Source of the DNA: Thermoprotei archaeon
GTDB taxonomy: Archaea; Thermoproteota; Thermoprotei; Thermoproteales; B15-G16
DNA: 64,000 nucleotides
Reading direction: 5' to 3'
Assembly: GCA_003649205.1 (NCBI GenBank)
Contig: QMRC01000001.1
Span: 128,001 to 192,000 of the forward strand
Shown here: piece by piece, positions 1 through 64,000 of the stretch
Position numbering within the stretch: position 1 is the first letter of the stretch
Layout of the letters: every line of letters begins with the position of its first letter
The notes under the pieces: model-generated
Told to the model about the DNA's origin: nothing
Seen by the model: only the letters and a program-made list of their open reading frames with translations
Databases searched by the model: none
Program-made: the position numbers and the translations under genes

Positions 1-558
1 TAACTCAAAGTAATTCGGCTTAGCACCAGTCCTCTCACTAAACTTCTCAGGAGTACCAGCCTTCAAGCTAACTCTAACAACTACCTTATCCCTAAACCTA
101 CTCAATTCCTTGACATAGGACCTATCGTAGCCGAGAAGAATGCCATTTGTCTCAAGTATGAATAACCTAATATCAGACCTAGCTTCAATAAGCTCAAGTA
201 CTTGAACTAGGTGCTCCCTAGATATGGTCGGTTCACCACCACTAATACGAACTCTATCCCCACCTACACTCTTCATCAACTTCACTAAGGTATTAACAAC
301 CTCTTCAGGTGTGTAGAACCTACCATATCTCTCAGGGTAATCTCTAGAGGGTGGACTCCAGCAAAAGAAACACCTGAGATTACAACCAACAACAAACCCA
401 GTAGCGACACCACCATAGAACTTCACAACCTTGAAGTGGGTATACTTCCTAGCAACTCTAGTACCAACTCTCTTACAGACAATACTTTCAGTTAACCTAG
501 CTAACTCAATAGGATCAAAACGAGGTACCTTCGGTGTTAGCTCACGTACATAGACCAT
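1..558 (-). CDS. Radical SAM protein, runs off window start; paralog of 62938..63732
   Basis: Manual translation MVYVRELTPKVPRFDPIELARL...VGCNLRCFFCWS...ISGGEPT...LETNG...SLKAGTPEKFSERTGAKP; CxxxCxxC motif. Confidence 0.9.
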   Translation of the reverse strand, partial: MVYVRELTPKVPRFDPIELARLTESIVCKRVGTRVARKYTHFKVVKFYGGVATGFVVGCNLRCFFCWSPPSRDYPERYGRFYTPEEVVNTLVKLMKSVGGDRVRISGGEPTISREHLVQVLELIEARSDIRLFILETNGILLGYDRSYVKELSRFRDKVVVRVSLKAGTPEKFSERTGAKPNYFEL

Positions 559-566
559 AACGTGTA

Positions 567-1178
567 CTACTCCCTAGACCTCTCAATCCTTGGTGGTAGT
601 GATTTAAGTAACTTCTCGATCTTGTACTGGTTCATTGAAACTAACTTGAAGAGACACTCCATCCACCCTCTGTAGTCCTTCTCCATTAACTCCTTCTTAG
701 CGAACTCCCATAACTTCACAAGATCTTCATCTCCTGTACTCTTGACATCACGCTCCATCTCAAGGAAGATACTCACTAACTTATCCTTAGCTTCAGGAGC
801 TAGCACAGCAACCGTGATCAACTCTATGAAATCGCTCTGAACCTTTTGCCTAAGATTAAGCTCTTTAACTACTGAGCACACAGTACTATTGTACTCCTTC
901 AACTCTGTCTCAATTTCCTTAAGTTGTTGCTTAGTGACATTATACGATTTCTCAAGTTCTCTATACATCTTCTCCATTATGATGTACCTATCTCTGTAGC
1001 TACTCAATAGAGCTTTTGTGTGATTTAGCTCTGTAACTAATCTCCAGTAATCCTCCTTCACCTCCATTAACTCTGCACTGTACATGATGTGACATAGTGA
1101 GAAGGTAACGAGAGCAGTGATGGCGATTGCTAGTACCCAGGCGATATTCTTAATATTTATTGGTTTCAGGTTAGCCAC
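567..1178 (-). CDS. Hypothetical protein, N-terminal TM helix plus coiled coil
   Basis: 203 aa ORF, hydrophobic N-terminal segment, heptad-rich middle. Confidence 0.7.
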   Translation of the reverse strand: MANLKPINIKNIAWVLAIAITALVTFSLCHIMYSAELMEVKEDYWRLVTELNHTKALLSSYRDRYIIMEKMYRELEKSYNVTKQQLKEIETELKEYNSTVCSVVKELNLRQKVQSDFIELITVAVLAPEAKDKLVSIFLEMERDVKSTGDEDLVKLWEFAKKELMEKDYRGWMECLFKLVSMNQYKIEKLLKSLPPRIERSRE

Positions 1179-1246
1179 CTCACAGCGTATGGTGTTTGCT
1201 ACGTTATAAGCATTTGTGTTCAGGTGAAGTAGTGTATAGGTGATGG

Positions 1247-1750
1247 GTGTTACCTATGTCAGGTGAGGTACAGGAAGTACCCCTCAATGCCCTGAGGAAA
1301 CTACTTGGAGGGAAGAGACTTAGAGCTTACTTACTCGGAAACGTTATTGTATTAGCTAGTAGCCTTAATGACGTTAGGAAGAGTCTCTATGCTGTATCAG
1401 AACCACCTAGTATTCCTCTTGAAGTTCTCAGACGTGAGGTATGGAGTAGAGAGCCGGCTATAGCAGTTACTGAGAGATTTGGTGAGAAGGTGATTGTAAT
1501 ATCCGATATTGAGTCAGGTGACCTAGCTCTAATACTAGGCTCTATGGTAGCTTCACTCCTCTCAAATTTATCTCCAATGTACGTGAAGAGAGTTGATGTA
1601 GTCATCACGTACAGAGCATCAGAAGACGGAGGTTTCACAACAAGACATGAAGTACTTGTGTACTTGAGTAAGTTAATTAGAGATCATGAAGTTACCAATA
1701 TCGTGAAGATGATTGAGGAAAGGATCAGAGGTATTTTTAGCAGGAAGTAA
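1247..1750 (+). CDS. Uncharacterised protein, paralog of 61846..62334
   Basis: Shared motifs AVSEPP, RVDVVI and SEDGG. Confidence 0.8.
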   Translation: MLPMSGEVQEVPLNALRKLLGGKRLRAYLLGNVIVLASSLNDVRKSLYAVSEPPSIPLEVLRREVWSREPAIAVTERFGEKVIVISDIESGDLALILGSMVASLLSNLSPMYVKRVDVVITYRASEDGGFTTRHEVLVYLSKLIRDHEVTNIVKMIEERIRGIFSRK

Positions 1751-2531
1751 TTTTCAGAATTACCACTTTCACCAAAATGGGAGTGCAGAATTAACTCACA
1801 GCATCTTCCCAGCATCTCTATACTGTGAACATATTGGATTGTGGTACTCCTCCTCTCTTAACTAACATGATCTCTCAACTAAATTATCTATTTTAAGTCC
1901 TTCGTAATAACATCCAGCCACAGTGCTAGCTACTAGCACGAAGAGTAAAAACAATCTCAACACTATCCGTAAAGCCACACTCACTTTCACCAACATACCA
2001 CTCAAAGCAATAGGGTACTACGCCCACCATCGTACCTACAGAAATAGGGTAGAAAGCAAGCAACATCATGTGTATTTACTACGGAGCCACTACGTAGCTC
2101 TCAACATGATGATGTCCGTAAACTCATTACTTAAGGAGTACCGGGTTCTCATACTGACGTTCATACTAGATGGCTTAATCAAGCACTTCGTTCCTAAAGA
2201 GTAGCATTATTATTTATATTCCGTTGTTCTATTGTTATTCATACTTTTACTGGTGTTACCTTCAGAGCTGTTTAACTGTATGGAGCAGGTGCTTTCTGTA
2301 CCTGGTAGTGCCATACAGAATTGTTTCTCCTTTCAGATGGGTGTTTTACCTCTTCGATGACTGTTGTATTCCATGTGTGTACTATTGGTACTATAGTGAT
2401 TCTATTAGTGGAACTTTCGCTTACCTAGTAAGTCCTGTAGTGGTTCTATTATGTGTACACTATGGCATATCGGTCGTCTGAAAAGTAATTAATTGTCTTG
2501 AGTTACTGTTCTCTGTAGTGAGGAGTTTACA

Positions 2532-3782
2532 ATGGGTAAACTGGATCCCTATAGAATTCGAGAGGATTTCCCTATCCTCAAGCGTAGAATCGGTGATAAA
2601 CCTCTCGTCTACCTAGATAATGCAGCTTCAACTCTAAAGCCTATACAGGTTATTGAGGCTATAGCATCGTTCTACAAGGAGCACTATTCTAATGTATTTC
2701 GTGGTGTCTACACCTTGAGTAGAGAGGCTACTGAACTATATGAGGAAGCTCGTGAAGTTATTGCGAAGTTTGTGAATGCACGTTCTAGCTCTGAAATAGT
2801 ATTCACGTACAATGCAACTGAAGCGTTGAACATGGTTGCGTATGGTCTAGGTATGGAGGTTGTTGAGGAGGGGGATGAAATTGTTACTACTGTCATGGAG
2901 CATAACAGCAATTTACTTCCATGGATGCATGTTGCTAAGGTCAAGAAGGCGAGGTTAGTGATAGTAGACATAAATGATGGGGGTGAGCTAAATTATGAGC
3001 AATTGAGTAAGGTCATTAGTGAGAGAACTAAGGTAGTAACGATTACGCATGCGTCAAATGTTCTGGGTACAGTCAATGACTTGAAGACTATTGTTAAGAT
3101 CGCACATGAGGTTGGGGCTGTAGTTGTTGTGGATGGAGCGCAGTCAGTTCCTCACATGAAGGTAGATGTCAGGGATCTAGGTATTGACTTTCTAGCATTC
3201 AGCGGTCATAAGATGCTTGGACCTACAGGAATCGGTGTTCTCTGGGGGAGATTGGAGTTTCTTCAGGAGATGAAACCATTTAAGCTCGGTGGTGGTACTG
3301 TTAAGGAGGTTACGACGTGCTCCATAACCTATGAGGATCCTCCGAGGAGATTTGAAGCAGGTACACCGAATGTAGCAGGTGCAGTAGGTCTCATGGAGGC
3401 TGCGAGGTACCTCATGAGGTTAGGTATGGAGGAAGTTCATAGACATGAAGTTGAACTGCTTAGGTACACACTTAAGTTATTTGAGGAAGATCTTCACGAC
3501 TACATCATGATTTATGGTCCTAGAGATCCAGAGAAGAGATGTGGCATCATTACCTTTAACCTACGTGGACTAGATTCATACACTGTAGGGAAGATGCTTG
3601 ATGAGTACGGTATTGCTGTAAGGGTAGGGACGCACTGTGCTCACTTATTGCATCAGAGGCTTGGCGTTGAAGGTACTGTTAGAGTAAGCTACTACATCTA
3701 CAACACTAAAGAAGAAGTTGAATACCTAGCGGAATCACTTCACGATATTGTGGGAAATCATTGTTCAGCAAGATACTGCTAA
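2532..3782 (+). CDS. sufS: Cysteine desulfurase, SufS class
   Basis: YLDNAAST, SGHKMLGPTG (PLP Lys), RVGTHCAH (catalytic Cys). Confidence 0.93.
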   Translation: MGKLDPYRIREDFPILKRRIGDKPLVYLDNAASTLKPIQVIEAIASFYKEHYSNVFRGVYTLSREATELYEEAREVIAKFVNARSSSEIVFTYNATEALNMVAYGLGMEVVEEGDEIVTTVMEHNSNLLPWMHVAKVKKARLVIVDINDGGELNYEQLSKVISERTKVVTITHASNVLGTVNDLKTIVKIAHEVGAVVVVDGAQSVPHMKVDVRDLGIDFLAFSGHKMLGPTGIGVLWGRLEFLQEMKPFKLGGGTVKEVTTCSITYEDPPRRFEAGTPNVAGAVGLMEAARYLMRLGMEEVHRHEVELLRYTLKLFEEDLHDYIMIYGPRDPEKRCGIITFNLRGLDSYTVGKMLDEYGIAVRVGTHCAHLLHQRLGVEGTVRVSYYIYNTKEEVEYLAESLHDIVGNHCSARYC

Positions 3783-3824
3783 GTATTGAATTTATAAAGC
3801 GATCTTAGTTATTGTCTCCAATTT

Positions 3825-4886
3825 GTGAGCAAGCCAGTGATCTCCATCTACGGTACAGTGTATAATAATGTTAGGACCATACGGACATGTATCACATCCC
3901 TAGCTAAGGCACTTCAGGCTACTGGCATTAGTTGGGAAGTTGTTGTAGTAGACAATTTCTCGAATGATGGTACGTACGAAGCTCTAGTTGAATTAAGTAG
4001 TCTCTATCCCATTAGGTGTATTCGTGAGAAATGCAGTAGAGGTAAGGGAAGAGACATAGCATTACGTCACACACGTGGAGATTACGTCATGTATATTGAC
4101 TTCGATAAGTACTTCACAGAGGAATTCGGCAAGTTAGTCACTGGCTTACTCAAGATCTGTAAACAAAATGAGGTCTACACACCCTATGGCTTTAGCTTAA
4201 GGGAGACAACTATAAGGTTTGGTGGTTGGGTAGACCTAAATCATGGTGAAGATGCTGAGTTCTTTGCTAGAAGTTGTGTAAAGGGAGTTGTAAGGAGAGT
4301 TTTAACTCCTCCATTTTCACTTGAAGAACCTGTTCATCTTCTTCGGAGACGGGGGAGGTATGTCAAAAGTAAGTTGTCATTCTATAGAAGGTTACTTCGA
4401 GATAGACTAGATAGCTTTAGAGGATGTTCATCATCCTACAGACACCTAAGAGAAGTCCACATAGCTAATTCTCGCAATCTAAGAGCTAAATTAGTTAAGT
4501 GCCTGCTATATCTGTTGTCTAGACTACTAGGGCAGTACAAATACAGTAAGTACCTTAGAAATAATGAGTTAGTCCTCTACCGAGAGCGATATGTTCTTCC
4601 TGATGACATCGGATTCCCTAGAGATTATCTCTATTTCATTTGTTACCTCGATACTCTGAGTGATCTTGGATTGAAGATATTGATCAAGAAGTTAGAAGGC
4701 ATAGTAAGTGAGTGTCTTAAGAGAGGATACGAAGGTATTAGAATTCAGGTATCTGCACGAAGTAGGGTTATGTACCTCACCTATCTTAATCCTGAAAGAG
4801 TCTTGCCATACATTAACTATACCGAGATCATAAGATCAGTGTACAGGGGGAGTACGTGGTACAGCATAGTTCTAATGTTTAGGTAA
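3825..4886 (+). CDS. Glycosyltransferase family 2
   Basis: VVVDNFSNDGT, DxD-like YIDFD. Confidence 0.85.
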   Translation: MSKPVISIYGTVYNNVRTIRTCITSLAKALQATGISWEVVVVDNFSNDGTYEALVELSSLYPIRCIREKCSRGKGRDIALRHTRGDYVMYIDFDKYFTEEFGKLVTGLLKICKQNEVYTPYGFSLRETTIRFGGWVDLNHGEDAEFFARSCVKGVVRRVLTPPFSLEEPVHLLRRRGRYVKSKLSFYRRLLRDRLDSFRGCSSSYRHLREVHIANSRNLRAKLVKCLLYLLSRLLGQYKYSKYLRNNELVLYRERYVLPDDIGFPRDYLYFICYLDTLSDLGLKILIKKLEGIVSECLKRGYEGIRIQVSARSRVMYLTYLNPERVLPYINYTEIIRSVYRGSTWYSIVLMFR

Positions 4887-4935
4887 TCAGTAGCGAAAAT
4901 ACTCTTCATCACTCAGGCCTCCGGGTTTTCATCAC
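4887..4935 (-). ncRNA. C/D-box guide sRNA
   Basis: Minus strand reads GTGATGA-AAACCCGGAGGC-CTGA-G-TGATGA-AGAGTATTTTCGCTA-CTGA in intergenic space. Confidence 0.85.
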
Positions 4936-5001
4936 TCTTTCTTCGCCATTATTTTATGTGTCTACAGCTTCTTGGGTTAAAGCACTATCCTTAAATGTAT
5001 T

Positions 5002-6513
5002 TTGAATATTTTGATAGTGGTGTCGTTACTAGTACCGATTTCAGCTAGAAACGTTGTATCATATCTATCTCTCACACTCTTGGTTACATGCATTTTTCTT
5101 GGGATATCTGGTCTCGTGGGTCTGCTCTATGGTGCTGCTATCGGATCTATTAAGGAGCTATACTCTGGGTCTGTACTATTTTTAGAAGGTACATTAAGTG
5201 CTATGTTGCTCTACCTAATCTACATATTTACAAGAATTGAGAGACCAATTACGGTCCTTGAGGCTTTTCTAATAGTCGTACTCACTTGGTTGATTTCACC
5301 ATTTATTGCTGCTGTACCCTTTGCTGTGATCTCGGGATTGCCCTTTCTTGATGCTATGTTTGAGGCAGTAAGTGGTTTAACAGGGACGGGATTGACAGTT
5401 ATGTCGCATGTAATAGAGCTTCAACCCGTATCTATTAAGCTTCTTCGTGGCTTCCTTCAGTGGTATGGTGAGATGGGTATTGCTGTTGCTGCGATAGCTA
5501 TATTCTCTAGACCAGGTACTGTAACAGCTCCTCTATACCTAGCTGAGGGTAGAGGTGGTAGAATTGAGGTTACTGTTAAGGGTACTGCACGGACGATACT
5601 CAGGATATACCTCGTATATACTCTCCTCTGTACACTAGCTCTCCTCCTCACGGGTATGACGCCTCTTGATGCATTTGTCCACAGTATGACTGCTGTTGCT
5701 ACAGGTGGCTTCAGTAACTGGCATGATAGCTTGAAGCACTACGCTGATCTCCTAGGACCAAGATTTCTACCTATGGAGGTAGCTGTGGTGCTCTTCATGA
5801 TACTGGGTGCAATTAGCTTCATAGATCATGCCAAGCTATTTAGAGGTGATGTCCGTGGCTTCTTCTCAATCGAGACAAACACCTTACTAATACTACTTGC
5901 GTTATCTTCATTATCAACAGTAGTAACGTACATGCTTGTAGATGGTGTTAGCACACCTAAAGCTATTGAGCTGGGGATCTTCCATGCTGTATCAGCACTT
6001 ACCACGACAGGATTCCAAATAGAAGATCTATGTAAGGTCAGTGATGCCACTAAGGTTATACTTGCTTTCTCAATGATAATAGGTGGCTGTACCTGCTCAA
6101 CAGTTGGTGGTATCAAGGTCTACAGACTCATTGTGCTACTGAAGTACCTTCAGTGGCTACTAAAGTCAACACTCTACCCATCTCACATACTCATTAAGAG
6201 GATTGTTGGTGGAAGAACTTTAACAGATGATGTAGTTGCTAGGGTAACCTCATTTACCTCACTGTACCTCTTCACACTACTCATAAGTAGCTCCATACTC
6301 ACAGCACTTGGCTACAGATTTGTTGATTCTTTCTTCGAAGTTGCTTCAGCTATGGGTTGTGTTGGTCTATCAGTTGGTATAACGTCACCACAACTACATC
6401 CTCTCGGTAAGGTTATCTTGATGGTGGATATGCTACTCGGTAAACTAGAGTTCTACCCATTTCTCGTAGCTACGTACGCTATGATCGGGAAGTTAAAGAC
6501 TAGAATTAGCTAG
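5002..6513 (+). CDS. trkH: Trk potassium uptake membrane protein
   Basis: Repeated pore loops SGLTGTG, ATGGF, TTTGF, GCVGLS; STVGGIK. Confidence 0.93.
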   Translation: MNILIVVSLLVPISARNVVSYLSLTLLVTCIFLGISGLVGLLYGAAIGSIKELYSGSVLFLEGTLSAMLLYLIYIFTRIERPITVLEAFLIVVLTWLISPFIAAVPFAVISGLPFLDAMFEAVSGLTGTGLTVMSHVIELQPVSIKLLRGFLQWYGEMGIAVAAIAIFSRPGTVTAPLYLAEGRGGRIEVTVKGTARTILRIYLVYTLLCTLALLLTGMTPLDAFVHSMTAVATGGFSNWHDSLKHYADLLGPRFLPMEVAVVLFMILGAISFIDHAKLFRGDVRGFFSIETNTLLILLALSSLSTVVTYMLVDGVSTPKAIELGIFHAVSALTTTGFQIEDLCKVSDATKVILAFSMIIGGCTCSTVGGIKVYRLIVLLKYLQWLLKSTLYPSHILIKRIVGGRTLTDDVVARVTSFTSLYLFTLLISSSILTALGYRFVDSFFEVASAMGCVGLSVGITSPQLHPLGKVILMVDMLLGKLEFYPFLVATYAMIGKLKTRIS

Positions 6514-7916
6514 ACTAGCTGTAGGTACTTCGTATACTCCCAATCACTAACTATATTCCACGTACTTTCCCAAGAACCAACTTCTCTCACGTACTCACTC
6601 CACTCAAGCTTCTTGATCCTCAGTATATGCTCATTGAATTCACGTGGAAAGTACTTGTAGAGTGGTGAATTCGTGTAAAGTATCATAGCGTGTTCTAGAT
6701 TTACCGGTAATTTCCTCTCAAAACTCACATCTACCTCATAAGCACTGGTGTATATTGGTGGATCTGGTTCAATTCTCTGCTCGAGAGCTAGCATTATCGA
6801 GTATACTACAGATGCCAGCCCTATGTACGGGTTGAAGGATGCATCAGGTAATCTGAACTCTATCCTAGTAGTTAACTGGTTTCCATAGTGAGGTACCCTA
6901 ACGAGAGCTGACCTATTACCTACACCCCACGTAATTGTTGTTGGTGCTTCATAACCAGGAACTAACCTCTTATACGAGTTCACGAGAGGAGCTACGAGAA
7001 AGCACATAGACTTAGCAAACTTAAGTAAACCACCGATAACCAACCTACCGATCTCTGTTAAGACGCCCCTTTCAAAGCATATATTCTCATCAGTATCTAG
7101 CCGATGTAGGCTGATATGTAGGTGAGCACCACTACCATTTAGACCCCAAAAAGGCTTTGGCATGAATGTAGCTACTAGACCGTACTTGTCGGTAACACAC
7201 CTAGCAATGTACCTGTGGATCACGATCTTATCAGCTAGCTTCAGAGCATCATCAAACTTTAAGTCAATTTCGTACTGACCAGGAGCTACCTCATGATGAA
7301 TCTTAAGTACCTTAAATCCACATCTACGAAGGTACTCAGCTATCTCCAAAACAACGTTCTCACACTTAGCAACAGGACCGACCTCAAAGTACCTACCTTC
7401 ATCAGCTGGGACAGGTCTACCATCAACTAGCTTAACTAGGAAGAACTCAAGCTCAACACCAACCTTGAGCCTCAATCCCTTCTCCTCCAACAACTTCAGT
7501 GCAGACCTAAGTACCTCACGAGAGTAGTTAGGAAGAGGCTTTCCCTCACCAACATAAACATCACAGATAACAGAAGCCACCCTATTACTCAACCACCACT
7601 CAGTGAAGAGAGTAGAGATATCAGGAACAGCATACACATCACTTTCATGTACTGAACGAAGACCGGGAATAGAGGAACCATCGAAACCAAATCCAGATCT
7701 AAAGATATCAATAGCTTCATCAAGTGGAACTAACTCACCCTTCAAACCACCATGAATATCCACAACAAGGAACCTAACGTATTTAATAGATAGCTTCCTC
7801 AAGAACTTAACAACTTCATCAACATCAGTAAATGCACCAATGCACATCGAGCCCTCACAGCAATAGCACGAAGAGCAATATATCGTTTTCTCAAAGTAGT
7901 GTAATGTAGTAGGCAC
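6510..7916 (-). CDS. glnA: Glutamine synthetase type I family (true start probably slightly downstream)
   Basis: FDGSSI, HHEVAPGQYEI, FMPKPF, NGSGAHLHIS, NRSALVRVP, RIEFRLPD. Confidence 0.92.
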   Translation of the reverse strand: MPTTLHYFEKTIYCSSCYCCEGSMCIGAFTDVDEVVKFLRKLSIKYVRFLVVDIHGGLKGELVPLDEAIDIFRSGFGFDGSSIPGLRSVHESDVYAVPDISTLFTEWWLSNRVASVICDVYVGEGKPLPNYSREVLRSALKLLEEKGLRLKVGVELEFFLVKLVDGRPVPADEGRYFEVGPVAKCENVVLEIAEYLRRCGFKVLKIHHEVAPGQYEIDLKFDDALKLADKIVIHRYIARCVTDKYGLVATFMPKPFWGLNGSGAHLHISLHRLDTDENICFERGVLTEIGRLVIGGLLKFAKSMCFLVAPLVNSYKRLVPGYEAPTTITWGVGNRSALVRVPHYGNQLTTRIEFRLPDASFNPYIGLASVVYSIMLALEQRIEPDPPIYTSAYEVDVSFERKLPVNLEHAMILYTNSPLYKYFPREFNEHILRIKKLEWSEYVREVGSWESTWNIVSDWEYTKYLQLV

Positions 7917-7971
7917 GAACTAACCATGAAATAAACCTATAAACCCCCGAAGAAACTCAATGTCTTGAAGA

Positions 7972-8063
7972 GCCGGGGTGGCCGAGCCAGGTCTAAGGCG
8001 CGGGCCTTGAGAGCCCGTGGCCCCATGGGGGCCGCGTGGGTTCAAATCCCACCCCCGGCGCCA
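7972..8063 (+). tRNA. tRNA-Ser(TGA)
   Basis: Cloverleaf with CGGGC-CTTGAGA-GCCCG, long variable arm, GTTCAAATC, encoded CCA. Confidence 0.95.
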
Positions 8064-9130
8064 ATTCTCATCCCTAACTCCTCAAGCAATCTCTCGTAGA
8101 ACTCCCTCGGCTGTAGTTCATAAAACTCATCCCTAGCTTCCTGAAATATGTGAAGCCTAATGTCGAGACATAGGTGACATTTCGAGACATAACCGTCCTT
8201 ACGCTCTCTATATCCATAGTTCTCAACAGCAAACCTATACAACTCACCCAATCCCTTAGTCAGAGCACGTAGAATGGGGTAGTTATCGAGGTCAAGACCA
8301 CTGAGAATATCCTCCAACCTCCTAGCATCACCAAGACTCAAACCAGCGCAGTAACCAGGTACATAGTTGAAGAAGCAATCCACATGAATGTGCCATGGTC
8401 TAGTCAAGTCGTAGAGACAGTTCTCATGGAAGAAGTACTTTGCAGGATACCTCTCGTAGATGTAGTTTAGCCTGTACACAGCTCTACCCATAGGGAGAAT
8501 GAGGTCAGGGCTAAGATACGTACCGTAGTCACTACCAATCAATGACAGGTAATCCTCAAACCTCAATCTACCCCTAACACCAAGCACCTTAAACTGATGG
8601 TAGTAGATAGGATAGAACACAATGACATTACCCTCACCAAAGACCTCTCTAGCAATCTCAACAGCAAGATCAATTCTCTCAAAAGGAACAAACTCAATAA
8701 CAAAAGGATTAACACTAATCAAGACACCATCAAGACCCCTATCATATAGCTCACGAAATCTCTCATAAACAACCTCACGACTAGTACACCAAAAGCAATT
8801 AGTCTCAACAAAGAGACCAGGAACACCAACATCCTTAGCAACCTCAACAGCACGAAGCAGGATATCGTACCTAAGAAAAGGTTCACCACCAGTTAAGTGA
8901 AGACCATAGTTAAGACCAAGCAACCTCCTCCTATGAAAGACCTCAGGAGGATAGTATAACCTAAAGCAAGAAACCAACTTCTCAAGAACAACCCTAAGAC
9001 CAGCAAGATCAATCCAGTAATCACACCACCTAGGAGAACAAACGTACATACAGTGCCTACACTCACAACAACACCTATACGTAAGGAAGACCCCAGCAGA
9101 CAAAGGAGGTCTAGGTCTAAGAAACTTCAT
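8042..9130 (-). CDS. Radical SAM protein
   Basis: CCCECRHC (CxxxCxxC), LTGGEPF, ETN, C-terminal KCHLC. Confidence 0.88.
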   Translation of the reverse strand: MKFLRPRPPLSAGVFLTYRCCCECRHCMYVCSPRWCDYWIDLAGLRVVLEKLVSCFRLYYPPEVFHRRRLLGLNYGLHLTGGEPFLRYDILLRAVEVAKDVGVPGLFVETNCFWCTSREVVYERFRELYDRGLDGVLISVNPFVIEFVPFERIDLAVEIAREVFGEGNVIVFYPIYYHQFKVLGVRGRLRFEDYLSLIGSDYGTYLSPDLILPMGRAVYRLNYIYERYPAKYFFHENCLYDLTRPWHIHVDCFFNYVPGYCAGLSLGDARRLEDILSGLDLDNYPILRALTKGLGELYRFAVENYGYRERKDGYVSKCHLCLDIRLHIFQEARDEFYELQPREFYERLLEELGMRIGAGGGI

Positions 9131-9230
9131 GATAGAACACCTAATCCACTAATACACTCATACCATTAGTCCAAGTCCAGAGTCAAGAGAAAAAATAATT
9201 CCCTTCTTCGGCAGTATATCAGGAGATTTC

Positions 9231-10600
9231 ATGATAAAGTTAAAGGTAAGCTATAGAGTACTTCTAGTGCTGGTCTGTATACTAGTTATCTCAGCACTAG
9301 TACCACTTATACTGCTTAATTTAGACAATCTAAAGAGCCTCAATCCCAACCCCATACAAATACTAAGTAAAAATGAAGGTGACAACGAAGTAAAGATTGT
9401 GGTAGTCAAAGTAAGGGTACTTCTTTGGGATGGAAAAGAGCTAAAACCTGTCACTAGAGTACATACGTACTTTAGAGGACCAATGAACTACACTCTATTG
9501 AGAGAACTCGAAGTTCTGCATACAGAAGTTCAAGAATTACTTCTATCCCTAGCTAAAAAATAGACCTAGCTAAGGAATACTTTAGAGCAAAGGGCATCGA
9601 GATCATTGATACTAGCATATGGATTAATGCTACAGCATTAATTAAAGGTAAGAAACAGGGCGTACTCTACGTAGTTGTTAAGGAAGTAACAAATCAAACG
9701 TACAGAGAAATTCTCGATTATTTAGGTAAAGTACCTACATTTGTCCGCATTGAGTTGGTAGATGCAGTAGCAACTTTAGAGGATGTAGTTAAAGCAGCTA
9801 AGTTATTATCGAAAGAATGGATTAATGGATCACTTAGAGATATGCCTATACTTTACATTGGGCATAGAATGCTACCTTACGATAATTTACCTCCACTAGG
9901 ACCTACAGTTGTGGTTTTCTTCAAGGAGGGAGAACTACGTTATGAGTACTGCTTGAAAATAATTGAGCTTGTACGTGAGAAAGTTGGTACAGTACCTATA
10001 TTGTTTGAACAAGGTAAACTAGTTTTACTTGGTAAACAGGATTATAATAGACCGTTAGTTGGTGGTATCAGAGTAGAGTCTGGTTATATTGATGAGTAGG
10101 GTGTATGGAATCTCTATGGTATAGGTACGTTGGGTTTCTATGCTTTAAGGAATGGAGAGAAAGGCATTGTTATTGCCGGTCATATCACGGAGGAAGGTGC
10201 TGAAGTTCATTAACCCACATTTTCTAACTACATAGGTGAAACCATTCCCAATCCTCACCCTCCAAGGTGGGTATAGCGATTCAGCATGGGTTAAAGTGGT
10301 TGTGGACATTAGCTTCATGATATACCCAGACATCGAAGTTATAGGCAAGCTATACTCATATGAGCTTAAAGTAGGTACTGTACTTCATCTACAAGGTGCT
10401 TTTAGTTGCCTTTCTGGATGGGAATTTAGATACATAATACCAGAGGTAGATCACCCAGAATATGGTCGCTTATGTAATCAGGCGTATGCTGTAGAGTAGT
10501 ATGTTCCCTATGGGTTGGAGAGAGGTGATTTTTATATATGGTGTTCCTGTTGCCTACATAGCAGGTATTTTCTGGATGACCTACATTGTATACAGCACTC
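9231..10600 (+). pseudogene. Decayed membrane-anchored trypsin-like (S1) serine peptidase; end approximate
   Basis: N-terminal TM; RPLVGGIRV..*GVWNLYGIGTLGFYALRNGEKGIVIAGH..VH*PT..GGYSDSAWV; in-frame stops and frameshifts. Confidence 0.7.
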
Positions 10601-10679
10601 CTGTAGCTATAGTTTTTAGCCCTATAGATGGTATCGAGCATGACCTAGGTACTCTAGACGTTACACCATAGACGATTGC

Positions 10680-10717
10680 CCTTTTCTTTAAATTATAACC
10701 TTTTCTTTAAATTATAA
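10680..10717. repeat. Perfect 19-bp tandem duplication (CCTTTTCTTTAAATTATAA x2)
   Basis: Read directly from sequence. Confidence 0.9.
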
Positions 10718-10859
10718 GTGGTTTATTGATTTGATTTTGCATTTATTCGTTTTACAGCTAGTTGCAGTTTACAGGTTTGAACATGTTCACCGAGGGTGAG
10801 GTTGAAAATTTATTCTGCTCTCTACCTAGGTTGGTGGTGTTTTGTTGGTGTTTTTGGAA

Positions 10860-11325
10860 CTAGTTGTCGGTTTTCTGAGTTTAGGATTGACTACTGTGTC
10901 TTCAATTGCTGTACTAGCTTATTGGTTAGGTAGGAAATTTGCTCAAATAGATGCAAGGTTTTACCTCTTGAATCCAAAACTATGAGGTTAGGTATGGCAT
11001 TCGTCAATTACCAAGAATTCTTTGTTGAATTTCTTGCTAGTGAAGGTGTTATTAAAAAGGAGAGAGTGGACTTAGTTAAAGGTGAAGCTAGGGGACTTAT
11101 TGATCTAGCTCTTGCTAATCCATTAAGTAAGGAGGAGTGAAGAAGGATAAAGGAGCTTCTCGATAAGGATGAGTTAACTCTTGAGGAAGCCCTTGAGGTG
11201 AGAGACTTAGCCAGGAAGGTTATTTGGGAGTATGGTGATAGACCTGAGGCATGGAAACTACATGTCTACGCATGTATCATGGTTGGGTTAGCAATGAGGA
11301 AGAAGGCTGAGGGGAAGAGACAGTA
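10860..11325 (+). pseudogene. Crenarchaeal 'LAYWLGRK' (PaREP-like) family pseudogene; start approximate
   Basis: TTVSSIAVLAYWLGRKFAQIDARF, frameshift, then ANPLSKEE*RRIKELLDKDELTLEEA; similar to 62423..62886. Confidence 0.7.
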
Positions 11326-11342
11326 GAAGTGAGTATGGGATT

Positions 11343-11420
11343 TGGTGCCCCCGCCGGGATTTGAACCCGGGACCTCCCGGTTATCAGCCGGGCGCTATAA
11401 CCAGGCTAAGCTACGGGGGC
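11343..11420 (-). tRNA. tRNA-Ile(GAT)
   Basis: CCCGG-CTGATAA-CCGGG anticodon arm, encoded CCA. Confidence 0.95.
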
Positions 11421-11473
11421 GTTTCCGTACTTAGCTCTCGTTTGGGGTTTTTGTGATTTTCCACATCATGGCT

Positions 11474-11909
11474 TCATCTCCAGATCTGTCTCTCAACGCT
11501 TTTCCTTCTCGTTTCTGGTGGATCTGTTTTTAGCTTCCATATCCCTTCAGCAAAGTCGAATACCTGTATACCGAGTTTTCCAGCTAACTTATCGCTTATC
11601 AGTACTTCCTCCTCTATTGGTGAGATGACTAGGTCCACACATTGTTGATCCTGTACTTTGGTCTACCACTATACTTACCTCAACTTCATCGAGGAGTACG
11701 TAGTTTCTAATTGGGCCACCTGTTGTGAAGTAGTCTTTAGCTATGTAAGGTCTCGGTGGTGATGGCCATACACCTAGAAGCTCAGCTACTTTAGTAGGAA
11801 CGAGTAGTTCTGGTCTCTCAGTCTCGTAACCTGAATTAACTAGAGCATTTACTTCAAGTACCTTACCTGTACTCCTACTCCTTACCCTTAACTTCACTCT
11901 TATAGCCAT
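11474..11909 (-). pseudogene. Frameshifted retropepsin-like archaeal protein
   Basis: ALVNSGYE motif; C-terminus VDLVISPIEEEVLISDKLAGKLGIQVFDFAEGIWK continues in another frame after about 11640. Confidence 0.7.
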
Positions 11910-12045
11910 GTGCTCTACTCCTCAGCTCGATAGGGTATATCCTCCCAATTCTTGGTCTAAAGATCTCTCTAATGTGACCAATTCTCGACACGGTACTCAC
12001 CTATCTTCCCTAGCACTACTGGTACTGTACTGCTTTTAAAGCTAC

Positions 12046-12756
12046 TTACTTTGTGGACTTCACGCACTTAGCATATGTTGCACATAGATCTCTTGCAAAG
12101 CATTCACTACATCGTGGATTTCTAGCTTTACAGATAACTGCTGCGAAATCTAGCAGTGCTAGGTTTGCTCTCTTTGCATCAGGAAACATCTCAATAACTC
12201 TACTCAGCACATTGTGAACAAATTTAACGTGTTTTGGATTTTGTTGCTTTAGCTCAATACCGCTAATTCGTGAAATAACCCTAATTATGTTGGTGTCAAC
12301 TAGTGGGTCCTTGAAATTAAATGCCAGAACCCTCACAGCTCTAGCTACGTACTCACCAACCCCTGGAAGACTAAGTAATTCATTGAGTTCTCTAGGAACT
12401 TCACCACCATACCTCTCAACGAGTACTCTACCTAGTTCCTTCAATTCACGTGCTCTAGTATTGTGTAGACCAAGAGGTTGCAGTATCTTCCTCAATTCAT
12501 CTATGGATGCTAGGGCTAGAGCCTGTGGTGTTGGGTATCGTCTCACTAGCTCAAGGTAAACTGGAACCACCTTCTCACCTTGTGTTCTCCTCAGAAGTAG
12601 CTCAGCAACCAGGATCTTGTAGGGATCCTTCTCTACTCTCCAGGGTAATTCACGGTCTCTATTTAGAGAGATAGACCATGAGATAGCCCTCGTAATTAAT
12701 TCACATATACGACCTACTAAACCACAAACCCCCTGTAGCATAGACATTGTCAACAA
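12046..12756 (-). CDS. HhH-GPD DNA glycosylase (MIG/MutY/Nth family)
   Basis: ELLLRRT, LPGVGEY HhH, VDTN catalytic Asp, C-x6-C-x2-C-x5-C Fe-S motif. Confidence 0.9.
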   Translation of the reverse strand: MLTMSMLQGVCGLVGRICELITRAISWSISLNRDRELPWRVEKDPYKILVAELLLRRTQGEKVVPVYLELVRRYPTPQALALASIDELRKILQPLGLHNTRARELKELGRVLVERYGGEVPRELNELLSLPGVGEYVARAVRVLAFNFKDPLVDTNIIRVISRISGIELKQQNPKHVKFVHNVLSRVIEMFPDAKRANLALLDFAAVICKARNPRCSECFARDLCATYAKCVKSTK

Positions 12757-12907
12757 CTAAATGAACTATTTGATGAATCTAGCTTATTAATCGTTTCATA
12801 GATGAAGTTTATTTTTATGTCTAATCACACGAAAGGCACAATACTTGAAATTAGAACACTTTGTCATATAACAAATAGAGTATATAAAGTAGTAGTTTGG
12901 ATGTATT

Positions 12908-14887
12908 TTACCGCAGAAGATTTCTGATGTCTTCGGGAAGGGATTCAATATCGATACCCAGCTTTATTAATGTTTCCTTTTTTGGTAATCCTGTTTCAAG
13001 ATCCCAACCACGTTCATCATAGTAATCATCTTGAATTCTATGCAAGTCATCTGTAGTTAGCTGAATTATTCCATAGTAATCTCTCAATTCGATAATTCCC
13101 TCTGGAGTATTCATGGGTCTAAGCCATGTTTTTGGAACTTTATCATCCTCTCTTGTAAATCCTTCACGTGCATTGAGTAATCTATAGAGGTTAAATGCTC
13201 TCTCTCCACATCTCAGTAATTCTTCAGCGCTAATTTCTTTTCCAGTGGCTGCTGAATAGGCTTCAGCTAAGTCATCTATTCCAAAGAAGCCGAAGAATGT
13301 ATACATTGAGCACGTACCGAGACTGTTGTGAACCATCATTCCATCTTCCATGTATTTCGTGTACCTACCAACGTTAAATGCTCCACTATATGGTGTGAAC
13401 TGGAATATTTGTTCAAGTCTATCTTTAGGAATCCCCCAATGTTCAAACTGCTCCCTAATCTCTTTAAGTGGTCGTAATACTTGTGCTGTTTTTGTATGGC
13501 AACCCCCGTGATGAGGCCTTGGATTGACAACGAATGTGAACATTAGTGGATGTAATCTAGCAGGTCTAGCATCGTATATGAAATCAACGCCTTTATTTAT
13601 ACCTGCATACCAGTATTCCTGTGGATCTAGACCATATTTTTCTGCAACTCCAAGCCATCCTTCAGCTAGATCATTACCTACTCCCTTTCTTTCTATAACT
13701 TCATAGAATAACCTTAAGTAGCAATTCCAGTCTCTCCTTATTTCCTCACCTAGCTTATCTTTTGGAATTGCTCCCTCTACGACCTTCTTTGTAAAGAAAT
13801 CTACTAACCTAGTAAATGTATAGTAGTCTAGACCTTCTCTATTAGCTAGACAGACAAGGTATATCATCTTATTATAGTCCTCTATACCCCATAACATAGC
13901 ACTTGTTGCACTTTTACCATAAGGTGATCCTAACCCCCACCATCCCGCGTAATCACCTGTCTTTATCCTCCACTTTATTCTGCATGCAATCAAACATGTT
14001 GGACAAGCATATGTTCTCTCTAGAGTCTCGAGTCTCTTCTCTTCTCCGCACAATCTATCCCATTTATCCTTAGGCCATATACCGGGGTATTGTGTATGTT
14101 TAAATGTTCTCCAACCCGCACCCATACCGAGCTTTATCCAATGTGGTCTATACGACCATTCCATTATTCTCCTTCTAACCTCTAAGACCTTCTTCATAAA
14201 TCTATCAGGGTCGGCTACTGTAATACCTTTTCTAGATCCCTTAACAACTATTGCTTTCAATTTCTTGGATCCAAATATAGCTCCTACTCCATTCCTTCCT
14301 AAGCTATCTCTTTTATCAACAATTGCCATAGCGTATCTAACTAGATGCTCTCCGGCTTTCCCTATAGCTACTACTGAGGCACACTTATTGTGTCTTCGTC
14401 TAAGCTCGTCCGTAGTTTCGTAGATATTCTTCTTACCCCAAAGATCTGAGGCATCATGTATTTCAATATCGTTATCAATTATTTTAAGGTAAACAGGCTC
14501 CTCGGAAGCCCCTGTAATAACAAGTCCATCGTATCCAGCAAGTTTGAGTTCAAGTCCGAGGTTTCCACCAACTACAGACACTGCTATGAAGTGTTTGTAC
14601 TTACCATCTTTCTTACCTGCAATAATTGGTAATTTAGTGAGAGCAATGGTTTTAGTTGCGCTTGGAAACGGTGTTCCAACGAGAGCCCCAGTAAATATAA
14701 TTAACGGATTTTTAGCAGAGAATGGGTCTATTCCTGGAGGTATCATGTCTATTGCAAGTCTAATGGCATAACCCGCACCTCCAATGTACTTGTCTACTAT
14801 TGTGTGGTCTATCGATGTTTCCTTTATCTTCTTTTCTGTTAAATCAACCCAGAGGATTTTCCCCGCGTATAAGTGCATGATTCTCAC
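12908..14887 (-). CDS. aor: Aldehyde:ferredoxin oxidoreductase family (W/Mo)
   Basis: LKLAGYDG, GRNGVGAIFGSKKLKAI, CPTCLIAC, FNxREG-like motif, YYDERGWD. Confidence 0.92.
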   Translation of the reverse strand: MRIMHLYAGKILWVDLTEKKIKETSIDHTIVDKYIGGAGYAIRLAIDMIPPGIDPFSAKNPLIIFTGALVGTPFPSATKTIALTKLPIIAGKKDGKYKHFIAVSVVGGNLGLELKLAGYDGLVITGASEEPVYLKIIDNDIEIHDASDLWGKKNIYETTDELRRRHNKCASVVAIGKAGEHLVRYAMAIVDKRDSLGRNGVGAIFGSKKLKAIVVKGSRKGITVADPDRFMKKVLEVRRRIMEWSYRPHWIKLGMGAGWRTFKHTQYPGIWPKDKWDRLCGEEKRLETLERTYACPTCLIACRIKWRIKTGDYAGWWGLGSPYGKSATSAMLWGIEDYNKMIYLVCLANREGLDYYTFTRLVDFFTKKVVEGAIPKDKLGEEIRRDWNCYLRLFYEVIERKGVGNDLAEGWLGVAEKYGLDPQEYWYAGINKGVDFIYDARPARLHPLMFTFVVNPRPHHGGCHTKTAQVLRPLKEIREQFEHWGIPKDRLEQIFQFTPYSGAFNVGRYTKYMEDGMMVHNSLGTCSMYTFFGFFGIDDLAEAYSAATGKEISAEELLRCGERAFNLYRLLNAREGFTREDDKVPKTWLRPMNTPEGIIELRDYYGIIQLTTDDLHRIQDDYYDERGWDLETGLPKKETLIKLGIDIESLPEDIRNLLR

Positions 14888-14898
14888 CTCAAACCATT

Positions 14899-15123
14899 TT
14901 ACTCATATCGGAGAGCACCATATGGACAAGACTCTACACATTTAAGACATGAATCACATCCGTCTAGTATTTCTGCGTGTGGATTTCCTTCTTCATCTTC
15001 GTATATGCGTATGAAGGCCTTGCTAGGATTGAACTCGTGGAAGTGGTGGAAGGAACACATGAATTGACAAGTCCTACATATTCTGCAATTTTCCGGAACG
15101 AATATTATTCTTTTCTGACTCAT
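14899..15123 (-). CDS. 4Fe-4S ferredoxin-like protein
   Basis: CRICRTCQFMC and CDSCLKCVESCP. Confidence 0.88.
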   Translation of the reverse strand: MSQKRIIFVPENCRICRTCQFMCSFHHFHEFNPSKAFIRIYEDEEGNPHAEILDGCDSCLKCVESCPYGALRYE

Positions 15124-15839
15124 CTTTCACCCTCCATCATCTTCTTATATTCCTCTATTATTTCTACACCAGAACTGGTACCTATTCTATCCGCTCCCGC
15201 TTCTATTACTTCCAGTGCTTGTTTTGCTGTCCTTATACCGCCAGCAGCTTTTATTTTGACTCTATTCCCTACTATTGACTTAATGAACCTCACATCTTCT
15301 GCCGTTGTTGGCCTCCACTTGTGGAATCCTTTGAATCCCGTTGAAGTTTTTATGTAGTGTACTCCAGCCTCAATAGCTAGTTCACAAGCTATTTTTATCT
15401 CCTCTTTAGTGAGGTATGGTACTTCGATAATTGCCTTTACTATGCGGCCTTTAGCAGCTTCTACTATTTTTTTAAGTTCTTCTCTTACTTCATCTATTTT
15501 ACCACTTTTTAAGGCACCTTTATTCAAGACAAAGTCTATTTCTACTTCATCAGCTCCATCCTTGATTGCTCTTTCAACTTCAAGTACCTTAAGCTCTATA
15601 GGAACTGTACCAAGAGGAAATCCTATTGCTGCTGTGATTTTCACTCCTGTTCCCTTGAGGATTTCTCTAGCAAGAGGTATCATCGCTGGATAAATTGCAA
15701 CAGATGCGAATCTGTACTTTTTTGCGTTTAGGAGGAATTTTATAAATTCATCTTCGCTGTCTGGAACAATTTTGAGGTATGTTTGATCTATTCTTTTCGC
15801 AAGTTCTTCCACAGACAGCTTGATCACTTTACTATTCAC
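15120..15839 (-). CDS. deoC: Deoxyribose-phosphate aldolase
   Basis: GFPLG, IKTSTGF (Schiff-base Lys), IKAAGGIR, RIGTSS. Confidence 0.92.
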   Translation of the reverse strand: MNSKVIKLSVEELAKRIDQTYLKIVPDSEDEFIKFLLNAKKYRFASVAIYPAMIPLAREILKGTGVKITAAIGFPLGTVPIELKVLEVERAIKDGADEVEIDFVLNKGALKSGKIDEVREELKKIVEAAKGRIVKAIIEVPYLTKEEIKIACELAIEAGVHYIKTSTGFKGFHKWRPTTAEDVRFIKSIVGNRVKIKAAGGIRTAKQALEVIEAGADRIGTSSGVEIIEEYKKMMEGER

Positions 15840-16617
15840 CTCTTAGCTTTGATTTAGGATCTTCCTTAATCAATCTAATTACCCTTTCATATAAAAGTTC
15901 CTTTTTCTCCTCTGATAATGCTTCCCACGCTTTCTCGAGAGTATTGAAGACATCTTCTGGTGTGCTTGTTGCAATTCTATCGGCACCCGCTTCCAGCATG
16001 CTAAGAGCTATTTCAGCATTTCTAACACCGCCTGCAGCCATAACCTTTATTTTATCTCCGTAATTATCCTTGATAATCTTCACATGCTCAGGTAGCGTCT
16101 TTAACCCATAGCCGCTATTGGTTTTTATGAAATGAGCACCGGCCTCAATAGCGATCTTTGTAAATAGTTTTATTTCTTCAGGAGTCAGGAATGCTGTTTG
16201 TGGAATTACTTTGACAATTACGTTCTCGGATTCAGCTATCTTAACTATTCTTCTAATTTCCTCCTTTAACAGATCGTACTGACCAAACTTAAAGTAGTAC
16301 ATATTTACAGCAACGTCAAGCTCATTAGCTCCTTGCTCAATAGCCCATTTAGCTTGTTCAACTTTAATATCTGTTGGTATTCCTCCAGTAGGGTATGCGA
16401 TTGGTGCTACTACATCAATTTTTGTGCCTTTAAGCAGTTTCACAGCAAGAGGTATGTAGTATAGATCTACAGCTATTGCTGCATATGGATACTTCTTATG
16501 GTGTTCAATGAATTTTCTGACTTCCTCTTCAGTAGTATCGGGTTCTATCAGTGAGGTATCCATTATTCTAGCTAGGAGATCTACCGTGAGTTTATATTTA
16601 CTCCCCATAACGTACAC
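15832..16617 (-). CDS. Divergent DeoC-family aldolase
   Basis: YPTG, IKTNSGY, VMAAGGVR, RIATST. Confidence 0.88.
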   Translation of the reverse strand: MYVMGSKYKLTVDLLARIMDTSLIEPDTTEEEVRKFIEHHKKYPYAAIAVDLYYIPLAVKLLKGTKIDVVAPIAYPTGGIPTDIKVEQAKWAIEQGANELDVAVNMYYFKFGQYDLLKEEIRRIVKIAESENVIVKVIPQTAFLTPEEIKLFTKIAIEAGAHFIKTNSGYGLKTLPEHVKIIKDNYGDKIKVMAAGGVRNAEIALSMLEAGADRIATSTPEDVFNTLEKAWEALSEEKKELLYERVIRLIKEDPKSKLRGE

Positions 16618-16701
16618 CCGAATGGGCTGTCTAGCTGTTAATAGTTGTGTGAAAAGGGTAGTTAAAGAAATATATGTGGATTTCTATCTTTGTCAACAAA
16701 G

Positions 16702-18261
16702 TTAGAAGATGTTGTACTTTAGTCCTACTTCAAATAGTTGCTTATAAATGGAATCGAGTGTTCTCCAGATGTTCTTATACACTTTGTATATCTCAGTGTA
16801 TATTTTGTGTGCTTCTGAATCAGGCTTCTCTACTGCTATATCTCTTATTAATTTTTCAACAATGCTGTAATCCTTGTAAATACCTACGCCAATACCAGCG
16901 GCAACTGCTGCAGCTAGGCAGTTTGCTTCTTGGAGTAGTTCTGGAACAAGTAGTTCTACTCCTAAGACATCTGCCATAATTTTTCTCCAGGTAGCATTTT
17001 GTGCACTACCACCTATTAACCTAATGAGTTCGATTTTTGCACCTTCTTCTCTGAAGATTTCTATGATTTCTCTCATTGTTAATGCTACTCCCTCCATTAT
17101 TGCTCTTATGAAGTGTTCTTTTCTATGGGCTAGCGTTAGGTTGAGGAAGCCTCCCTTTATGTAGCTCTTGTTGTGTGGTGCACCTCCACCCATTAGGTAC
17201 GGGAGAAATACTAGACCCCCACTTCCAATAGGTACTTGTTCAGCTTTAATCTGGATAACGTCATATATGCTGATACCAGCTCTCTCAGCTCCTTCCTTTT
17301 CTGATATCAGAAAATGCTCAATAAACCAGTCAATACTAGCTGAACCGCTGTGAGTGAATTGATGAGGAGTGTACTTTCCAGGTATCATGCTACATAACGT
17401 ACATATGCGGTACTGTGGACTTATCATTGGGGAGTTTGTGAATATCCCAGACCAGAAGGCTGTACCAGTACATATGTATGAGATACCCTCTTTGACAACG
17501 CCAGCACCGACTGCTGCAGCTGGTACGTCACCAGCACCCGCTACTACTGGTGTTCCTGGTTTTAGACCTGTTACTTTAGCAGCTTCATCAGTTACATAAC
17601 CGACAACATCATGAGACTCATAGAGATCAGGAAGCTTATCCATATCAATTCCCATGAATGAAACGACCTCTTCGTCCCATGTGCGCTTGTGAATATTGAG
17701 CATTCCGGTGTTTGATGCGTCAGTGTAGTCACTTGCTATCTTACCAGTTAATTTAAGCCTAATGTAATCCTTACATTGGATGAACTTATGTGTCTTCTCG
17801 TATATTTCGGAAAGATGCTTCTTTATCCATGCTATTTTAACAAGTGGATACATAGGTACAGCCATGCCAGAACCTGTTCTCTTGTAAAATTCTTCCCATC
17901 CAAAGTTTTTCTCAAGATGCTCACTTTCCTCAACAGCTCTCATGTCTTCCCATATAATGACTCTCTTCATTAAGAGATTACCTTCTTTATCTACAGGAAC
18001 AGCACCCATCATTTGTCCACTGAATGATATGGCTGCAATTTTTTCAGGTGGTATCTTCGTTTTCCTTAGGATATTCCTCGTAGACTCAACAACAGCCACC
18101 CACCATTCTTCAGGGCTCTGTTCGACCCATTGGGGTCTTACGTAATAGGTATTGTAACGTCTATACTCACGTGCAATAGCTCTTCCCTCGGTGTTGAATA
18201 GTACTGCTTTAACACCAGAGGTGCCAAGATCGTAAACTAGAAAATATTCCTTCTCTACCAT
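16702..18261 (-). CDS. FGGY-family carbohydrate kinase (xylulokinase-like)
   Basis: DLGTSGVK, SGQM, GAGD, FLPYLMG, MEGVA. Confidence 0.92.
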   Translation of the reverse strand: MVEKEYFLVYDLGTSGVKAVLFNTEGRAIAREYRRYNTYYVRPQWVEQSPEEWWVAVVESTRNILRKTKIPPEKIAAISFSGQMMGAVPVDKEGNLLMKRVIIWEDMRAVEESEHLEKNFGWEEFYKRTGSGMAVPMYPLVKIAWIKKHLSEIYEKTHKFIQCKDYIRLKLTGKIASDYTDASNTGMLNIHKRTWDEEVVSFMGIDMDKLPDLYESHDVVGYVTDEAAKVTGLKPGTPVVAGAGDVPAAAVGAGVVKEGISYICTGTAFWSGIFTNSPMISPQYRICTLCSMIPGKYTPHQFTHSGSASIDWFIEHFLISEKEGAERAGISIYDVIQIKAEQVPIGSGGLVFLPYLMGGGAPHNKSYIKGGFLNLTLAHRKEHFIRAIMEGVALTMREIIEIFREEGAKIELIRLIGGSAQNATWRKIMADVLGVELLVPELLQEANCLAAAVAAGIGVGIYKDYSIVEKLIRDIAVEKPDSEAHKIYTEIYKVYKNIWRTLDSIYKQLFEVGLKYNIF

Positions 18262-18275
18262 ATTTACTCACCTCC

Positions 18276-19853
18276 TTAAATTGTACTCAACTTATTAAAG
18301 ATTTCATTTAAGTTCCTGAATGATGACTTGAAGAGTTCATATAGCTTCTCATATATCTCCACGTTTTCTGGTGTGGGCTCAACAACTTTCTTTATCTTAA
18401 CGACCCTTTCTGCGGCCTCCTCATAGGATTTCCATAGGCCTACACCAATACCTCCCATGATTGCTGCTCCAATAGCTGTTGTGTCTTGAGGATTCTCTAG
18501 TACGATCATCTTCATGTTTAGAATATCTGCATGAATTTGCACCCATAGGTCACTTAGAGCGCCGCCTCCTATTGTCCTAAACTCTCCCCACTTACGTAGT
18601 GGTATGCCTGCTTCTTCGAACTGCTCAACTAACCATTTGAATGCAAAAGCTACTCCTTCGAGTACAGCTCTGTAGAAGTCAGCCCTCTTTGTATGTAGGG
18701 ACGTTATGCCTATAAATGCTCCTCTTGCATTAGGATTCCAGTGTGGACCTCCACCACCTGCAATGTATGGGATGAATATTAATCCACCACATCCAGGTTT
18801 AACTTCTCTAGCCTTTGATTCATAGACATCAAGAACTTTTATTCCTAAATTGCTTAGGATGCTTTCCTCTATACCTAGGAATGTGCTCTTAAACCAATCG
18901 ACTGATAGACCTCCTGCAGATATGTATGAGAACGGCGTGTACTTACCTGGAATCGCTGATAAGAAGTTGTTTATACGTGCCTTTGGGTCTAGTATCGGCT
19001 CATGAGAAAATGCTGCTAGCTGACTTGCTGTACCGATGTAGCAATAGGCTGTTCTCTCTTTGACAACGCCAGCACCCACCGCTGCGCAAATGCTATCACC
19101 TGATCCTGCTACTACTGGTGTTCCTGGTTTTAGACCTGTTACTTTAGCAGCTTCATCAGTTACATAACCGACAACATCATGAGACTCATAGAGATCAGGA
19201 AGCTTATCCATATCAATTCCTGCTGCTTCAAGGATTTCCTCAGAGTACTTTCTCTTCCTTACGTCTAGCCATCCCGTGTTTGAAGCTCCACCGTAGTCAC
19301 CTACGAACTTTCCTGTTAGCTTAAGTATTATGTAGTCCCACGTTTGTAGGAACTTGTATGTTCTGTTGTAGACTTCAGGTTCATTTTCCTTTAACCACAT
19401 TACTTTGGATATAGAGAGCATGCCTAGTGGGTGGCCGAGACCATGAATCTTGTAGAAATTCTCGTAACCTCCTAGCTTCTCTACAAGCTTCTTTCCTTGT
19501 TCTTCTGCTCTCAAATCCGCCCAAATCATTACGTACTTACGTACAACTCTACCTTCTTTATCTACGGGGACACATCCAGGGAAGTGCCCACTGAATGATA
19601 TGGCTGCAATTTTTTCAGGTGGTATCTTCGTTTTCCTTAGGATATTCCTCGTAGACTCAACAACAGCCACCCACCAGTCCTCGGGACACTGCTCAACCCA
19701 TAGGGGTCTAGGACGGTATGTTGGGTATGGTCTGAACTCTGAAGCAACAAGGTTACCCTCACTGTCTACTAGGACTGCTTTATCACCTGAGGTACCAAGG
19801 TCATGTGTTAAGATATATATCTCGTCCTTTCGAGGACTGGCCATCTCTACCAT
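18276..19853 (-). CDS. FGGY-family carbohydrate kinase, second paralog
   Basis: DLGTSGDK, GSGD, FIPYIAG, LEGVA, GGGA. Confidence 0.92.
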   Translation of the reverse strand: MVEMASPRKDEIYILTHDLGTSGDKAVLVDSEGNLVASEFRPYPTYRPRPLWVEQCPEDWWVAVVESTRNILRKTKIPPEKIAAISFSGHFPGCVPVDKEGRVVRKYVMIWADLRAEEQGKKLVEKLGGYENFYKIHGLGHPLGMLSISKVMWLKENEPEVYNRTYKFLQTWDYIILKLTGKFVGDYGGASNTGWLDVRKRKYSEEILEAAGIDMDKLPDLYESHDVVGYVTDEAAKVTGLKPGTPVVAGSGDSICAAVGAGVVKERTAYCYIGTASQLAAFSHEPILDPKARINNFLSAIPGKYTPFSYISAGGLSVDWFKSTFLGIEESILSNLGIKVLDVYESKAREVKPGCGGLIFIPYIAGGGGPHWNPNARGAFIGITSLHTKRADFYRAVLEGVAFAFKWLVEQFEEAGIPLRKWGEFRTIGGGALSDLWVQIHADILNMKMIVLENPQDTTAIGAAIMGGIGVGLWKSYEEAAERVVKIKKVVEPTPENVEIYEKLYELFKSSFRNLNEIFNKLSTI

Positions 19854-19904
19854 CCCGTATACTACTTTCTTTTCATGTACTGAATCTTACGGATATATAA
19901 AGAT

Positions 19905-19933
19905 TTTCGTTTCTACTATAAAAAGAGACGAAA
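19905..19933. promoter_or_regulatory. Imperfect inverted repeat just upstream of the TATA box of the kinase operon
   Basis: TTTCGTTTCT-N9-AGAGACGAAA (9/10); minus-strand TTTATATA at about 19894-19901. Confidence 0.45.
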
Positions 19934-20659
19934 TTCGCATGATTTACATAGTTCTCACATGACTGTTTCTGTATAATTTGATAACTTTTCAATTTCATCA
20001 ATTAATCATTAGTATTCCTCTAGTTTCTCTTTAGTAGTATATGCTGTGTTACATCTAAATATCAATATACGGTTCTATCTGCTCCCTTTAGCATCTAAAT
20101 GTAATTATTGTTCAATTCTTTCACCACTATAGCTCGTGTATTAGGTATTGGCTATAATAAGGAACCTTTCAAGGAGTAATACCTGCTGTTCAAGCACTCT
20201 CTGAGGAGAGTACACATTGATGTTGAAATCGAAACTATCAAAACTATACCATTAAGCAAAACTATTCTAATTGAGTTGAGAATGAAGTGTAGGATTGAAT
20301 GTTTGTTAATGTTGCCTACATAAACACTGTTACTAGATACCGAACATTACTAGAATGTGGTTTTTAAAGGTATATGATTTTAGCTTAGGAATGAATATCT
20401 GCTGAGAAGTAAGTCATTAAAGTTATTGATAAGGTGCTAAAATATAACATGACACACTTACATTAGATTGATTACCACAACAAAGATCATAATAACGACG
20501 TAGTTGTGCTTACAGATCTCGGTAACTATTTTTGTACTATGTAATAACTTTTTAACTAACTTTAATTAACACTTATTAGCAAAAGAAAAATTGAAAAATT
20601 TTTAAATAAAAGTGGCTCTACAACCAGTTACCGATCAGGTTAATAAGGGGTATACGGAT

Positions 20660-21952
20660 ATGTCGATCCTAGAGTTCATAGTAAATCTCTTTAGACAACC
20701 AGCGCTATTCATAGGGATCATAGCTTTAATAGGTTACCTACTAATGAAAGAAGACATAAACAAGACCATAATAGGATCCATAAAAGCTGCTGCAGGGCTT
20801 GCCATCCTATTATGGGGCGTAGGCTTTATGTTTCAAGGATTACAACCAATAGGCACCGTACTAGCAAAAACAGTTGGAGTAAAGCCTCTTGAAGTGACTG
20901 TCGGTACGAGTAAGATCATACGTCAGTACGGTACTGAGATAGGTATAGCTATGATAGTGATGTTCTTAACGAATCTATTCTTAGCAAGAGTAACTAAGAT
21001 GAAATATATATACCTAACGGGCCAGTTATATCTATTTGTTACATGGATTCTAACAGGCATCTTTGCATATACTTGGGGCCTTTCTGGAATACCACTGGCA
21101 CTTGTAGTAGGAGTTGTTTCCGGTATATACGTAACGATCCAACAATGGTATACAGCAAAATTTGCGCTCGCTATTAATCCTAAAAAGGATTACGTCCTAG
21201 GACACATATGTTCACTAGGTGTATTGATAACATCATTGATCTTCACAAAAGGAGGAAAACAGCTCGAAAGGCCATCACATGTTAGAAGTATGGAGGAGAT
21301 GACCTTACCAAAGAAATTACAGTGGATAGGAGAGACAACAGGCCTACTCTTTGTGCTGTTCCTAGTAATTTACTTAGTACTGATAGGATTAAACTACCCA
21401 GAATGTCTTAAACTGGCAACAGCTGCTGGCATGCATCCTGTTGTATGGGCAATCATGCAATCACTAACATTTACAGCAGGCTTCGCTGTTCTCATATTAG
21501 GCGTTCAGCTTCTTGTAGAGAACTTAATTCCTGCCTTTAAAGGTATAGCGTTGAAACTAGTTCCCGGTGCATTGCCTGGTCTTGATGTTCCAATGTTCTA
21601 TGTATTTGCACCAAAGACCACTGCGATCACAGGCGTAATTGGAATAATAGCACAAGTGGCGTTTGCTCTCATAGTCATGGCGCTAGGATACCCCTACTTC
21701 ATCTTTGCTCCTTCAGCGTGGGTATGGTTCCATGCAGCATGTGCCGGAGTATTTGGGAATCACTTCGGAGGAATAAGGGGTGCCATCACGGGTGCCATCA
21801 TTACAGCCTTGCTCATGGTTATAGGACAAATGATATTGACCCCAATACTGGGGCCTATAATAGGAGATTACTTCATGTGGGGCGGCGATCCTGACCTCCA
21901 AATATATGGCAGCATTATAGCGTGGCTAGGTAAGATGGTTACGGGACACTAG
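20660..21952 (+). CDS. ulaA: PTS ascorbate-family (UlaA/SgaT) EIIC
   Basis: QPALFIGIIALIG, KYIYLTGQ, LGHICS, PAFKGIALKLVPGALPGLDVP, GVFGNHFGG; ATG 20660 preferred as start. Confidence 0.88.
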   Translation: MSILEFIVNLFRQPALFIGIIALIGYLLMKEDINKTIIGSIKAAAGLAILLWGVGFMFQGLQPIGTVLAKTVGVKPLEVTVGTSKIIRQYGTEIGIAMIVMFLTNLFLARVTKMKYIYLTGQLYLFVTWILTGIFAYTWGLSGIPLALVVGVVSGIYVTIQQWYTAKFALAINPKKDYVLGHICSLGVLITSLIFTKGGKQLERPSHVRSMEEMTLPKKLQWIGETTGLLFVLFLVIYLVLIGLNYPECLKLATAAGMHPVVWAIMQSLTFTAGFAVLILGVQLLVENLIPAFKGIALKLVPGALPGLDVPMFYVFAPKTTAITGVIGIIAQVAFALIVMALGYPYFIFAPSAWVWFHAACAGVFGNHFGGIRGAITGAIITALLMVIGQMILTPILGPIIGDYFMWGGDPDLQIYGSIIAWLGKMVTGH

Positions 21953-22135
21953 CTATTACTTCAAAGCTTTGTTATATTTTTTACAAATTTTTAAGTCCTC
22001 TTAAGCAATTCCAAAACGCCTTCGAAGTGTTTTTGTTCATAGTATCGAGGTTAAAGCCTCAATACCTCCTAATCTTCTTCCATAAAGTTTTTATACCTTT
22101 AAGTGAAAGTCGAGTAGCTCTCGGAGGGTACATTA

Positions 22136-22813
22136 ATGGTACTGTGCATTATCTTTGATTTTGATGGAACACTTGTAAATACAAATGCTATACAGATTTC
22201 AATACTGGAAAATATCTTCAAAGAGTATCGTCTTGGTTCAAGGGAAATCTTATTGAGATACTTTGGGTTAAGAACTCAGGATTTCTTTGAAAAAGTACTA
22301 CCGGATGCAAGTGAAGAATTGAGAAGTAAGTTAGTTAATAAATTTTTAAGCGAGTATAAGAGGAGAGTTTTACTTGAAGCGGAGGTATTTCCAGACGTTA
22401 TTCCCACATTAGAGTCATTAAAGAACTATGATATAAAGATTGCAATTGCAACGTCTTCTCCGAAATCAATAGTTGAGCCTCTTCTCACTAAGACTAAACT
22501 AATTCAATTTGTAAATTACTATGTTACTGGGGACGATGTGGAACATGGTAAACCACATCCAGAAAGTGTATTTAAGATTCTTAACGTATTCAATATTCCA
22601 CCTAGTAGGTGCATTGTGGTAGGAGATACATTTTTTGATGTAAAGATGGCAAAGAATGCTCATTGTAAAGCGGTTCTCATAGTAAGAACCCCAATTTTTA
22701 TTTTCTCGTCAGAAGCACCTCTTCCAGATGTCATAATACCGAGGTTGCAAGATCTTATTTGGGTTATAAGGGAATGGTTTCCAGAAGAACTACTACCGCA
22801 TAAGCGAAAGTAG
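22136..22813 (+). CDS. HAD-superfamily phosphatase
   Basis: FDFDGTL, ATSS, GKPHP, VGDTFFD. Confidence 0.92.
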   Translation: MVLCIIFDFDGTLVNTNAIQISILENIFKEYRLGSREILLRYFGLRTQDFFEKVLPDASEELRSKLVNKFLSEYKRRVLLEAEVFPDVIPTLESLKNYDIKIAIATSSPKSIVEPLLTKTKLIQFVNYYVTGDDVEHGKPHPESVFKILNVFNIPPSRCIVVGDTFFDVKMAKNAHCKAVLIVRTPIFIFSSEAPLPDVIIPRLQDLIWVIREWFPEELLPHKRK

Positions 22814-23454
22814 GTAACTACATTATATATGTACCCATTGCTATGTCATTGCGACTCTTATAGTTACGTATTTATGCATTACGATTTCCTTAAATACTGA
22901 AAAGAGTTCTTCAACTATACTCTATTGCAGACTGATCTAAAAGTAGGGGTAGTTAATAGAACAGGTCTCCAGATAAGATCTGCTGTACTCTTTGTTGATA
23001 TGTATCAAAAATTTGAAGTCAGATATAAGGGTAATTCAGGGAAAAAAGCTAACGCTAAAACATACTTCAAGTCCTTACTCTGGGAGTCGATATGAGTAAC
23101 AAAAGTAACAAAAATAGTGCAAAGGTAATGATTAGAGAGGTCTTGTAATGAGTATGGATTATGGATGATGTTTATTTTTCATAATGATTCTTGCTACAAT
23201 ATTAATTTACTCTTTTCAACTGTTCTAGAACCTAGCTAGTTAGGTTACTAAAGTCTCTTATCTAAAAGATTACTTTCATTTGTGTTAAAGACCATACGAG
23301 GTAATTTAGCTAGACTCTACGTCGATAAGATTTAGTAGAGCTCCATTACAGATACAGATAAAGAACTATCAGGTGTTTAGCTGTAAATGCACAGGCTAAT
23401 GTCTATGTTAGTTTAGTCGTGTTATACCCTGAATAGAGTTCTTTAACATTTTTA

Positions 23455-23690
23455 CCTGTAATTTTCATCGACTGAATTCTTCAATCCTACAGTTATCTTT
23501 ACACGCTCTCTGAGTTCTGGTTCATGAAGTATTGAAGCAGTAACCATATCCGCTCTGCTGCTTTTGCAGTCAATAACTCTATAGCTTTGATTTTGCTGGA
23601 ATCTCTATTTCTTCAATCACACCTTCAACAAAATATCCTCATGATTGGTGGGCTTTTCTGTTCAACACCGCAAATAGTTAAAACTTGAAT
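23455..23690 (-). pseudogene. Decayed PTS EIIB (UlaB-like); limits approximate
   Basis: Fragments IQVLTICGV..MRIF / VEGVIEEIEIPAK / ADMVTAS..ITVGLKNSVDE joined across frameshifts. Confidence 0.6.
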
Positions 23691-23739
23691 GATTTAGTGA
23701 GTTTGTAGGCGTATTTAGAGCATCATAAGCAACTTAAAT

Positions 23740-24956
23740 TTAACTACTATATAAGGAGTGGAGAAGTAGGGGTTGCTATTGATTACTTACTATCGATTAT
23801 ATGTTAAGAACCTCTTAGTACTGGTCTAGTAGGTCTTTGAGTAGCCACATTATAAGGCTGCTTCTTTCCGACCTCCGGAGGGATTACCAAATATAGCTAC
23901 TGCTTCGCTTAGGAAGAATAGCATCTTCATCAATAGCACTATTATTGTGAACCTTGTAAAGAAGAATATTGCCATGAATATCAAGAATATAGTGAGTCCA
24001 CTCACAAACTCTATGACTATAGTTACTGGTGTTCATGGGAAGACAACTGGACAGTCTAGTACTAGTTAGCTCTTGGTATGATTTTCATAGCTAAACCCCT
24101 GAAGGCTGGTATGACCTCAGCTATGAACATCTTAACTCTGGTTAGTAGTACAATGATTGATGTAGCGAAGTACACACCTTTCAGGGATGCCCATGTACTG
24201 GATTGAGTTACCTTGCAAGTCCCTACACTTTAGCTGGGTTTATGAAGTATCCTGTAATGGATGTCATTACCATTATAAGTCCAAAGCCTTCAGAGAACTT
24301 AATTTCGTCTATACTTTCTTCTAGCTAGCTAACGTACTCACCTAGCATATAAGCTAGGTGAGCAGCGAGAGAACTAGTATTTCCATGAGTTATTTCATCT
24401 GTATTTATAATGGTTCTCATAACTCTGTTTAGGTATGCTGGCTGAATACTTTAGTACAGTGTTATGACTATGAACCCTATAGCTACCAACTGCTATGGAG
24501 GAATATTTGGGCCTATAGTTAGTTTGGTAATGTTACTACTACAGTTAGTGAGACTCACCGCACTAAGTGACCTGTTGAGTAAACGAATTTCATGGGTGTG
24601 AATTTGGCAGTGAATAGACGAATTATGAATCCTAAGTCATTATTATAGCTGTGTAGCTTCTGTACTTAGCTATTAAATCGCTTATAAGCTAACATAGTCA
24701 AGTGGGTATTTAGGAGTTAAACCTGCAACGCTACCTAATAGATTCTGGAGGTTTTTCTGGAAATTTATTAGCTCTTGAACGAATAATGTTGCTCTAGTAG
24801 TTGTTATTCCTACTCCTCCATTACTTTGGATGTACTGATGATAGCATTGCTAAAAGGTTTTCTGAATCATAAACCTAGTGAAACCTACTAGACCTAGCAG
24901 TATTATCGGTTGACCAATACTATGTTTCTAGCTATCCAGACGAGTACATCAAGCAC
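23740..24956 (-). pseudogene. Decayed second UlaA-type PTS EIIC; limits approximate
   Basis: Fragments GQPIILLGLVG, AKFTPMKFVYSTGHL, VKMFIAEVIPAFRGLAMKIIP, LDCPVVFP with many stops and frameshifts. Confidence 0.8.
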
Positions 24957-25244
24957 TTCTAGATTCTTCTCTCAGAAATTTTCCTATATACAATTCCCTA
25001 TGTGTGGTAATGATAGAATAGTAAGTTTCCATTTTAGTAAATAATGTTTAGTAAAGTGGGCTCGGGATGTTAACCTGTAAGGAATTGCAAAACAGATTTA
25101 AAGGGTTTAAATTCTGTGTAGTTAGTATCTCACTATGCCGCTTGTACCTAAAGAGACCCTATAATGTAGGTGCTTTTAAACACAGTAGCAAGTGAAATAA
25201 CGCAAAACACAAATAAACACAATTTCTTATACTCACACGGGCGA

Positions 25245-25335
25245 GCCGGGGTGGCCTAGCCTGGTCCATGGCGGCGGCCTGCTAAGCCGCTGGGGCAGTG
25301 GCCCCGCCCGGGTTCAAATCCCGGCCCCGGCGCCA
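25245..25335 (+). tRNA. tRNA-Ser(GCT)
   Basis: GCGGC-CTGCTAA-GCCGC, long variable arm, encoded CCA. Confidence 0.95.
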
Positions 25336-25734
25336 CTTCTACTAATTCCCTAAGTGTTACCTTCTGTAAACTTTGGTGGTGCGGTGGAGGTATTCCTTGG
25401 GGTGTAGAGGCCTATAGCTGGTTTTCAGAGGACTTACGATCCTGTAATTGGTGATACTCATAGCTTACTACTTGAGTATGGGTACTCTACACTATTTAGG
25501 GTACTTAGTTGATTAGTTGATCTCTTTTCGTGAATGAAAGAGGATGTGTCCAGGATTGGTTATGTTCTTTTTCACGGGCTTTCTCATGATGTAGAGGATG
25601 TGTTGTGTATGGTGTTCTGAGGAGAGTTTATTGAGGGTTACGTGAAGTAGGTTCTTGAGTCTAGTGTCTGTAGGTCTGATGTGAAGTTTTGAGGTGTTGT
25701 AACTAGGTCAATGGTTCATGGTGGAGAGTAGTAC

Positions 25735-26142
25735 ATGCCTTGTGAACGATATATTGACTGGCTGGATGAAGCTCTCGATGATTATGGTACTGCTGAGGAT
25801 CTCTTTCGGCTAGGTAGGTACAGTAAGACCTGTTTCTTCTGTCATCAAGCATGTGAAAAAGCTCTCAAGGCTTTACTAATCAAGAGAGCTGGTCGCTATG
25901 TACCGATACATAGTGTTGCTGAGTTACTTAGGATTGCTGCTTCGATCACTAATGTACCTAGTGAGTTAGTTAGAAAGGGTGATGTCTTGGATCGATTCTA
26001 CATACCTACCAGGTACCCTAATGCATGGCCTTCAGGTGCACCCTACAAGCACTACACTAGGGAGGATGCTGAGTTAGCTCTTAGATATGCAAGGGAGGTG
26101 CTCGAGTTTGTTAAGAGAGAGATTGAGAGAGATTCTAGCTAG
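25735..26142 (+). CDS. HEPN-domain protein
   Basis: HQACEKALKA, IHSV, YIPTRYP. Confidence 0.9.
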   Translation: MPCERYIDWLDEALDDYGTAEDLFRLGRYSKTCFFCHQACEKALKALLIKRAGRYVPIHSVAELLRIAASITNVPSELVRKGDVLDRFYIPTRYPNAWPSGAPYKHYTREDAELALRYAREVLEFVKREIERDSS

Positions 26143-26491
26143 AGTGAGTTCTCTCGATCTTCTTGACGACTTGGTGAAAGTTCTGGAGGACTTAGTGAGG
26201 AGCTATAGACCTCTCTCTATCATTATTGCTGGTTCTCTTGCGAGAGGGGACTTCATTAGGGGGTTGAGTGATATTGATGTTCTAGTTATTGTTGGGTACT
26301 CTGTTGATAAGTTTAGTAGATTTCTGTTGAGAGCTGTTGATGAGGTTGATGTTGAGATTACGGTGTTTAGTCTTGAGGAGGTTATTGAGTGTATTGAGAG
26401 AGGTAATGAGTTTGTGATTGATGCTCTTGTACGTGGTTGTGAAGTATATGGTAATCTACGGGGTGTACTGCTTAGATATGTCAAGCGTTAA
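26087..26491 (+). CDS. Minimal nucleotidyltransferase (MNT)
   Basis: GSLARGD..SDIDV; overlaps the HEPN gene. Confidence 0.88.
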   Translation: MQGRCSSLLRERLREILARVSSLDLLDDLVKVLEDLVRSYRPLSIIIAGSLARGDFIRGLSDIDVLVIVGYSVDKFSRFLLRAVDEVDVEITVFSLEEVIECIERGNEFVIDALVRGCEVYGNLRGVLLRYVKR

Positions 26492-26504
26492 TTGTTAAAT
26501 AGTC

Positions 26505-27764
26505 TTGATCCTGTTTCAGTTTTGGGTGATTTGTATTGACATCTACCATAGTATTCACTTAACGTGTATCAATTGTGGTGAAGTGTTTCCTCCAAATGCT
26601 GTTTTGTATACTTGTCCTCGTTGTGGTTCTCTTCTTGAGGTAAGGTATGAGTTGAGAGTAGGTGTTTCATGGTCTATCTTTAGGTCAAGGCCTTTCACTA
26701 TGTGGAGATATCGTGAGTTGATTCCTGTTGATACAAGGTACGTGGTTTCTCTTGGTGAAGGTGGTACACCACTGTACAGAGCTGAGAAGTTAGCTAGGTG
26801 GGTTGGTGTTAAGCGTCTTTACTTGAAGTTTGAGGGTGCTAATCCGACAGGTTCGTTTAAGGATAGAGGTGTTTGTGTTGGTATTGCGAAAGCTCTGGAG
26901 TGTGGTGCTAGGGTTGTTGCCTGTGCTTCAACGGGTAATACTGCTGCTTCTGTCGCTGCGTATTCAGCGAGAGCTGGAGTGAAATGTGTTCTCTTCTTAC
27001 CTGAAGGTAAGGTTGCTCCTGGTAAGTTATTTCAAGCACTTCTCCATGGAGCTACAGTAATCGAGCTGAATTGCAACTTTGATGAAGCACTGAGGTTAGT
27101 GCTTAAGCTATGTGGGCGAGGTTGCATGTACTTACTGAACTCAGTTAATCCATGGAGGTTAGAGGGTCAGAAGTCTATTGCGTATGAGATAGCTGATGTC
27201 ATTGGTGTTCCAGATTATGTCGTTGTCCCTGTGGGTAATGGTGGAAACATATCAGCTATATGGAAGGGCTTTCGTGAACTACATGACCTCGGTCTAGTAG
27301 GTGAATTACCTAGGATGATTGCTGCTCAAGCTACGGGCGCTGCACCTATCGTTAAGGCATTTAGGGCTGGTAAGGTAACGGTAGATCCTGTTAATGAGCC
27401 TGAGACTATAGCTACAGCCATTAGGATTGGAAATCCTGTCAATGCACCTAAAGCACTTAAAGCGCTTTACGAGTCTAGAGGACTTGCTGAAGCTGTTAGC
27501 GATTACGAGATATTGGAAGCGCAGGTAGCTATCGCTAGGTATGAGGGTATTGGTGTTGAGCCTGCTAGTGCTACCTCAGTTGCTGTATTGAGGAAGCTAG
27601 TTCATGAGGGAGTACTTGAACCTGATGCAACATATGTATGTGTTCTCACAGGACATGCACTTAAGGATCCTTCGGTAGTAGATTACCTCAGTAAATGGGT
27701 TGAAAGGTATCGGTGTGGTGTAGGTGATATTCACTACATTCTTGAAACCGTGCTGAGGAAGTGA
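26505..27764 (+). CDS. thrC: Threonine synthase
   Basis: N-terminal Zn ribbon, NPTGSFKDRG, ASTGNT, PVGNGGN, LTGHALKD. Confidence 0.92.
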   Translation: MILFQFWVICIDIYHSIHLTCINCGEVFPPNAVLYTCPRCGSLLEVRYELRVGVSWSIFRSRPFTMWRYRELIPVDTRYVVSLGEGGTPLYRAEKLARWVGVKRLYLKFEGANPTGSFKDRGVCVGIAKALECGARVVACASTGNTAASVAAYSARAGVKCVLFLPEGKVAPGKLFQALLHGATVIELNCNFDEALRLVLKLCGRGCMYLLNSVNPWRLEGQKSIAYEIADVIGVPDYVVVPVGNGGNISAIWKGFRELHDLGLVGELPRMIAAQATGAAPIVKAFRAGKVTVDPVNEPETIATAIRIGNPVNAPKALKALYESRGLAEAVSDYEILEAQVAIARYEGIGVEPASATSVAVLRKLVHEGVLEPDATYVCVLTGHALKDPSVVDYLSKWVERYRCGVGDIHYILETVLRK

Positions 27765-27765
27765 T

Positions 27766-28254
27766 TTAGAATGGTACTCTACTTCTCCATGAGACAATAC
27801 CTGTTATCGTGAAGTAGAGTGAGAAGAAGATAACGTAGTTCCTCAGATACGGTACCTCCACGTATGGTTCTACGACGTACATACTACCAATGACTAGCGT
27901 AGCTATGGTAGTACTCACAACTATCTGAATTAGGCTTCTTAACTGTAATAACCTTAGCCTGGTAACGTAGTAGAGAGATGTTATGGATGATGCTATGTTG
28001 TATGAGATAACGTAGCTAGGTAACAGTACAGTAACTGCCATAAGTACTGTGAAGTCAAGTATGGCTCTACACCCAAGTATTGTTGAGAGAATTACTGGTA
28101 CCAATATCATAGCTCCGAGGAGTGGCGCATTCTTAGTGAGAATGTCATTATTCCTGAGTACCTCTCGATTTGACTTACTGGTAGGGTTCAGGTTCACTAG
28201 TATGGATGTACAGAGAGCAAGTACATTCAGTAGTAGGTGGTCAAGTAGATTCAC
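27766..28254 (-). CDS. Hypothetical membrane protein
   Basis: Several hydrophobic segments. Confidence 0.55.
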   Translation of the reverse strand: MNLLDHLLLNVLALCTSILVNLNPTSKSNREVLRNNDILTKNAPLLGAMILVPVILSTILGCRAILDFTVLMAVTVLLPSYVISYNIASSITSLYYVTRLRLLQLRSLIQIVVSTTIATLVIGSMYVVEPYVEVPYLRNYVIFFSLYFTITGIVSWRSRVPF

Positions 28255-28347
28255 TAACTCAGTCCCCCTTTTCTGAACTGATCGTTATCACCAGACTTAT
28301 ATCTCTTAACCGATATCACCTAGGTAAAGAATACATGTGCTCTAGAT

Positions 28348-28857
28348 CTACCTAATGTACTTCTCTAAAGTTCTCGAGAAGACTTCTCTCAATTCATCTG
28401 GGTTAAGCGATATGTACTTACACAGTCTAGCTAAGCTCATAGCGTAGATCTCAAGTAGCTCAAGAACTATCTTCTTTAATTCCTCAGGCTCGATACCCCT
28501 GATGGACTTTAACAGCAGCGCAACACTCTTACCGATGGGTGTTAATCTGTACCACTTAACCCAGACGTACTTCTCACCCGTCTTAATCTTCTCAATGCCC
28601 TCCTCGAGAATACCTTCCTCTACAAACATTCTGAGGTACCTAATTATCGTCTTATTCGAGTGGCCACGTAACTTCCTGATTAAGTCCTTCTGGTATGTCT
28701 TGTCGTGCATATCCATGTTCAGCAGTATGTCGATAGCTACTTTCGACCTGAAGATCGTTGAAAGTACGTTAATCCAGTACTCTCTCCTACACGGTAGCAA
28801 CAATATTACTGGCCAGTACTTTAGCTCCTGCTCTCTCTCGGTAAGCACTCTCCTCAC
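28348..28857 (-). CDS. Winged-helix putative transcriptional regulator
   Basis: YQKDLIRKL..SNKTIIRYL..GIL..WYRLTPIGK. Confidence 0.7.
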   Translation of the reverse strand: MRRVLTEREQELKYWPVILLLPCRREYWINVLSTIFRSKVAIDILLNMDMHDKTYQKDLIRKLRGHSNKTIIRYLRMFVEEGILEEGIEKIKTGEKYVWVKWYRLTPIGKSVALLLKSIRGIEPEELKKIVLELLEIYAMSLARLCKYISLNPDELREVFSRTLEKYIR

Positions 28858-29007
28858 CCTATCAATACACTCTCGGTAGGTGGGTGTAGTAAAGTGTAGC
28901 CCTTACGCCTTTGGAATTTGCTCTTAGTAATTAGCTTATCATGGTAACGTTTATATGACGGAGTTTCCCTCTGTACACTGGAGTGTTGTTTAGGGAAGTG
29001 TATCTTC

Positions 29008-29775
29008 ATGGGTAGCTGGTGTGAGTACAAAAGACCATTTACGCTAAAGGTCGCATTGATTGCTGTGTTTGCTGCTTTCTTCTACGCAATTCTCTGGCTT
29101 CCAGGAATTCCAGCTATCGGTATTCCAGGTCTCAAAATTCAGTGGACTGCATCAATGGCTTCTGTCATAGCTATGTTACTAGGACCTGGTCTTGCACCGA
29201 TCGCTGTTCTCATAGGTTCTGTACTCAAGACACTGTACCCTCTAACTCCCTTCGGTATACCATTCATGTTCTGTCCAGTTCTTAATGCTATCTGTGTCTC
29301 CTTGATGTTGAGAGCAAGGAGTTTCTACCTCGCTTACCTAGTACCGCAACTGTACTTCATCACAATGCTGGTGCTCACATACTTGACACCAGTATTCTAC
29401 GGATACCTCTACCCATACTACGTAGTTGGGCTTGCAGATGTGATAGCAGCTACAGCTCTTGTACTACCAGCTTACTTACTTAGTCGTGGAGTATTCACTA
29501 CTACATCGTTGAAAACTGCTATTGGACTCTTCTTAGTTATGTTCATAGGTACTGAGGCGGATATTGTGCTAGGTGACTTTGCATTCTGTCTACCGATTGT
29601 ACACCGTACACTCTTTGGAATTCCAACGGAAGCAGCTAGAATGGCATTTCTTGCTAAGCCACTGTACATAGCTATTGAGCACGTACTTAGAGCATTACTC
29701 GCTTACTTGGTAGCTATACCGTTGCTTAGTATAGTTCGTAAGAGTAGTAGGTTGAGGTATGTATTTGGTCTATAG
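29008..29775 (+). CDS. ECF transporter substrate-binding (S) component
   Basis: Multi-TM, AxxxA motif and LLGP; first gene of an ECF operon. Confidence 0.75.
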   Translation: MGSWCEYKRPFTLKVALIAVFAAFFYAILWLPGIPAIGIPGLKIQWTASMASVIAMLLGPGLAPIAVLIGSVLKTLYPLTPFGIPFMFCPVLNAICVSLMLRARSFYLAYLVPQLYFITMLVLTYLTPVFYGYLYPYYVVGLADVIAATALVLPAYLLSRGVFTTTSLKTAIGLFLVMFIGTEADIVLGDFAFCLPIVHRTLFGIPTEAARMAFLAKPLYIAIEHVLRALLAYLVAIPLLSIVRKSSRLRYVFGL

Positions 29776-29792
29776 TTTGAAGTGATGTAGCT

Positions 29793-30650
29793 ATGTTGAG
29801 GAATAGGGATGTTGTCATTGAGTTTAGAGGTGTTTGGTATAGGTATCCACATAGTGATGACTACGCTCTCAAGGATATCAATTTGAGGATTTACCGTGGT
29901 GAATTTGTCGTTGTTGTTGGTCCTAGTGGTTGTGGTAAGTCAACTCTTGTTCGCTGTATCAATGGTCTGATACCGCACTACTATGGTGGTGAGTTGAGAG
30001 GTCAGGTAATTGTTTGCGGTTTAGATACTAGAGAGGTTACTGTTCAAGAGATTTCTAGGTACGTTGCAACAGTTCTTCAAAATCCTGAAGATATGTTGAT
30101 CACTGATCTAGTTGAGGATGAGCTTGCTTTCACACTCGAGAACTTAGGTTACTCAGAATCTGAGATTAAGGAGAGAATTAGGTGGGTTGCTAAGTTACTA
30201 GATATCGAGCACCTACTAAGGAGATCAACACTAGATCTCTCTTATGGTGAGATGCAGAAAGTCGCTTTCGCAACAGCTCTCATACTGAAGCCTAAGATTC
30301 TTCTACTCGATGAGTTTACTAGTAATCTCGATCCGTACTCAGCACAGTACTTCGCATCTATTGTAGATGAGCTTAGACGTAAGGAGGGCACTACTGTCAT
30401 CAATGTATGTCATAGGTTGGAGTACTTCCTCAAGTACTGTACGAGGTTAATTGTCATGAATTCAGGTAGAGTAGTAGCTGATGGTGATCCACGGACAGTA
30501 CTTTACGATGTACTTGAGGATTACAATTACCCACCTTTAGTTTTCATCTTCAAGAACTTGAGGGAACTCGTGAATCTTTATGGTAAACCAATTACTGTTG
30601 AGGAGGGTAGATTAGTTCTTGAGAAATTCCTCAAAAGAATTAGTAATTGA
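29793..30650 (+). CDS. ECF transporter ATPase A
   Basis: GPSGCGKS, QNP, LSYGE, LLLDE. Confidence 0.9.
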   Translation: MLRNRDVVIEFRGVWYRYPHSDDYALKDINLRIYRGEFVVVVGPSGCGKSTLVRCINGLIPHYYGGELRGQVIVCGLDTREVTVQEISRYVATVLQNPEDMLITDLVEDELAFTLENLGYSESEIKERIRWVAKLLDIEHLLRRSTLDLSYGEMQKVAFATALILKPKILLLDEFTSNLDPYSAQYFASIVDELRRKEGTTVINVCHRLEYFLKYCTRLIVMNSGRVVADGDPRTVLYDVLEDYNYPPLVFIFKNLRELVNLYGKPITVEEGRLVLEKFLKRISN

Positions 30651-31464
30651 GGTTCGAGATCTCTGGTTTAGGTACTCTAGAGAGAGTCCTTGGGTACTTA
30701 GAGGTATTGATCTTGAGCTATATAGTGGTGAGATTGTTGCTATTGTCGGTAGGAATGGTTGTGGTAAAACTACCTTGATTAAGCACTTCAATGGTCTTCT
30801 CAAGCCATGTAGAGGTATTGTGAAGGTCTTAGGTATGGATACGAGGTATGTAAGTACGAGTGAGCTGTCTAAGTACGTTGGTATTGTATTTCAGAACCCG
30901 ATTTATCAATTCTCGTGTTCAACAGTATTCGATGAAGTAGCTTTTGCACTTAGACTACGCAACTTACCAAGTGATGTAGTTGAGAAGCTAGTTAACTCAG
31001 TTCTAAGTGAGTTAGGAATAGTTCATCTAGCTAATAGGTGCCCATATGATCTATCTCTTGGTGAGCAACGTCGTGTATCGATAGCGTCAGTACTCGTGTA
31101 TAGACCTAAGGTTTTGGTACTTGATGAACCGACGACTGGTCTAGATTACAGGAGTAAGCTCTTTCTACTGAACGTCATAAGGAGGGAGAGGGAGAGAGGT
31201 TGTTGCATTGTGCTCGTTACGCATGACATGGAGTTTCTCTGTGAGTTAAAACCTGATAGAGTAGTCTTGATGGATGATGGGAAGGTAATCTACGTTGGTG
31301 ATCCTAGAGAGGTTATGTATAGTCCTGAATTACTTAGTAGATGCAATCTAGTACAACCTCAAGTACCTGCGCTTTCCCGAGGATTGCTCTCAGCAAGGCC
31401 TCTATCAGCGAAGGAGTTCTTGAGTGAGTTCATGAAGATGAGGGATGTGAGTGGTACTCCGTAG
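30619..31464 (+). CDS. ECF transporter ATPase A'
   Basis: GRNGCGKT, FQNP, LSLGE, LDEPTTGLD. Confidence 0.9.
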   Translation: MRNSSKELVIEVRDLWFRYSRESPWVLRGIDLELYSGEIVAIVGRNGCGKTTLIKHFNGLLKPCRGIVKVLGMDTRYVSTSELSKYVGIVFQNPIYQFSCSTVFDEVAFALRLRNLPSDVVEKLVNSVLSELGIVHLANRCPYDLSLGEQRRVSIASVLVYRPKVLVLDEPTTGLDYRSKLFLLNVIRRERERGCCIVLVTHDMEFLCELKPDRVVLMDDGKVIYVGDPREVMYSPELLSRCNLVQPQVPALSRGLLSARPLSAKEFLSEFMKMRDVSGTP

Positions 31465-32197
31465 AAGTTCAGTTACAACAGCTCTATTCTATAGACCTCG
31501 TGAAACAGTACTTCATAAACTCAATCCACTAACTAAGCTAGCAATGATACTGATCATAACAGCAGTCCTCTTCAACACAGATAACCCAATAAAGCTAGCT
31601 ATTACACTTACTACGGTTCTCATACTCTTACACCTCGGTAAGGTACTGAGAAGCAGTCTAGTACTCATGACAACACTACTACCGATGTTTGCGCTGCTCT
31701 TCACAGTGTGTGCACTATCGTGGATGTACGTAGCTGACAAACCACCAACAACAGCAATCACAATAGCGACACTCATAACTACGAGACTAGTCATATTGAC
31801 CTTATCACTTCCAATACTCTACTCAACTACGAGACTGAGCGACATAGCTAGATCACTCCTACTACTCAAGATTCCCTTAAGCGCAGTACTCCCAATAATT
31901 CTAGCCTATAGATTCATACCGGTACTCCTAAGAGACCTAGCAACAGTGTACGAATCACAGATCTCTCGTGGATTAAGCTTTAGGACGAAGAACCCAGTGA
32001 AGATAATCAAGAACCTAGTTCCAGTAGCGATACCAGCAGTAATCGTAGCTACATTGAGGGCTATAGACCTAGCTGAAGTCCTAGCACTAAGAGGTGTAGC
32101 ACTCAAGAAAGTAAGATCTAGACCATCCATAACCCACTATGATGTACTACTGCTCGCAGTAGTAATAGCAATAGCAACAATACCCTTCACCACCTAA
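31451..32197 (+). CDS. ECF transporter T component
   Basis: LHKLNPLTK, YRFIP, QISRG, ALRG. Confidence 0.88.
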   Translation: MVLRRSSVTTALFYRPRETVLHKLNPLTKLAMILIITAVLFNTDNPIKLAITLTTVLILLHLGKVLRSSLVLMTTLLPMFALLFTVCALSWMYVADKPPTTAITIATLITTRLVILTLSLPILYSTTRLSDIARSLLLLKIPLSAVLPIILAYRFIPVLLRDLATVYESQISRGLSFRTKNPVKIIKNLVPVAIPAVIVATLRAIDLAEVLALRGVALKKVRSRPSITHYDVLLLAVVIAIATIPFTT

Positions 32198-32256
32198 AAT
32201 GAGAAACCTAAAAGTAGATACATTAAAAACCTAGAGAGAAGTACACAGTCGATAGA

Positions 32257-32344
32257 GCCGGGGTGCCCGAGCCAGGTCAAAGGGGGCGGATTCAGGGTCC
32301 GCTGGTGTAGGCCTGCGTGGGTTCAAATCCCACCCCCGGCACCA
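32257..32344 (+). tRNA. tRNA-Leu(CAG)
   Basis: GCGGA-TTCAGGG-TCCGC, variable arm, encoded CCA. Confidence 0.93.
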
Positions 32345-32349
32345 CAAAC

Positions 32350-32793
32350 CTAGCTCTCTAGCACCTCTATGTAGACTCTAACTCTCTTACCTATCAACCT
32401 AGCTGGAACCTGTACCTCAATAACAGCTCTTCTCCTAGTTTGTTTCTGCTGTTGCTGCTTCTTGGTCTTTCTCTGTGGTTTCTTCTCCTTAACAACAACT
32501 TCCTTAGGCCCAATTCTCTCAACTACCTTTGGTGATGTCTTAGCTACAACTTGTTCAATTGCACCGATACCCCACTTCGTTAGTGAGTATATTGCATTAG
32601 CTACTTCAGGTACCTCCGAGGGGAGAAATATTGAACCGCACTTAGGACATCTAACCTCACGTAGGTCAACTAACTCCATACCCTGGTACTCAGCCTTTAT
32701 ACCGTATACGTACCTCAATTCGAATCTACCATCAAATACAACAATAACTTCACTCCAATCAGCTCCACATCTAGGGCACTTACCGTAGCTCAA
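32350..32793 (-). CDS. Hypothetical Zn-ribbon protein with basic linker
   Basis: CPRC...CPKC; K/Q-rich linker; C-terminal VPARLIGKRVRVYI. Confidence 0.7.
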   Translation of the reverse strand: MSYGKCPRCGADWSEVIVVFDGRFELRYVYGIKAEYQGMELVDLREVRCPKCGSIFLPSEVPEVANAIYSLTKWGIGAIEQVVAKTSPKVVERIGPKEVVVKEKKPQRKTKKQQQQKQTRRRAVIEVQVPARLIGKRVRVYIEVLES

Positions 32794-32883
32794 GTCTGAT
32801 CACCGTATTGAGAAACCATGATTTACTTATAAGGTTGTTCACCTCTGTGGTTCTAGGGTTACTGTACTTAGAGGTGAGAGTAC

Positions 32884-34281
32884 TTGATATCTAGAGCTAT
32901 GATAAGGAATGTTGATGAACTTCGTGTAGCACCTGATGATGTAACTGCCAAAGCAAGAGAAATTGCTATAGCTCTTCTCGAAGCTGGATTGAAAGCAGCT
33001 GATCCTGTAACTGCTATTGAGAGAAACGTAGTTCTCGAAGGTGAGAAGCTAAGGATTAGAGACCTTGTCCTAGACTTGTCTAAGTACGATAGGGTACTTG
33101 TGGTTGGTGGTGGTAAGGCTTCAGCAGCTATGGCGTATGCTCTTGAGAAGGTACTCGATAAGTACATAACTGCAGGACTAGTAGTCGTACCCAGGGGTCT
33201 AGCTGAGACGTATAGGACTGAGAAGATTAGACTTCTTGAAGGTACTCACCCAATACCTAGTGAAGTGAATAGGAAGCACTGTGAGGAAATTATTGAGTTA
33301 CTGAAGCAAACTACCGAGAGAGATCTCGTGATATGTCTCATATCCGGTGGTGGTTCAGCTCTTCTCTGCTGTCCATACGATACCATATCTATGGAGGATA
33401 TGATGATGCTCACCAAGATACTGCTCAAGTGTGGTGCAAACATCAATGAGATCAATGTCGTGAGGAAGCATGTAGAGAAGCTCAAGGGTGGTAGATTAGC
33501 TAAGTTAGCTCACCCAGCAACCGTAGTCTCACTAATAGTATCTGATGTTGTTGGTGATCCACTCGATACAATAGCATCAGGACCGACAGCACCAGACCCA
33601 TCAACGTATAGTGATGCAATAAGCATACTGAAAAGGTACGGTGTGTGGGATGAAGTACCGGAGAGCGTGAGGGAAGTACTGAGTAAGGGAGCTAGAGGAG
33701 AGTTGGAAGAATCTCCAGGACCCGAAGACCCGGTATTCATGAAGGTACATAACGTAATCATAGCTAGTAATGAGCTTTCTCTAAAGGCTATGGAGCAAAA
33801 GGCTAGAGAGCTAGGTCTAAACACCTTAGTACTGACATCGTATCTAGAGGGCGAAGCAAAGGAGGTAGGTAAGGTCTTAGCCTCATTAGCAAAGCAGGTA
33901 CACTTTAAGGACTATCCACTTAAGAGACCATGTGCATTAATTGCTGGTGGTGAGACAACAGTTACATTACCTGCATACGGTGTTGGTTTAGGTGGTAGGA
34001 ATCAGGAGCTAGCGCTATCAGCAGCATTAATGATAAGAGGTTTGAGAGGTGTCGTCATAGCATCTATGGGTACCGATGGTATAGATGGTAATAGTGACGC
34101 AGCTGGAGCTATAGTGGATGGGTATACAGTAGATGAAGCATTGAAGAAGGGATTAGACCCCTATGACCACCTAGCTAAACACGATAGCTACACGTTCTTC
34201 AAGAAATTAGGGAGACACTTAATCATGACAGGACCAACAGGAACAAACGTGAATGACATAATGACTGTAGTCTGTCTCTAG
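32884..34281 (+). CDS. Glycerate 2-kinase (MOFRL family)
   Basis: GGGKAS, ISGGGSAL, SDVVGD, GGETTV, GGRNQE, TDGIDG, TGTNVND. Confidence 0.93.
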   Translation: MISRAMIRNVDELRVAPDDVTAKAREIAIALLEAGLKAADPVTAIERNVVLEGEKLRIRDLVLDLSKYDRVLVVGGGKASAAMAYALEKVLDKYITAGLVVVPRGLAETYRTEKIRLLEGTHPIPSEVNRKHCEEIIELLKQTTERDLVICLISGGGSALLCCPYDTISMEDMMMLTKILLKCGANINEINVVRKHVEKLKGGRLAKLAHPATVVSLIVSDVVGDPLDTIASGPTAPDPSTYSDAISILKRYGVWDEVPESVREVLSKGARGELEESPGPEDPVFMKVHNVIIASNELSLKAMEQKARELGLNTLVLTSYLEGEAKEVGKVLASLAKQVHFKDYPLKRPCALIAGGETTVTLPAYGVGLGGRNQELALSAALMIRGLRGVVIASMGTDGIDGNSDAAGAIVDGYTVDEALKKGLDPYDHLAKHDSYTFFKKLGRHLIMTGPTGTNVNDIMTVVCL

Positions 34282-34298
34282 CTCCTTAACCTACGCGT

Positions 34299-35360
34299 TC
34301 AGAATACTCCGTAGAGTGGTCGCTTAGGTGGAACTACGTATCTACCTACAATTGGTATTTTTGCTCCACATTCGGGACAAGTCATATCCTCCCTTAGATT
34401 CCACTCAAGTATTTCGAAGCCGAATCTAGCTATGAGTCTCTTACCGCATTCCGGACAGTAAGTATGTTCGTACCTGTGACCTGGTACATTACCTATGTAC
34501 ACGAACTTAATACCTTCCTCTCTAGCTATTTCACAAGCCTTCTCAAGTACCTGTACCGGTGTTGGTTCTACATCGAGGAATCTGTACTCTGGGTAAAACC
34601 TCGAGAAGTGTAGTGGTGTATCTGGTCCCAGTTCATCAACTATGTACTTACACATCTTCCTTATGTCGTCGAAGTTGTCATTTACTGTCGGTATGATTAG
34701 GTACGTTATCTCTATGTGTAGACCTCTTCTCTTCATTTCCTTAGTAGCGTGAAGTACTGGCTCTAGTCTTGCCTTTATGTACTTGCTGTATACTTCCTCT
34801 CTGAATGCTTTCCAATCGACGTTTGCAGCATCTATGTACTTACACAGCTCATCTAGAGCTTCATCAGTTGCGTACCCATTAGTGACGAGGATGTTCATTA
34901 ACCCCTCTCTCTTTGCTAACTTAGCGACATCTACAACGTACTCAAACCAAATTATTGGTTCATTATATGTGTAGGATATGCTCATACAACCATACGACTT
35001 TGCCTCCTCGACAACTAGCTCAGGATCCATGTGTCGGAGATGCCATGAGTAGTTCTTTATCGTTGTCTGCGATATCGGCCAATTTTGACACCATGGACAT
35101 CTGAAGTTGCAGCCTACACTAGCTATGCTGTATGTTAGGTGATTTGGCCAGAAGTGGTAGAGCGGTTTCTTCATTACTGGATCAATACCTATTGACGATA
35201 CCTTACCGTATGAGAGGAGAACTAGCTTACCACCCCTATTCTCACGCATACCACATATACCTGTAGCACCTGGAGGTATAACACACCTGTGAGGACATAC
35301 GAGACACTGAAAGGTTCCATTACCTAGGTCCTTACATAATCTAGCTAGTACTTCAGGCAT
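34299..35360 (-). CDS. amrS: AmmeMemoRadiSam-system radical SAM enzyme
   Basis: CPHRC, DPVMKKPLYHF, GCNFRCPWCQN, YTYNEP, YIGNVPG. Confidence 0.88.
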   Translation of the reverse strand: MPEVLARLCKDLGNGTFQCLVCPHRCVIPPGATGICGMRENRGGKLVLLSYGKVSSIGIDPVMKKPLYHFWPNHLTYSIASVGCNFRCPWCQNWPISQTTIKNYSWHLRHMDPELVVEEAKSYGCMSISYTYNEPIIWFEYVVDVAKLAKREGLMNILVTNGYATDEALDELCKYIDAANVDWKAFREEVYSKYIKARLEPVLHATKEMKRRGLHIEITYLIIPTVNDNFDDIRKMCKYIVDELGPDTPLHFSRFYPEYRFLDVEPTPVQVLEKACEIAREEGIKFVYIGNVPGHRYEHTYCPECGKRLIARFGFEILEWNLREDMTCPECGAKIPIVGRYVVPPKRPLYGVF

Positions 35361-35416
35361 GTGGATGCACCTACGTTATGTAGTGCACCTGTGTAGAATA
35401 TAAGATCTCTTGAGAT

Positions 35417-36613
35417 TTGTTTAAGAGCTTTGAGAGTAGTTCTATGGGGTGTCTGTACGTGGGTTTACAGACAGATGCTATTCACTCACACGGTTACTAC
35501 GATGAGGCTACAGGTACGTTCATACCACCGATCTACCAGGTAGCTATGTTTGAGCAAATTGTTGAGCCTAGACTCAGCGACCGTGGTGTTGACCTCAAAT
35601 ACTCTAGGGAGGAAAATCCAACTGTTAGATGTTTAGAGAGAGTAATTGCAAGGCTTGAAGAAGGTGATGATGCACTGTGCTTTTCAAGCGGCATGGCTGC
35701 AATATCCTGTGTGTACATTGGCTTACTCAGGAAGGGAGATAGAGTCGTGATACCTATGGAAGCTTATGGAACAACCATACAGCTCGCACTCGAGCTAAAG
35801 GAGAAATTCGGAATAGAGGTTGTTACCGTGTACCCAGAAACCGAGGAAGTAATCAATGCAGTGAACAGAAACACGAAGCTAGTCCTCGTTGAGACAATAA
35901 CGAACCCAATGCTCAGAGTAATAGACGTACCTGAAGTAGCTAAGGTATGTAAGGAATACGGAGTTACACTAGTAGTGGACAATACCTTCGCAACACCAGT
36001 ACTGTACAAACCACTGAGAGATGGAGCAACACTAGTTATCCACAGTATGACTAAGTATATAGCAGGTCACAACGATGTTATTGCTGGATCAGTAATTGGA
36101 TCAAGAGAATTAATCCTACATCTATGGGATTGGAGAAGAAAATTAGGAACGATAATACCACCCTTCGAAGCGTACCTAGTACTTAGAGGAGTCAAGACAC
36201 TTGAGCTTAGAGTTAGAAAGCACTGTGAGAATGCACAAGCAGTAGCTGAGTTCCTAAAGGAGCATTCAAGAGTTGAGGAGGTCTTGTACCCTGGATTACC
36301 AGATAATAGGTATCACGAAGTAGCTAAGAAGCTACTTAGAGGTGGATTTGGAGGAGTTGTCTCATTTAAGATTAAGGGAGGTAAAGAAGAAGTACGTAAA
36401 TTCTTCAAGAACCTCAAAGTAATTAAACCAGCACCAAGTCTAGGAGGACCTGAGAGCCTAATAACGTACCCAGTGCTCAGTGCAGCAAGGACAATACCTG
36501 TAGAATTTAGGGAGAAATTAGGAATTACAGAGAACTTAGTTAGACTATCAGTTGGTCTCGAGGATGTTAATGACATAATCGAGGACCTAGATAGAGCACT
36601 TAAAGCAATTTAG
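35417..36613 (+). CDS. metB: Cystathionine gamma-synthase/lyase family (start probably about 35460)
   Basis: YSREENPT, FSSGMAA, DNTFATP, HSMTKYIAGH, SLGG, RLSVGLE. Confidence 0.85.
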   Translation: MFKSFESSSMGCLYVGLQTDAIHSHGYYDEATGTFIPPIYQVAMFEQIVEPRLSDRGVDLKYSREENPTVRCLERVIARLEEGDDALCFSSGMAAISCVYIGLLRKGDRVVIPMEAYGTTIQLALELKEKFGIEVVTVYPETEEVINAVNRNTKLVLVETITNPMLRVIDVPEVAKVCKEYGVTLVVDNTFATPVLYKPLRDGATLVIHSMTKYIAGHNDVIAGSVIGSRELILHLWDWRRKLGTIIPPFEAYLVLRGVKTLELRVRKHCENAQAVAEFLKEHSRVEEVLYPGLPDNRYHEVAKKLLRGGFGGVVSFKIKGGKEEVRKFFKNLKVIKPAPSLGGPESLITYPVLSAARTIPVEFREKLGITENLVRLSVGLEDVNDIIEDLDRALKAI

Positions 36614-36825
36614 TTAATCATCTTCGCCCTCTAATTAGCATCAAGAATTTCCTTAACAACCCCCATCTCCACCTATACCTCCACCTATGTCTATACCTCA
36701 TCAACACACCCAATAGAAAAGAGAATTAGACACAGTAAAAGAACTTTTCCCTCACACAACAACAGGGTAAACCCATGTAGAAAGCCATATAAAGCCCTTA
36801 GAGATGACAAAGAGAGACGAGAACT

Positions 36826-36933
36826 GGGCCCGTAGCTCAGCCTGGTAGAGCGTCGGGCTCTTAACTTGGGTCTGAGGATCGATGACTGGGAGAGACCCGA
36901 AGGTCCCGGGTTCAAATCCCGGCGGGCCCGCCA
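36826..36933 (+). tRNA. tRNA-Lys(CTT) with 31-nt intron (36864..36894) at position 37/38
   Basis: TCGGG-CTCTTA[intron]A-CCCGA; D and T arms and CCA intact. Confidence 0.9.
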
Positions 36934-37047
36934 TACTCCCTCCTCCTCACCACAATCACTAGAGGCAAATCTACGACCCTTAAGATGTTAAGCTATAAAT
37001 TAGCCTTAAGAGTTTAAACCTTAGATCGACTAGGGTTGTGACAGTGT

Positions 37048-38343
37048 ATGAGACTACTGGCTTTGTCCGTAATACTGAGCTTACTCTTGATATTTACTGC
37101 CATAACGTCGATGTATGGTGATTATGAGGAGAAGGTTGTTTCATTACGTGGTCTCGAAAGGTATAGGATTACTATCGACTTTAAGGTGCTTCAGTATGGT
37201 TTTGTGTTGCCTAGTCTTGAGGTTTTGCTGAGTAACTCAAGTACCTTTAAGGTGTACCTAAACAGTAAGTTCACTCCCCTACCTGGATTTTACCTATTTT
37301 TGAGGCGTATTGTTGAGCGTAGACATGCGATGCTGTGCTGTGGTTCTTGGTATGAGCTTGAGATTCATAATGACGGTAGGTTCATGAGGTTTATTGTCAA
37401 GGTGCTTAATTCAACGTTTATCGTAACCAGGGTACACACCGTACCTGTACTGTTTAGTCAGGGATTGACGTATGGTGGTGGGTATTGGTACTTTACTGGA
37501 ACAGCTTCAATCTACAAGCTTTCTCCGGACATGAGTAAGGTAGTGGAGTACAGTGATGATCCTATACCGGTGTTTCTGAAGGAGGAAGGGTACTTTCACC
37601 TAGGTGACCTGGATTACTATAGGGGCTTGTTGCTGATACCTATTGAGAAAACTGGATATGTGAGACCTGCTGTCATAGCTTGTTACAACGCATCGACGTT
37701 GGAGCTTGTTAGGTATGCGTATGTGCCTCAGGATCACATGCCGTGGATTGCTGTTGATGGGAGTGGTTACATCTATACCTCGGAGTTCTCACCTGTTCGT
37801 GAGATCTATGTGTATCACGTAGATTTGATTGGTAGGGGGAATTCTATTGAGCCTACTAGGATTTTGAGGTTGAGTTGTGAGTTGAGGAATGTCCAGGGTG
37901 GTGTTGTGCTTGGTGGTGGTAAGCTCCTTCTCTCAGCTGATGATGGTGATAATCTCTACGTTGTTGATTTGAGGAGTGGTGAGGTGAGTAAGTTAGTTAC
38001 GTTACCTGGTCTCTACGAGATGGAGGGTATTGAGTTTGTTGGTGATGATAATTCGATCTATGTACTTGTGAATACTCATGAGGAGGAGAACATCGTGTAC
38101 GAGCTCAAGTACTTTGAGAGAGGGTCTTCTCTAGAGGTATTTAGGTTGAGGACTAGTGATGTTGAGGTGCATGATAAGGTGATTATTAGGTACAGAGCAT
38201 CTGAGGTCGTTCTAGGGGGTGTGCGGTGTGAAGCTACTGGATTTGGCATGAAGACTAACCTTGGGGTAGTGCTTGGTGTTGCTGTGGTGTGTGCTCTGTT
38301 GATTACTCTCTACCGGTACTTCAGGCTTAAGAGAGTAAAGTAG
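37048..38343 (+). CDS. Secreted or membrane-anchored protein, probable beta-propeller
   Basis: Signal peptide, C-terminal TM with basic tail, repeats SQGLT / LGDLD / VQGGV / MEGIE. Confidence 0.7.
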   Translation: MRLLALSVILSLLLIFTAITSMYGDYEEKVVSLRGLERYRITIDFKVLQYGFVLPSLEVLLSNSSTFKVYLNSKFTPLPGFYLFLRRIVERRHAMLCCGSWYELEIHNDGRFMRFIVKVLNSTFIVTRVHTVPVLFSQGLTYGGGYWYFTGTASIYKLSPDMSKVVEYSDDPIPVFLKEEGYFHLGDLDYYRGLLLIPIEKTGYVRPAVIACYNASTLELVRYAYVPQDHMPWIAVDGSGYIYTSEFSPVREIYVYHVDLIGRGNSIEPTRILRLSCELRNVQGGVVLGGGKLLLSADDGDNLYVVDLRSGEVSKLVTLPGLYEMEGIEFVGDDNSIYVLVNTHEEENIVYELKYFERGSSLEVFRLRTSDVEVHDKVIIRYRASEVVLGGVRCEATGFGMKTNLGVVLGVAVVCALLITLYRYFRLKRVK

Positions 38344-38350
38344 TTAGGTA

Positions 38351-38400
38351 TCAGCTAAGAGAAACTTCTTCACCTACTCTGTGAGTAGGGGCTTCATCAT
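38351..38400 (-). ncRNA. C/D-box guide sRNA
   Basis: Minus strand reads ATGATGA-AGCCCCTACTCA-CAGA-GTAGG-TGAAGA-AGTTTCTCTTAG-CTGA, with two 12-nt guides. Confidence 0.82.
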
Positions 38401-38455
38401 CGATCCCTTAATGGTGAGTACGATTATCTAGGTTACTACTTACCTTCTCCATTAA

Positions 38456-39412
38456 CTATTCAGTTCTTACCTTTACTTCATTCCTCAATCTAGTCCAAAC
38501 TTCGTACATCACTAATGACTTTGCTGTACAGCATGTGTCGAGTACATAGTCTAGTAAGTTGTCTATGGTCGTGAGTTCATTGTGTATGCTATTTCTTACA
38601 TAGTGCATCACAGGAGAACACAATACTCTGTACAATGTCTCTAGGTGGTAGAGTCTTGCTATGCTCAGTCCATGACTATACGCCTTCACCACTATTTGAT
38701 CTATGTCCTCTACCTCTAGACTACTGAGTTTCTGTAGTGAACTTACTTCACTTAGGAAGTCCATCTCAAATGCATCTATTGGTTCAGCGAATTCATCGCC
38801 TATGACAGCACTTGCCAGTAGAACTTTATTGGAGAGGTGTCTACTCGCTATCTCAATTGCTAAACCGCTTGTGTTGAGTACATTACTGTGCTTGACTATG
38901 TTCATAAGTGCTCTACTCACTTCACTTTCCATTTCCATACCGTTTACTGAGCTACCTACTGTTAAGTACATTGTCAAGATCTTGAGGTCATGGAGGAACC
39001 AGTTGAGGTGCTCAAATACTATTACCCTATCCACGTAGTATGGATCTTCTTTAGCTTCAAGTACTTCTCTGAAGTACTTAATAGCTAGGCTCAGTACCTC
39101 TTCAAAGCAATTGAGTTCTGTAGCTTTTACCCTAGTCTCTAATTCATGACTTACATCTAGTAGGTATCTCGTTACCTCACTGTAGTTACATGTCTCGACA
39201 AGTATGGTACTGAGTTTAAAGAACTTCCATTCCAACCAGTCAATTAATTTCAGTTTCTTAGCTATGTGCTGAACTAAGTGATTGCTACTAGTTACTGATT
39301 CCAGTAGGTGAGTTGACTGATTTAATTCCTGGATATGTGTAATGAGTTCTCTGTGGAATCTATAGGTGTTGAAGTTGTTCTTAATCACTAGGTTTAGTAA
39401 GTGAATCAGCAC
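38456..39412 (-). CDS. Hypothetical helical protein
   Basis: 318 aa ORF, no recognisable motif. Confidence 0.7.
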   Translation of the reverse strand: MLIHLLNLVIKNNFNTYRFHRELITHIQELNQSTHLLESVTSSNHLVQHIAKKLKLIDWLEWKFFKLSTILVETCNYSEVTRYLLDVSHELETRVKATELNCFEEVLSLAIKYFREVLEAKEDPYYVDRVIVFEHLNWFLHDLKILTMYLTVGSSVNGMEMESEVSRALMNIVKHSNVLNTSGLAIEIASRHLSNKVLLASAVIGDEFAEPIDAFEMDFLSEVSSLQKLSSLEVEDIDQIVVKAYSHGLSIARLYHLETLYRVLCSPVMHYVRNSIHNELTTIDNLLDYVLDTCCTAKSLVMYEVWTRLRNEVKVRTE

Positions 39413-39433
39413 AGTGTATAATACGTGGTTGTC

Positions 39434-40081
39434 TTACTTCAGTATTTCAGTTAGTAAGATTATGGGGTCTATGTTCCTGTCTACTAGCTCTTGTTGAAGG
39501 AGCCAGTATGTGAAGATACCTAGTGCTAGCTTCTTCACGTAGTACGTAGTTGCTGAATTGTACTTCTCTAGTAACTTAAGTGGTGTAAATCTTAGCTGTA
39601 TCTTTGTACTATCTAAATTCAGTACCATTCTCGTTTCTTGGTCTAGTGGTTTATCGACTAGGAAGTTCTGTGGTACCTCTGTGCTTAGGTAGGATCTCCA
39701 GCCAATACCCCTACTGGTGTAGAGTACGTACTCTCTCGTAGCTACTACTATTGATGAGTTTGGTAGCTGCACCATAAACCCTCTCTTCTTTAATGTTTCG
39801 TAATCCTTTTTGACTAATTCAGCTATGTTCTTCGGTGTTGATGTTGTTAATCTTATGAGTACTGCCTTCTTTACAGCTACTCCCTTCTCTTCAAACACTA
39901 TAAACCCTTCATACCTCCTCCTTCTCGGTATTACATGGCCACTTCCAATCTGTACTCTTCCAAGGTGTATTGCCACAATACCGAACTTAGGTAGTGCTTT
40001 ACTGTATTTCCTCAGTGCATCGCCTACATACTTGAGCATCTGGTATACTTCTCGGTACCTTCCCTCAACCTCACTACCCAC
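39434..40081 (-). CDS. Hypothetical protein
   Basis: 215 aa ORF; GGAGGT SD lies inside the upstream ATPase gene. Confidence 0.7.
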   Translation of the reverse strand: MGSEVEGRYREVYQMLKYVGDALRKYSKALPKFGIVAIHLGRVQIGSGHVIPRRRRYEGFIVFEEKGVAVKKAVLIRLTTSTPKNIAELVKKDYETLKKRGFMVQLPNSSIVVATREYVLYTSRGIGWRSYLSTEVPQNFLVDKPLDQETRMVLNLDSTKIQLRFTPLKLLEKYNSATTYYVKKLALGIFTYWLLQQELVDRNIDPIILLTEILK

Positions 40082-40082
40082 A

Positions 40083-41117
40083 CTAATCGACCTCCATAGT
40101 TATGTCCAGTTCATTGAGTAGGTTCTGGAAGTGTCTGAGTACCTGCTCATTGTACACAGTGCTCTCGAGTAGTCTACGAAGTACGTCGGATTCGGTACTA
40201 GCTTCATGCAGTCGAAGCTTCATCAAGGCCTCGTACAGTGCTCTGATGCTACCGGGATTCCTCGAGGACCAAACTAGCTTAGTAACGATGTCAGCAACTA
40301 GTTCTTCGAGGTCAGTACTACTTCTCAGCATTGGGAGTAGGGACCTGAGTATGTACCTGACATCGCTTTTCTGAAGTGGATCAAGTACGTAGATGCTGAG
40401 TATTCCTCTCTGGTACGATAACCATCTCTCAAAGCTTAGCTTATTTTCCTCTGTGAGTATTGGTAGCACTGCTACTACGACCTTTACGTGTTCTTCATGA
40501 CTTCTACTCGTTAAGTGGTTGAAGAAGGTCGATAATCCTCTCCAATCGAGACCTGGTACCTCTATGAGAGGTTCAAACTGATCCCATAGTAGAGCTACCT
40601 TCAGATTTAGCTTCTCAATTAATCTACACATAGCTAGAACTAGCTCATGGATACTAGCTCTCGTCTCTGTAGAGGACTTAACTATCTCCTTCATGCTGGG
40701 AATTAGTGATTTGGCTTGAGATAGTACTCCCACCTCATCTAGATTATCGATGAAGTCTACTGGTGAATTACCTATGTGAATGGGTCCATATGGTGGTCCT
40801 CTAGCTAGATCACTAACTACATACTCAAGTAAATTACGTATCAATTCGTTAACTTCAACGTAACTCCTTCTCATGTACTCAAAAGCATACCCAACTCTAA
40901 ATCTAATGACGAAGAATCCTCTCCTAATTAGTTCACTACCGATAGCTTTGAGCAAGTGCGTTTTGCCGAAACCGTAGTCTCCAATGATGATTGTGGGTCT
41001 ATATCCTTCAGCTAGAATTCTAGCCTTTACGCTTCTGTAGTCAATGTACTTAGTCCTCTCGATATCACTTAGAGATTTAAGCTCTTCGGCATCAATTAGT
41101 GTAAGTGTGCTCTGCAC
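40083..41117 (-). CDS. P-loop ATPase (AAA+/STAND-like)
   Basis: Walker A GDYGFGKT, Walker B LLWDQFE, GSIR sensor-like motif. Confidence 0.82.
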   Translation of the reverse strand: MQSTLTLIDAEELKSLSDIERTKYIDYRSVKARILAEGYRPTIIIGDYGFGKTHLLKAIGSELIRRGFFVIRFRVGYAFEYMRRSYVEVNELIRNLLEYVVSDLARGPPYGPIHIGNSPVDFIDNLDEVGVLSQAKSLIPSMKEIVKSSTETRASIHELVLAMCRLIEKLNLKVALLWDQFEPLIEVPGLDWRGLSTFFNHLTSRSHEEHVKVVVAVLPILTEENKLSFERWLSYQRGILSIYVLDPLQKSDVRYILRSLLPMLRSSTDLEELVADIVTKLVWSSRNPGSIRALYEALMKLRLHEASTESDVLRRLLESTVYNEQVLRHFQNLLNELDITMEVD

Positions 41118-41183
41118 ACACCTCCCATTAGGTGCTTGGTATGTTGAGGATAATTAATTATTTACGACTCACAATTACCTGTA

Positions 41184-42092
41184 CTAGATAACTACGTAGA
41201 GCGAGTACGTAACTGAGTACCTTCTAAATCCTCTTCTAGTATCCGGTATAGCAGCTCCACCCCACTTCAGTATGAAACCCCTCCTTCTCAACTCCTCAAG
41301 TAACTTCATTACTTCGATACTGGTTAGGGGTGAGTAACCTCGCTTTACGAGTTCTCTATTTATTTGTTCAAGAGTTAGTGGAATACGTAGGTGAGGTCTA
41401 TACACGAGATCTACCTTAGCTTTCCCCCTCTTCACACTAAGTTCCTTAATACTGAGTATAATCTCATACATTACTTCAGGTGATGGAAAAATTTCACTAG
41501 GGATTTCAGCCTTAAGTAACCAAGTTGAGAGCAAAGGATTGAGAACTATTACTTTGTCTCCTAGGTCTTTACTACATTGCACTAATTTGAGGGATTTGAG
41601 TAGAGAAATCATGTTGTTGAGAGTCGTCTCATCAGCAACTTCCTTAGAAAGTAATTCATTCCTTAATACGTCTAGATCTACAACTCTACATCCAGAGGAA
41701 GTTATCTTCTTTAGAAGTCTCAGTAGTTCTCTGAAGCATCTAAAAGTGAGGAATCTTTGAATAATTGTGAATTTCCATTCACAATCCCCAGACTTCAGTG
41801 ATGTTAGCACCTTTTGTCCATCCTCGAGTAGAATTACCTTAAGGTTATTTCCTCTACCTTCTCTCCTCACTAGACCAAGGTAGGATAAGATCTTCAGATT
41901 CTCCCTCAGCACCCTATCACTGACACGTAACCTACCTCTAAGTGCATTAAAGTGACAAGAACCACCAAGATCATTAATTACTTCAAGTACTTTCAGTAAT
42001 GACCTAACTGAAATCCTACTAATTGGTAGCTTAACAGCATGCGTTCGAGCATGTGGCATGTGGACTCCATACAGGTAAGTGCTGAGTATCAA
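41184..42092 (-). CDS. Tandem winged-helix putative DNA-binding protein
   Basis: Three wHTH-like units ending LSYLGLV, LKSLKLV, LRRRGFI. Confidence 0.65.
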   Translation of the reverse strand: MILSTYLYGVHMPHARTHAVKLPISRISVRSLLKVLEVINDLGGSCHFNALRGRLRVSDRVLRENLKILSYLGLVRREGRGNNLKVILLEDGQKVLTSLKSGDCEWKFTIIQRFLTFRCFRELLRLLKKITSSGCRVVDLDVLRNELLSKEVADETTLNNMISLLKSLKLVQCSKDLGDKVIVLNPLLSTWLLKAEIPSEIFPSPEVMYEIILSIKELSVKRGKAKVDLVYRPHLRIPLTLEQINRELVKRGYSPLTSIEVMKLLEELRRRGFILKWGGAAIPDTRRGFRRYSVTYSLYVVI

Positions 42093-42140
42093 CTTAATCT
42101 TCCTCAGAGCAGATGTACGTATTATGGTGTAGGTAATGGG

Positions 42141-42941
42141 CTACTCAATACAGTACTCAATCTCTGACTCAGCATGTGAAACACCCCTAGCTTGCTCAAG
42201 TAACTTATCTATTAATCTGATGTAGACCCTAATTCCGTACTTCTCGTGAATTAGCTCAGCAATGTGCTTGAGGTACTTGGGCTCTGTCTTACCAATACCC
42301 CTGAAGTGACTAGACAATGTATTGACAGGAACATACTGCTGTAGGACGTACTTGACTTTAGTGAAGTCAATACCTAGCTCAAGTAGTTCCTGAACTAACT
42401 TCAGAATATCAACTTCACTAATCAACGTAGGTACAACAACTGTACGAATCTCAAGATCAATACTACTACCAATTAGCAATCGAAGGCTCTCTATTATTTT
42501 TCTAAGCAGATCCCTCATAACCTCGATATTGAGTCCAGTAACCTCACTGTACTTAGCTACATCACTTAAAGGAGCTTTAACATCACACGTTACGTGATCT
42601 AGCAAACCACGTCTCAGTAATCTACCAAGCACACTAGGTCTCGAGAGATTCGTATCCAGACTACATGCAAGATCAAAATCCCTCGCTAAGGTAAATACCT
42701 CCTCAAGAGTATTGGGGTGAAGAGTTGGTTCACCTCCAGTAACGTGAATGTACTTAACACCTCCCTCACTAATAAACCTCTTCAATTCATCAGCTGTAAT
42801 CTCAAGTACTCTCTCACCAAGAACAACATCCCTAAAGCAACACCAAGGACACCTAAAGTTACACCCTGGTAACCAAAGCATTAATGATAATCCATAACCA
42901 ATTAGAGGAGCCCTATCAACCCTTGAAATCAGCAACTTCAC
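42141..42941 (-). CDS. Radical SAM activating-enzyme family (NrdG/PflA-like)
   Basis: GCNFRCPWC, TGGEPT, LDTN, DVKAP, EIRTVVVP. Confidence 0.85.
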   Translation of the reverse strand: MKLLISRVDRAPLIGYGLSLMLWLPGCNFRCPWCCFRDVVLGERVLEITADELKRFISEGGVKYIHVTGGEPTLHPNTLEEVFTLARDFDLACSLDTNLSRPSVLGRLLRRGLLDHVTCDVKAPLSDVAKYSEVTGLNIEVMRDLLRKIIESLRLLIGSSIDLEIRTVVVPTLISEVDILKLVQELLELGIDFTKVKYVLQQYVPVNTLSSHFRGIGKTEPKYLKHIAELIHEKYGIRVYIRLIDKLLEQARGVSHAESEIEYCIE

Positions 42942-42966
42942 GCAATGAGCACCTCCTACAATTTAG

Positions 42967-44565
42967 TTAAACTCTCAGCTTTCTAAGCATAACTCTAGCT
43001 ATTAGCACAACTACTATCAGCAATGCTACACCTATTCCTGGTGGTATGAGTATGTACGTGCTGAACTCACCCTCTATGAGTGATAGGGGTAGTACCATGA
43101 TGAGTATGGTAGCTACTACCTGAGCTGGTAATAGGAATAGCTGGACGATATACTCCTTAATGTGTAGCGATCTTTGTTGTAGTGTTACCTCGAGTTCACT
43201 AACTGTTACAGGTAGTTGAGTAGCTCTTAGATACGTTCTCAAGCCTAGAAGTAGTGTTAGATCGATGTGTATGTGTAGTGCTACTCCGTACGAAATTAGT
43301 ACAGCCACCAGGGCCATTACTGAAGTTAGCAGTGCTACATCAGGTAGGTGCAGTACTGTACTTAGCACTAGTAGAGCTAGTGATACTGCACATATCGGTG
43401 TTGTGTAGTACCTTAGAGCTAACTTCCTTATGTAGTGACCTAGGTGCCTTATCTCGAGACCAGCGGTGATGAAGTGCCACGATATGAATCCAATTAGTGA
43501 GGTTGTGCTTGTTAGAATCGTGTTAGGTGCTATGACTATAGCAATCATCAATATGCCAACGATTATTGATGGTATTATCTCAGCTCCTTCTATTGATACG
43601 TAGTTTCTCACGATGTAGTCAATCACTGGTGTGAGGATTATTGCAGTACACACTCCAACTGATACTTTGATTAGTTTGTTCCGTAGTAGGGTTTTCATTA
43701 GAGAATTGAGGTCAGTGATGCGTGGTTCATGTAGAGATATAGTGATTGATTCTCCAAATACCACATCTAGCGGCTTAGCTGCTAGTTCATGCCCTGTAAT
43801 ATACATAAGCAGTATTGCCGCAACAACTACGTAGAGTAGTGTTGCTGCAACAGCTGGTGTGAACCTAGCTTCTGCTATGTCGATTACCGCCATTGCAATT
43901 GCTGAGCTAGGTAGTAAATGTGGTACGTACTCGATCTTTAGCCATATGAAGATGGGTCCTAGTACGGATAGGGGTACCATCACTACACGTACAGTACTTA
44001 GAGCATTACTCAACCTAGCTAAGTTACAGTAACGACTCAACTCTGGTAGTGAGGTAATGTACTCAACCGTGAATCTCAATGCTACTAGAGAGAGTAGACT
44101 AGATAGTACGTACATGAAACTGCGAGGAGATGAGACTACTAGCCACACAACCGTGTACACCATGTATGGCATGTATACTAAGATATCGGTAAGTATCGAG
44201 GAGAATACTAGCGTTCGTAGTGAAGTTGATGATACGTAGATTAGATCTAAATCCTCTAGAAGTACATGTGGTATTCCTGAGGGAACCCCAAGACTACCAT
44301 ACTTCCTACCTCTAGCAAGCCCCTTCTTACGTAGTCTAGGTGCTATGGCTGAAAGTATGAGGATTACAGCAAATGCGGTGGACAGAGCTAATTCAGTTAA
44401 ATCTCTCGACATCAAAGTAACTTGTGACCTACTACTTCTCTCTAGAAATCTCGGTAGGATACCAAGCGCACCTATGGCTAGTGCTAGGTATGAGAATTTA
44501 AGTGCTCTAACCGTAGCTAGTGTCTTGTAGTAAGTGAGCTTGAGTAAAGTCGATAACTCACTCAC
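42967..44565 (-). CDS. ABC exporter permease
   Basis: Many TM segments; overlaps the ABC ATPase gene. Confidence 0.7.
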   Translation of the reverse strand: MSELSTLLKLTYYKTLATVRALKFSYLALAIGALGILPRFLERSSRSQVTLMSRDLTELALSTAFAVILILSAIAPRLRKKGLARGRKYGSLGVPSGIPHVLLEDLDLIYVSSTSLRTLVFSSILTDILVYMPYMVYTVVWLVVSSPRSFMYVLSSLLSLVALRFTVEYITSLPELSRYCNLARLSNALSTVRVVMVPLSVLGPIFIWLKIEYVPHLLPSSAIAMAVIDIAEARFTPAVAATLLYVVVAAILLMYITGHELAAKPLDVVFGESITISLHEPRITDLNSLMKTLLRNKLIKVSVGVCTAIILTPVIDYIVRNYVSIEGAEIIPSIIVGILMIAIVIAPNTILTSTTSLIGFISWHFITAGLEIRHLGHYIRKLALRYYTTPICAVSLALLVLSTVLHLPDVALLTSVMALVAVLISYGVALHIHIDLTLLLGLRTYLRATQLPVTVSELEVTLQQRSLHIKEYIVQLFLLPAQVVATILIMVLPLSLIEGEFSTYILIPPGIGVALLIVVVLIARVMLRKLRV

Positions 44566-45283
44566 CTGTAATCACCTTTAGGAGAGCATCCTCAAGTGTA
44601 GATACCTTCATAGCTTGCTTAACCTCGGTAATAGTACCCTCAATTACCTTGATTCCACGATGCATTATGCATACTCGATCTGCAATTCCTTCAACCCAAG
44701 GGAGTACGTGACTTGATAGTAGAACTGATGAACCGGACTTAACGAGTTCCTTAATCTCCTCCTTGAGCACTTTCTGAGCTAGGACGTCGAGAGCCATGTA
44801 TGGTTCGTCCATGACTATAAGCTTGGGTTGAGGTATGAAGGCCATCGTTAGTATTAGCTTCTGTATGTTACCTCTCGAGAGCTTAGATACCTTAACCTTC
44901 TCAAGACCTTTCAGCTCGAAGCGTTCGAAATAGTACTCCGCTCTCCTCTCAGCAAGCGATTTCTCGAGACCACGAATAGACGCTAGTAAGTACACATACT
45001 CCATAACAGTTAGCTCACCGTAGAGTACCGGATTGTCTGGTACGTAGGTGACGTACTTGAGTGCCTTGGTTCGTTCACGATGTACGTCGTAACCCATGAC
45101 CTTGACTGAACCACGGCTTGGTGAGAGGAGCCCAACTACTGTCCTCAAGGTGGTTGTCTTACCAGCACCATTAGGGCCAACCAATGAGTACACTATGCCC
45201 TCATCTATTGCGAACGTAAGTCCACGAACTGCAGGGTAAGAGCCATAGAACTTCCAGAGATCGTTGACCTCAAGTACCTGCAT
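44558..45283 (-). CDS. ABC transporter ATP-binding protein
   Basis: GPNGAGKT, LSRG, MDEP, SSH. Confidence 0.92.
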   Translation of the reverse strand: MQVLEVNDLWKFYGSYPAVRGLTFAIDEGIVYSLVGPNGAGKTTTLRTVVGLLSPSRGSVKVMGYDVHRERTKALKYVTYVPDNPVLYGELTVMEYVYLLASIRGLEKSLAERRAEYYFERFELKGLEKVKVSKLSRGNIQKLILTMAFIPQPKLIVMDEPYMALDVLAQKVLKEEIKELVKSGSSVLLSSHVLPWVEGIADRVCIMHRGIKVIEGTITEVKQAMKVSTLEDALLKVITGE

Positions 45284-45438
45284 CGTGGGTGTAGAGTTTT
45301 CTTGACTGTAATTAAAACTTTACACCTTGACCCGCATCCTACACCCTAGGTACTAGGTGGGTTAGGTACTGCTACGTAATTCACTTAAGAGCTTCAACAC
45401 CACTCTTAACTCGGAAATACCATCCATAGACAGTACTG

Positions 45439-45849
45439 TTACATGCTTCGCCTCACTACGGTCTCTGAATCGTTTATGTGCCTCCATAGCCCACTCTTTG
45501 CTCTCAGTATCACAATACCTAACCTCTCTATCAGTGCATCCGACATAGCAGGTTCATCGAGACCGGGCTTTATTAGGACTAGTGTCTCTGCTTCAGATAG
45601 CTTATTTCCGTGTTCATCAAGTAGTTCTATGGTTATTGGTTCCTGAATTAAGTACCCTATGGTTTCTGAGGTAAATTCCATAACTGGTACAGCAGTGCTA
45701 CTCTCGGTAGGCCATATACCAAGTTGTTCAGCTACCTCTGGTGGTATAGCTATGATAGGTACATCGGTTTCAGCACCTGCACTAGCTAGAGCAACAATCT
45801 CAATGCTTCTATCCCTTGACTAAAGCCTATCTTTGACTCGCACAACCAT
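45439..45849 (-). pseudogene. Retropepsin-like archaeal protein with in-frame TAG at codon 10
   Basis: MVVRVKDRL*SRDRSIEIVALASAGAETDVP...SDALIERLGI; paralog of 11474..11909. Confidence 0.7.
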
Positions 45850-46141
45850 GTTCAAGTTCCCTTAATCAGCTTCTTGACATCTACCTTTATCTTGAATTTT
45901 CTAAAGCAGATTTTCAGATCTCTCCTCAATTTTAGTTCTCCTCTCAGAAGTGCTTCAAATTCCTCTCTCGTCAGTACCAAGACTACTCTTCTCCCCCGAT
46001 TGTACATCTGGGCTTCCCCAAATATTCCACAACTTGATCCCAATATACTTCACGCTACCATGCCCAGCTGTATGCCATGTCTTTACGTAGGTCATAACTT
46101 TAACATTTGGGGTACTTCTCTCTTCTCTATGGTGATTATGG

Positions 46142-46429
46142 TTGAGGAGGGTCGCTCTTGTCCTTGATCGTAGAGATAATGTTGCTATTGCTCTTCGTGA
46201 TCTCAGAAAAGGTGAGAGAGTTCGCGTTGAGGTTAATGGTGGGGTTATTGAGGTGACGTTGTTAGATGATGTTCCTTTTGGTCATAAGTTTGCTATTAGG
46301 GAGGTTAGGGAGGGTGAGTACATAGTTAAGTGTGGTGAGGTTATTGGTCGTGCTACTAGACTGATTAAGGTTGGTGAACACGTTCACGTTCACAATGTTG
46401 AGAGTGTAAGGTTTTCACCACGTACCTGA
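46142..46429 (+). CDS. UxaA/SuyA-type SAF-domain small subunit
   Basis: DNVAIAL, VPFGHKFA, GEHVHVHN. Confidence 0.88.
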   Translation: MRRVALVLDRRDNVAIALRDLRKGERVRVEVNGGVIEVTLLDDVPFGHKFAIREVREGEYIVKCGEVIGRATRLIKVGEHVHVHNVESVRFSPRT

Positions 46430-46438
46430 GGTGTCGAT

Positions 46439-47599
46439 ATGTATGAGCTTAGAGGTTTTGTAAGACCTGACGGTAGAGTTGGATTCAGAAATCACGTACT
46501 TGTTCTCCCTACTGTTGCTTGTGTTAGTGAGGTTGCTATGAGGGTAGCTATGAAGGTTGAAGGTGTTGTTGCTGTGTGGAATCCCTATGGGTGTACTCAA
46601 ATTGGTAGAGATCTCGAGATAACTACGAGAACTCTGATTGGTATTGGTAGAAATCCAAATGTATTTGCTGTACTTGTCCTCGGTCTTGGTTGTGAAACTG
46701 TTGATACTGATAAGGTTGCTGATGCTATTGCTAAGACAGGTAAACCTGTTGAGGTTGTTAGAGTTCAGGATGTTGGTGGTATTTTGAGAGCTGAGGAGCT
46801 TGCTACATCTATCGTTGCTAGGTTTCGTCAAGAAGCTTCAGTACAGAGACGTGTGAGTGTTGATTTCTCATCACTTGTAGTTGCTGTTGAGTGTGGTGGT
46901 TCAGATACTACGTCAGGTATTGCTGCTAATCCTGTTGTTGGCTACGTAGCTGATAGAGTTATTGATCTAGGCGGTACAGTTATTATGTCTGAAGTACCTG
47001 AGATGATTGGTGCTGAACACATCCTTGTTAAGAGAGCTGTATCGAGAGAGGTCGCTGAGAAGTTACTTCAGTTAATTAGGGAGTGGGAGGAACTAGCTAA
47101 ATCAGCTGGTGCCGATATCAGGGGTTCACAACCAACTCCAGGTAATATTGCTGGTGGGATAACGACATTGGAGGAGAAGTCTCTAGGTGCTATCTTGAAG
47201 GGGGGTACTAGACCTATTGTTGGTGTTCTTGATTATGCTGAAGAGCCGAAAAGTAGGGGATTATGGGTAATGAATACACCAGGATTCGATATTGAGTCTG
47301 TTACTGGTATGGTTGCTGGTGGTGCTCAGGTAGTGCTCTTCACAACAGGTAGGGGAACCCCTGTAGGTTCAGCTATAGCTCCTGTCATTAAGGTAACAGC
47401 AAATTCAGAGACCTACAGGAAGATGAGAGATATAATTGACTTCTATGCAGGTACTGTAATTGAGGGAGTAGAGACCATCAAACAAGTAGGTGAGAAGTTA
47501 TTTAAAGAACTGATTGAGGTACTTAATGGTAAGTTAACCAAGTCGGAGATTCTGAAGCATAGAGAATTTGGCATAATGAAGGTATCGCCATCACTTTAG
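46439..47599 (+). CDS. UxaA/GarD/SuyB-family dehydratase or sulfo-lyase large subunit
   Basis: GFRNH, GLGCE, ECGGSD, PGNIAGG, EEKSLG, FTTGRG. Confidence 0.9.
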   Translation: MYELRGFVRPDGRVGFRNHVLVLPTVACVSEVAMRVAMKVEGVVAVWNPYGCTQIGRDLEITTRTLIGIGRNPNVFAVLVLGLGCETVDTDKVADAIAKTGKPVEVVRVQDVGGILRAEELATSIVARFRQEASVQRRVSVDFSSLVVAVECGGSDTTSGIAANPVVGYVADRVIDLGGTVIMSEVPEMIGAEHILVKRAVSREVAEKLLQLIREWEELAKSAGADIRGSQPTPGNIAGGITTLEEKSLGAILKGGTRPIVGVLDYAEEPKSRGLWVMNTPGFDIESVTGMVAGGAQVVLFTTGRGTPVGSAIAPVIKVTANSETYRKMRDIIDFYAGTVIEGVETIKQVGEKLFKELIEVLNGKLTKSEILKHREFGIMKVSPSL

Positions 47600-47726
47600 T
47601 TACCACATGTAGGAAGTGGAGTAATGTAGTAACACATTATATCTGTAACTAATAAAGTGGTAGTAATTACCTCAATAAATGGATTACAGGTATTTTTCAT
47701 AAAAGAAATTCAGAAATTCCTATGTA

Positions 47727-48173
47727 GTGGGTGCTATCTTGAGTATTGAGTACGTGGAGATTTTGAAGAGGAGAGCACAGCAATTTGTTAAGTATGGTGA
47801 TGTAGCTTTACAGAATGAGGACTATGACTTAGCATGCTTTATGTACCATCAAGCTAGTGAGCTATACCTTAAAGCCATACTACTTAGATTAACAGGACAT
47901 GTACCTCGATTACATTCGATTAGACAATTACTTGCTCTCTTAATCAAAATTCTCGAAGAGGTATTTCACCAGAGACTTAATGATATAATTGACTTACTGA
48001 GATACTTTACCTCACGTTATAGGAGCGAACTTAAGCTTCTCGATGAAGTTTACGTACAGGCTAGATATGCTCCTCGAAGATATTCAAGGGAGGAATGTGA
48101 GAGTTTAAGAGATTTATCTAGACACATACTTGAGGTGGTGAAGCTTATTGAAGAGAGACTTTCAAGCATCTGA
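47727..48173 (+). CDS. HEPN-domain protein
   Basis: HQASELYLKA, LHSI, YVQARY. Confidence 0.88.
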   Translation: MGAILSIEYVEILKRRAQQFVKYGDVALQNEDYDLACFMYHQASELYLKAILLRLTGHVPRLHSIRQLLALLIKILEEVFHQRLNDIIDLLRYFTSRYRSELKLLDEVYVQARYAPRRYSREECESLRDLSRHILEVVKLIEERLSSI

Positions 48174-48540
48174 AGAAGTATACCTTAGAATTAGAGCAGA
48201 GATGTTTCGTGAACTACTAAAGTGGAGGCACTACCTAAAGTACTTAATTGAAGCTAGTGAGAAGGTACTTGGTGAGAATGCTGAGATCTATGTCTTCGGT
48301 AGTGCTATTGAGGGTAAGTTAACTGCTGATAGCGATGTTGATGTAGCTATCGTACTACCTCAAGTACCTTCCTCTGGTGCTGAGAGAGCTAAGGTGATTG
48401 ATAGGATCTTTAGGTATATGGAGGAGAGGGGTGTTCCTTGGTGGTATCCCTTCGAAATTCACTTAGTGACTAGAGAGGAAATGGAGGTATTGAAGAGAGG
48501 AGGAGCTAAATTCTACAACGCTAAAGAACTAGTCAAGTAG
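48148..48540 (+). CDS. Minimal nucleotidyltransferase (MNT)
   Basis: FGSAIEG..SDVDV, PFEIHLV. Confidence 0.88.
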   Translation: MKRDFQASEEVYLRIRAEMFRELLKWRHYLKYLIEASEKVLGENAEIYVFGSAIEGKLTADSDVDVAIVLPQVPSSGAERAKVIDRIFRYMEERGVPWWYPFEIHLVTREEMEVLKRGGAKFYNAKELVK

Positions 48541-48553
48541 ATGCATATTGCTA

Positions 48554-50377
48554 CTAGTGTGTGACTTTCTTCACTAGGTACCTGGGTGAGTCAATTGGTC
48601 TTCCTAGTAATTCTCCAAGTCTATACGATAGGAATTGTAGTGGTATTGCAAATGCTATTGGTGCTATATGTCTTGTAGTTGGTGGGACGAGTAGTGTGGG
48701 TACACCTACCATACGTAGATTTTCATCGTGCTCAAACCCTACACTGATTACGGTAGCTCCCCTCTCCTTAGCTACTTTCATTAGAGGGTACGTAGCTTCT
48801 GCTGCTACCTTCTCGACGGGTACTATGAATATGGTGAAGAAGTTCTCACCTATGAGTACTATTGGTCCATGTTTGAACTCTCCTGCTTCAATACCTTCAG
48901 CGTGAATGTATGCTACTTCCTTGAGCTTAAGTGCTCCCTCTAGTGCTATTGGGTACGTAATTCCCCTAGATATGACGTATCCACTCCTACACTTTACTAT
49001 TTTCTTAGCTGCTTCAGAAGCTACTGCATCAATGTTCTTCATGTGTTTGGTAAGTTCCAAAGCATACTTCTTCAGCTCTTCAACTCTATTCCTGAACTCT
49101 GAGGCTGATAGCTCTCTCCTCTCCTTCGCTACTCTTAGAGCCACTATGTAGAGTACTGCCAGGGTAGAGGTAAAGGTCTTTGTTGCTGGTACAGCTAATT
49201 CAGGTCCTGCCGCTATTGGTAAGTACAGATTCGAGAGATTTGCTAATTTAGAACCTATGTAGTTTGTTATTCCAAGAATTGTTGCACCTCTAAGCTTTGC
49301 TTCGTATACTGACTTTATGACATCTGATGTCTCTCCTGACTGTGATATCGCTATCACGACAGTTCCTGGTCCTACATTCTCAACGTAGTATAGTGGGAAT
49401 TCAGCAGCACTAACAACTATTGGACTTATCTTAGCTAGTTCAGAGAGATAGTATGAACCTACGAGTCCTGCATGGAGACTAGTACCGTCAGCAATTATGT
49501 ATATGCTCTCAGCTTCTTGGAGTAGTCGAGAAGCAAATGTCAGGTACTTTTCCTGAATTGACGATAATGTCCTCAGTAGAGCATACGGTATCTCATAGAT
49601 TTCCCTAAGCATATGGTGTGGAAATCCATCAGTGTAAATATACTCCGCCTTTACTTCAAGTGGTTTAAATTCCTTCTCCAAAGGCCTCATCTCTTTTACA
49701 TCCATGAAGCGTACACCATCTCTAGATAGAACAGCTAACTCACCACCCCTAAGTTCCGTAACTACGTCAGTAAAACCATGTAGAGAGCTCCTTGTTGAAG
49801 CTATAGCAATCAGATCTCTCGATAACCCAACATAGAGTTCCTGAAGAGAGGTGTAGGCAAGTATCGATCTCGATTCAGCATGTAGAACTACAAAGCTAAA
49901 GAAACCTTCAAGTTTCCTAGCTACAGCAGCTACAGCTTCCTCTACACTTATACCCTCTTTCAACTCATCCTCCAGCAAGTGAGCTATAACTTCGAAATCA
50001 CAGCGAGAAACTACTCTATGCCCTTTCACAAACAATTCATCCCTTAACATCTCGTAGTTTGCTATAGCACCATCACCAACAACAGCAATCAAACATGAGC
50101 AATCAGCGTGTGGATGAGCGTTATCCACATGTGGTCTTCCATGTGTAGAGAACCTGGTATGACCAATAGCTACATCACTTCGGCAAGAGGATAGGGCACG
50201 ATCCCGATACACCTTATTGATATCACCAACACCCTTGCGTACCTCAATAATATGGTCTCTAAGGAAGGCTATACCAGCTGTATCTGAACCCCTAAATGCC
50301 ATCCTCCTCAAACACTCAACAACGATACCAATGACGTCCGAACCCGATCTCGAAATCACACCACATACACCACCCAC
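48554..50377 (-). CDS. glmS: GlmS-like protein with degenerate glutaminase domain
   Basis: SIS motifs SQSGETSD, ATKTFTS, EGALKLKE, GEFKHGP; likely start GTG 50377 (MGGVCG) after a GAGGTGA SD. Confidence 0.85.
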   Translation of the reverse strand: MGGVCGVISRSGSDVIGIVVECLRRMAFRGSDTAGIAFLRDHIIEVRKGVGDINKVYRDRALSSCRSDVAIGHTRFSTHGRPHVDNAHPHADCSCLIAVVGDGAIANYEMLRDELFVKGHRVVSRCDFEVIAHLLEDELKEGISVEEAVAAVARKLEGFFSFVVLHAESRSILAYTSLQELYVGLSRDLIAIASTRSSLHGFTDVVTELRGGELAVLSRDGVRFMDVKEMRPLEKEFKPLEVKAEYIYTDGFPHHMLREIYEIPYALLRTLSSIQEKYLTFASRLLQEAESIYIIADGTSLHAGLVGSYYLSELAKISPIVVSAAEFPLYYVENVGPGTVVIAISQSGETSDVIKSVYEAKLRGATILGITNYIGSKLANLSNLYLPIAAGPELAVPATKTFTSTLAVLYIVALRVAKERRELSASEFRNRVEELKKYALELTKHMKNIDAVASEAAKKIVKCRSGYVISRGITYPIALEGALKLKEVAYIHAEGIEAGEFKHGPIVLIGENFFTIFIVPVEKVAAEATYPLMKVAKERGATVISVGFEHDENLRMVGVPTLLVPPTTRHIAPIAFAIPLQFLSYRLGELLGRPIDSPRYLVKKVTH

Positions 50378-50399
50378 ATCCATCACCTCATCAATTAAT

Positions 50400-52157
50400 T
50401 TACACCAGTAACTTTACACCGAAGTCCCTGAGCAACCTAGTAACAACCTCTCTAACCTCCTCCGGAGTAGAAGCTTCATCAATAAGCTCATCAATTATCG
50501 GCTTTATCTTTGAAACATTGAGTTTTCTAATCACGTACTTAGTCCTACCAACAAAGCTTGGTGATACACTGAGCTTCCTAATACCAATGGATATCAGTAT
50601 AGGTATGGCATAGACATTACTAGTCATCTCACCGCAGATCTCAACATCTAGGCCACACCTCCTAGCTCTCTCAACAACATCCCTAATTAACCTTAGAACA
50701 GCAGGATGAAGTTCACTATAGAGATGAGCTACGCGAGGATTCTCTCTATCTACAGCAAGAACGTATTGCGTCAAGTCATTTGTACCCAAGCTTATAAACT
50801 CTATTGGTCCTGCTTTAACGAACCTATCAAGTAAGATGGCAGCAGCAGGTGTTTCAACCATTATACCGAGCTTTGGTCTCGAATATCTCACACCTTTCTC
50901 TCGAAGTTCATTCTCAACCTCTTCCACGATCTTCATAAACTCCTTAACCTCGATAGGACTTGAAACGAGAGGTAACATAATCCGTAATTTATCACCAACC
51001 CTAGCTGCGAGACGTAGAGTAGCTTCAATAAATGGCTTCAGCAACTCGTCCCTGTACTGAAGCAGAAGCCTAATACCACGAAGGCCAAGTTGAGGATTCG
51101 ATTCAGGTGTTAACTGTAGGAACTTCACAGGTTTATCAGCACCAATATCAAGTGCACGAACTGTTACCTCTCCATCAACTGAGTTCACTATCTCCTCAAG
51201 TACCTTCTCAATATCTTCAGCAGTTGGGGGAGAAGATCTACCCATGTAGACGAACTCCAGACGAAGTATACCAATACCTTCACCACCGTAAGACTTAAGC
51301 ACCTTTGCCTCCTCAATAGAACCTACATTACAGAGGACATGGACTCTAATACCATCTCTAGTCACAGCTTCTTTAAGTGCTTCCTCCCTACATACCCTAC
51401 TCAATTCTCTATACATCGCAATTACGTCACGATACCTCTCAAGAGTACTCTCTCTCGGATTAATTATCAAGACACCATTTATGCAGTCAAGGATACATGT
51501 ATAACCGTCACTCAATGTAGATACGTCGAGATCACTAACTATCAGGTACGGTATTCCATAGCTCCTAGCTAGTATAGCTACATGCGATGTTAAACCACCT
51601 TCTCTTGAGACAATACCACTGATACCACATCGAATTAGGTTCATAAAGTCTAGTGGTAGTATCTTATCAGCAACAACAACCTTACCCCTCAGAAGCTTTA
51701 CTTCCTTCTCGTAGACCCCCATCAAAATACCTATCAACCTTGTAGCTAGATCCTCCAAATCGTGAACTCTAAGAGCAATAGTAGAGCTGCTAGCCTCCTT
51801 AAGCTGTTTAGCATATCTTTCAAATACATTCTTCACAGCTACCTCAGCCCTAATTCCTTCAGAGAGTATAAGCTCGGTAGCTTCAGCTACTAACGCTTCT
51901 AACATCATGACCTCAGCATCAAGTAGATCCTTTTCCTCCTCTGGTGCAGACTCCTTAAGCTTCTCAAGCTCCTCCATTAACCTCTTCTTCGCTCTCTCAA
52001 GTCTATCTACCTCAGCATTCACATCACGAACCTTCTCACTCTCAATAGCACCCTCCAAGACTACTTTCCGTTTAAGAACAGCAATAGCACTGTACGTCAA
52101 ACCTGGTGAAGCTACTAATCCCCTATAGATCCTCTCCACATCAACACCTCCAAACAC
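50400..52157 (-). CDS. ptsI: PTS enzyme I
   Basis: GGLTSHVAILAR (phospho-His), RALDIGADK, NPQLGLRGIR, MVETP, GTNDLTQY, CGEM. Confidence 0.95.
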   Translation of the reverse strand: MFGGVDVERIYRGLVASPGLTYSAIAVLKRKVVLEGAIESEKVRDVNAEVDRLERAKKRLMEELEKLKESAPEEEKDLLDAEVMMLEALVAEATELILSEGIRAEVAVKNVFERYAKQLKEASSSTIALRVHDLEDLATRLIGILMGVYEKEVKLLRGKVVVADKILPLDFMNLIRCGISGIVSREGGLTSHVAILARSYGIPYLIVSDLDVSTLSDGYTCILDCINGVLIINPRESTLERYRDVIAMYRELSRVCREEALKEAVTRDGIRVHVLCNVGSIEEAKVLKSYGGEGIGILRLEFVYMGRSSPPTAEDIEKVLEEIVNSVDGEVTVRALDIGADKPVKFLQLTPESNPQLGLRGIRLLLQYRDELLKPFIEATLRLAARVGDKLRIMLPLVSSPIEVKEFMKIVEEVENELREKGVRYSRPKLGIMVETPAAAILLDRFVKAGPIEFISLGTNDLTQYVLAVDRENPRVAHLYSELHPAVLRLIRDVVERARRCGLDVEICGEMTSNVYAIPILISIGIRKLSVSPSFVGRTKYVIRKLNVSKIKPIIDELIDEASTPEEVREVVTRLLRDFGVKLLV

Positions 52158-52187
52158 TGGAATTACAATTGAGGTGGAGAACTCAGC

Positions 52188-52203
52188 GTCTCAATCATGA
52201 GAC
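52188..52203. promoter_or_regulatory. Palindrome between divergent ptsI and EIIA
   Basis: GTCTCA-ATCA-TGAGAC. Confidence 0.4.
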
Positions 52204-52280
52204 AGTTACTCGAGTTAAAGTACTTATTTATATTCACTTACACTTAACACCTCTCTGAAGTGTAGACAAGGTGTTGAGTC

Positions 52281-52709
52281 ATGACCGGCGTAGTAATTGT
52301 ATCACATGGTAGGTTTGTTGATGGGATACTCGACTCTGTAAGGATGCTCCTAGGCTCTGATGTACTGAATAAGGTCACTAGCGTCGTATTGACTGAAATG
52401 GATTCTGTTGAAGGGCTTGTACAGAGAGTTAAGGAAGCTATTGAGAAGGTAAGAGATGAAAATGGAGTACTTGTATTAGTTGATCTCTTTGGTGGTACAC
52501 CATCGAGAGCAGCTGCCATGATAGTTATTGAGAACCCTAATGTTGAGGTAGTAGCTGGACTCAACTTACCAATGCTACTACAAGTCCTTCTAAATCTAGA
52601 TAAACCTGCTAATGAACTTGCAAAGCTAGCTGTTGAAGCAGGTAGGGAAGGGATAATACATGTAAGCGAGAGAATTAGGGAACAAGTACTGAAGACTAAG
52701 GAGCAGTAA
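52281..52709 (+). CDS. PTS mannose-family EIIA
   Basis: VSHG, VDLFGGTP, GLNLPML. Confidence 0.93.
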   Translation: MTGVVIVSHGRFVDGILDSVRMLLGSDVLNKVTSVVLTEMDSVEGLVQRVKEAIEKVRDENGVLVLVDLFGGTPSRAAAMIVIENPNVEVVAGLNLPMLLQVLLNLDKPANELAKLAVEAGREGIIHVSERIREQVLKTKEQ

Positions 52710-52721
52710 CCCACTAGGTAT

Positions 52722-53225
52722 CTAGGCCTTGACCAGACCTTTACTCTTTAGTAGCTCATAGAAGTCCTGAGCTTTTTCACTGGGAAGCATCTGGTACACT
52801 AATCTAATACCCATCCTCACCATCTCTTCAAAAGCCTTGACATCATCCATATCAACAGCAAAGCTCTTAACAACGAGAACCTTACCCTCTTTCCAAGCAC
52901 TTTGCCCAACATTAACCCAATCTATACGTAGATTACTCTCTTTAATTAGCTTCAGACAGGTAGTTGCTTTAGCTACAATTATCATTATATTGCTCCTCTC
53001 GTCAAAATTTCGGTTTCGAATCTTCTCAATAGCTTCACTGACCTTTAGCACCTCAACCTTCGTATTTGGTGGTGCGAGTGCAATCTGAAGCTGCTTCAGT
53101 ATAGGGTTTGAAGCTATAGTATCGTCAACGACCCAAATCTCATTTATGCCATATGCATTGACCCAACCAACAGTAACCTGACCGTGGATGTACCTATCAT
53201 CTATTCTTATCAACTTAATAGGCAT
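52722..53225 (-). CDS. PTS mannose-family EIIB
   Basis: RIDDRYIHGQV. Confidence 0.93.
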   Translation of the reverse strand: MPIKLIRIDDRYIHGQVTVGWVNAYGINEIWVVDDTIASNPILKQLQIALAPPNTKVEVLKVSEAIEKIRNRNFDERSNIMIIVAKATTCLKLIKESNLRIDWVNVGQSAWKEGKVLVVKSFAVDMDDVKAFEEMVRMGIRLVYQMLPSEKAQDFYELLKSKGLVKA

Positions 53226-53327
53226 AGTAACTCAACTCCACGCTCTTTAAAGAGGTAGGAAGCGAGTAGGGGAATTAAAATTTAGGTTAAGTATTAAGGA
53301 AGGAAAAGATAAGGGGTTATAGGTGGC

Positions 53328-55073
53328 TTAGCCAGGTGCTAGGACGCCTATCAGTCCAAGTACGAAACCAATTACGAAGTACAGCCCAAGTACCTTTATC
53401 GGTGAAATACCCTTCTTCATCAATGCAAATGCTCCTAGGAAGAATGCCAGTGGTATTAATCTAGGCATTATCTTATCGATACACTCCTGTATTGATATTG
53501 CTGCACCCTTCATACCAACAATCTGTAATGGTACCTTAACATTTACGTAGGTTACACCTAAAGCAGCAATAACTGCAACTGCTAAAGCGGCTAGTGCTGT
53601 TCTGATAATCTCTATTCTACCTGTCCTTAGTATAGTTGCAATACTTAGGCCATACTTGTAACCGTAGTACAGTAGAAGCCAACCAACGATGAACACAACT
53701 GGTATCCAAAGTACTGCTGCTACAACTGGTCCTACGAAACCTGCAGTCATAGCTAGTGATGCACCTATACCAAAGGCAATTGGTCTCCAGGTGAACCAGA
53801 AAATACCATCACCGAGACCAGCTAGTGGTCCCATGAGTGATGTCTTGATGCCACGAACGGTCTCCATGTCTGCTCCACTCTCTTCTAGTGCAGCGTCTAT
53901 ACCTACGATCAGTGGTATCATAACTGGGTTTGTGTTGAAGAACTCATTGTGCATCTTCATCCAAGTCTTCAATTCATCCGGTGTCTTCCTCAGTTTCTTC
54001 TCTATGTGAGTCATGATGAAAGCGTAAGCTGAACCTTGCATTCTCTCGTAGTTCCAAGCCCATTGTGACGCAAAAGCAATCTTGAGAAATGTCTTCACTA
54101 AGTCCTTCTTAGTGAGAACACGCTGCCCTTCTGTAGGTGTGGCAGTAGTTGGTGCTGCAGCTCTAATAGCCTCCCAAAGTTCTTTGCGCCAAACAAGGAA
54201 TATTAGACCTGCAACCAGTAATGCAACACCTAAGATGGGTAGCTTTAGGTAGGCTATGAGGACGTAACCTAGTATCAACCATGGAAGCATTTCACTAGTG
54301 TAGAGTAGCTTTAGCAACCAACCTAGACCAATAGCAGGCATTAACCAACCTGCGACGCCAAGTGCGGTGAAAATCTTCTTCACTATTGGTGTATTGACGA
54401 AGGTCCTCAACGTCTCCACTGCCTGTGGACTCATGCCCAATGCCGCAAATGCGACAACTGGGATCAGGTACGCTATAAACCACTGGAATGTACCTAGAGC
54501 AACTACTGGTCCAATAGCACTAATATTACCTGAATCAATGAGCCTATCAACTAGGTGTGAGTAACCAACACAACCCATTCTAGCTAAGACAACCTCTATG
54601 TACATAGCTAGTAGACCTATTGGAACTACCAGAGCTACTATGCTAGAGAGAGCTTCTGTCGTAACCTCAGTAATACCTAGGATCTTTGCAAACATCACTG
54701 CTACGATTGTTGCAACCCAAGCACAGGGTGCAGCAGCACCACCAATAGGGAAGACACCTAGGTACACTAGCTCTAACATTGCTGATAGGACGAGAGCGAC
54801 TTCAGGAATACCGAGTATGAATCCAGCGATAGTACCTATGAGGAGTGGTTCAGTGAATCCTAGTGGGTTAAAGCCAAGAAATGTATAGACAATTACTAGC
54901 AGCAATGCAGCAAGGCCAGCTAGCTGCAGTGGTGTGATTACGACACCAGCTTGCGTTGGTGATGGTAGGAATGTATTGAGTCCTAGAACTGGTTTAGCTA
55001 AGGCTAGTGTCAAGAGTATTAGGCAGAGGGTAGAGATGTATAGCTTACCATTAGTACGTATTTGCGCGATCAT
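53328..55073 (-). CDS. PTS mannose-family fused EIIC-EIID
   Basis: IIC: LELVYLG..IGGA, MPAIG; IID: WNYERMQ, FFNTNP, MGPLAGLGD. Confidence 0.92.
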   Translation of the reverse strand: MIAQIRTNGKLYISTLCLILLTLALAKPVLGLNTFLPSPTQAGVVITPLQLAGLAALLLVIVYTFLGFNPLGFTEPLLIGTIAGFILGIPEVALVLSAMLELVYLGVFPIGGAAAPCAWVATIVAVMFAKILGITEVTTEALSSIVALVVPIGLLAMYIEVVLARMGCVGYSHLVDRLIDSGNISAIGPVVALGTFQWFIAYLIPVVAFAALGMSPQAVETLRTFVNTPIVKKIFTALGVAGWLMPAIGLGWLLKLLYTSEMLPWLILGYVLIAYLKLPILGVALLVAGLIFLVWRKELWEAIRAAAPTTATPTEGQRVLTKKDLVKTFLKIAFASQWAWNYERMQGSAYAFIMTHIEKKLRKTPDELKTWMKMHNEFFNTNPVMIPLIVGIDAALEESGADMETVRGIKTSLMGPLAGLGDGIFWFTWRPIAFGIGASLAMTAGFVGPVVAAVLWIPVVFIVGWLLLYYGYKYGLSIATILRTGRIEIIRTALAALAVAVIAALGVTYVNVKVPLQIVGMKGAAISIQECIDKIMPRLIPLAFFLGAFALMKKGISPIKVLGLYFVIGFVLGLIGVLAPG

Positions 55074-55196
55074 CGGGGGAAAAGTAGTAATATTGACGTT
55101 TTTATAGATTTAATGATACTACCCTGTCAAGTGATGAAATAAATTTAGAGAGATAGGTAACCGTGTAAGTACTTGAGTACTAATTGAGGGGTCAGC

Positions 55197-55475
55197 ATGA
55201 CTGTGGAAGCTAGTTTCAAGATCCTAAATAGGTTAGGTCTACATGCTAGGCCAGCTGCACTATTCGTTAAGACCTGTCGTAAATTTAAGTCGAAGATAGT
55301 GATCTTCAAGGGTGATAGAATGGCGGATGCAAAGAATATACTTCAAGTACTTGCACTTGATGTAAACCAAGGAGATGAGATAAAGGTAGTTATTGAGGGT
55401 GAAGACGAGAAGGAAGCCTATATGGAGATAGAGAATCTTATCAAGAAGGTACTACCTGAGGTAGATAGAGGATAG
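55197..55475 (+). CDS. ptsH: Phosphocarrier HPr
   Basis: GLHARPAA, DAKN, EGEDE. Confidence 0.95.
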   Translation: MTVEASFKILNRLGLHARPAALFVKTCRKFKSKIVIFKGDRMADAKNILQVLALDVNQGDEIKVVIEGEDEKEAYMEIENLIKKVLPEVDRG

Positions 55476-55514
55476 TGTTCAGTACTTGAAGAGTATTGCA
55501 GACATGAATCATAC

Positions 55515-56798
55515 ATGAATCATAAACGAAATTTAAGTTGGGACAACGTGGATCAGTTAGGTGATTCCCTCTTGAGTCTTTCATTGAGGATAAAAGACAT
55601 CGGTCCTGTATCGGAGTTAAGAGGCGAACTTCCTAGACTAACTGTAGTGTATGGGAGAGTAGGCTCTGGTAAGAGCTACATCTTCAGAATATTGACACTA
55701 CTACACCTAGCTCACCAGCTAGCAGAGCTGTGGGGTTTTAGGAAGGGAGGAAGGGAGGACTATGCTAAGGCATTAGCTAGATTAGTTATGTTGGAGTGTG
55801 GTCATTTTGAAGAGGCTTTCTCTGTTGATCCAGAAGTCTTGAGAACTCAGTACGTACCTCATTTCCTTCTGAAGAGAGGTATGGAGAGAGGTACCTACGA
55901 GGTACTTACTTCAGGTAATTTCCTCGCAAGACTTGAGGTATTAAAGAAAGGTATGGACTTAGAGCTTGGAGATGAGTTTAGTGAGTACGTCATTGTGACC
56001 ATACCACAGGAGAGGAATCCAGTACTGATACAGCGCGATTTAGAGACTTTCTCAGCTCGCTTAAGGAAATTGTATGAGAGGTGGGGAACCAGTATACCAA
56101 TACGTCAGCAGGCTTACCTAGCACTTACCTCTGAACTAATGCGGAGAAGTCCTGTCTACATGCACTACCTCATGAATTTACTAGTTGCTACATCCTTTTT
56201 CCTAGAAGAGCGAGAGGTTGAATGTATTGAGCTTGGTAGAGATCATAGACTCAAGCTACTTGTTCACGACATTGGTGAGGTCCTGATATGTGATGAGTAT
56301 TCAACAGGGTCCAGCTACTATGACCTTGAGACACCACTCGTACTTCCTCAAGGAGCAATTGACTACCTACTACTCACACTACTACTCAAAGCTCTTAGAA
56401 AGGCCGCGAGGGAAGTACGTGGTATCAAGTTTTTCCTCGTAGTTGATGAATTCATGGCACACGCAGATCCATTACTAACGATGAAGGCACTAGACCTGGT
56501 TCTCGAGATACTTTACAGTGAGGAGAGAATAAGCATAGTTCTTGTAACTCACAATCCAGATGTAGTGAGTAGGTTACTGAACATCCTTCAGCATAGTAAG
56601 GAGTTCAGAGAGAGATTACTGAATCAAGTAAAGTTCCTCTACCTCGAGTACTTGTCCGAAAAACAGGGAGTAGTAGGCCAATTCTCAGGATTGAAGTTAG
56701 AGGACAATGTTGTGTTACCCGAAAGAGAAATACCTTGGTTAGAGGAGTATACACGGAAACTCACATCACCTACCGAAATACCGAAGGTACCTAGTTGA
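55515..56798 (+). CDS. Soluble ABC-type ATPase (AAA_15/AAA_21-like)
   Basis: IKDIGP, GRVGSGKS, LPQG, LVVDEFMAHADP, VTHN. Confidence 0.8.
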   Translation: MNHKRNLSWDNVDQLGDSLLSLSLRIKDIGPVSELRGELPRLTVVYGRVGSGKSYIFRILTLLHLAHQLAELWGFRKGGREDYAKALARLVMLECGHFEEAFSVDPEVLRTQYVPHFLLKRGMERGTYEVLTSGNFLARLEVLKKGMDLELGDEFSEYVIVTIPQERNPVLIQRDLETFSARLRKLYERWGTSIPIRQQAYLALTSELMRRSPVYMHYLMNLLVATSFFLEEREVECIELGRDHRLKLLVHDIGEVLICDEYSTGSSYYDLETPLVLPQGAIDYLLLTLLLKALRKAAREVRGIKFFLVVDEFMAHADPLLTMKALDLVLEILYSEERISIVLVTHNPDVVSRLLNILQHSKEFRERLLNQVKFLYLEYLSEKQGVVGQFSGLKLEDNVVLPEREIPWLEEYTRKLTSPTEIPKVPS

Positions 56799-56807
56799 GG
56801 TACCTAA

Positions 56808-57239
56808 ATGAGTCTCGTGCTCGATGCATCAGCATTTAAAATACTTGCAAAGCAGAGAAACCTATACGACTTATGTAGGATGTTAAGTGAACTAAGTAGA
56901 AGAGATGGTCGAAGATACATGATTTTGGTACCGAATTCGCTACTTAAGCTATATGAGCGATTAGTTCCAAGGCTTAGATTTGAACCTCGAATATTGAAGA
57001 GAAGCATCCCATTAGCTATTCCAGAAGCTCAGCAGTATCGAAGCAATAGGCTCTTTCAACAGCTTCTACGTGATTTAACTGAATTCTTTAGATCTGAAAA
57101 GCATACTGGTGCTGAGGAAGATGCTGAGTGGCTAGCAACAGCATTGATGTACCACATAGAGTACATAAAGGATGGAGACTTCCTCGTCATAACTCATGGT
57201 GAGTACGAGTATAGACGATTTGCATCAGCAAAAAACTAA
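56808..57239 (+). CDS. PIN-domain-like protein
   Basis: LVLDASAF, EEDAEWLATA, LVIT. Confidence 0.65.
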   Translation: MSLVLDASAFKILAKQRNLYDLCRMLSELSRRDGRRYMILVPNSLLKLYERLVPRLRFEPRILKRSIPLAIPEAQQYRSNRLFQQLLRDLTEFFRSEKHTGAEEDAEWLATALMYHIEYIKDGDFLVITHGEYEYRRFASAKN

Positions 57240-57846
57240 TCGAGCACAGGATACAGCAACTAGGAGAAGCTCACTGGCAACCATGTTGGTACAAAGTTGA
57301 GCACCTCTAGACCTCAGTAATCAGTACAAGTAAGAGAATTATCAGCATCTAACTTAACTTCAAACCATGTATAGGGTTTCGAGCAATGACCACAAAGCTT
57401 ACACAGCACTCAAGTACCTGTGACATTAGGTATGTAAGTAATCGCTATCTCTCTGAACTTAAGCTCACAAACTCCAGCACAAGCAACTCTCTGAACATTC
57501 TACACCATGCCTATGACAATAATGCACTAGCTACGCGTAAGACCCAGGCACATAATCCTGGGATTTAACCTCTTCACTTCCCTTACTTTACTAACCTCAA
57601 CATGCCTATGTAATTCAGTATCGTTACAGGTAGTAGGACCGTGAGCCTCCAAGTATTCAAGTAGGTATTCAGGGTAATTCCTGTAATTTTTGATTGAGTT
57701 CCCATTAGATAGCAGGTCTCTTCATATAGCTTGTCTGTATCACATACCCAGCATTTAAAGCACCTTGCTAACAGGAGTTGCTTGGCAGGAACTGTCGCCT
57801 CTTAGCAAGCTTGAAGTTAGGAAGTGTGTGTTAGGTGTAGGGGGTT

Positions 57847-57924
57847 TGGCGCCCCGGCCGGGATTTGAACCCGGGTCGGCGGAGTGACAGTCCGCCATAC
57901 TAGACCAGGCTATACGACCGGGGC
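57847..57924 (-). tRNA. tRNA-Asp(GTC)
   Basis: GCGGA-CTGTCAC-TCCGC, encoded CCA. Confidence 0.95.
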
Positions 57925-58135
57925 TGTTACGTCGTCTACCATATCTCCCTACTGCGTTTTTATTCGTTACTTCATGAATTCCCTTTACTTTGCTATGTGT
58001 CTTGCTTCATTTCAGCTGCTCAGTTCACGCATTAGTTTGTTTTTGTTTTTCTGTATTTCTTTTGGTGTTCTGTCTCTGTGATGTACCTTGTTTTTGGTCA
58101 TTGTTTTGTGTGGTGTTTCGTCCTTGGTTTCTTGT

Positions 58136-58948
58136 ATGGTTGTTCTTGTTGTTGGTTTTGATCCTGGTCTTAAGTCGTATGGTTATGCTGTTGTTTGTCG
58201 TAGGTTTGATGTTGTTTTGAGGTTTTGTGATCTTCTTTGTCGTAGGGGTGTTTCTCCTGTTTTGGTTTGTCGTATTGGTGGTTTTGGTGTTGTTGCTGGT
58301 GCTCTTGAGGTTAGTAACTACGTTGATCCTAGGGATTTCGTTGTTGAGTTCTTGCTGAGGTTTAGGGATTATGTTTCTCGTGGTTCTGATGTTGTTCCTC
58401 ATTATCGTTACTGTGGTTTTAATTGGTTGATTCCTCATTCTCTTCTACATGATTTGGGGATCTACGTTGTATCTCCTTCGAGATTGAATAGGGTTATTAG
58501 GTGTGCTCTATCTACTTGGTTTAGGAAGTACAAGTATTGTCTGAGGTGTGTTCTTGGTCATCTCTTCTGGTCGTTGTCTAGGCTCTATCACTTCTATAGG
58601 TCTAGGGATGTTGTTGAGATTGTTGTTGCTAGTGAGAGTATCAAGTACGTTTATGCTGGTGGTGAGGAGCTGTATACTAGGTATGTGTGGAGGAGCGTTG
58701 CTAGGATAGCGACTGCAATGTTTAGGTACTGTGTAGCTGGATTCAGTAGGACTGTTATTCTCGATAATCGTACTGTTATGCGACTTGTTAAGCGTTGTCC
58801 TCTCTGTTTAACTAGGTTACGTAGGAAGAGAGCTAGGTACCTTAGTTGTCCCAGGTGTGGTGTTATGCTTCATAGAGATGTTGTTGATGCTGTTAATTAT
58901 GGTGTCTACGTTGCTCGTATGCTTTGTGATGAGCGATCGGAGCGCTGA
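58136..58948 (+). CDS. Truncated TnpB-like RuvC plus Zn-finger protein
   Basis: VGFDPG, IVVASE, CPLC..CPRCG, LHRDVVDAVN; ATG at 58136. Confidence 0.78.
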   Translation: MVVLVVGFDPGLKSYGYAVVCRRFDVVLRFCDLLCRRGVSPVLVCRIGGFGVVAGALEVSNYVDPRDFVVEFLLRFRDYVSRGSDVVPHYRYCGFNWLIPHSLLHDLGIYVVSPSRLNRVIRCALSTWFRKYKYCLRCVLGHLFWSLSRLYHFYRSRDVVEIVVASESIKYVYAGGEELYTRYVWRSVARIATAMFRYCVAGFSRTVILDNRTVMRLVKRCPLCLTRLRRKRARYLSCPRCGVMLHRDVVDAVNYGVYVARMLCDERSER

Positions 58949-59033
58949 GGAGGTGATGATGCATTGCTGACCTAGCTAATTTTCCGCACCCGAGAGGTGC
59001 GGGGGCGATCAGTCCGCCGTCTGAACTCTTTTT
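58926..59033 (+). ncRNA. Putative structured RNA (C/D-box motifs plus IS605 right-end-like hairpin)
   Basis: GTGATGA-12 nt-CTGA-GGAGG-TGATGA..CTGA; CCGCACC-CGAGA-GGTGCGG; TCAG; CTGA; T-run. Confidence 0.6.
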
Positions 59034-59055
59034 ACTAACTGACTGACTGTGTGTT

Positions 59056-59865
59056 GTGGTGATGCTCATGGTCTTGCTGTGGCTTCTCGGTACTGGTGCT
59101 GCTGAGGGTATTCCTGTTCATGGCTGTCACTGTACTGCATGTATGGAGGCTAGGAGGAATCCGCTGTATAGGAGGAGACAGGCGACTTACCTCGTTGATA
59201 CAGGTAACTTAGTGATGTTACTTGATTGTGGTTCTCAGGAGGTTGTTCATAGGGAGCTTCTCGATGTTGAGATTGATTACGTCTTTATATCTCATCCTCA
59301 CTTAGATCACGTAACTGGTATACATGATCTTAGGTGGAGTAAGCAGAGTAAGCAACCTACTTTGGTCATTAACCGTAGGTTCATGTACTGTGATGAGATG
59401 ACTTACCTAATACCTAGGTTGAGGATCTTCTCTGTTGAATACTATGAGGAAGGTAGTGTGTATAGGTTGTGTGATGGTACTAGGATCACTCCCATTAGGT
59501 TGAGGCACGGTGATTTACCTACGTATGGCTTCCTCATCGATTGTGGTAAGGTTATTGCGTATCTTCTCGATACGAAGGGTCTTCCTCAGGAATCTCTGAA
59601 GTTGCTTAGAGAGTACAGTATTGATGTTGCTCTAGTTGACTCTACATTTGGTAGTGGATACGTAAGTGATGCTCACAATACCGTTGTTGATGCTCTTGAG
59701 TTCTCACGTATGCTCAATGTTAGGAAGCTCGTGTTGACCCACATCTCGCACAATGTTACAGGTGGTATGAGAGAGATTGAGGAGCTTGCTAGGAGGTACG
59801 TGAAGGAGCTCTCAGTTAACTGTGAGATTTTAATTGCTCTCGATGGTATGGAGATTCACCTATAG
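59056..59865 (+). CDS. PhnP-like metallo-beta-lactamase-fold hydrolase
   Basis: GTGAAEGIP..CHCTAC, SHPHLDH, THISH. Confidence 0.88.
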   Translation: MVMLMVLLWLLGTGAAEGIPVHGCHCTACMEARRNPLYRRRQATYLVDTGNLVMLLDCGSQEVVHRELLDVEIDYVFISHPHLDHVTGIHDLRWSKQSKQPTLVINRRFMYCDEMTYLIPRLRIFSVEYYEEGSVYRLCDGTRITPIRLRHGDLPTYGFLIDCGKVIAYLLDTKGLPQESLKLLREYSIDVALVDSTFGSGYVSDAHNTVVDALEFSRMLNVRKLVLTHISHNVTGGMREIEELARRYVKELSVNCEILIALDGMEIHL

Positions 59866-59901
59866 TAGCAAACTTTTTATACTTGTAATACATGTATTAC
59901 A

Positions 59902-60411
59902 GTGGTGACATGTATGGGTGAGCGAAGTGAGAAGAAGGTACTGAGTGTTAGAGGTGTTGACGAGGTTACTTATCGTGAATTTGTTGCTACTGCTAAGGAA
60001 CTTGGTAAGACTGTTGGTCAGGCATTGACTGAAGCTATGAGACTGTACTTACTGTTTGCTAAATCTGCATCTACTGCCCTCTCATCACTAGCCAATAACA
60101 TTAATGCTTTGAAGAAGTTGACTAAAAATGCCCTATCAGCAGCATCTGAGGGGTTTAGGGAGGTTATCCCTGAAACCATTAGTAATATCGATGAATTAGA
60201 GGTTGGTAAGGCTGATTTAGAGGCTCTTGGTAAGAGAGTTACGTTCAACAACATTAAGAGGCTCATATTTAGAGAAGATGTCGATAGAGAGACCTTCGAA
60301 AAGTATGTTGTCAGCATATCGAATATTGATGAATTAGTAATTCCTAGTACGCTACCTAGGTTGCTAGTGCTTGCAAGGTGTTGTAATGTTAAGAAGTTAG
60401 CTGTTAGATAG
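59902..60411 (+). CDS. Hypothetical protein with N-terminal ribbon-helix-helix-like motif
   Basis: SVRGVDEVTYREF..GKTVGQALTEAM; internal ISNIDEL repeat. Confidence 0.7.
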   Translation: MVTCMGERSEKKVLSVRGVDEVTYREFVATAKELGKTVGQALTEAMRLYLLFAKSASTALSSLANNINALKKLTKNALSAASEGFREVIPETISNIDELEVGKADLEALGKRVTFNNIKRLIFREDVDRETFEKYVVSISNIDELVIPSTLPRLLVLARCCNVKKLAVR

Positions 60412-60467
60412 GTTTAATTCTCGTAAGATTTTTCTAGCTCTCTCTCACTTCCCTCTTTTGTGATTGT

Positions 60468-61853
60468 ATGAGGAGGACGAAGATAATAGCTACCATTGGG
60501 CCTTCTAGTAGATCTTATGATATACTGTTTAGGTTGGTCCTTGAGGGTGTTAGTGGTTTTAGGCTGAATTTCGCTCATGGTACTCATGAGGAGAAGCTTG
60601 AGGAGGCTAAAGCTGTTAGAGCTATTGAGCGGGAGCTAGGTACCTACGTTACTATTGTCTGTGATCTATCTGGTCCAAGTGTGAGGTTAGGTAAGGTACC
60701 TGAGTTCTACGTTCATGAGGGTGAGCAAGTTCATTTAGTGTACTCCGATGTTGGTAAAGCTGAGGAAAAGGAGGTACCTGTACCTGTTAGGCAGTTCTTT
60801 GAAGTTCTTGAGGATGGCGACATCGTCCTTATTGACGATGGTAGGGTTTGGCTTCGTGTAGATAAGATACGTAGGGATAGAGTGGTGTGTACAGTCTTGA
60901 CCAGTGGTGCTATTAGACCTGGTAAGGGTATAGGTATTAAGGGTAAGGACTTAGAGTTACCTCCACTAACTAGCAAGGATGTCGAGGACATTAAGTTCTG
61001 TGTAGCTAATGGAATTGTCGATTACTTTGCACTATCATTCGTTAAGCGTGGCGATGACGTTAAGATACTGAGAGACTTACTAAATGACCTCGGTGCCGAT
61101 GATGTTGGTATACTAGCTAAGATTGAAACTAAGAGTGCTGTTGATAGGGTGGATGAGATTGTTCAGCAGAGTGATGGTGTTATCATTGCTCGTGGTGATC
61201 TAGGTATTAGTCTTGGTCTTGAGAAGGTACCAATTGTTCAGCATGAGATCGTTAGGAAGTGTAGGTACAGTGGTAAACCGTCGATAATAGCTACGCAGAT
61301 TCTCGAGTCAATGGTTGAGTCACCAGTACCCACGAGAGCTGAGGTCGTTGACATCATGGTGTCAGTACAGGAAGGTGTCGATGCTATCTTACTAACCAAT
61401 GAAACTGCTATTGGTAAATACCCAGTGACCTGTGTTACGTGGTTGAAAAGAGTCTTACTGGAGGCAGAGCAGAGGTATCAACCTGAACAAGTTGATGCTA
61501 CTGATGACCTCTACGATAAATTCGCTAGAGGTGTTGCCTCTCTAGCTGACTTCATCGGTGCTAAGCTACTGATCTTTACAAGGAGAGGAACAACAGCTAG
61601 GAGGATAGTGAAGTATAGACCGAGAACAGCAATCTACGTAGCAACACCAAGTGAGGTCATTGCTAGGAGGCTCAACGTCATGTGGGGTGTAAAGTCATTT
61701 GTAATTGAGGAGAGAGATGTCAGTAAGGCGCTCGATAAATTCCTTGAGCACCTAAAGGAGAGGGGTGACTTAACGTACGGTGATATCGTCATACTGACAG
61801 GTGGTATGAGAGGAGGAGCAACAGACTTAGCAAGAGTAGAGATTGTCAGGTAG
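60468..61853 (+). CDS. pyk: Pyruvate kinase
   Basis: TKIIATIGP, AKIE, ARGDLG, ATQILESM, PTRAE. Confidence 0.95.
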   Translation: MRRTKIIATIGPSSRSYDILFRLVLEGVSGFRLNFAHGTHEEKLEEAKAVRAIERELGTYVTIVCDLSGPSVRLGKVPEFYVHEGEQVHLVYSDVGKAEEKEVPVPVRQFFEVLEDGDIVLIDDGRVWLRVDKIRRDRVVCTVLTSGAIRPGKGIGIKGKDLELPPLTSKDVEDIKFCVANGIVDYFALSFVKRGDDVKILRDLLNDLGADDVGILAKIETKSAVDRVDEIVQQSDGVIIARGDLGISLGLEKVPIVQHEIVRKCRYSGKPSIIATQILESMVESPVPTRAEVVDIMVSVQEGVDAILLTNETAIGKYPVTCVTWLKRVLLEAEQRYQPEQVDATDDLYDKFARGVASLADFIGAKLLIFTRRGTTARRIVKYRPRTAIYVATPSEVIARRLNVMWGVKSFVIEERDVSKALDKFLEHLKERGDLTYGDIVILTGGMRGGATDLARVEIVR

Positions 61854-62334
61854 ATACATCTCTCTTACCCAGCTTCTCTATGAATTCACAACATCGTCTA
61901 ACTAAGTCAGGTCTCCTAGCGTCAATAACTACATCAACAGAGTACCTATGTGCAACACCACCATCCTCACTACTTCTGAACGAAATTACAACATCAACTC
62001 TCTGTAGGTAGAACGGTGCTTCGGTAGCGAATTCAGACATCACCCTATTAGCTAGCGCTATAGCTGTCTCAAGATCAGGTACATCAGGTACATGAATTTG
62101 AACAACATTACCACGATTGAGAGTAATAGGTCTAAAACCTCTCATCTGTAGCCTACGAATGTAGTCAAGAGGTACATACGGTGGTTCAGAGACAGCTCTA
62201 AAAGCCTCCATGATATCCTCACGAGATCTAGCTAACACAGCAACCTTACCAATGAAGTACACCCTAAGCTTACTAACATCAACACCCAGTACCTCAGCTA
62301 CCTTAGAGAGAACCTCACACATAAGTACACCCAC
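61846..62334 (-). CDS. Uncharacterised protein, paralog of 1247..1750
   Basis: AVSEPP, RVDVVISFRSSEDGG. Confidence 0.8.
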   Translation of the reverse strand: MGVLMCEVLSKVAEVLGVDVSKLRVYFIGKVAVLARSREDIMEAFRAVSEPPYVPLDYIRRLQMRGFRPITLNRGNVVQIHVPDVPDLETAIALANRVMSEFATEAPFYLQRVDVVISFRSSEDGGVAHRYSVDVVIDARRPDLVRRCCEFIEKLGKRDVST

Positions 62335-62422
62335 AGAGATCTTTGAGAACAGGAATAAGTACTTTGAAGCTTAGGGAAGTAGAGTGAAGTGAGAAGTACA
62401 CTGTTGGTGGTGTTGGTTAGTC

Positions 62423-62886
62423 GTGATTTCTGGGTACCTAATTACAACCGTCAGTATCATAGTAACTGTAGTGTCGTCAGCTGCTACTTTAGCTTATTGG
62501 CTTGGTAGAAAACTTACTCGTATCGAGTATGAGGTAAGTACCTTGAGAAGGATGATTAAGGGTCTTGCAGAAGCTTCAGTGGAAGCACACTCAATAGCTA
62601 TGGAGTACCCGTCACTAAAGGGATTCTTGAGAGGAGTGAAGTCGATTATTTGAGGAAGAGAGTTAGTGCTGTGTACAGTATGCATGTGAGATCCAATCCT
62701 GCAATTAGTGAAGAGGAGTTGAGACTAATTAAGGAGTTCATTGCTAAGGATCCAGATGAAGTAACTCTTGAAGAGTGTGAGCGAGTTTACGATGCTGAAA
62801 CTGGAGATTTGAGAGGATTCTACGCAGCTATATACGCAACCTACGTTAGGGGATACCTCATAAGCAAGAAAGCTAGAAAGAGATGA
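62423..62886 (+). pseudogene. Split 'LAYWLGRK' (PaREP-like) gene
   Basis: Two abutting ORFs in different frames match the two halves of the 10860..11325 remnant. Confidence 0.65.
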
Positions 62887-62937
62887 GCAGTAGCGCCATA
62901 CCACGCCCCTTATATTCTCTCTCAACAAGGTAACTAC

Positions 62938-63732
62938 TTGATGCACTACCCTCGGTACCTAATCAAGGAAAGAAGTACATTTGATCCTATAGAGTTAGCT
63001 AGAGTTACGGAGTCCATTGTGTGTAAGCACATTAATGGTGTACAGTTACGTAAGTACGATGACTTCTATGTAGTTTGGGTTTATAATGGTGTAGCTACTG
63101 GCTACGTTGTTGGGTGTAACCTTCGTTGCTACTTCTGTTGGTCATATATTTCGAGAGATTTCCCTGAGAGATACGGTACCTACTATAGTCCTGAGGAGGT
63201 CGTTACTAACCTAAGGAGGTTAGTCAAAGAGTACGGTGTTGACAAAGTTCGTATTAGTGGTGGTGAACCAACAGTATCTAGAGATCACTTACTTCAAGTT
63301 CTTGAACTCGTTGAACAAGTACCTGAAATCAAGCTCTTTCTACTTGAGACAAATGGTATTCTCCTTGGTCACGATGAGGGTTATGTTCGTAAGCTAGCTC
63401 AATTCAGAAAGATTTTAGTTCGTGTTAGTTTGAAAGCAGGTACACCGGAGAAGTTTAGTGAGAGAACAGGAGCTAAACCAGAGTTCTTTGAGCTTCCCTT
63501 CAGAGCTATTAGACATCTTCTGAAGTACGGTGTTCCTGTCTATGTAGCTGCTATGACTGATCCTAGGTTGATGAGTAATGAGGAGAGACTTGAGTTGATG
63601 AAGAAGTTAGCTGAGATAGATCCTGACTTGGTTAAGAATCTTGAGGAGGAGAGTGTTGATCCATATGAGACTACACTTCTAAGACTTGAAGCAGCTCAAG
63701 TCAATATACCTTGGGAATCACTTGAGTTCTAG
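62938..63732 (+). CDS. Radical SAM protein, paralog of 1..558
   Basis: GCNLRCYFC, ISGGEPT, LETNG. Confidence 0.9.
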   Translation: MMHYPRYLIKERSTFDPIELARVTESIVCKHINGVQLRKYDDFYVVWVYNGVATGYVVGCNLRCYFCWSYISRDFPERYGTYYSPEEVVTNLRRLVKEYGVDKVRISGGEPTVSRDHLLQVLELVEQVPEIKLFLLETNGILLGHDEGYVRKLAQFRKILVRVSLKAGTPEKFSERTGAKPEFFELPFRAIRHLLKYGVPVYVAAMTDPRLMSNEERLELMKKLAEIDPDLVKNLEEESVDPYETTLLRLEAAQVNIPWESLEF

Positions 63733-63750
63733 CTGGTGAGTGTAGTGAAT

Positions 63751-64000
63751 GTGAATTGGTGTGAAACGCTAAGTAGGTTACATGAGTATGTAGTTCCTGA
63801 TCTAGGAGTGAAGTTCATTGATAGAGAACTAGAGTTTGAGAAGCTCATTAAGCATTACTGTAGAGGGGATGCACCTTGGATTCACGTAATTACTGGTCCT
63901 TGGGGTTGCGGAAAGACACAGTTTGCTAGAGCAATGACGTATGCACTCCAGTTCTCAAGTGACTACGTGGTATTTTACGTGAATTTAAGTGAGGAGGAAC
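63751..64000 (+). CDS. Archaeal P-loop ATPase, runs off window end
   Basis: KFIDRELE..VITGPWGCGKT..VFYVNL. Confidence 0.8.
   Translation, partial: MNWCETLSRLHEYVVPDLGVKFIDRELEFEKLIKHYCRGDAPWIHVITGPWGCGKTQFARAMTYALQFSSDYVVFYVNLSEEE

Follow-up and report, generated by a model that had tools for sequence, protein, structure and literature searches.

The gene at positions 58136-58948 (forward strand) of the window, the 64,000-nucleotide stretch of DNA that was analysed, encodes a 270-amino-acid product that modelling shows to be the nuclease (NUC) lobe of TnpB only: an RNase-H/RuvC fold with the catalytic residues D9, E167 and D248 and a CCCC zinc ribbon (TNB), without the WED and REC domains. 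It is a chromosomal gene of the expressed type, evidently maintained by purifying selection. The reading that we favour, with somewhat better than even confidence, is that the product is a TnpB-derived, stand-alone RuvC+TNB endonuclease that would be unable to read a TAM and guide in the manner of TnpB.

Gene structure and conserved motifs

The open reading frame begins with ATG and ends with TGA; a longer frame, from a TTG start at 58088, is likewise open. An earlier note on this DNA had described an ORF of about 270 residues opening at a RuvC-I-like VVGFDPG, and this description holds: the motif, similar to the archaeal TnpB motif 'xVDxNE', occupies residues 5-11, and the catalytic D9 (58160-58162) closes a model strand of residues 2-9 (58139-58162). 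D106 (in 'HDLG') was considered as the true RuvC-I aspartate and rejected, because no beta2/beta3 strands follow it and D9 is the sole invariant N-terminal acidic residue. The RuvC-II strand (residues 160-167; 58613-58636) contains IVVASE (residues 162-167) and the catalytic E167 (58634-58636), which pairs with the TnpB glutamate by hhalign. The TNB zinc ribbon (residues 218-246; 58787-58873), with its conserved cysteines in CPLC (C221 and C224; residues 221-224) and CPRC (C238 and C241; residues 238-241), is placed by the model between the strand of residues 203-209 and the last helix, residues 247-269, which is opened by the RuvC-III motif HRDVVDAVN (residues 246-254; 58871-58897) with the catalytic D248 (58877-58879). 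All of these motifs had been named in the earlier note, in the same D-E-D plus zinc-finger order.

In an alignment of 27 rows with the RuvC parts of TnpB, D9, E167, C224, C238, C241, R247 and N254 are invariant (27/27), and D248 and C221 occur in 90% of rows or more, in agreement with the earlier impression of an intact triad. Between RuvC-I and the long helix alpha1 lie family-specific elaborations (about residues 22-112; 58199-58471) that fall in gap columns of the TnpB rows. In the model of the target they comprise a helix (24-36), a strand (43-47), two further helices (65-80 and 101-106) and a loop modelled with low confidence (83-94), and the model of another family member, from genome G059, has the same topology. 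The spacing from D9 to E167 is 158 residues, compared with 94 in the first TnpB row of the comparison alignment; the short family keeps about 65 extra residues, absent from TnpB, between RuvC-I and RuvC-II.

Upstream of the gene, a divergent tRNA-Asp(GTC) (57847-57924, reverse strand; Rfam tRNA, 57.1 bits) is separated from the ATG by 211 bp of non-coding, G+T-rich (70%) leader (57925-58135), which contains no in-frame ORF of at least 50 residues able to encode an N-terminal lobe. The distance of about 210 bp estimated earlier, and the conclusion that there is no room for WED/REC, were thus borne out. The gene itself has an extreme G+T content, 70% overall and 86% at third codon positions.

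Kinship with TnpB and structural neighbours

The target alone scores 22.5 bits (E 1.3e-4) against Pfam PF07282, below the cut-off of 26.3, while a paralogue in the same genome clears it with 50.8 bits and is matched by the target over residues 4-254 in a composition-adjusted BLASTP comparison (E 7e-11). A family profile aligned by hhalign with a profile of 21 archaeal TnpB sequences gave a probability of 99.5% (E 7.9e-23) over RuvC-II, TNB and RuvC-III (query 126-260 on TnpB 250-375 of 412), and in six-frame profile searches full-length TnpBs were matched by profile positions ~95-256 only. Searches of the target against NCBIfam gave only weak zinc-finger matches (E>=0.049), PHROGs gave no match, and phmmer against PDB sequences found nothing relevant and no RuvC, the best match (E 1.1) being a mitoribosomal protein.

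The short family consists of 6 sequences in four deep lineages, namely three families of one archaeal class and one metagenome protein. The N-terminal limit at RuvC-I is shared by the own-genome paralogue and by members in two other families of the class, and in an unrooted tree a branch with support 100/99 separates the six short rows from the 21 full-length archaeal TnpBs. The branch of the target is very long, at 3.24 changes per column, and the target failed the composition test; because of these features and of its score under the Pfam cut-off, its function may have drifted from that of the other family members. With the target as query, a homologue search over 1003 candidates yielded 1 protein, its 94% identical orthologue in G001, a genome of the same genus; an HMMER scan of 1.84 billion representatives returned the same single protein at E<=0.001; the paralogue as query matched only itself; and with a 5-row family profile 3 proteins were recovered, namely P0001, P0003 and a 385-aa TnpB. 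Since these searches return so few members, the short family is rare or poorly sampled. No description of a WED/REC-less TnpB family was found in the full-text literature, including the accessible part of PMC10691335, although supplementary tables may list such clades.

The AlphaFold2 model of the target has a pLDDT of 80.5 and a pTM of 0.80, with residues 83-94 and 172-177 below 50, and that of the G059 member has a pLDDT of 91.2. A structural match to the RuvC domain of TnpB had been set beforehand as a test, and one was obtained. All 21 Foldseek matches of the target model in the PDB at E<=1e-3 are Cas12 or Fanzor proteins, with ISDra2 TnpB next (E 6.6e-3). VIA-align superposes residues 1-265 of the model on residues 182-378 of ISDra2 TnpB (Z 10.2, 174 aligned) and residues 1-263 on residues 217-416 of AsCas12f (Z 10.7). 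When the G059 model was compared with 48,161 chains without Foldseek, the top matches were Cas12f (Z 13.1; 181 aligned, model 1-261 on 220-415), Cas12i1 (13.0) and ISFba1 TnpB (12.5; model 1-263 on 189-387). Residue 1 of both models falls on residue ~182-186 of ISDra2 TnpB, where the RuvC domain starts. In the available text of PMC10097598, the ISDra2 protein is mapped as WED (1-12 and 117-176) and REC (13-116), together 1-176, followed by RuvC (185-326 and 360-375) and TNB (327-359); the region matched by the model is therefore the RuvC+TNB lobe. Neither model contains a WED/REC lobe of the kind that reads the TAM and holds the heteroduplex. Together with the hhalign result, the models starting at TnpB ~182-186 support the earlier proposal of a nuclease-lobe-only TnpB derivative.

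The target thus resembles TnpB (ISDra2, PDB 8h1j; ISFba1, 8iaz) in its RuvC RNase-H fold, its D-E-D triad, its 'RD..A..N' RuvC-III motif and the position of its CCCC zinc ribbon, which is inserted after beta5 and before the last helix (a TnpB feature described in the portion of PMC10097598 available). It differs in having no WED, REC or C-terminal domain or tail and in the longer stretch between RuvC-I and RuvC-II, and it is a single-copy gene in a genome with no Y1 transposase match; no omega-RNA was detected at its flanks from the two near-identical sequences available. Typical TnpBs are 300-450 residues long, according to the accessible part of PMC10691335, compared with 270 here. The closest structural neighbour of the G059 member is Cas12f (AsCas12f, 8j1j/8dzj), and PADLOC Cas12f models match the C-terminal part of the protein, but the N-terminal WED/ZF/REC half of Cas12f is lacking and no CRISPR repeat array was found in 50000-64000. 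The nuclease-dead, domesticated TnpBs known as TldRs are likewise TnpB-derived genes kept outside a transposon (PMC10705468, in the text available); in them the catalytic site is lost and the RNA-binding lobes are retained, the reverse of the short family, and in flagellin-clade TldRs RuvC-III is truncated (PMC10691335, same part).

Bacterial RuvC resolvases (7w8d, 1hjr, 4ld0) are also similar to the target in size class, in a bare RNase-H core from residue 1 and in VIA-align scores (Z 12.1-13.2, rmsd about 3 A), and it was considered whether the protein is an analogue of RuvC-type junction resolvases, a dimer that would work on Holliday junctions or on branched DNA of another kind, perhaps in repair or in resolving intermediates of mobile elements, with the zinc ribbon as a DNA clamp. 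The best VIA-align scores of the target model are indeed to bacterial RuvC (Z 13.2, 12.9 and 12.4; rmsd 2.8-3.0; 139-144 of 147-158 residues aligned), the first with rmsd 2.9 over 140/147 residues, and phage, plant and poxvirus resolvases match the G059 model with Z 9-10.3. Yet the RuvC core is common to all of these proteins, high Z scores to small resolvases are partly an effect of size, and for the better model (G059) Cas12f, Cas12i and TnpB rank above the resolvases. The sequence kinship of the target is to TnpB, not to RuvC (hhalign 99.5%), PF02075 being absent from the Pfam matches listed for it at E<=1. Long helical insertions and a zinc ribbon of the TnpB type also set the target apart, a zinc-ribbon insertion not being known from RuvC resolvases. 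A homodimer prediction from two copies (score 0.00, mark 0.42) speaks neither way. On this evidence a resolvase analogue is unlikely.

Selection, mobility and genomic context

Purifying selection was measured on one pair of genomes of one genus, the target and its only close homologue, the G001 orthologue. There are 33 synonymous and 19 non-synonymous changes (dN/dS 0.156), 34 of the 52 differences are at codon position 3 (binomial p 7e-10 and 2e-6), and neither genome has a break in the frame. Neutral evolution, which the earlier note had proposed to check by dN/dS, is thereby contradicted. Divergence is uneven along the locus: dS is 0.24 in the 3' half of the gene and 0.15 in the 5' half, and only about 4 positions differ in the last ~100 nt of the leader (~4%), compared with 17.6% of synonymous sites in the gene. 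Conservation is thus stronger in the ~100 nt before the ATG and in the gene's 5' half than at synonymous sites nearer the 3' end, an observation that our preferred reading leaves unexplained. Of the 5 sequencing runs located, none was listed as RNA; four DNA runs contained only the window's own type of sequence (X1) and a G001-like type (X2, X3), with no further variants.

It is very improbable that the gene is a decaying tnpB fragment of an IS200/IS605/IS1341-type element with no function of its own. In the ESM Atlas, Thermoproteota clusters often contain proteins of 174-236 residues that match PF07282 only, many of which may be fragments; the composition of the target is extreme and its branch is long. 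Against decay stand the low dN/dS with intact frames, the retention of all catalytic and zinc residues, and the recurrence of the N-terminal limit at RuvC-I in four deep lineages that group together.

No mobile context was found. The earlier statement that no tnpA is present was extended to the genome, where no match to the Y1 transposase (PF01797) was found in an assembly that is 93.8% complete; PF01385 has no match anywhere in this genome, its one serine recombinase match is on another contig (C8), and no flanking inverted repeats were found in 50000-64000. Two apparent copies of the paralogue were discarded as a sign of mobility, since their contig, C3, proved perfectly palindromic, matching its reverse complement with 0 mismatches, and so carries one copy. 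Upstream of the paralogue lies a gene for a HerA-like ATPase. Short orthologues with tRNA-Asp synteny, for which the earlier note had proposed a search, were found in part: the gene order from tRNA-Asp to pyruvate kinase is identical around the G001 orthologue, synteny with the sister genome ending at the 3' end of the tRNA gene, but the block of tRNA-Asp, miniature gene and MBL-fold gene could be traced in the same genus only. Of 41 genomes searched with the MBL-fold neighbour, 39 gave no match at E<=1e-20. In other genera, 5 loci were inspected over the ~7 kb that precede pyruvate kinase, and none contained a tRNA-Asp or a homologue of the miniature gene, the MBL gene or orf169. No relative was found to have a full-length tnpB at this place, a weak test because the block is traceable in one genus. 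The four short-family lineages have no common gene neighbourhood, neighbour gene or recognisable flank. The description of the gene as domesticated is based on two genomes of one genus.

No full-length TnpB was found in the genome of the target, which contains, besides the target and its paralogue, one frameshifted N-terminal remnant on another contig. This sequence, which matches TnpB profile positions 27-151 (WED/REC; E 3.4e-16) and includes a 128-aa open frame (C2:103191-103574), raises the question of a split TnpB whose WED/REC lobe would come in trans from a separate protein. It is spread over three frames and stops before RuvC-I, like a decayed IS remnant, and it lies on a contig other than that of the target; two further genomes with short-family genes, G001 (71% complete) and G066 (80% complete), gave no comparable match, and no neighbour gene is common to the four lineages. 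There is little likelihood, therefore, of a split TnpB, at about the level of the decaying fragment.

A different possibility is that the protein is still RNA-guided, the smallest of the TnpB line, with a compact RNA on basic RuvC helices and the insertions of residues 22-112 replacing WED/REC. The large omega-RNA of IscB, which stands in for REC, provides an analogy. In the model the long helix of residues 114-155 is rich in R and K, the family keeps its ~65 extra residues that TnpB lacks, and conservation is unusually strong in the leader and the 5' half of the gene, as described above; TnpB RuvC helices alpha1 and alpha2 touch omega-RNA stems, binding part of the scaffold (PMC10097598, available text). 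However, the models have no domain to read a TAM or hold a heteroduplex, and the flanking RNA folds no better than shuffled sequences, either upstream (58020-58160; z -1.0, not significant) or at the 3' end and downstream (58900-59035; z -0.7, not significant), the latter search for an omega/reRNA being based on two near-identical sequences. Omega-RNAs of TnpB overlap its 3' end, so that lower divergence would be expected there, the opposite of the higher dS seen in the 3' half. Besides tRNA, no Rfam family reached threshold in 57200-59400; C/D-box-like matches to sR33 and sR30 at 58922-58972 were rejected, being below gathering scores (E 0.07-0.1), and their putative D box is CTGA in the target genome and CTCA in G001. 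The lack of a shared neighbourhood or flank among the four lineages also argues against this possibility, and we consider RNA guidance of this kind improbable. Downstream of the gene, an 8-bp hairpin (58983-59003) followed by a run of five T (59029-59033) is likely to be the transcript end (58983-59033, forward strand); in G001 the stem is kept and the loop is replaced.

Predicted activity and significance

The 270-aa protein is most likely still a divalent-metal-dependent DNA endonuclease, because selection keeps the triad and the zinc ribbon. In TnpB the TAM is read by the WED/REC lobe, which also holds a large part of the omega-RNA and the guide-target duplex (PMC10097598, in the text available); with this lobe missing, targets would not be found in the manner of TnpB, and cutting of single-stranded DNA, or of branched or unwound DNA fed into an open RuvC site, would be expected instead. 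Specificity would come from the structure of the DNA or from some partner. The earlier note had likewise suggested that RNA or ssDNA may be the substrate, or that a partner protein may be needed. An unregulated open RuvC site would be expected to harm the cell, and no regulator was seen. Since the RuvC helices of TnpB bind omega-RNA, RNA binding is compatible with the loss of WED/REC, and the RuvC helices and family-specific insertions of the short family may bind RNA.

The gene probably originated from a TnpB that lost its N-terminal lobe and gained the ~65 residues of family-specific insertions after RuvC-I, but because the tree is unrooted an ancestral (proto-TnpB) position is compatible with it. 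All Cas12 effectors are considered to have grown out of TnpB as their minimal scaffold (PMC10097598, in the portion available). The short family sits below the 'minimal domain organisation common to all Cas12 enzymes', and so does not reach what has been regarded as the TnpB/Cas12 minimum. We give a small chance, perhaps one in eight, to the stronger alternatives, that it is either a living model of a proto-TnpB from before guides or an RNA-programmed nuclease of ~270 residues without WED/REC, which would be the smallest known RNA-guided nuclease.

The short family thus presents the nuclease lobe alone, with its active site intact, in several archaeal lineages, apparently under purifying selection in the one genome pair compared. 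If the protein is active, it would show what the RuvC+TNB module does by itself, with a bearing on the origin of RNA guidance, the gating of the RuvC site and the shrinking of genome editors. If a partner or an RNA is needed, it would represent a new way of targeting the RuvC+TNB module.

Motifs and predicted fold of the short gene

The target gene (58136-58948, plus strand) starts with ATG, encodes 270 residues and adjoins a tRNA-Asp(GTC) gene (57847-57924, minus strand) and an MBL-fold hydrolase gene. All of the motifs attributed to it in an earlier note are present, namely VVGFDPG (residues 5-11), IVVASE (162-167), CPLC (221-224), CPRC (238-241) and HRDVVDAVN (246-254), and the interval between the tRNA gene and the ATG, put there at about 210 bp, is 211 non-coding bases. 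In a 27-row alignment of the short family (the target and relatives that start at RuvC-I) with TnpBs trimmed to begin 7 residues before the RuvC-I aspartate, every row has D9, E167, C224, C238, C241, R247 and N254, and at least 90% have D248 and C221; the zinc finger is intact, and so is the catalytic triad, as the note had suggested.

When the short-family profile was compared with one built from 21 full-length TnpBs of archaea, hhalign gave a probability of 99.5% (E 7.9e-23) and placed target residues 126-260 on TnpB 250-375 of 412; the aligned span takes in the last part of helix alpha1, RuvC-II, the zinc ribbon and RuvC-III. At their N-termini, members of the short family carry VGFDPG, VGFDYN, VGVDNN or TGVDSN, motifs that resemble the RuvC-I 'xVDxNE' of archaeal TnpB. 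The spacing from D to E is 158 residues in the target but 94 in the alignment's first TnpB row; thus the short family has about 65 extra residues after RuvC-I, and it lacks the C-terminal tail of TnpB.

AlphaFold2 models of the target, based on the 27-row alignment (pLDDT 80.5, pTM 0.80), and of a family member from genome G059 (pLDDT 91.2, pTM 0.85) have the same predicted topology. Strands beta1 (D) and beta2 come first and are separated from beta3 by a short inserted helix and strand; helices and then one of about 40 residues lead to beta4 (E), which a further helix separates from beta5, and the zinc ribbon precedes the last helix (RD..N). Foldseek matched the target model to 21 PDB entries at E<=1e-3, every one of them a Cas12 or a Fanzor, followed by ISDra2 TnpB (6.6e-3) and Thermus RuvC (7e-3). 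When the Foldseek candidates were superposed on the target model by VIA-align, bacterial RuvC resolvases scored Z 12.1-13.2 (rmsd about 3, 139-145 residues aligned), AsCas12f 10.7 (model 1-263 on 217-416), ISFba1 TnpB 10.6 (1-264 on 186-385) and ISDra2 TnpB 10.2 (174 aligned, 1-265 on 182-378). With the G059 model, a Foldseek-independent search of 48,161 representative chains placed Cas12f (Z 13.1), Cas12i1 (13.0) and ISFba1 TnpB (12.5) on top, with resolvases at Z 9-10.3. A viral structure library yielded only TnpB/Fanzor-type 'transposases' (34 matches, E<=1e-3). The reading of the target as a dimeric junction resolvase, which the first set of scores would suit and the second would not, is considered unlikely.

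The structural description of ISDra2 TnpB (PMC10097598) gives WED as residues 1-12 and 117-176, REC as 13-116, RuvC as 185-326 and 360-375, and TNB as 327-359, with the triad D191/E278/D361. TnpBs are typically 300-450 aa long (PMC10691335), and TnpB is described as the minimal domain arrangement that Cas12 enzymes have in common (PMC10097598). Given this domain map and the superposition, the target corresponds to the NUC lobe alone, its predicted model covering only the RuvC and TNB region of ISDra2, which bears out the proposed absence of WED and REC. According to the ISDra2 description, the TAM is read by WED and REC, the heteroduplex is held by REC and RuvC, and the omega-RNA scaffold by WED and RuvC (PMC10097598). 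Residual RNA guidance of the target by way of the RuvC helices and insertions is judged improbable.

Members and phylogeny of the short family

Profile searches were run on 120 genomes from the class and on 401 from the phylum. A paralogue in the target's own genome (G000, contig C3) is a 311-aa frame with its homologous part from M43 ('MQLVVGFD...'), matches target residues 4-254 (BLASTP E 7e-11, 26% identity) and scores 50.8 bits for the Cas12f1-like TNB domain, above the Pfam cut-off. An apparent second copy was rejected as an artefact, because the contig and its reverse complement are identical (0 mismatches): its 291,428 bases form a perfect palindrome over the whole length (centre near 145,714) in which every feature, including the paralogue, is doubled, and the palindrome is almost certainly an assembly artefact.

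The earlier note had proposed a search for equally short orthologues with tRNA-Asp/PhnP synteny; the profile searches found two further members that start directly at RuvC-I in genomes of other families of the class, one of 265 aa ('MFAVGVDNN...', G059:C9) and one in a 287-aa frame (G066:C14), as well as the metagenome protein P0003. Among the 150 matches listed in the phylum search, the profile start is at position 4 or before only at three places in G000 and the one in G059; the others listed are all TnpB-sized frames or fragments, covering only profile positions 83-266 or so. G066 and G001, a second genome of the target's genus, show the short form only, and G059 has full-length TnpBs also. 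An unrooted maximum-likelihood tree of the RuvC and TNB part has a branch (support 100/99) that separates the six short sequences from 21 archaeal TnpBs; where the target belongs within the short family is unsure, given its long branch (3.24) and deviant composition.

A miniature TnpB-like protein of a second kind, about 243-250 aa long (L008:994-1725, with matching frames in loci L006, L009-L012, L015 and L017-L020), is conserved in the 11 loci seen, in genera g3 and g6 of family f3. It has an N-terminal part of about 100 aa followed by 'AMDVNE', 'IVDLP', CPxCG...CPxC and 'NRDVNA', scores 28.3 bits for PF07282, over the cut-off, and is not syntenic with the target.

Genomic context, selection and composition

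The supposed absence of tnpA holds for G000 (93.8% complete), which has 0 Y1 transposase matches and no match to PF01385; its single serine recombinase is on contig C8. Neither a CRISPR-like array nor flanking inverted repeats were found in window 50000-64000. The full-length TnpB profile detects only the target, the paralogue and one WED/REC remnant in G000 (G000:C2:102981-103574, profile positions 27-151, E 3.4e-16), which runs through three reading frames and stops before RuvC-I. No other N-lobe-like sequence was found in the genome, and complementation of the target in trans by a separate N-lobe is very improbable.

No common gene neighbourhood was found for the four short-family lineages. 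The G059 and G066 genes are surrounded by unrelated or housekeeping genes, and the paralogue (L091:8391-9326, minus strand) is 7 nt downstream, on the same strand, of a gene for a 740-aa HerA/DUF87/FtsK/'mad8'-like ATPase (L091:9333-11555, minus strand) with a G+T-rich N-terminal part, within a cluster of ATPase genes (ATPase_2, AAA_15/AAA_21, AAA_5). The two could be an ATPase-nuclease pair. Immediately beyond tRNA-Asp, on its 3' side, a 427-aa AAA_21/AriA/AbiLi-like ATPase and a familyless 143-aa ORF (55515-57239, plus strand) resemble a small islet of defence genes integrated at the tRNA gene; the synteny of G000 and G001 breaks exactly there, and G001 retains only a frameshifted ATPase piece.

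The sole close homologue of the target, 94% identical, is in G001 and was found by six-frame search, by word-index search (1 protein out of 1003 candidates) and by a full HMMER scan (1 out of 1.84 billion representatives). The two genomes diverge left of the tRNA gene and are collinear rightwards through the MBL-fold gene, a 169-aa ORF and pyruvate kinase. The two orthologues differ by 33 synonymous and 19 non-synonymous changes (Nei-Gojobori dN/dS 0.156; 34 of 52 differences at codon position 3; neutrality p = 7e-10), and the proposed dN/dS check thus indicates purifying selection rather than neutral evolution; the neighbours give 0.14 (MBL gene) and 0.096 (169-aa ORF). That the gene is a dead fragment is very improbable.

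Synonymous divergence from G001 climbs steadily with distance from the tRNA gene (57925-60411), from about 8.5% in the leader (counted from an alignment of the two upstream leaders) to dS 0.15 and 0.24 in the 5' and 3' halves of the target, 0.35 in the MBL gene and 0.85 in the 169-aa ORF. About 100 nt before the ATG are strongly conserved, with about 4 differences. A C/D-box sRNA-like stretch (58922-58972, plus strand; two GTGATGA and two CTGA boxes) overlaps the stop codon; its Rfam scores (sR33 22.5 bits, sR30 19.1 bits) are under the gathering threshold, its second guide spacing is only 7 nt, and its final CTGA is CTCA in G001. An 8-bp hairpin follows (58983-59003, plus strand), its stem identical in the two genomes and its loop in G001 the reverse complement of that in G000, one base shorter, a sequence signature that would be that of loop inversion in a real hairpin.

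The plus strand is 80% G+T at 58001-58400 (window mean over 300-nt windows 0.52, sd 0.067), and G+T makes up 70% of the target as a whole and 86% of its third codon positions (T 169, G 62, C 25, A 14); at third positions pyruvate kinase has 62.5%, and the MBL gene and the paralogue have 72.9% each. The target's protein has much V (15.2%), R (13.7%), Y (7.0%) and C (5.2%) and little K, E, I, T or Q. The gene is the extreme case of a tendency seen throughout G000, where 43 of 1278 stop-to-stop frames of at least 200 aa have at least 66% G+T (first third 0.73, last third 0.68), as do 78 of 3134 of at least 100 aa at a threshold of at least 68%, a count that includes the palindromic half of C3; many of the G+T-rich genes encode ATPases or nucleotidyltransferases or belong to islands. 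The pattern would fit an excess of C-to-T and A-to-G substitutions in the non-template strand. G+T-rich coding strands in the window are at 57901-58700 (plus), 25401-26700 (plus) and 8501-9200 (minus). An overlapping pair of ORFs of 135 and 134 aa (25735-26491, plus strand) looks, from sequence, like a putative HEPN/minimal-nucleotidyltransferase toxin-antitoxin pair. None of the readings of the target accounts for the conserved leader of about 100 nt and 5' half, or for the extreme G+T.

Probable function and novelty

The target has an RNase-H/RuvC fold with intact triad and zinc ribbon, has no lobe to read guide or TAM, is under purifying selection and lies outside any transposon or CRISPR context. 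On balance, its selected function would be metal-dependent cleavage of nucleic acid, with a TnpB-style target search impossible for the protein alone; single-stranded or branched DNA would be the likeliest substrate, because RuvC sites of the superfamily cut such DNA after unwinding. Clusters of PF07282 proteins of only 174-236 aa from Thermoproteota are present in the ESM Atlas, so shortness alone does not make a TNB protein rare. The full texts searched contained no description of a conserved TnpB family without WED and REC, although supplementary tables may hold such clades. The novelty lies in a coherent family whose RuvC domain is complete, whose N-terminal limit is fixed and which shows evidence of selection.

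Follow-up and report, generated by a model that had tools for sequence, protein, structure and literature searches.

A strict 12-nt spacing has been reported for archaeal C/D ribonucleoproteins (RNPs), and many eukaryotic C/D snoRNAs accommodate a long spacer that loops out as a stem. A study of Pyrobaculum sRNA families (PMC6009581) and a six-species survey (reviewed in PMC7994747) describe archaeal C/D sRNAs as a succession of consensus box C, 12-nt guide, box D', short loop, and box C', and report that in Crenarchaeota their genes frequently cover the 3' end of an ORF and have its stop codon in a box. Approximately 25% of the sRNA genes hold in a box the stop codon belonging to the upstream gene (PMC7994747), and 61% of the guides overlapping the 3' end of an ORF are orphans (PMC6009581). 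The tRNA-targeting families are reported to make up one third of the total, ~80% of those acting via a single guide, and 23 tRNA target positions have been predicted (PMC6009581).

Two RNA-guided nuclease systems provide further comparisons. The omega RNA of TnpB (e.g., that of ISDra2; PDB 8h1j) is encoded at, or overlaps, the 3' end of a RuvC/TNB nuclease gene, and a single strand follows its terminal hairpin. In TIGR-Tas (PMC12045711), RNAs flanked by box C/D-like motifs (i.e., tigRNAs) can serve RuvC nucleases, and TasR combines RuvC with Nop.

Here, we analyzed a locus that resembles each of these systems. Like the 3'-overlapping archaeal sRNAs, it has a stop codon in a box, an orphan guide within the overlap, and a putative tRNA-complementary guide outside it, and its genome is rich in such sRNAs and encodes Nop5; it differs from them in that its only conserved CUGA past box C' lies 60 to 61 nt off, behind a conserved hairpin. 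As with omega RNAs, a RuvC/TNB gene carries the candidate RNA at its 3' end, and a conserved single-stranded stretch follows the hairpin of this RNA; as in TIGR-Tas, a RuvC-type gene stands beside a C/D RNA with two potential guides. We propose, with a probability of roughly 0.6, that the locus is a crenarchaeal-type C/D-box sRNA gene placed, in sense orientation, over the 3' end of a protein gene and that its association with a TnpB-derived gene is positional, not functional.

Organization of the locus

Coordinates refer to the window (i.e., the whole 64,000-nt stretch of contig QMRC01000001.1 that was analyzed, from a 2.07-Mb genome), in which the features are as follows.

57847 to 57924, minus strand: tRNA-Asp(GTC) gene (ARAGORN; Rfam tRNA, 57.1 bits), 100% identical in the ortholog
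58136 to 58948, plus strand: gene for a 270-aa RuvC and TNB zinc-ribbon protein (host gene; ORF, profile, dN/dS, AF2 fold)
58893 to 58900, plus strand: TATA-like octamer TTAATTAT, 26 to 33 nt 5' of box C, conserved in the ortholog
58926 to 58932, plus strand: box C GUGAUGA (DNA, GTGATGA), inside the last codons of the ORF, identical in the ortholog
58933 to 58944, plus strand: 12-nt D' guide GCGATCGGAGCG (listed also as GCGAUCGGAGCG), coding sequence, orphan guide
58945 to 58948, plus strand: box D' CUGA, containing the stop codon UGA (58946 to 58948) of the ORF, which ends at 58948
58949 to 58952, plus strand: 4-nt variable loop GGAG, with one extra base and one substitution in the ortholog
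58953 to 58959, plus strand: box C' GUGAUGA (AUGAUGA in the ortholog), from sequence and model match
58960 to 58983, plus strand: spacer, at the place expected for a canonical D guide and D box; 3 of 24 positions changed in the ortholog
58984 to 59002, plus strand: hairpin with a GC-rich 7-bp stem (arms CCGCACC, 58984 to 58990, and GGTGCGG, 58996 to 59002) and a 5-nt loop
59009 to 59012, plus strand: TCAG (sequence)
59009 to 59020, plus strand: putative D guide UCAGUCCGCCGU, 11 bases of which pair with tRNA-Asp; unchanged in the ortholog at all 12 positions
59010 to 59020, plus strand: 11-mer CAGTCCGCCGT, which pairs with tRNA-Asp
59021 to 59024, plus strand: distal candidate box D, CUGA, 61 nt past box C' (60 nt in the ortholog)
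59029 to 59033, plus strand: TTTTT run (sequence)
59029 to 59038, plus strand: TTTTTACTAA, 24 to 33 nt 5' of ATG 59062, invariant in the ortholog
59056 to 59865, plus strand: metallo-beta-lactamase-fold gene (Pfam Lactamase_B_2; E = 6e-20), syntenic in the ortholog and outside the RNA

ATG 58136 is the likely start of the host gene, the listed ORF beginning with TTG at 58088. A sequence-only reading of this DNA had proposed that the RNA is a hybrid of an omega RNA and a C/D RNA; every motif that it named recurs at these positions, and it had overlooked a nearer CTGA (58967 to 58970), which lies 7 nt past box C' and is CTCA in the ortholog.

A C/D-box signature at the end of the ORF

By its sequence, the 5' three-quarters of the region (i.e., box C, the 12-nt guide, box D', the 4-nt loop, and box C') forms a signature that is genuinely of the C/D-box sRNA type. 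The corresponding three-box pattern (C, N10-13, CTGA, N2-9, and NTGATGA) has 21 matches in the genome, 20 of which are canonical sRNAs, and 0 in reversed and in complemented-but-not-reversed control sequences. A model built from 20 canonical C/D sRNAs of the same genome (R1) matched the locus with 25.7 bits (E = 4.3e-7), over model positions 2 to 44 of 55 only, and the ortholog with 21.3 bits. R1 has 79 matches genome-wide, the training set of 20 included; the locus is the sole one without a CUGA 10 to 14 nt after box C', and none of the other 78 shows the 61-nt spacing. In an Rfam 15 scan (E ≤ 10), all C/D families remained below their gathering thresholds (best, sR33; 22.5 bits versus 37). 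Apart from tRNA-type and C/D snoRNA families, the scan lists nothing at the locus, the coverage of omega RNAs by Rfam being uncertain. The C/D half of the hybrid proposal is borne out by the three-box pattern, by R1, by the retention of the boxes in the ortholog, and by the complementarity to tRNA-Asp described below; of the models, the genome-specific R1 matches it significantly, over part of its length, and the Rfam families do not.

As expected of an archaeal C/D sRNA, box C is followed by a guide of ~12 nt and by box D', and box C' comes 2 to 9 nt after box D' and is K-loop-capable. The RNA is atypical because no box D lies 10 to 14 nt after box C'; CTGA occurs at +7 (CTCA in the ortholog) and at +61 (+60 in the ortholog). 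Four CTGA sites fall within 90 nt downstream, so CTGA alone is cheap evidence. The region as a whole does not fold unusually (over 121 nt, z = -0.97; over 336 nt, z = -1.3), and none of the listed public sequencing runs carrying the locus is an RNA run.

In the sRNA gene that we propose, box C and the D' guide fall within the last eight codons, with the stop codon supplied by the UGA of box D'. In favor of this reading, the ORF tail CDERSER, which holds box C and the D' guide, is unconserved in the paralog and in a family member from genome G059. The RNA would most likely be excised from the 3' end of the mRNA or transcribed from a TATA-like element in the ORF, and we infer that the octamer at 58893 could be its own promoter. 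L7Ae would bind the D'/C' K-loop. What the sequence shows is the motifs, their statistics, their conservation in one ortholog, and the complementarity to tRNA-Asp; transcription, RNP assembly, use of a distal box D, and methylation are predictions.

Conservation in the single ortholog

The comparison rests on one ortholog (i.e., two haplotypes in all). Within 58949 to 59055, 13 columns differ; the guide and the distal CUGA are free of changes, as are the C' hexamer and both hairpin stems. The chance of sparing all 41 sites predicted in the sequence-only reading is 0.001 if 13 changes are counted and 0.01 if 9 independent events are assumed; boxes and stems are kept in this only ortholog. The hairpin loop is wholly changed and one base shorter (from 5 to 4 nt) between invariant stems, a change that fits an RNA stem more readily than a site for a dimeric DNA-binding protein.

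For calibration, 14 orthologous pairs of canonical sRNAs were compared, in which the changed positions amounted to 6 of 337 in guides, 7 of 308 in boxes, 4 of 48 in loops, and 96 of 1,069 in flanks. The C' hexamer and the R position of the locus evolve as in functional sRNAs, and the 12 nt past box C' diverge at a flank-like rate. The block from 59006 to 59044 is invariant; its conservation is not specific, since the likely promoter of the downstream gene is also covered. That promoter may be part of the reason why 59021 to 59044 are conserved, and TTTTTACTAA may presumably act in termination as a T-run, serve the downstream gene as a TATA-like box, or do both.

Further orthologs were sought by a word-index search (1 homologous cluster only), an exhaustive HMMER search over 1.84 billion representatives (1 found), a metagenome protein scan (217 pattern matches, none a relative), and a DNA pattern search (the contig of the ortholog and unrelated contigs only). 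Public runs X2 and X4 carry the ortholog haplotype, X3 covers the coding part only (to ~58881), and X5 is near-identical to the window (2 differing letters over 58871 to 59052); no third variant of the locus occurs among X2 to X5.

Complementarity to tRNA-Asp

The 11-mer at 59010 to 59020 pairs with AUGGCGGACUG of tRNA-Asp (canonical positions 24 to 34) through 10 Watson-Crick pairs and one G-U, just as the sequence-only reading had described. The N+5 nucleotide is tRNA-Asp C28, which forms a Watson-Crick pair with G59016. A helix of 11 bp, one G-U at most being allowed, formed with tRNA-Asp in 3 of 2,000 shuffles of the 15 nt before the CTGA and with any of the 40 tRNAs in 6 of 300 shuffles of those 15 nt; it also occurred in 4 of 300 shuffles of the whole 108-nt region and in 4 of 600 random real 108-nt windows. 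The chance level of the match is about 0.15% for tRNA-Asp and 1 to 2% for any tRNA. At least 10 bp of complementarity to any tRNA was found for only 1 of the 40 canonical guides and for 5 of the 400 that were shuffled. A complementarity to tRNA-Asp directly 5' of the conserved CUGA is unlikely to arise by chance. No tRNA is known to us to be ribose-methylated at position 28.

For the D' guide, the rest of its own genome offers no complementary site; no conserved target site occurs in 41 genomes (its own, G000, counted), where the pattern is no commoner than its control, and neither the rRNA loci of G002 and G003 nor the genome's own tRNAs contain a match. The rRNA is unassembled in G000 and G001, and the rRNAs of G002 and G003 served as proxies; they gave no match, in a low-powered test with a weak positive control (7 of 40 real guides match, versus 44 of 400 shuffled ones). 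The proposed D guide has no second match in the genome at up to 2 mismatches, and a canonical sRNA with the same guide was not found in 120 genomes of the class.

Possible use of the distal CUGA

Within the sRNA interpretation, the version that we prefer, at slightly short of even odds, is that the conserved CUGA at 59021 acts as box D. The extra ~49 nt, stabilized by the conserved hairpin, would loop out; the 11 to 12 nt before the distal CUGA would direct fibrillarin to 2'-O-methylate C28 of tRNA-Asp; and the D' guide would be an orphan held by coding constraint. Extra sequence looping out between box C' and the guide would then be akin to that of eukaryotic C/D snoRNAs, the differences being the archaeal context, in which the spacing is normally ~12 nt, and a function that is here putative. 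If so used, the locus would provide a natural case of an archaeal C/D sRNA in which a structured insertion of ~49 nt between box C' and the guide is tolerated; it would contradict the supposedly fixed 12-nt spacing, with which 61 nt conflicts, and tRNA-Asp would be expected to carry in its anticodon stem a ribose methylation not described before. An intron of the bulge-helix-bulge type, whose excision of the ~49 nt would restore canonical spacing, was rejected; the only candidate helix is all G-U and clashes with the hairpin.

Unlikely, but the best of the alternatives, is a crippled or decaying C/D sRNA that has lost its D box, keeps boxes C, D', and C', may bind L7Ae at the K-loop, and guides nothing. 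The hairpin would then be a stability element at the 3' end of the mRNA, positions 59021 to 59040 would be the BRE/TATA region serving the metallo-beta-lactamase gene, and coincidence would explain the match to tRNA-Asp. Decay would account for the unique lack of a canonically placed D box among the 79 R1 matches, for the alignment that ends at model position 44, and for the flank-like divergence past box C', where the near CTGA is lost in the ortholog; the placement of TTTTTACTAA is that of the TATA box of a leaderless gene, CTGA is locally frequent, and a homologous guide is absent from the 120 genomes. It accords poorly with the sRNA-like conservation of the C' hexamer and the R position, with the invariance of 59006 to 59020, which lie 5' of any core promoter element, and with an 11-bp tRNA match that ends exactly at the CUGA (chance, about 0.15 to 2%). 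Moreover, because the boxes were reported to be essential for sRNA stability (PMC7994747), an sRNA without a D box should decay and not stay conserved. If the distal CUGA is unused, the locus would be a snapshot of sRNA decay at the end of an ORF.

It is improbable that the boxes form a K-loop or K-turn cis element, at which L7Ae would tune the stability or translation of the nuclease mRNA from its 3' end with no guide function. The overlap of the boxes with the stop codon would suit such an element, and the binding of L7Ae to mRNA K-turns has been proposed (PMC5539422). Nothing at the locus sets a cis element apart from an ordinary excised sRNA, however, and the conserved hairpin and the guide-like block would be left unexplained. 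To our knowledge, the published L7Ae-mRNA K-turn cases all concern 5' UTRs, which also speaks against it.

The host protein and the proposed link to omega RNAs

The AF2 model of the host protein has a mean pLDDT of 76 (a single-sequence model, with a pLDDT of 40, was unusable), and a fold search with it returned RuvC (Z = 13.5) and Cas12/TnpB (Z = 10 to 11). Residues 2 to 265 of the model align to residues 184 to 378 of TnpB 8h1j (Z = 10.1), a C-terminal likeness that is partly built in because the AF2 alignment included TnpB segments. The family profile matches full-length TnpBs over residues 110 to 255 only (E = 1e-11 to 1e-7), and the RuvC-TNB superfamily test gave hhalign probabilities of 90 to 94% for the host protein. 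The Pfam TNB score is 22.5 bits (cut-off, 26.3), compared with 53.9 bits for the paralog; Pfam RuvC matches residues 5 to 22 weakly (E = 0.22). A PDB sequence search returned nothing meaningful, and ESM Atlas gave, as leads only, TNB clusters for the whole protein (0.91) and TnpB/RuvC clusters for residues 1 to 212 (0.84 to 0.86). The protein corresponds to TnpB residues 184 to 378 only and therefore has no counterpart of residues 1 to 183, which we take to be the WED/REC region, where the omega RNA and the heteroduplex are bound. Judged from the model, it is a TnpB-derived RuvC and zinc-ribbon module without WED/REC, starting at the RuvC-I strand.

The catalytic D-E-D triad and the zinc ribbon, which is inserted before RuvC-III, are intact. 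In an alignment of 16 sequences (A7), E167, C224, C238, C241, and D248 are invariant and C221 is nearly so; D9 is invariant in a three-sequence family alignment (A6) and is aligned in all 4 family members that reach it in A7. The RuvC-III motif is encoded by the same DNA as the octamer TTAATTAT.

The hybrid proposal takes two forms, an omega-RNA-like guide of the mini-RuvC in which a K-turn with L7Ae replaces WED/REC and a transposon guide co-opted for methylation, and we regard it as very improbable. It draws on the TnpB-derived gene, with intact active site and ribbon, that the RNA overlaps at its 3' end, on the hairpin followed by a conserved single-stranded stretch, and on the precedent of RuvC with box C/D-like RNA in TIGR-Tas (PMC12045711). 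Unlike TnpB loci, this one is single-copy, with no TnpA and no flanking inverted or repeated ends of the IS200/IS605 type, and its synteny is the same in the ortholog; folding (z about -1) lends no support to a multi-stem scaffold, the motifs are of the C/D type, and the module that would bind an omega RNA is missing. The putative guide has no second match in genomic DNA, even with 2 mismatches allowed. No C/D RNA was detected at the paralog (L080) or at the distant family member in G059 (L083), where the best R1 score was 4.8 bits; downstream of the paralog, there is a weak Rfam sR18 match (20.5 bits versus 45) and no R1 match. No C box occurs in the 3' flanks of 12 mini-TNB loci (family f3), and a search of TNB/TnpB-matching loci from relatives (L003 to L020), each taken whole, detected no sequence similarity (all E ≥ 0.096).

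The locus also differs from TIGR-Tas. No tandem array of dual-spacer units occurs in 56500 to 60500, and the boxes are of the full K-turn-type archaeal C/D form, like those of the other 78 sRNA matches of the genome. No Nop domain was detected in the host protein (no Pfam match at E ≤ 1), and RuvC and TNB account for the whole protein; the fold-search rows are all RuvC-type and span residues 1 to 267, in a list that does not exclude a Nop domain. It is hard to credit that an L7Ae-bound K-turn or K-loop scaffold, guided by the hairpin and the conserved 3' stretch, replaces the missing RNA-binding half of TnpB. If true, such a partnership would make an RNA-guided nuclease that bridges C/D RNPs and TnpB, conceptually near TIGR-Tas. 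The main practical outcome is negative: the idea of an omega-C/D hybrid rests on an overlap of a kind that these archaea commonly show at ORF 3' ends, whatever the host gene.

Least probable of all is that the direct repeat on the plus strand (CAGTCCGCCAT at 57889 to 57899 and the 11-mer at 59010 to 59020), which brackets the nuclease gene and involves the immediately neighboring tRNA, is the integration remnant of a 1.1-kb element in the tRNA-Asp gene, given that the similarity ends at 9 to 11 nt with no more tRNA sequence past 59020, that the repeat is the 5' half of the anticodon stem and not a 3' tRNA segment, and that the locus has no integrase and is syntenic and equally bounded in the ortholog.

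The host gene itself belongs to a very small family of RuvC and zinc-ribbon proteins that correspond to the C-terminal half of TnpB. Compared with the ortholog, it shows a dN/dS of 0.17 and differences of 7, 12, and 34 at the three codon positions, by which measure it is under purifying selection. With its catalytic residues kept, the family bears on the domestication of TnpB modules.

C/D-box signature at the 3' end of the TnpB-like gene

A sequence-only reading had placed C/D-box and omega-RNA features at positions 58926 to 59033, and inspection confirmed each of its motifs. A closer CTGA (58967 to 58970), absent from that reading, lies just 7 nt past box C'.

Features of the locus (from the sequence unless noted)
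58926 to 58932, + strand: box C, GTGATGA
58933 to 58944, + strand: 12-nt spacer between box C and D'
58945 to 58948, + strand: box D', CTGA; its TGA is the stop codon of the open reading frame (ORF) ending at 58948
58949 to 58952, + strand: 4-nt loop between D' and C'
58953 to 58959, + strand: box C', GTGATGA
58984 to 58990 and 58996 to 59002, + strand: 7-bp hairpin
59009 to 59012, + strand: TCAG
59010 to 59020, + strand: putative guide 11-mer, CAGTCCGCCGT
59021 to 59024, + strand: distal CTGA
59029 to 59033, + strand: TTTTT run
57847 to 57924, minus strand: tRNA-Asp(GTC) (ARAGORN and Rfam)

The assembly holding the window (G000; 2.07 Mb, 31 contigs, 43% G+C content) carries a Nop5 gene; rRNA is assembled neither here nor in G001, the one same-genus relative in our genome collection. 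G000 contains 21 copies of the strict pattern RTGATGA-N10-13-CTGA-N2-9-NTGATGA, against none in the reversed and complemented controls. In 20 cases (i.e., the canonical sRNAs) a CTGA follows 10 to 13 nt further on, the single exception being the studied locus. R1, a sequence-only covariance model trained on these 20 sRNAs, gives this locus its top match in the window (25.7 bits; E = 4.3e-7). The C/D signature is therefore real. The alignment spans only model positions 2 to 44 of 55, indicating that the D box is missing; the G001 ortholog aligns at positions 2 to 42 (21.3 bits). At E ≤ 0.01, R1 yields 79 matches in G000 (20 training sequences included) and 70 in G001. The four other partial matches in G000 all proved on inspection to have a CTGA 13 to 14 nt after C', so the studied locus alone among the 79 lacks a canonical D box; further atypical sRNAs may escape a model trained on canonical ones. 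Rfam C/D families match 58922 to 58972 only below threshold (best, sR33; 22.5 versus 37 bits).

R1 also detected full-length C/D-box sRNAs with canonical D boxes at 4885 to 4936 (minus strand; 23.6 bits) and 38350 to 38400 (minus strand; 11.6 bits). A 105-nt Rfam tRNA match at 36826 to 36930 (+ strand; 62 bits), absent from the ARAGORN output, is probably an intron-containing tRNA.

We consider the locus to be an atypical C/D-box sRNA gene (roughly 85% for its C/D nature) that overlaps the end of a gene unrelated to it. PMC7994747 states that the majority of archaeal C/D sRNA genes overlap an adjacent ORF, that about 25% have the upstream gene's stop codon inside one of the four boxes, and that the sRNAs are mostly cut from longer transcripts in a maturation requiring the box motifs. 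According to PMC6009581, 61% of sense guides overlapping an ORF 3' end are orphans, tRNA is the target for one third of sRNA families, and about 80% of the sRNAs directed at tRNAs work through one guide only. The locus resembles such sRNAs in its stop codon within D', its orphan coding D' guide, and its possible tRNA guide outside the ORF.

Conservation between two haplotypes

Only two haplotypes (i.e., own-type and G001-type) were found; protein searches, a metagenome scan, and DNA patterns revealed no further haplotypes or orthologs, and four public sequencing runs over the locus gave these two sequences only. The noncoding stretch 58949 to 59055 differs in 13 alignment columns: three within the variable loop or at the R position of box C', one at 58969 that abolishes the near CTGA in the ortholog, single columns at 58972, 58982, 59005, and 59045, and five in the hairpin loop, which is one base shorter in the ortholog. 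The C' hexamer, 14 stem bases, 12-nt putative guide, distal CTGA, and T-run are unchanged. The proposed boxes and hairpin stem are conserved in the one ortholog to which the comparison is limited. The absence of changes at the 41 sites predicted blind has P = 0.001 for 13 changes, or 0.01 with the loop counted as one event.

Calibration relied on 14 canonical sRNAs paired with their G001 orthologs, 6 of the 20 strict sRNAs having been dropped for lack of an adequate match among 30 fetched G001 loci. Changes affected 6/337 guide, 7/308 box, 4/48 loop, and 96/1,069 positions (40-nt flanks), respectively. On this scale, the first 12 nt past C' are flank-like, while the distal 12 nt are guide-like. 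The 20 nt following the putative guide are also invariant; they are not coding, given an in-frame stop at 59044 to 59046, and probably take in the TATA region of the metallo-beta-lactamase gene that follows (TTTTTACTAA sits 24 to 33 nt upstream of the ATG at 59062). Conservation of the 3' block is therefore only partly specific. We consider a crippled sRNA whose downstream signals are unrelated to it somewhat less likely than use of the distal D box.

Complementarity to tRNA-Asp

The proposed complementarity to tRNA-Asp was borne out: the 11-mer pairs with positions 24 to 34 (10 Watson-Crick pairs, one G-U), and the helix reaches the base adjoining CUGA. By the N+5 rule given in PMC6009581, C28 is the predicted target nucleotide. 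Shuffled guides gave 11 bp with tRNA-Asp in 3/2,000 cases and with any of 40 tRNAs in 6/300; shuffled regions did so in 4/300 and random windows in 4/600. A 10-bp tRNA match was found for 1/40 canonical guides (a helix over the anticodon region of tRNA-Met(CAU)) and 5/400 shuffled guides. Among the 120 genomes searched within the class, no canonical sRNA carries the putative guide. For the D' guide, no target was found in the own genome, 41 genomes (G000 counted), or proxy rRNAs, the last being a weak test (real guides, 7/40; shuffled, 44/400). We tentatively predict that this sRNA would use the distal D box and target tRNA-Asp C28, at somewhat less than even odds.

At 55515 to 57239 (+ strand), a 143-aa ORF with zero Pfam matches begins 10 nt after the gene for a 427-aa AAA_21 (AbiEii-like) ATPase; the two may form a defence or toxin-antitoxin-like module directly upstream of tRNA-Asp.

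The mini RuvC-TNB protein

The ORF evolves as a protein (dN/dS, 0.17; differences by codon position, 7/12/34), and its locus is single-copy without repeated ends. Direct protein searches matched the G001 ortholog only. A 270-aa paralog in G000 (contig C3, 276227 to 277036, i.e., L080:886 to 1695; mirrored at 14393 to 15202, minus strand) is 26% identical along its entire length (pairwise E = 6e-11) and retains the D-E-D triad and zinc ribbon. The third member (267 aa; E = 2.8e-16), from G059 of another family of the class, lies at a contig end (L083, contig C9); its RuvC-II motif is the canonical KIEDL, and its first zinc-ribbon pair is P-C-C, not C-x-x-C. The ORF tail CDERSER, encoding box C and the D' guide, is unconserved in both, which is what a reading frame that merely continues into an sRNA gene would show.

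With the family profile, full-length TnpBs (380 to 430 aa) align to residues 110 to 255 (E = 1e-11 to 1e-7), such matches occurring in 88/401 Thermoproteota genomes. The family alignment shows D9 to be invariant; E167, D248, and three of four zinc-ribbon cysteines are invariant in 16/16 aligned sequences, the fourth nearly so. The AF2 model built from the family and TnpB segments (mean pLDDT, 76; pTM, 0.73; other four models, 51 to 58) matched bacterial RuvC (Z = 13.5; 140 residues), Cas12 RuvC domains (Z = 10 to 11), and TnpB 8h1j (Z = 10.1; model 2 to 265 to chain 184 to 378), a likeness partly built in by the TnpB segments. These matches indicate the RuvC and TNB module of TnpB without a counterpart of the N-terminal residues 1 to 183, which correspond to the WED/REC region.

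That N-terminal half being absent, the paralog and G059 loci having no C/D sRNA (top R1 score, 4.8 bits), and the putative guide having no second G000 site with ≤2 mismatches, the proposed hybrid of omega RNA and C/D RNA, or a K-turn-guided nuclease, is very improbable. No C box was found at the 3' ends of 12 loci, from genomes of taxonomic family f3, of a different mini-TNB protein family, and the locus resembles none of the TNB/TnpB-matching loci fetched from relatives. Excerpts of the TIGR-Tas paper (PMC12045711), which covers TnpB and box sRNA, describe no such hybrid; unlike TIGR-Tas, the locus has no TIGR-type array, and its protein has zero Pfam matches to a Nop domain. Also rejected were a bulge-helix-bulge intron restoring canonical C'-D spacing and a 9- to 11-nt direct repeat as an integration remnant.

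Loci L006, L008 to L012, L015, and L017 to L020 of f3 genomes encode a well-conserved ~243-aa protein with HAMDVNE mid-protein and a C-terminal TNB zinc ribbon (Pfam TNB barely above cutoff) plus an RDVNA motif; it looks like another domesticated mini TnpB-like family of different architecture. About 40 to 100 nt past the G000 paralog, a long imperfect hairpin lies between UUGAUGA and AUGAUGA (weak Rfam sR18 match, 20.5 versus 45 bits; no R1 match). Matches on contig C3 (291,428 nt) come in mirror-image pairs with coordinate sums of ~291,429 (e.g., 43232 to 43264, minus strand, with 248165 to 248197, + strand; 14426, minus strand, with 277003, + strand). This pattern suggests that the contig is a fold-back (palindromic) artefact of assembly and that apparent duplicates on it are probably single genes. 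On the coding strand at 58000 to 58999, T outnumbers A to an extreme degree (AT skew, −0.63 at 58000 to 58499 versus +0.16 to −0.2 nearby), and the 270-aa protein is Val/Arg/Leu-rich, with 14 Cys, 6 Lys, and no Gln, an odd composition for a hyperthermophile despite purifying selection.
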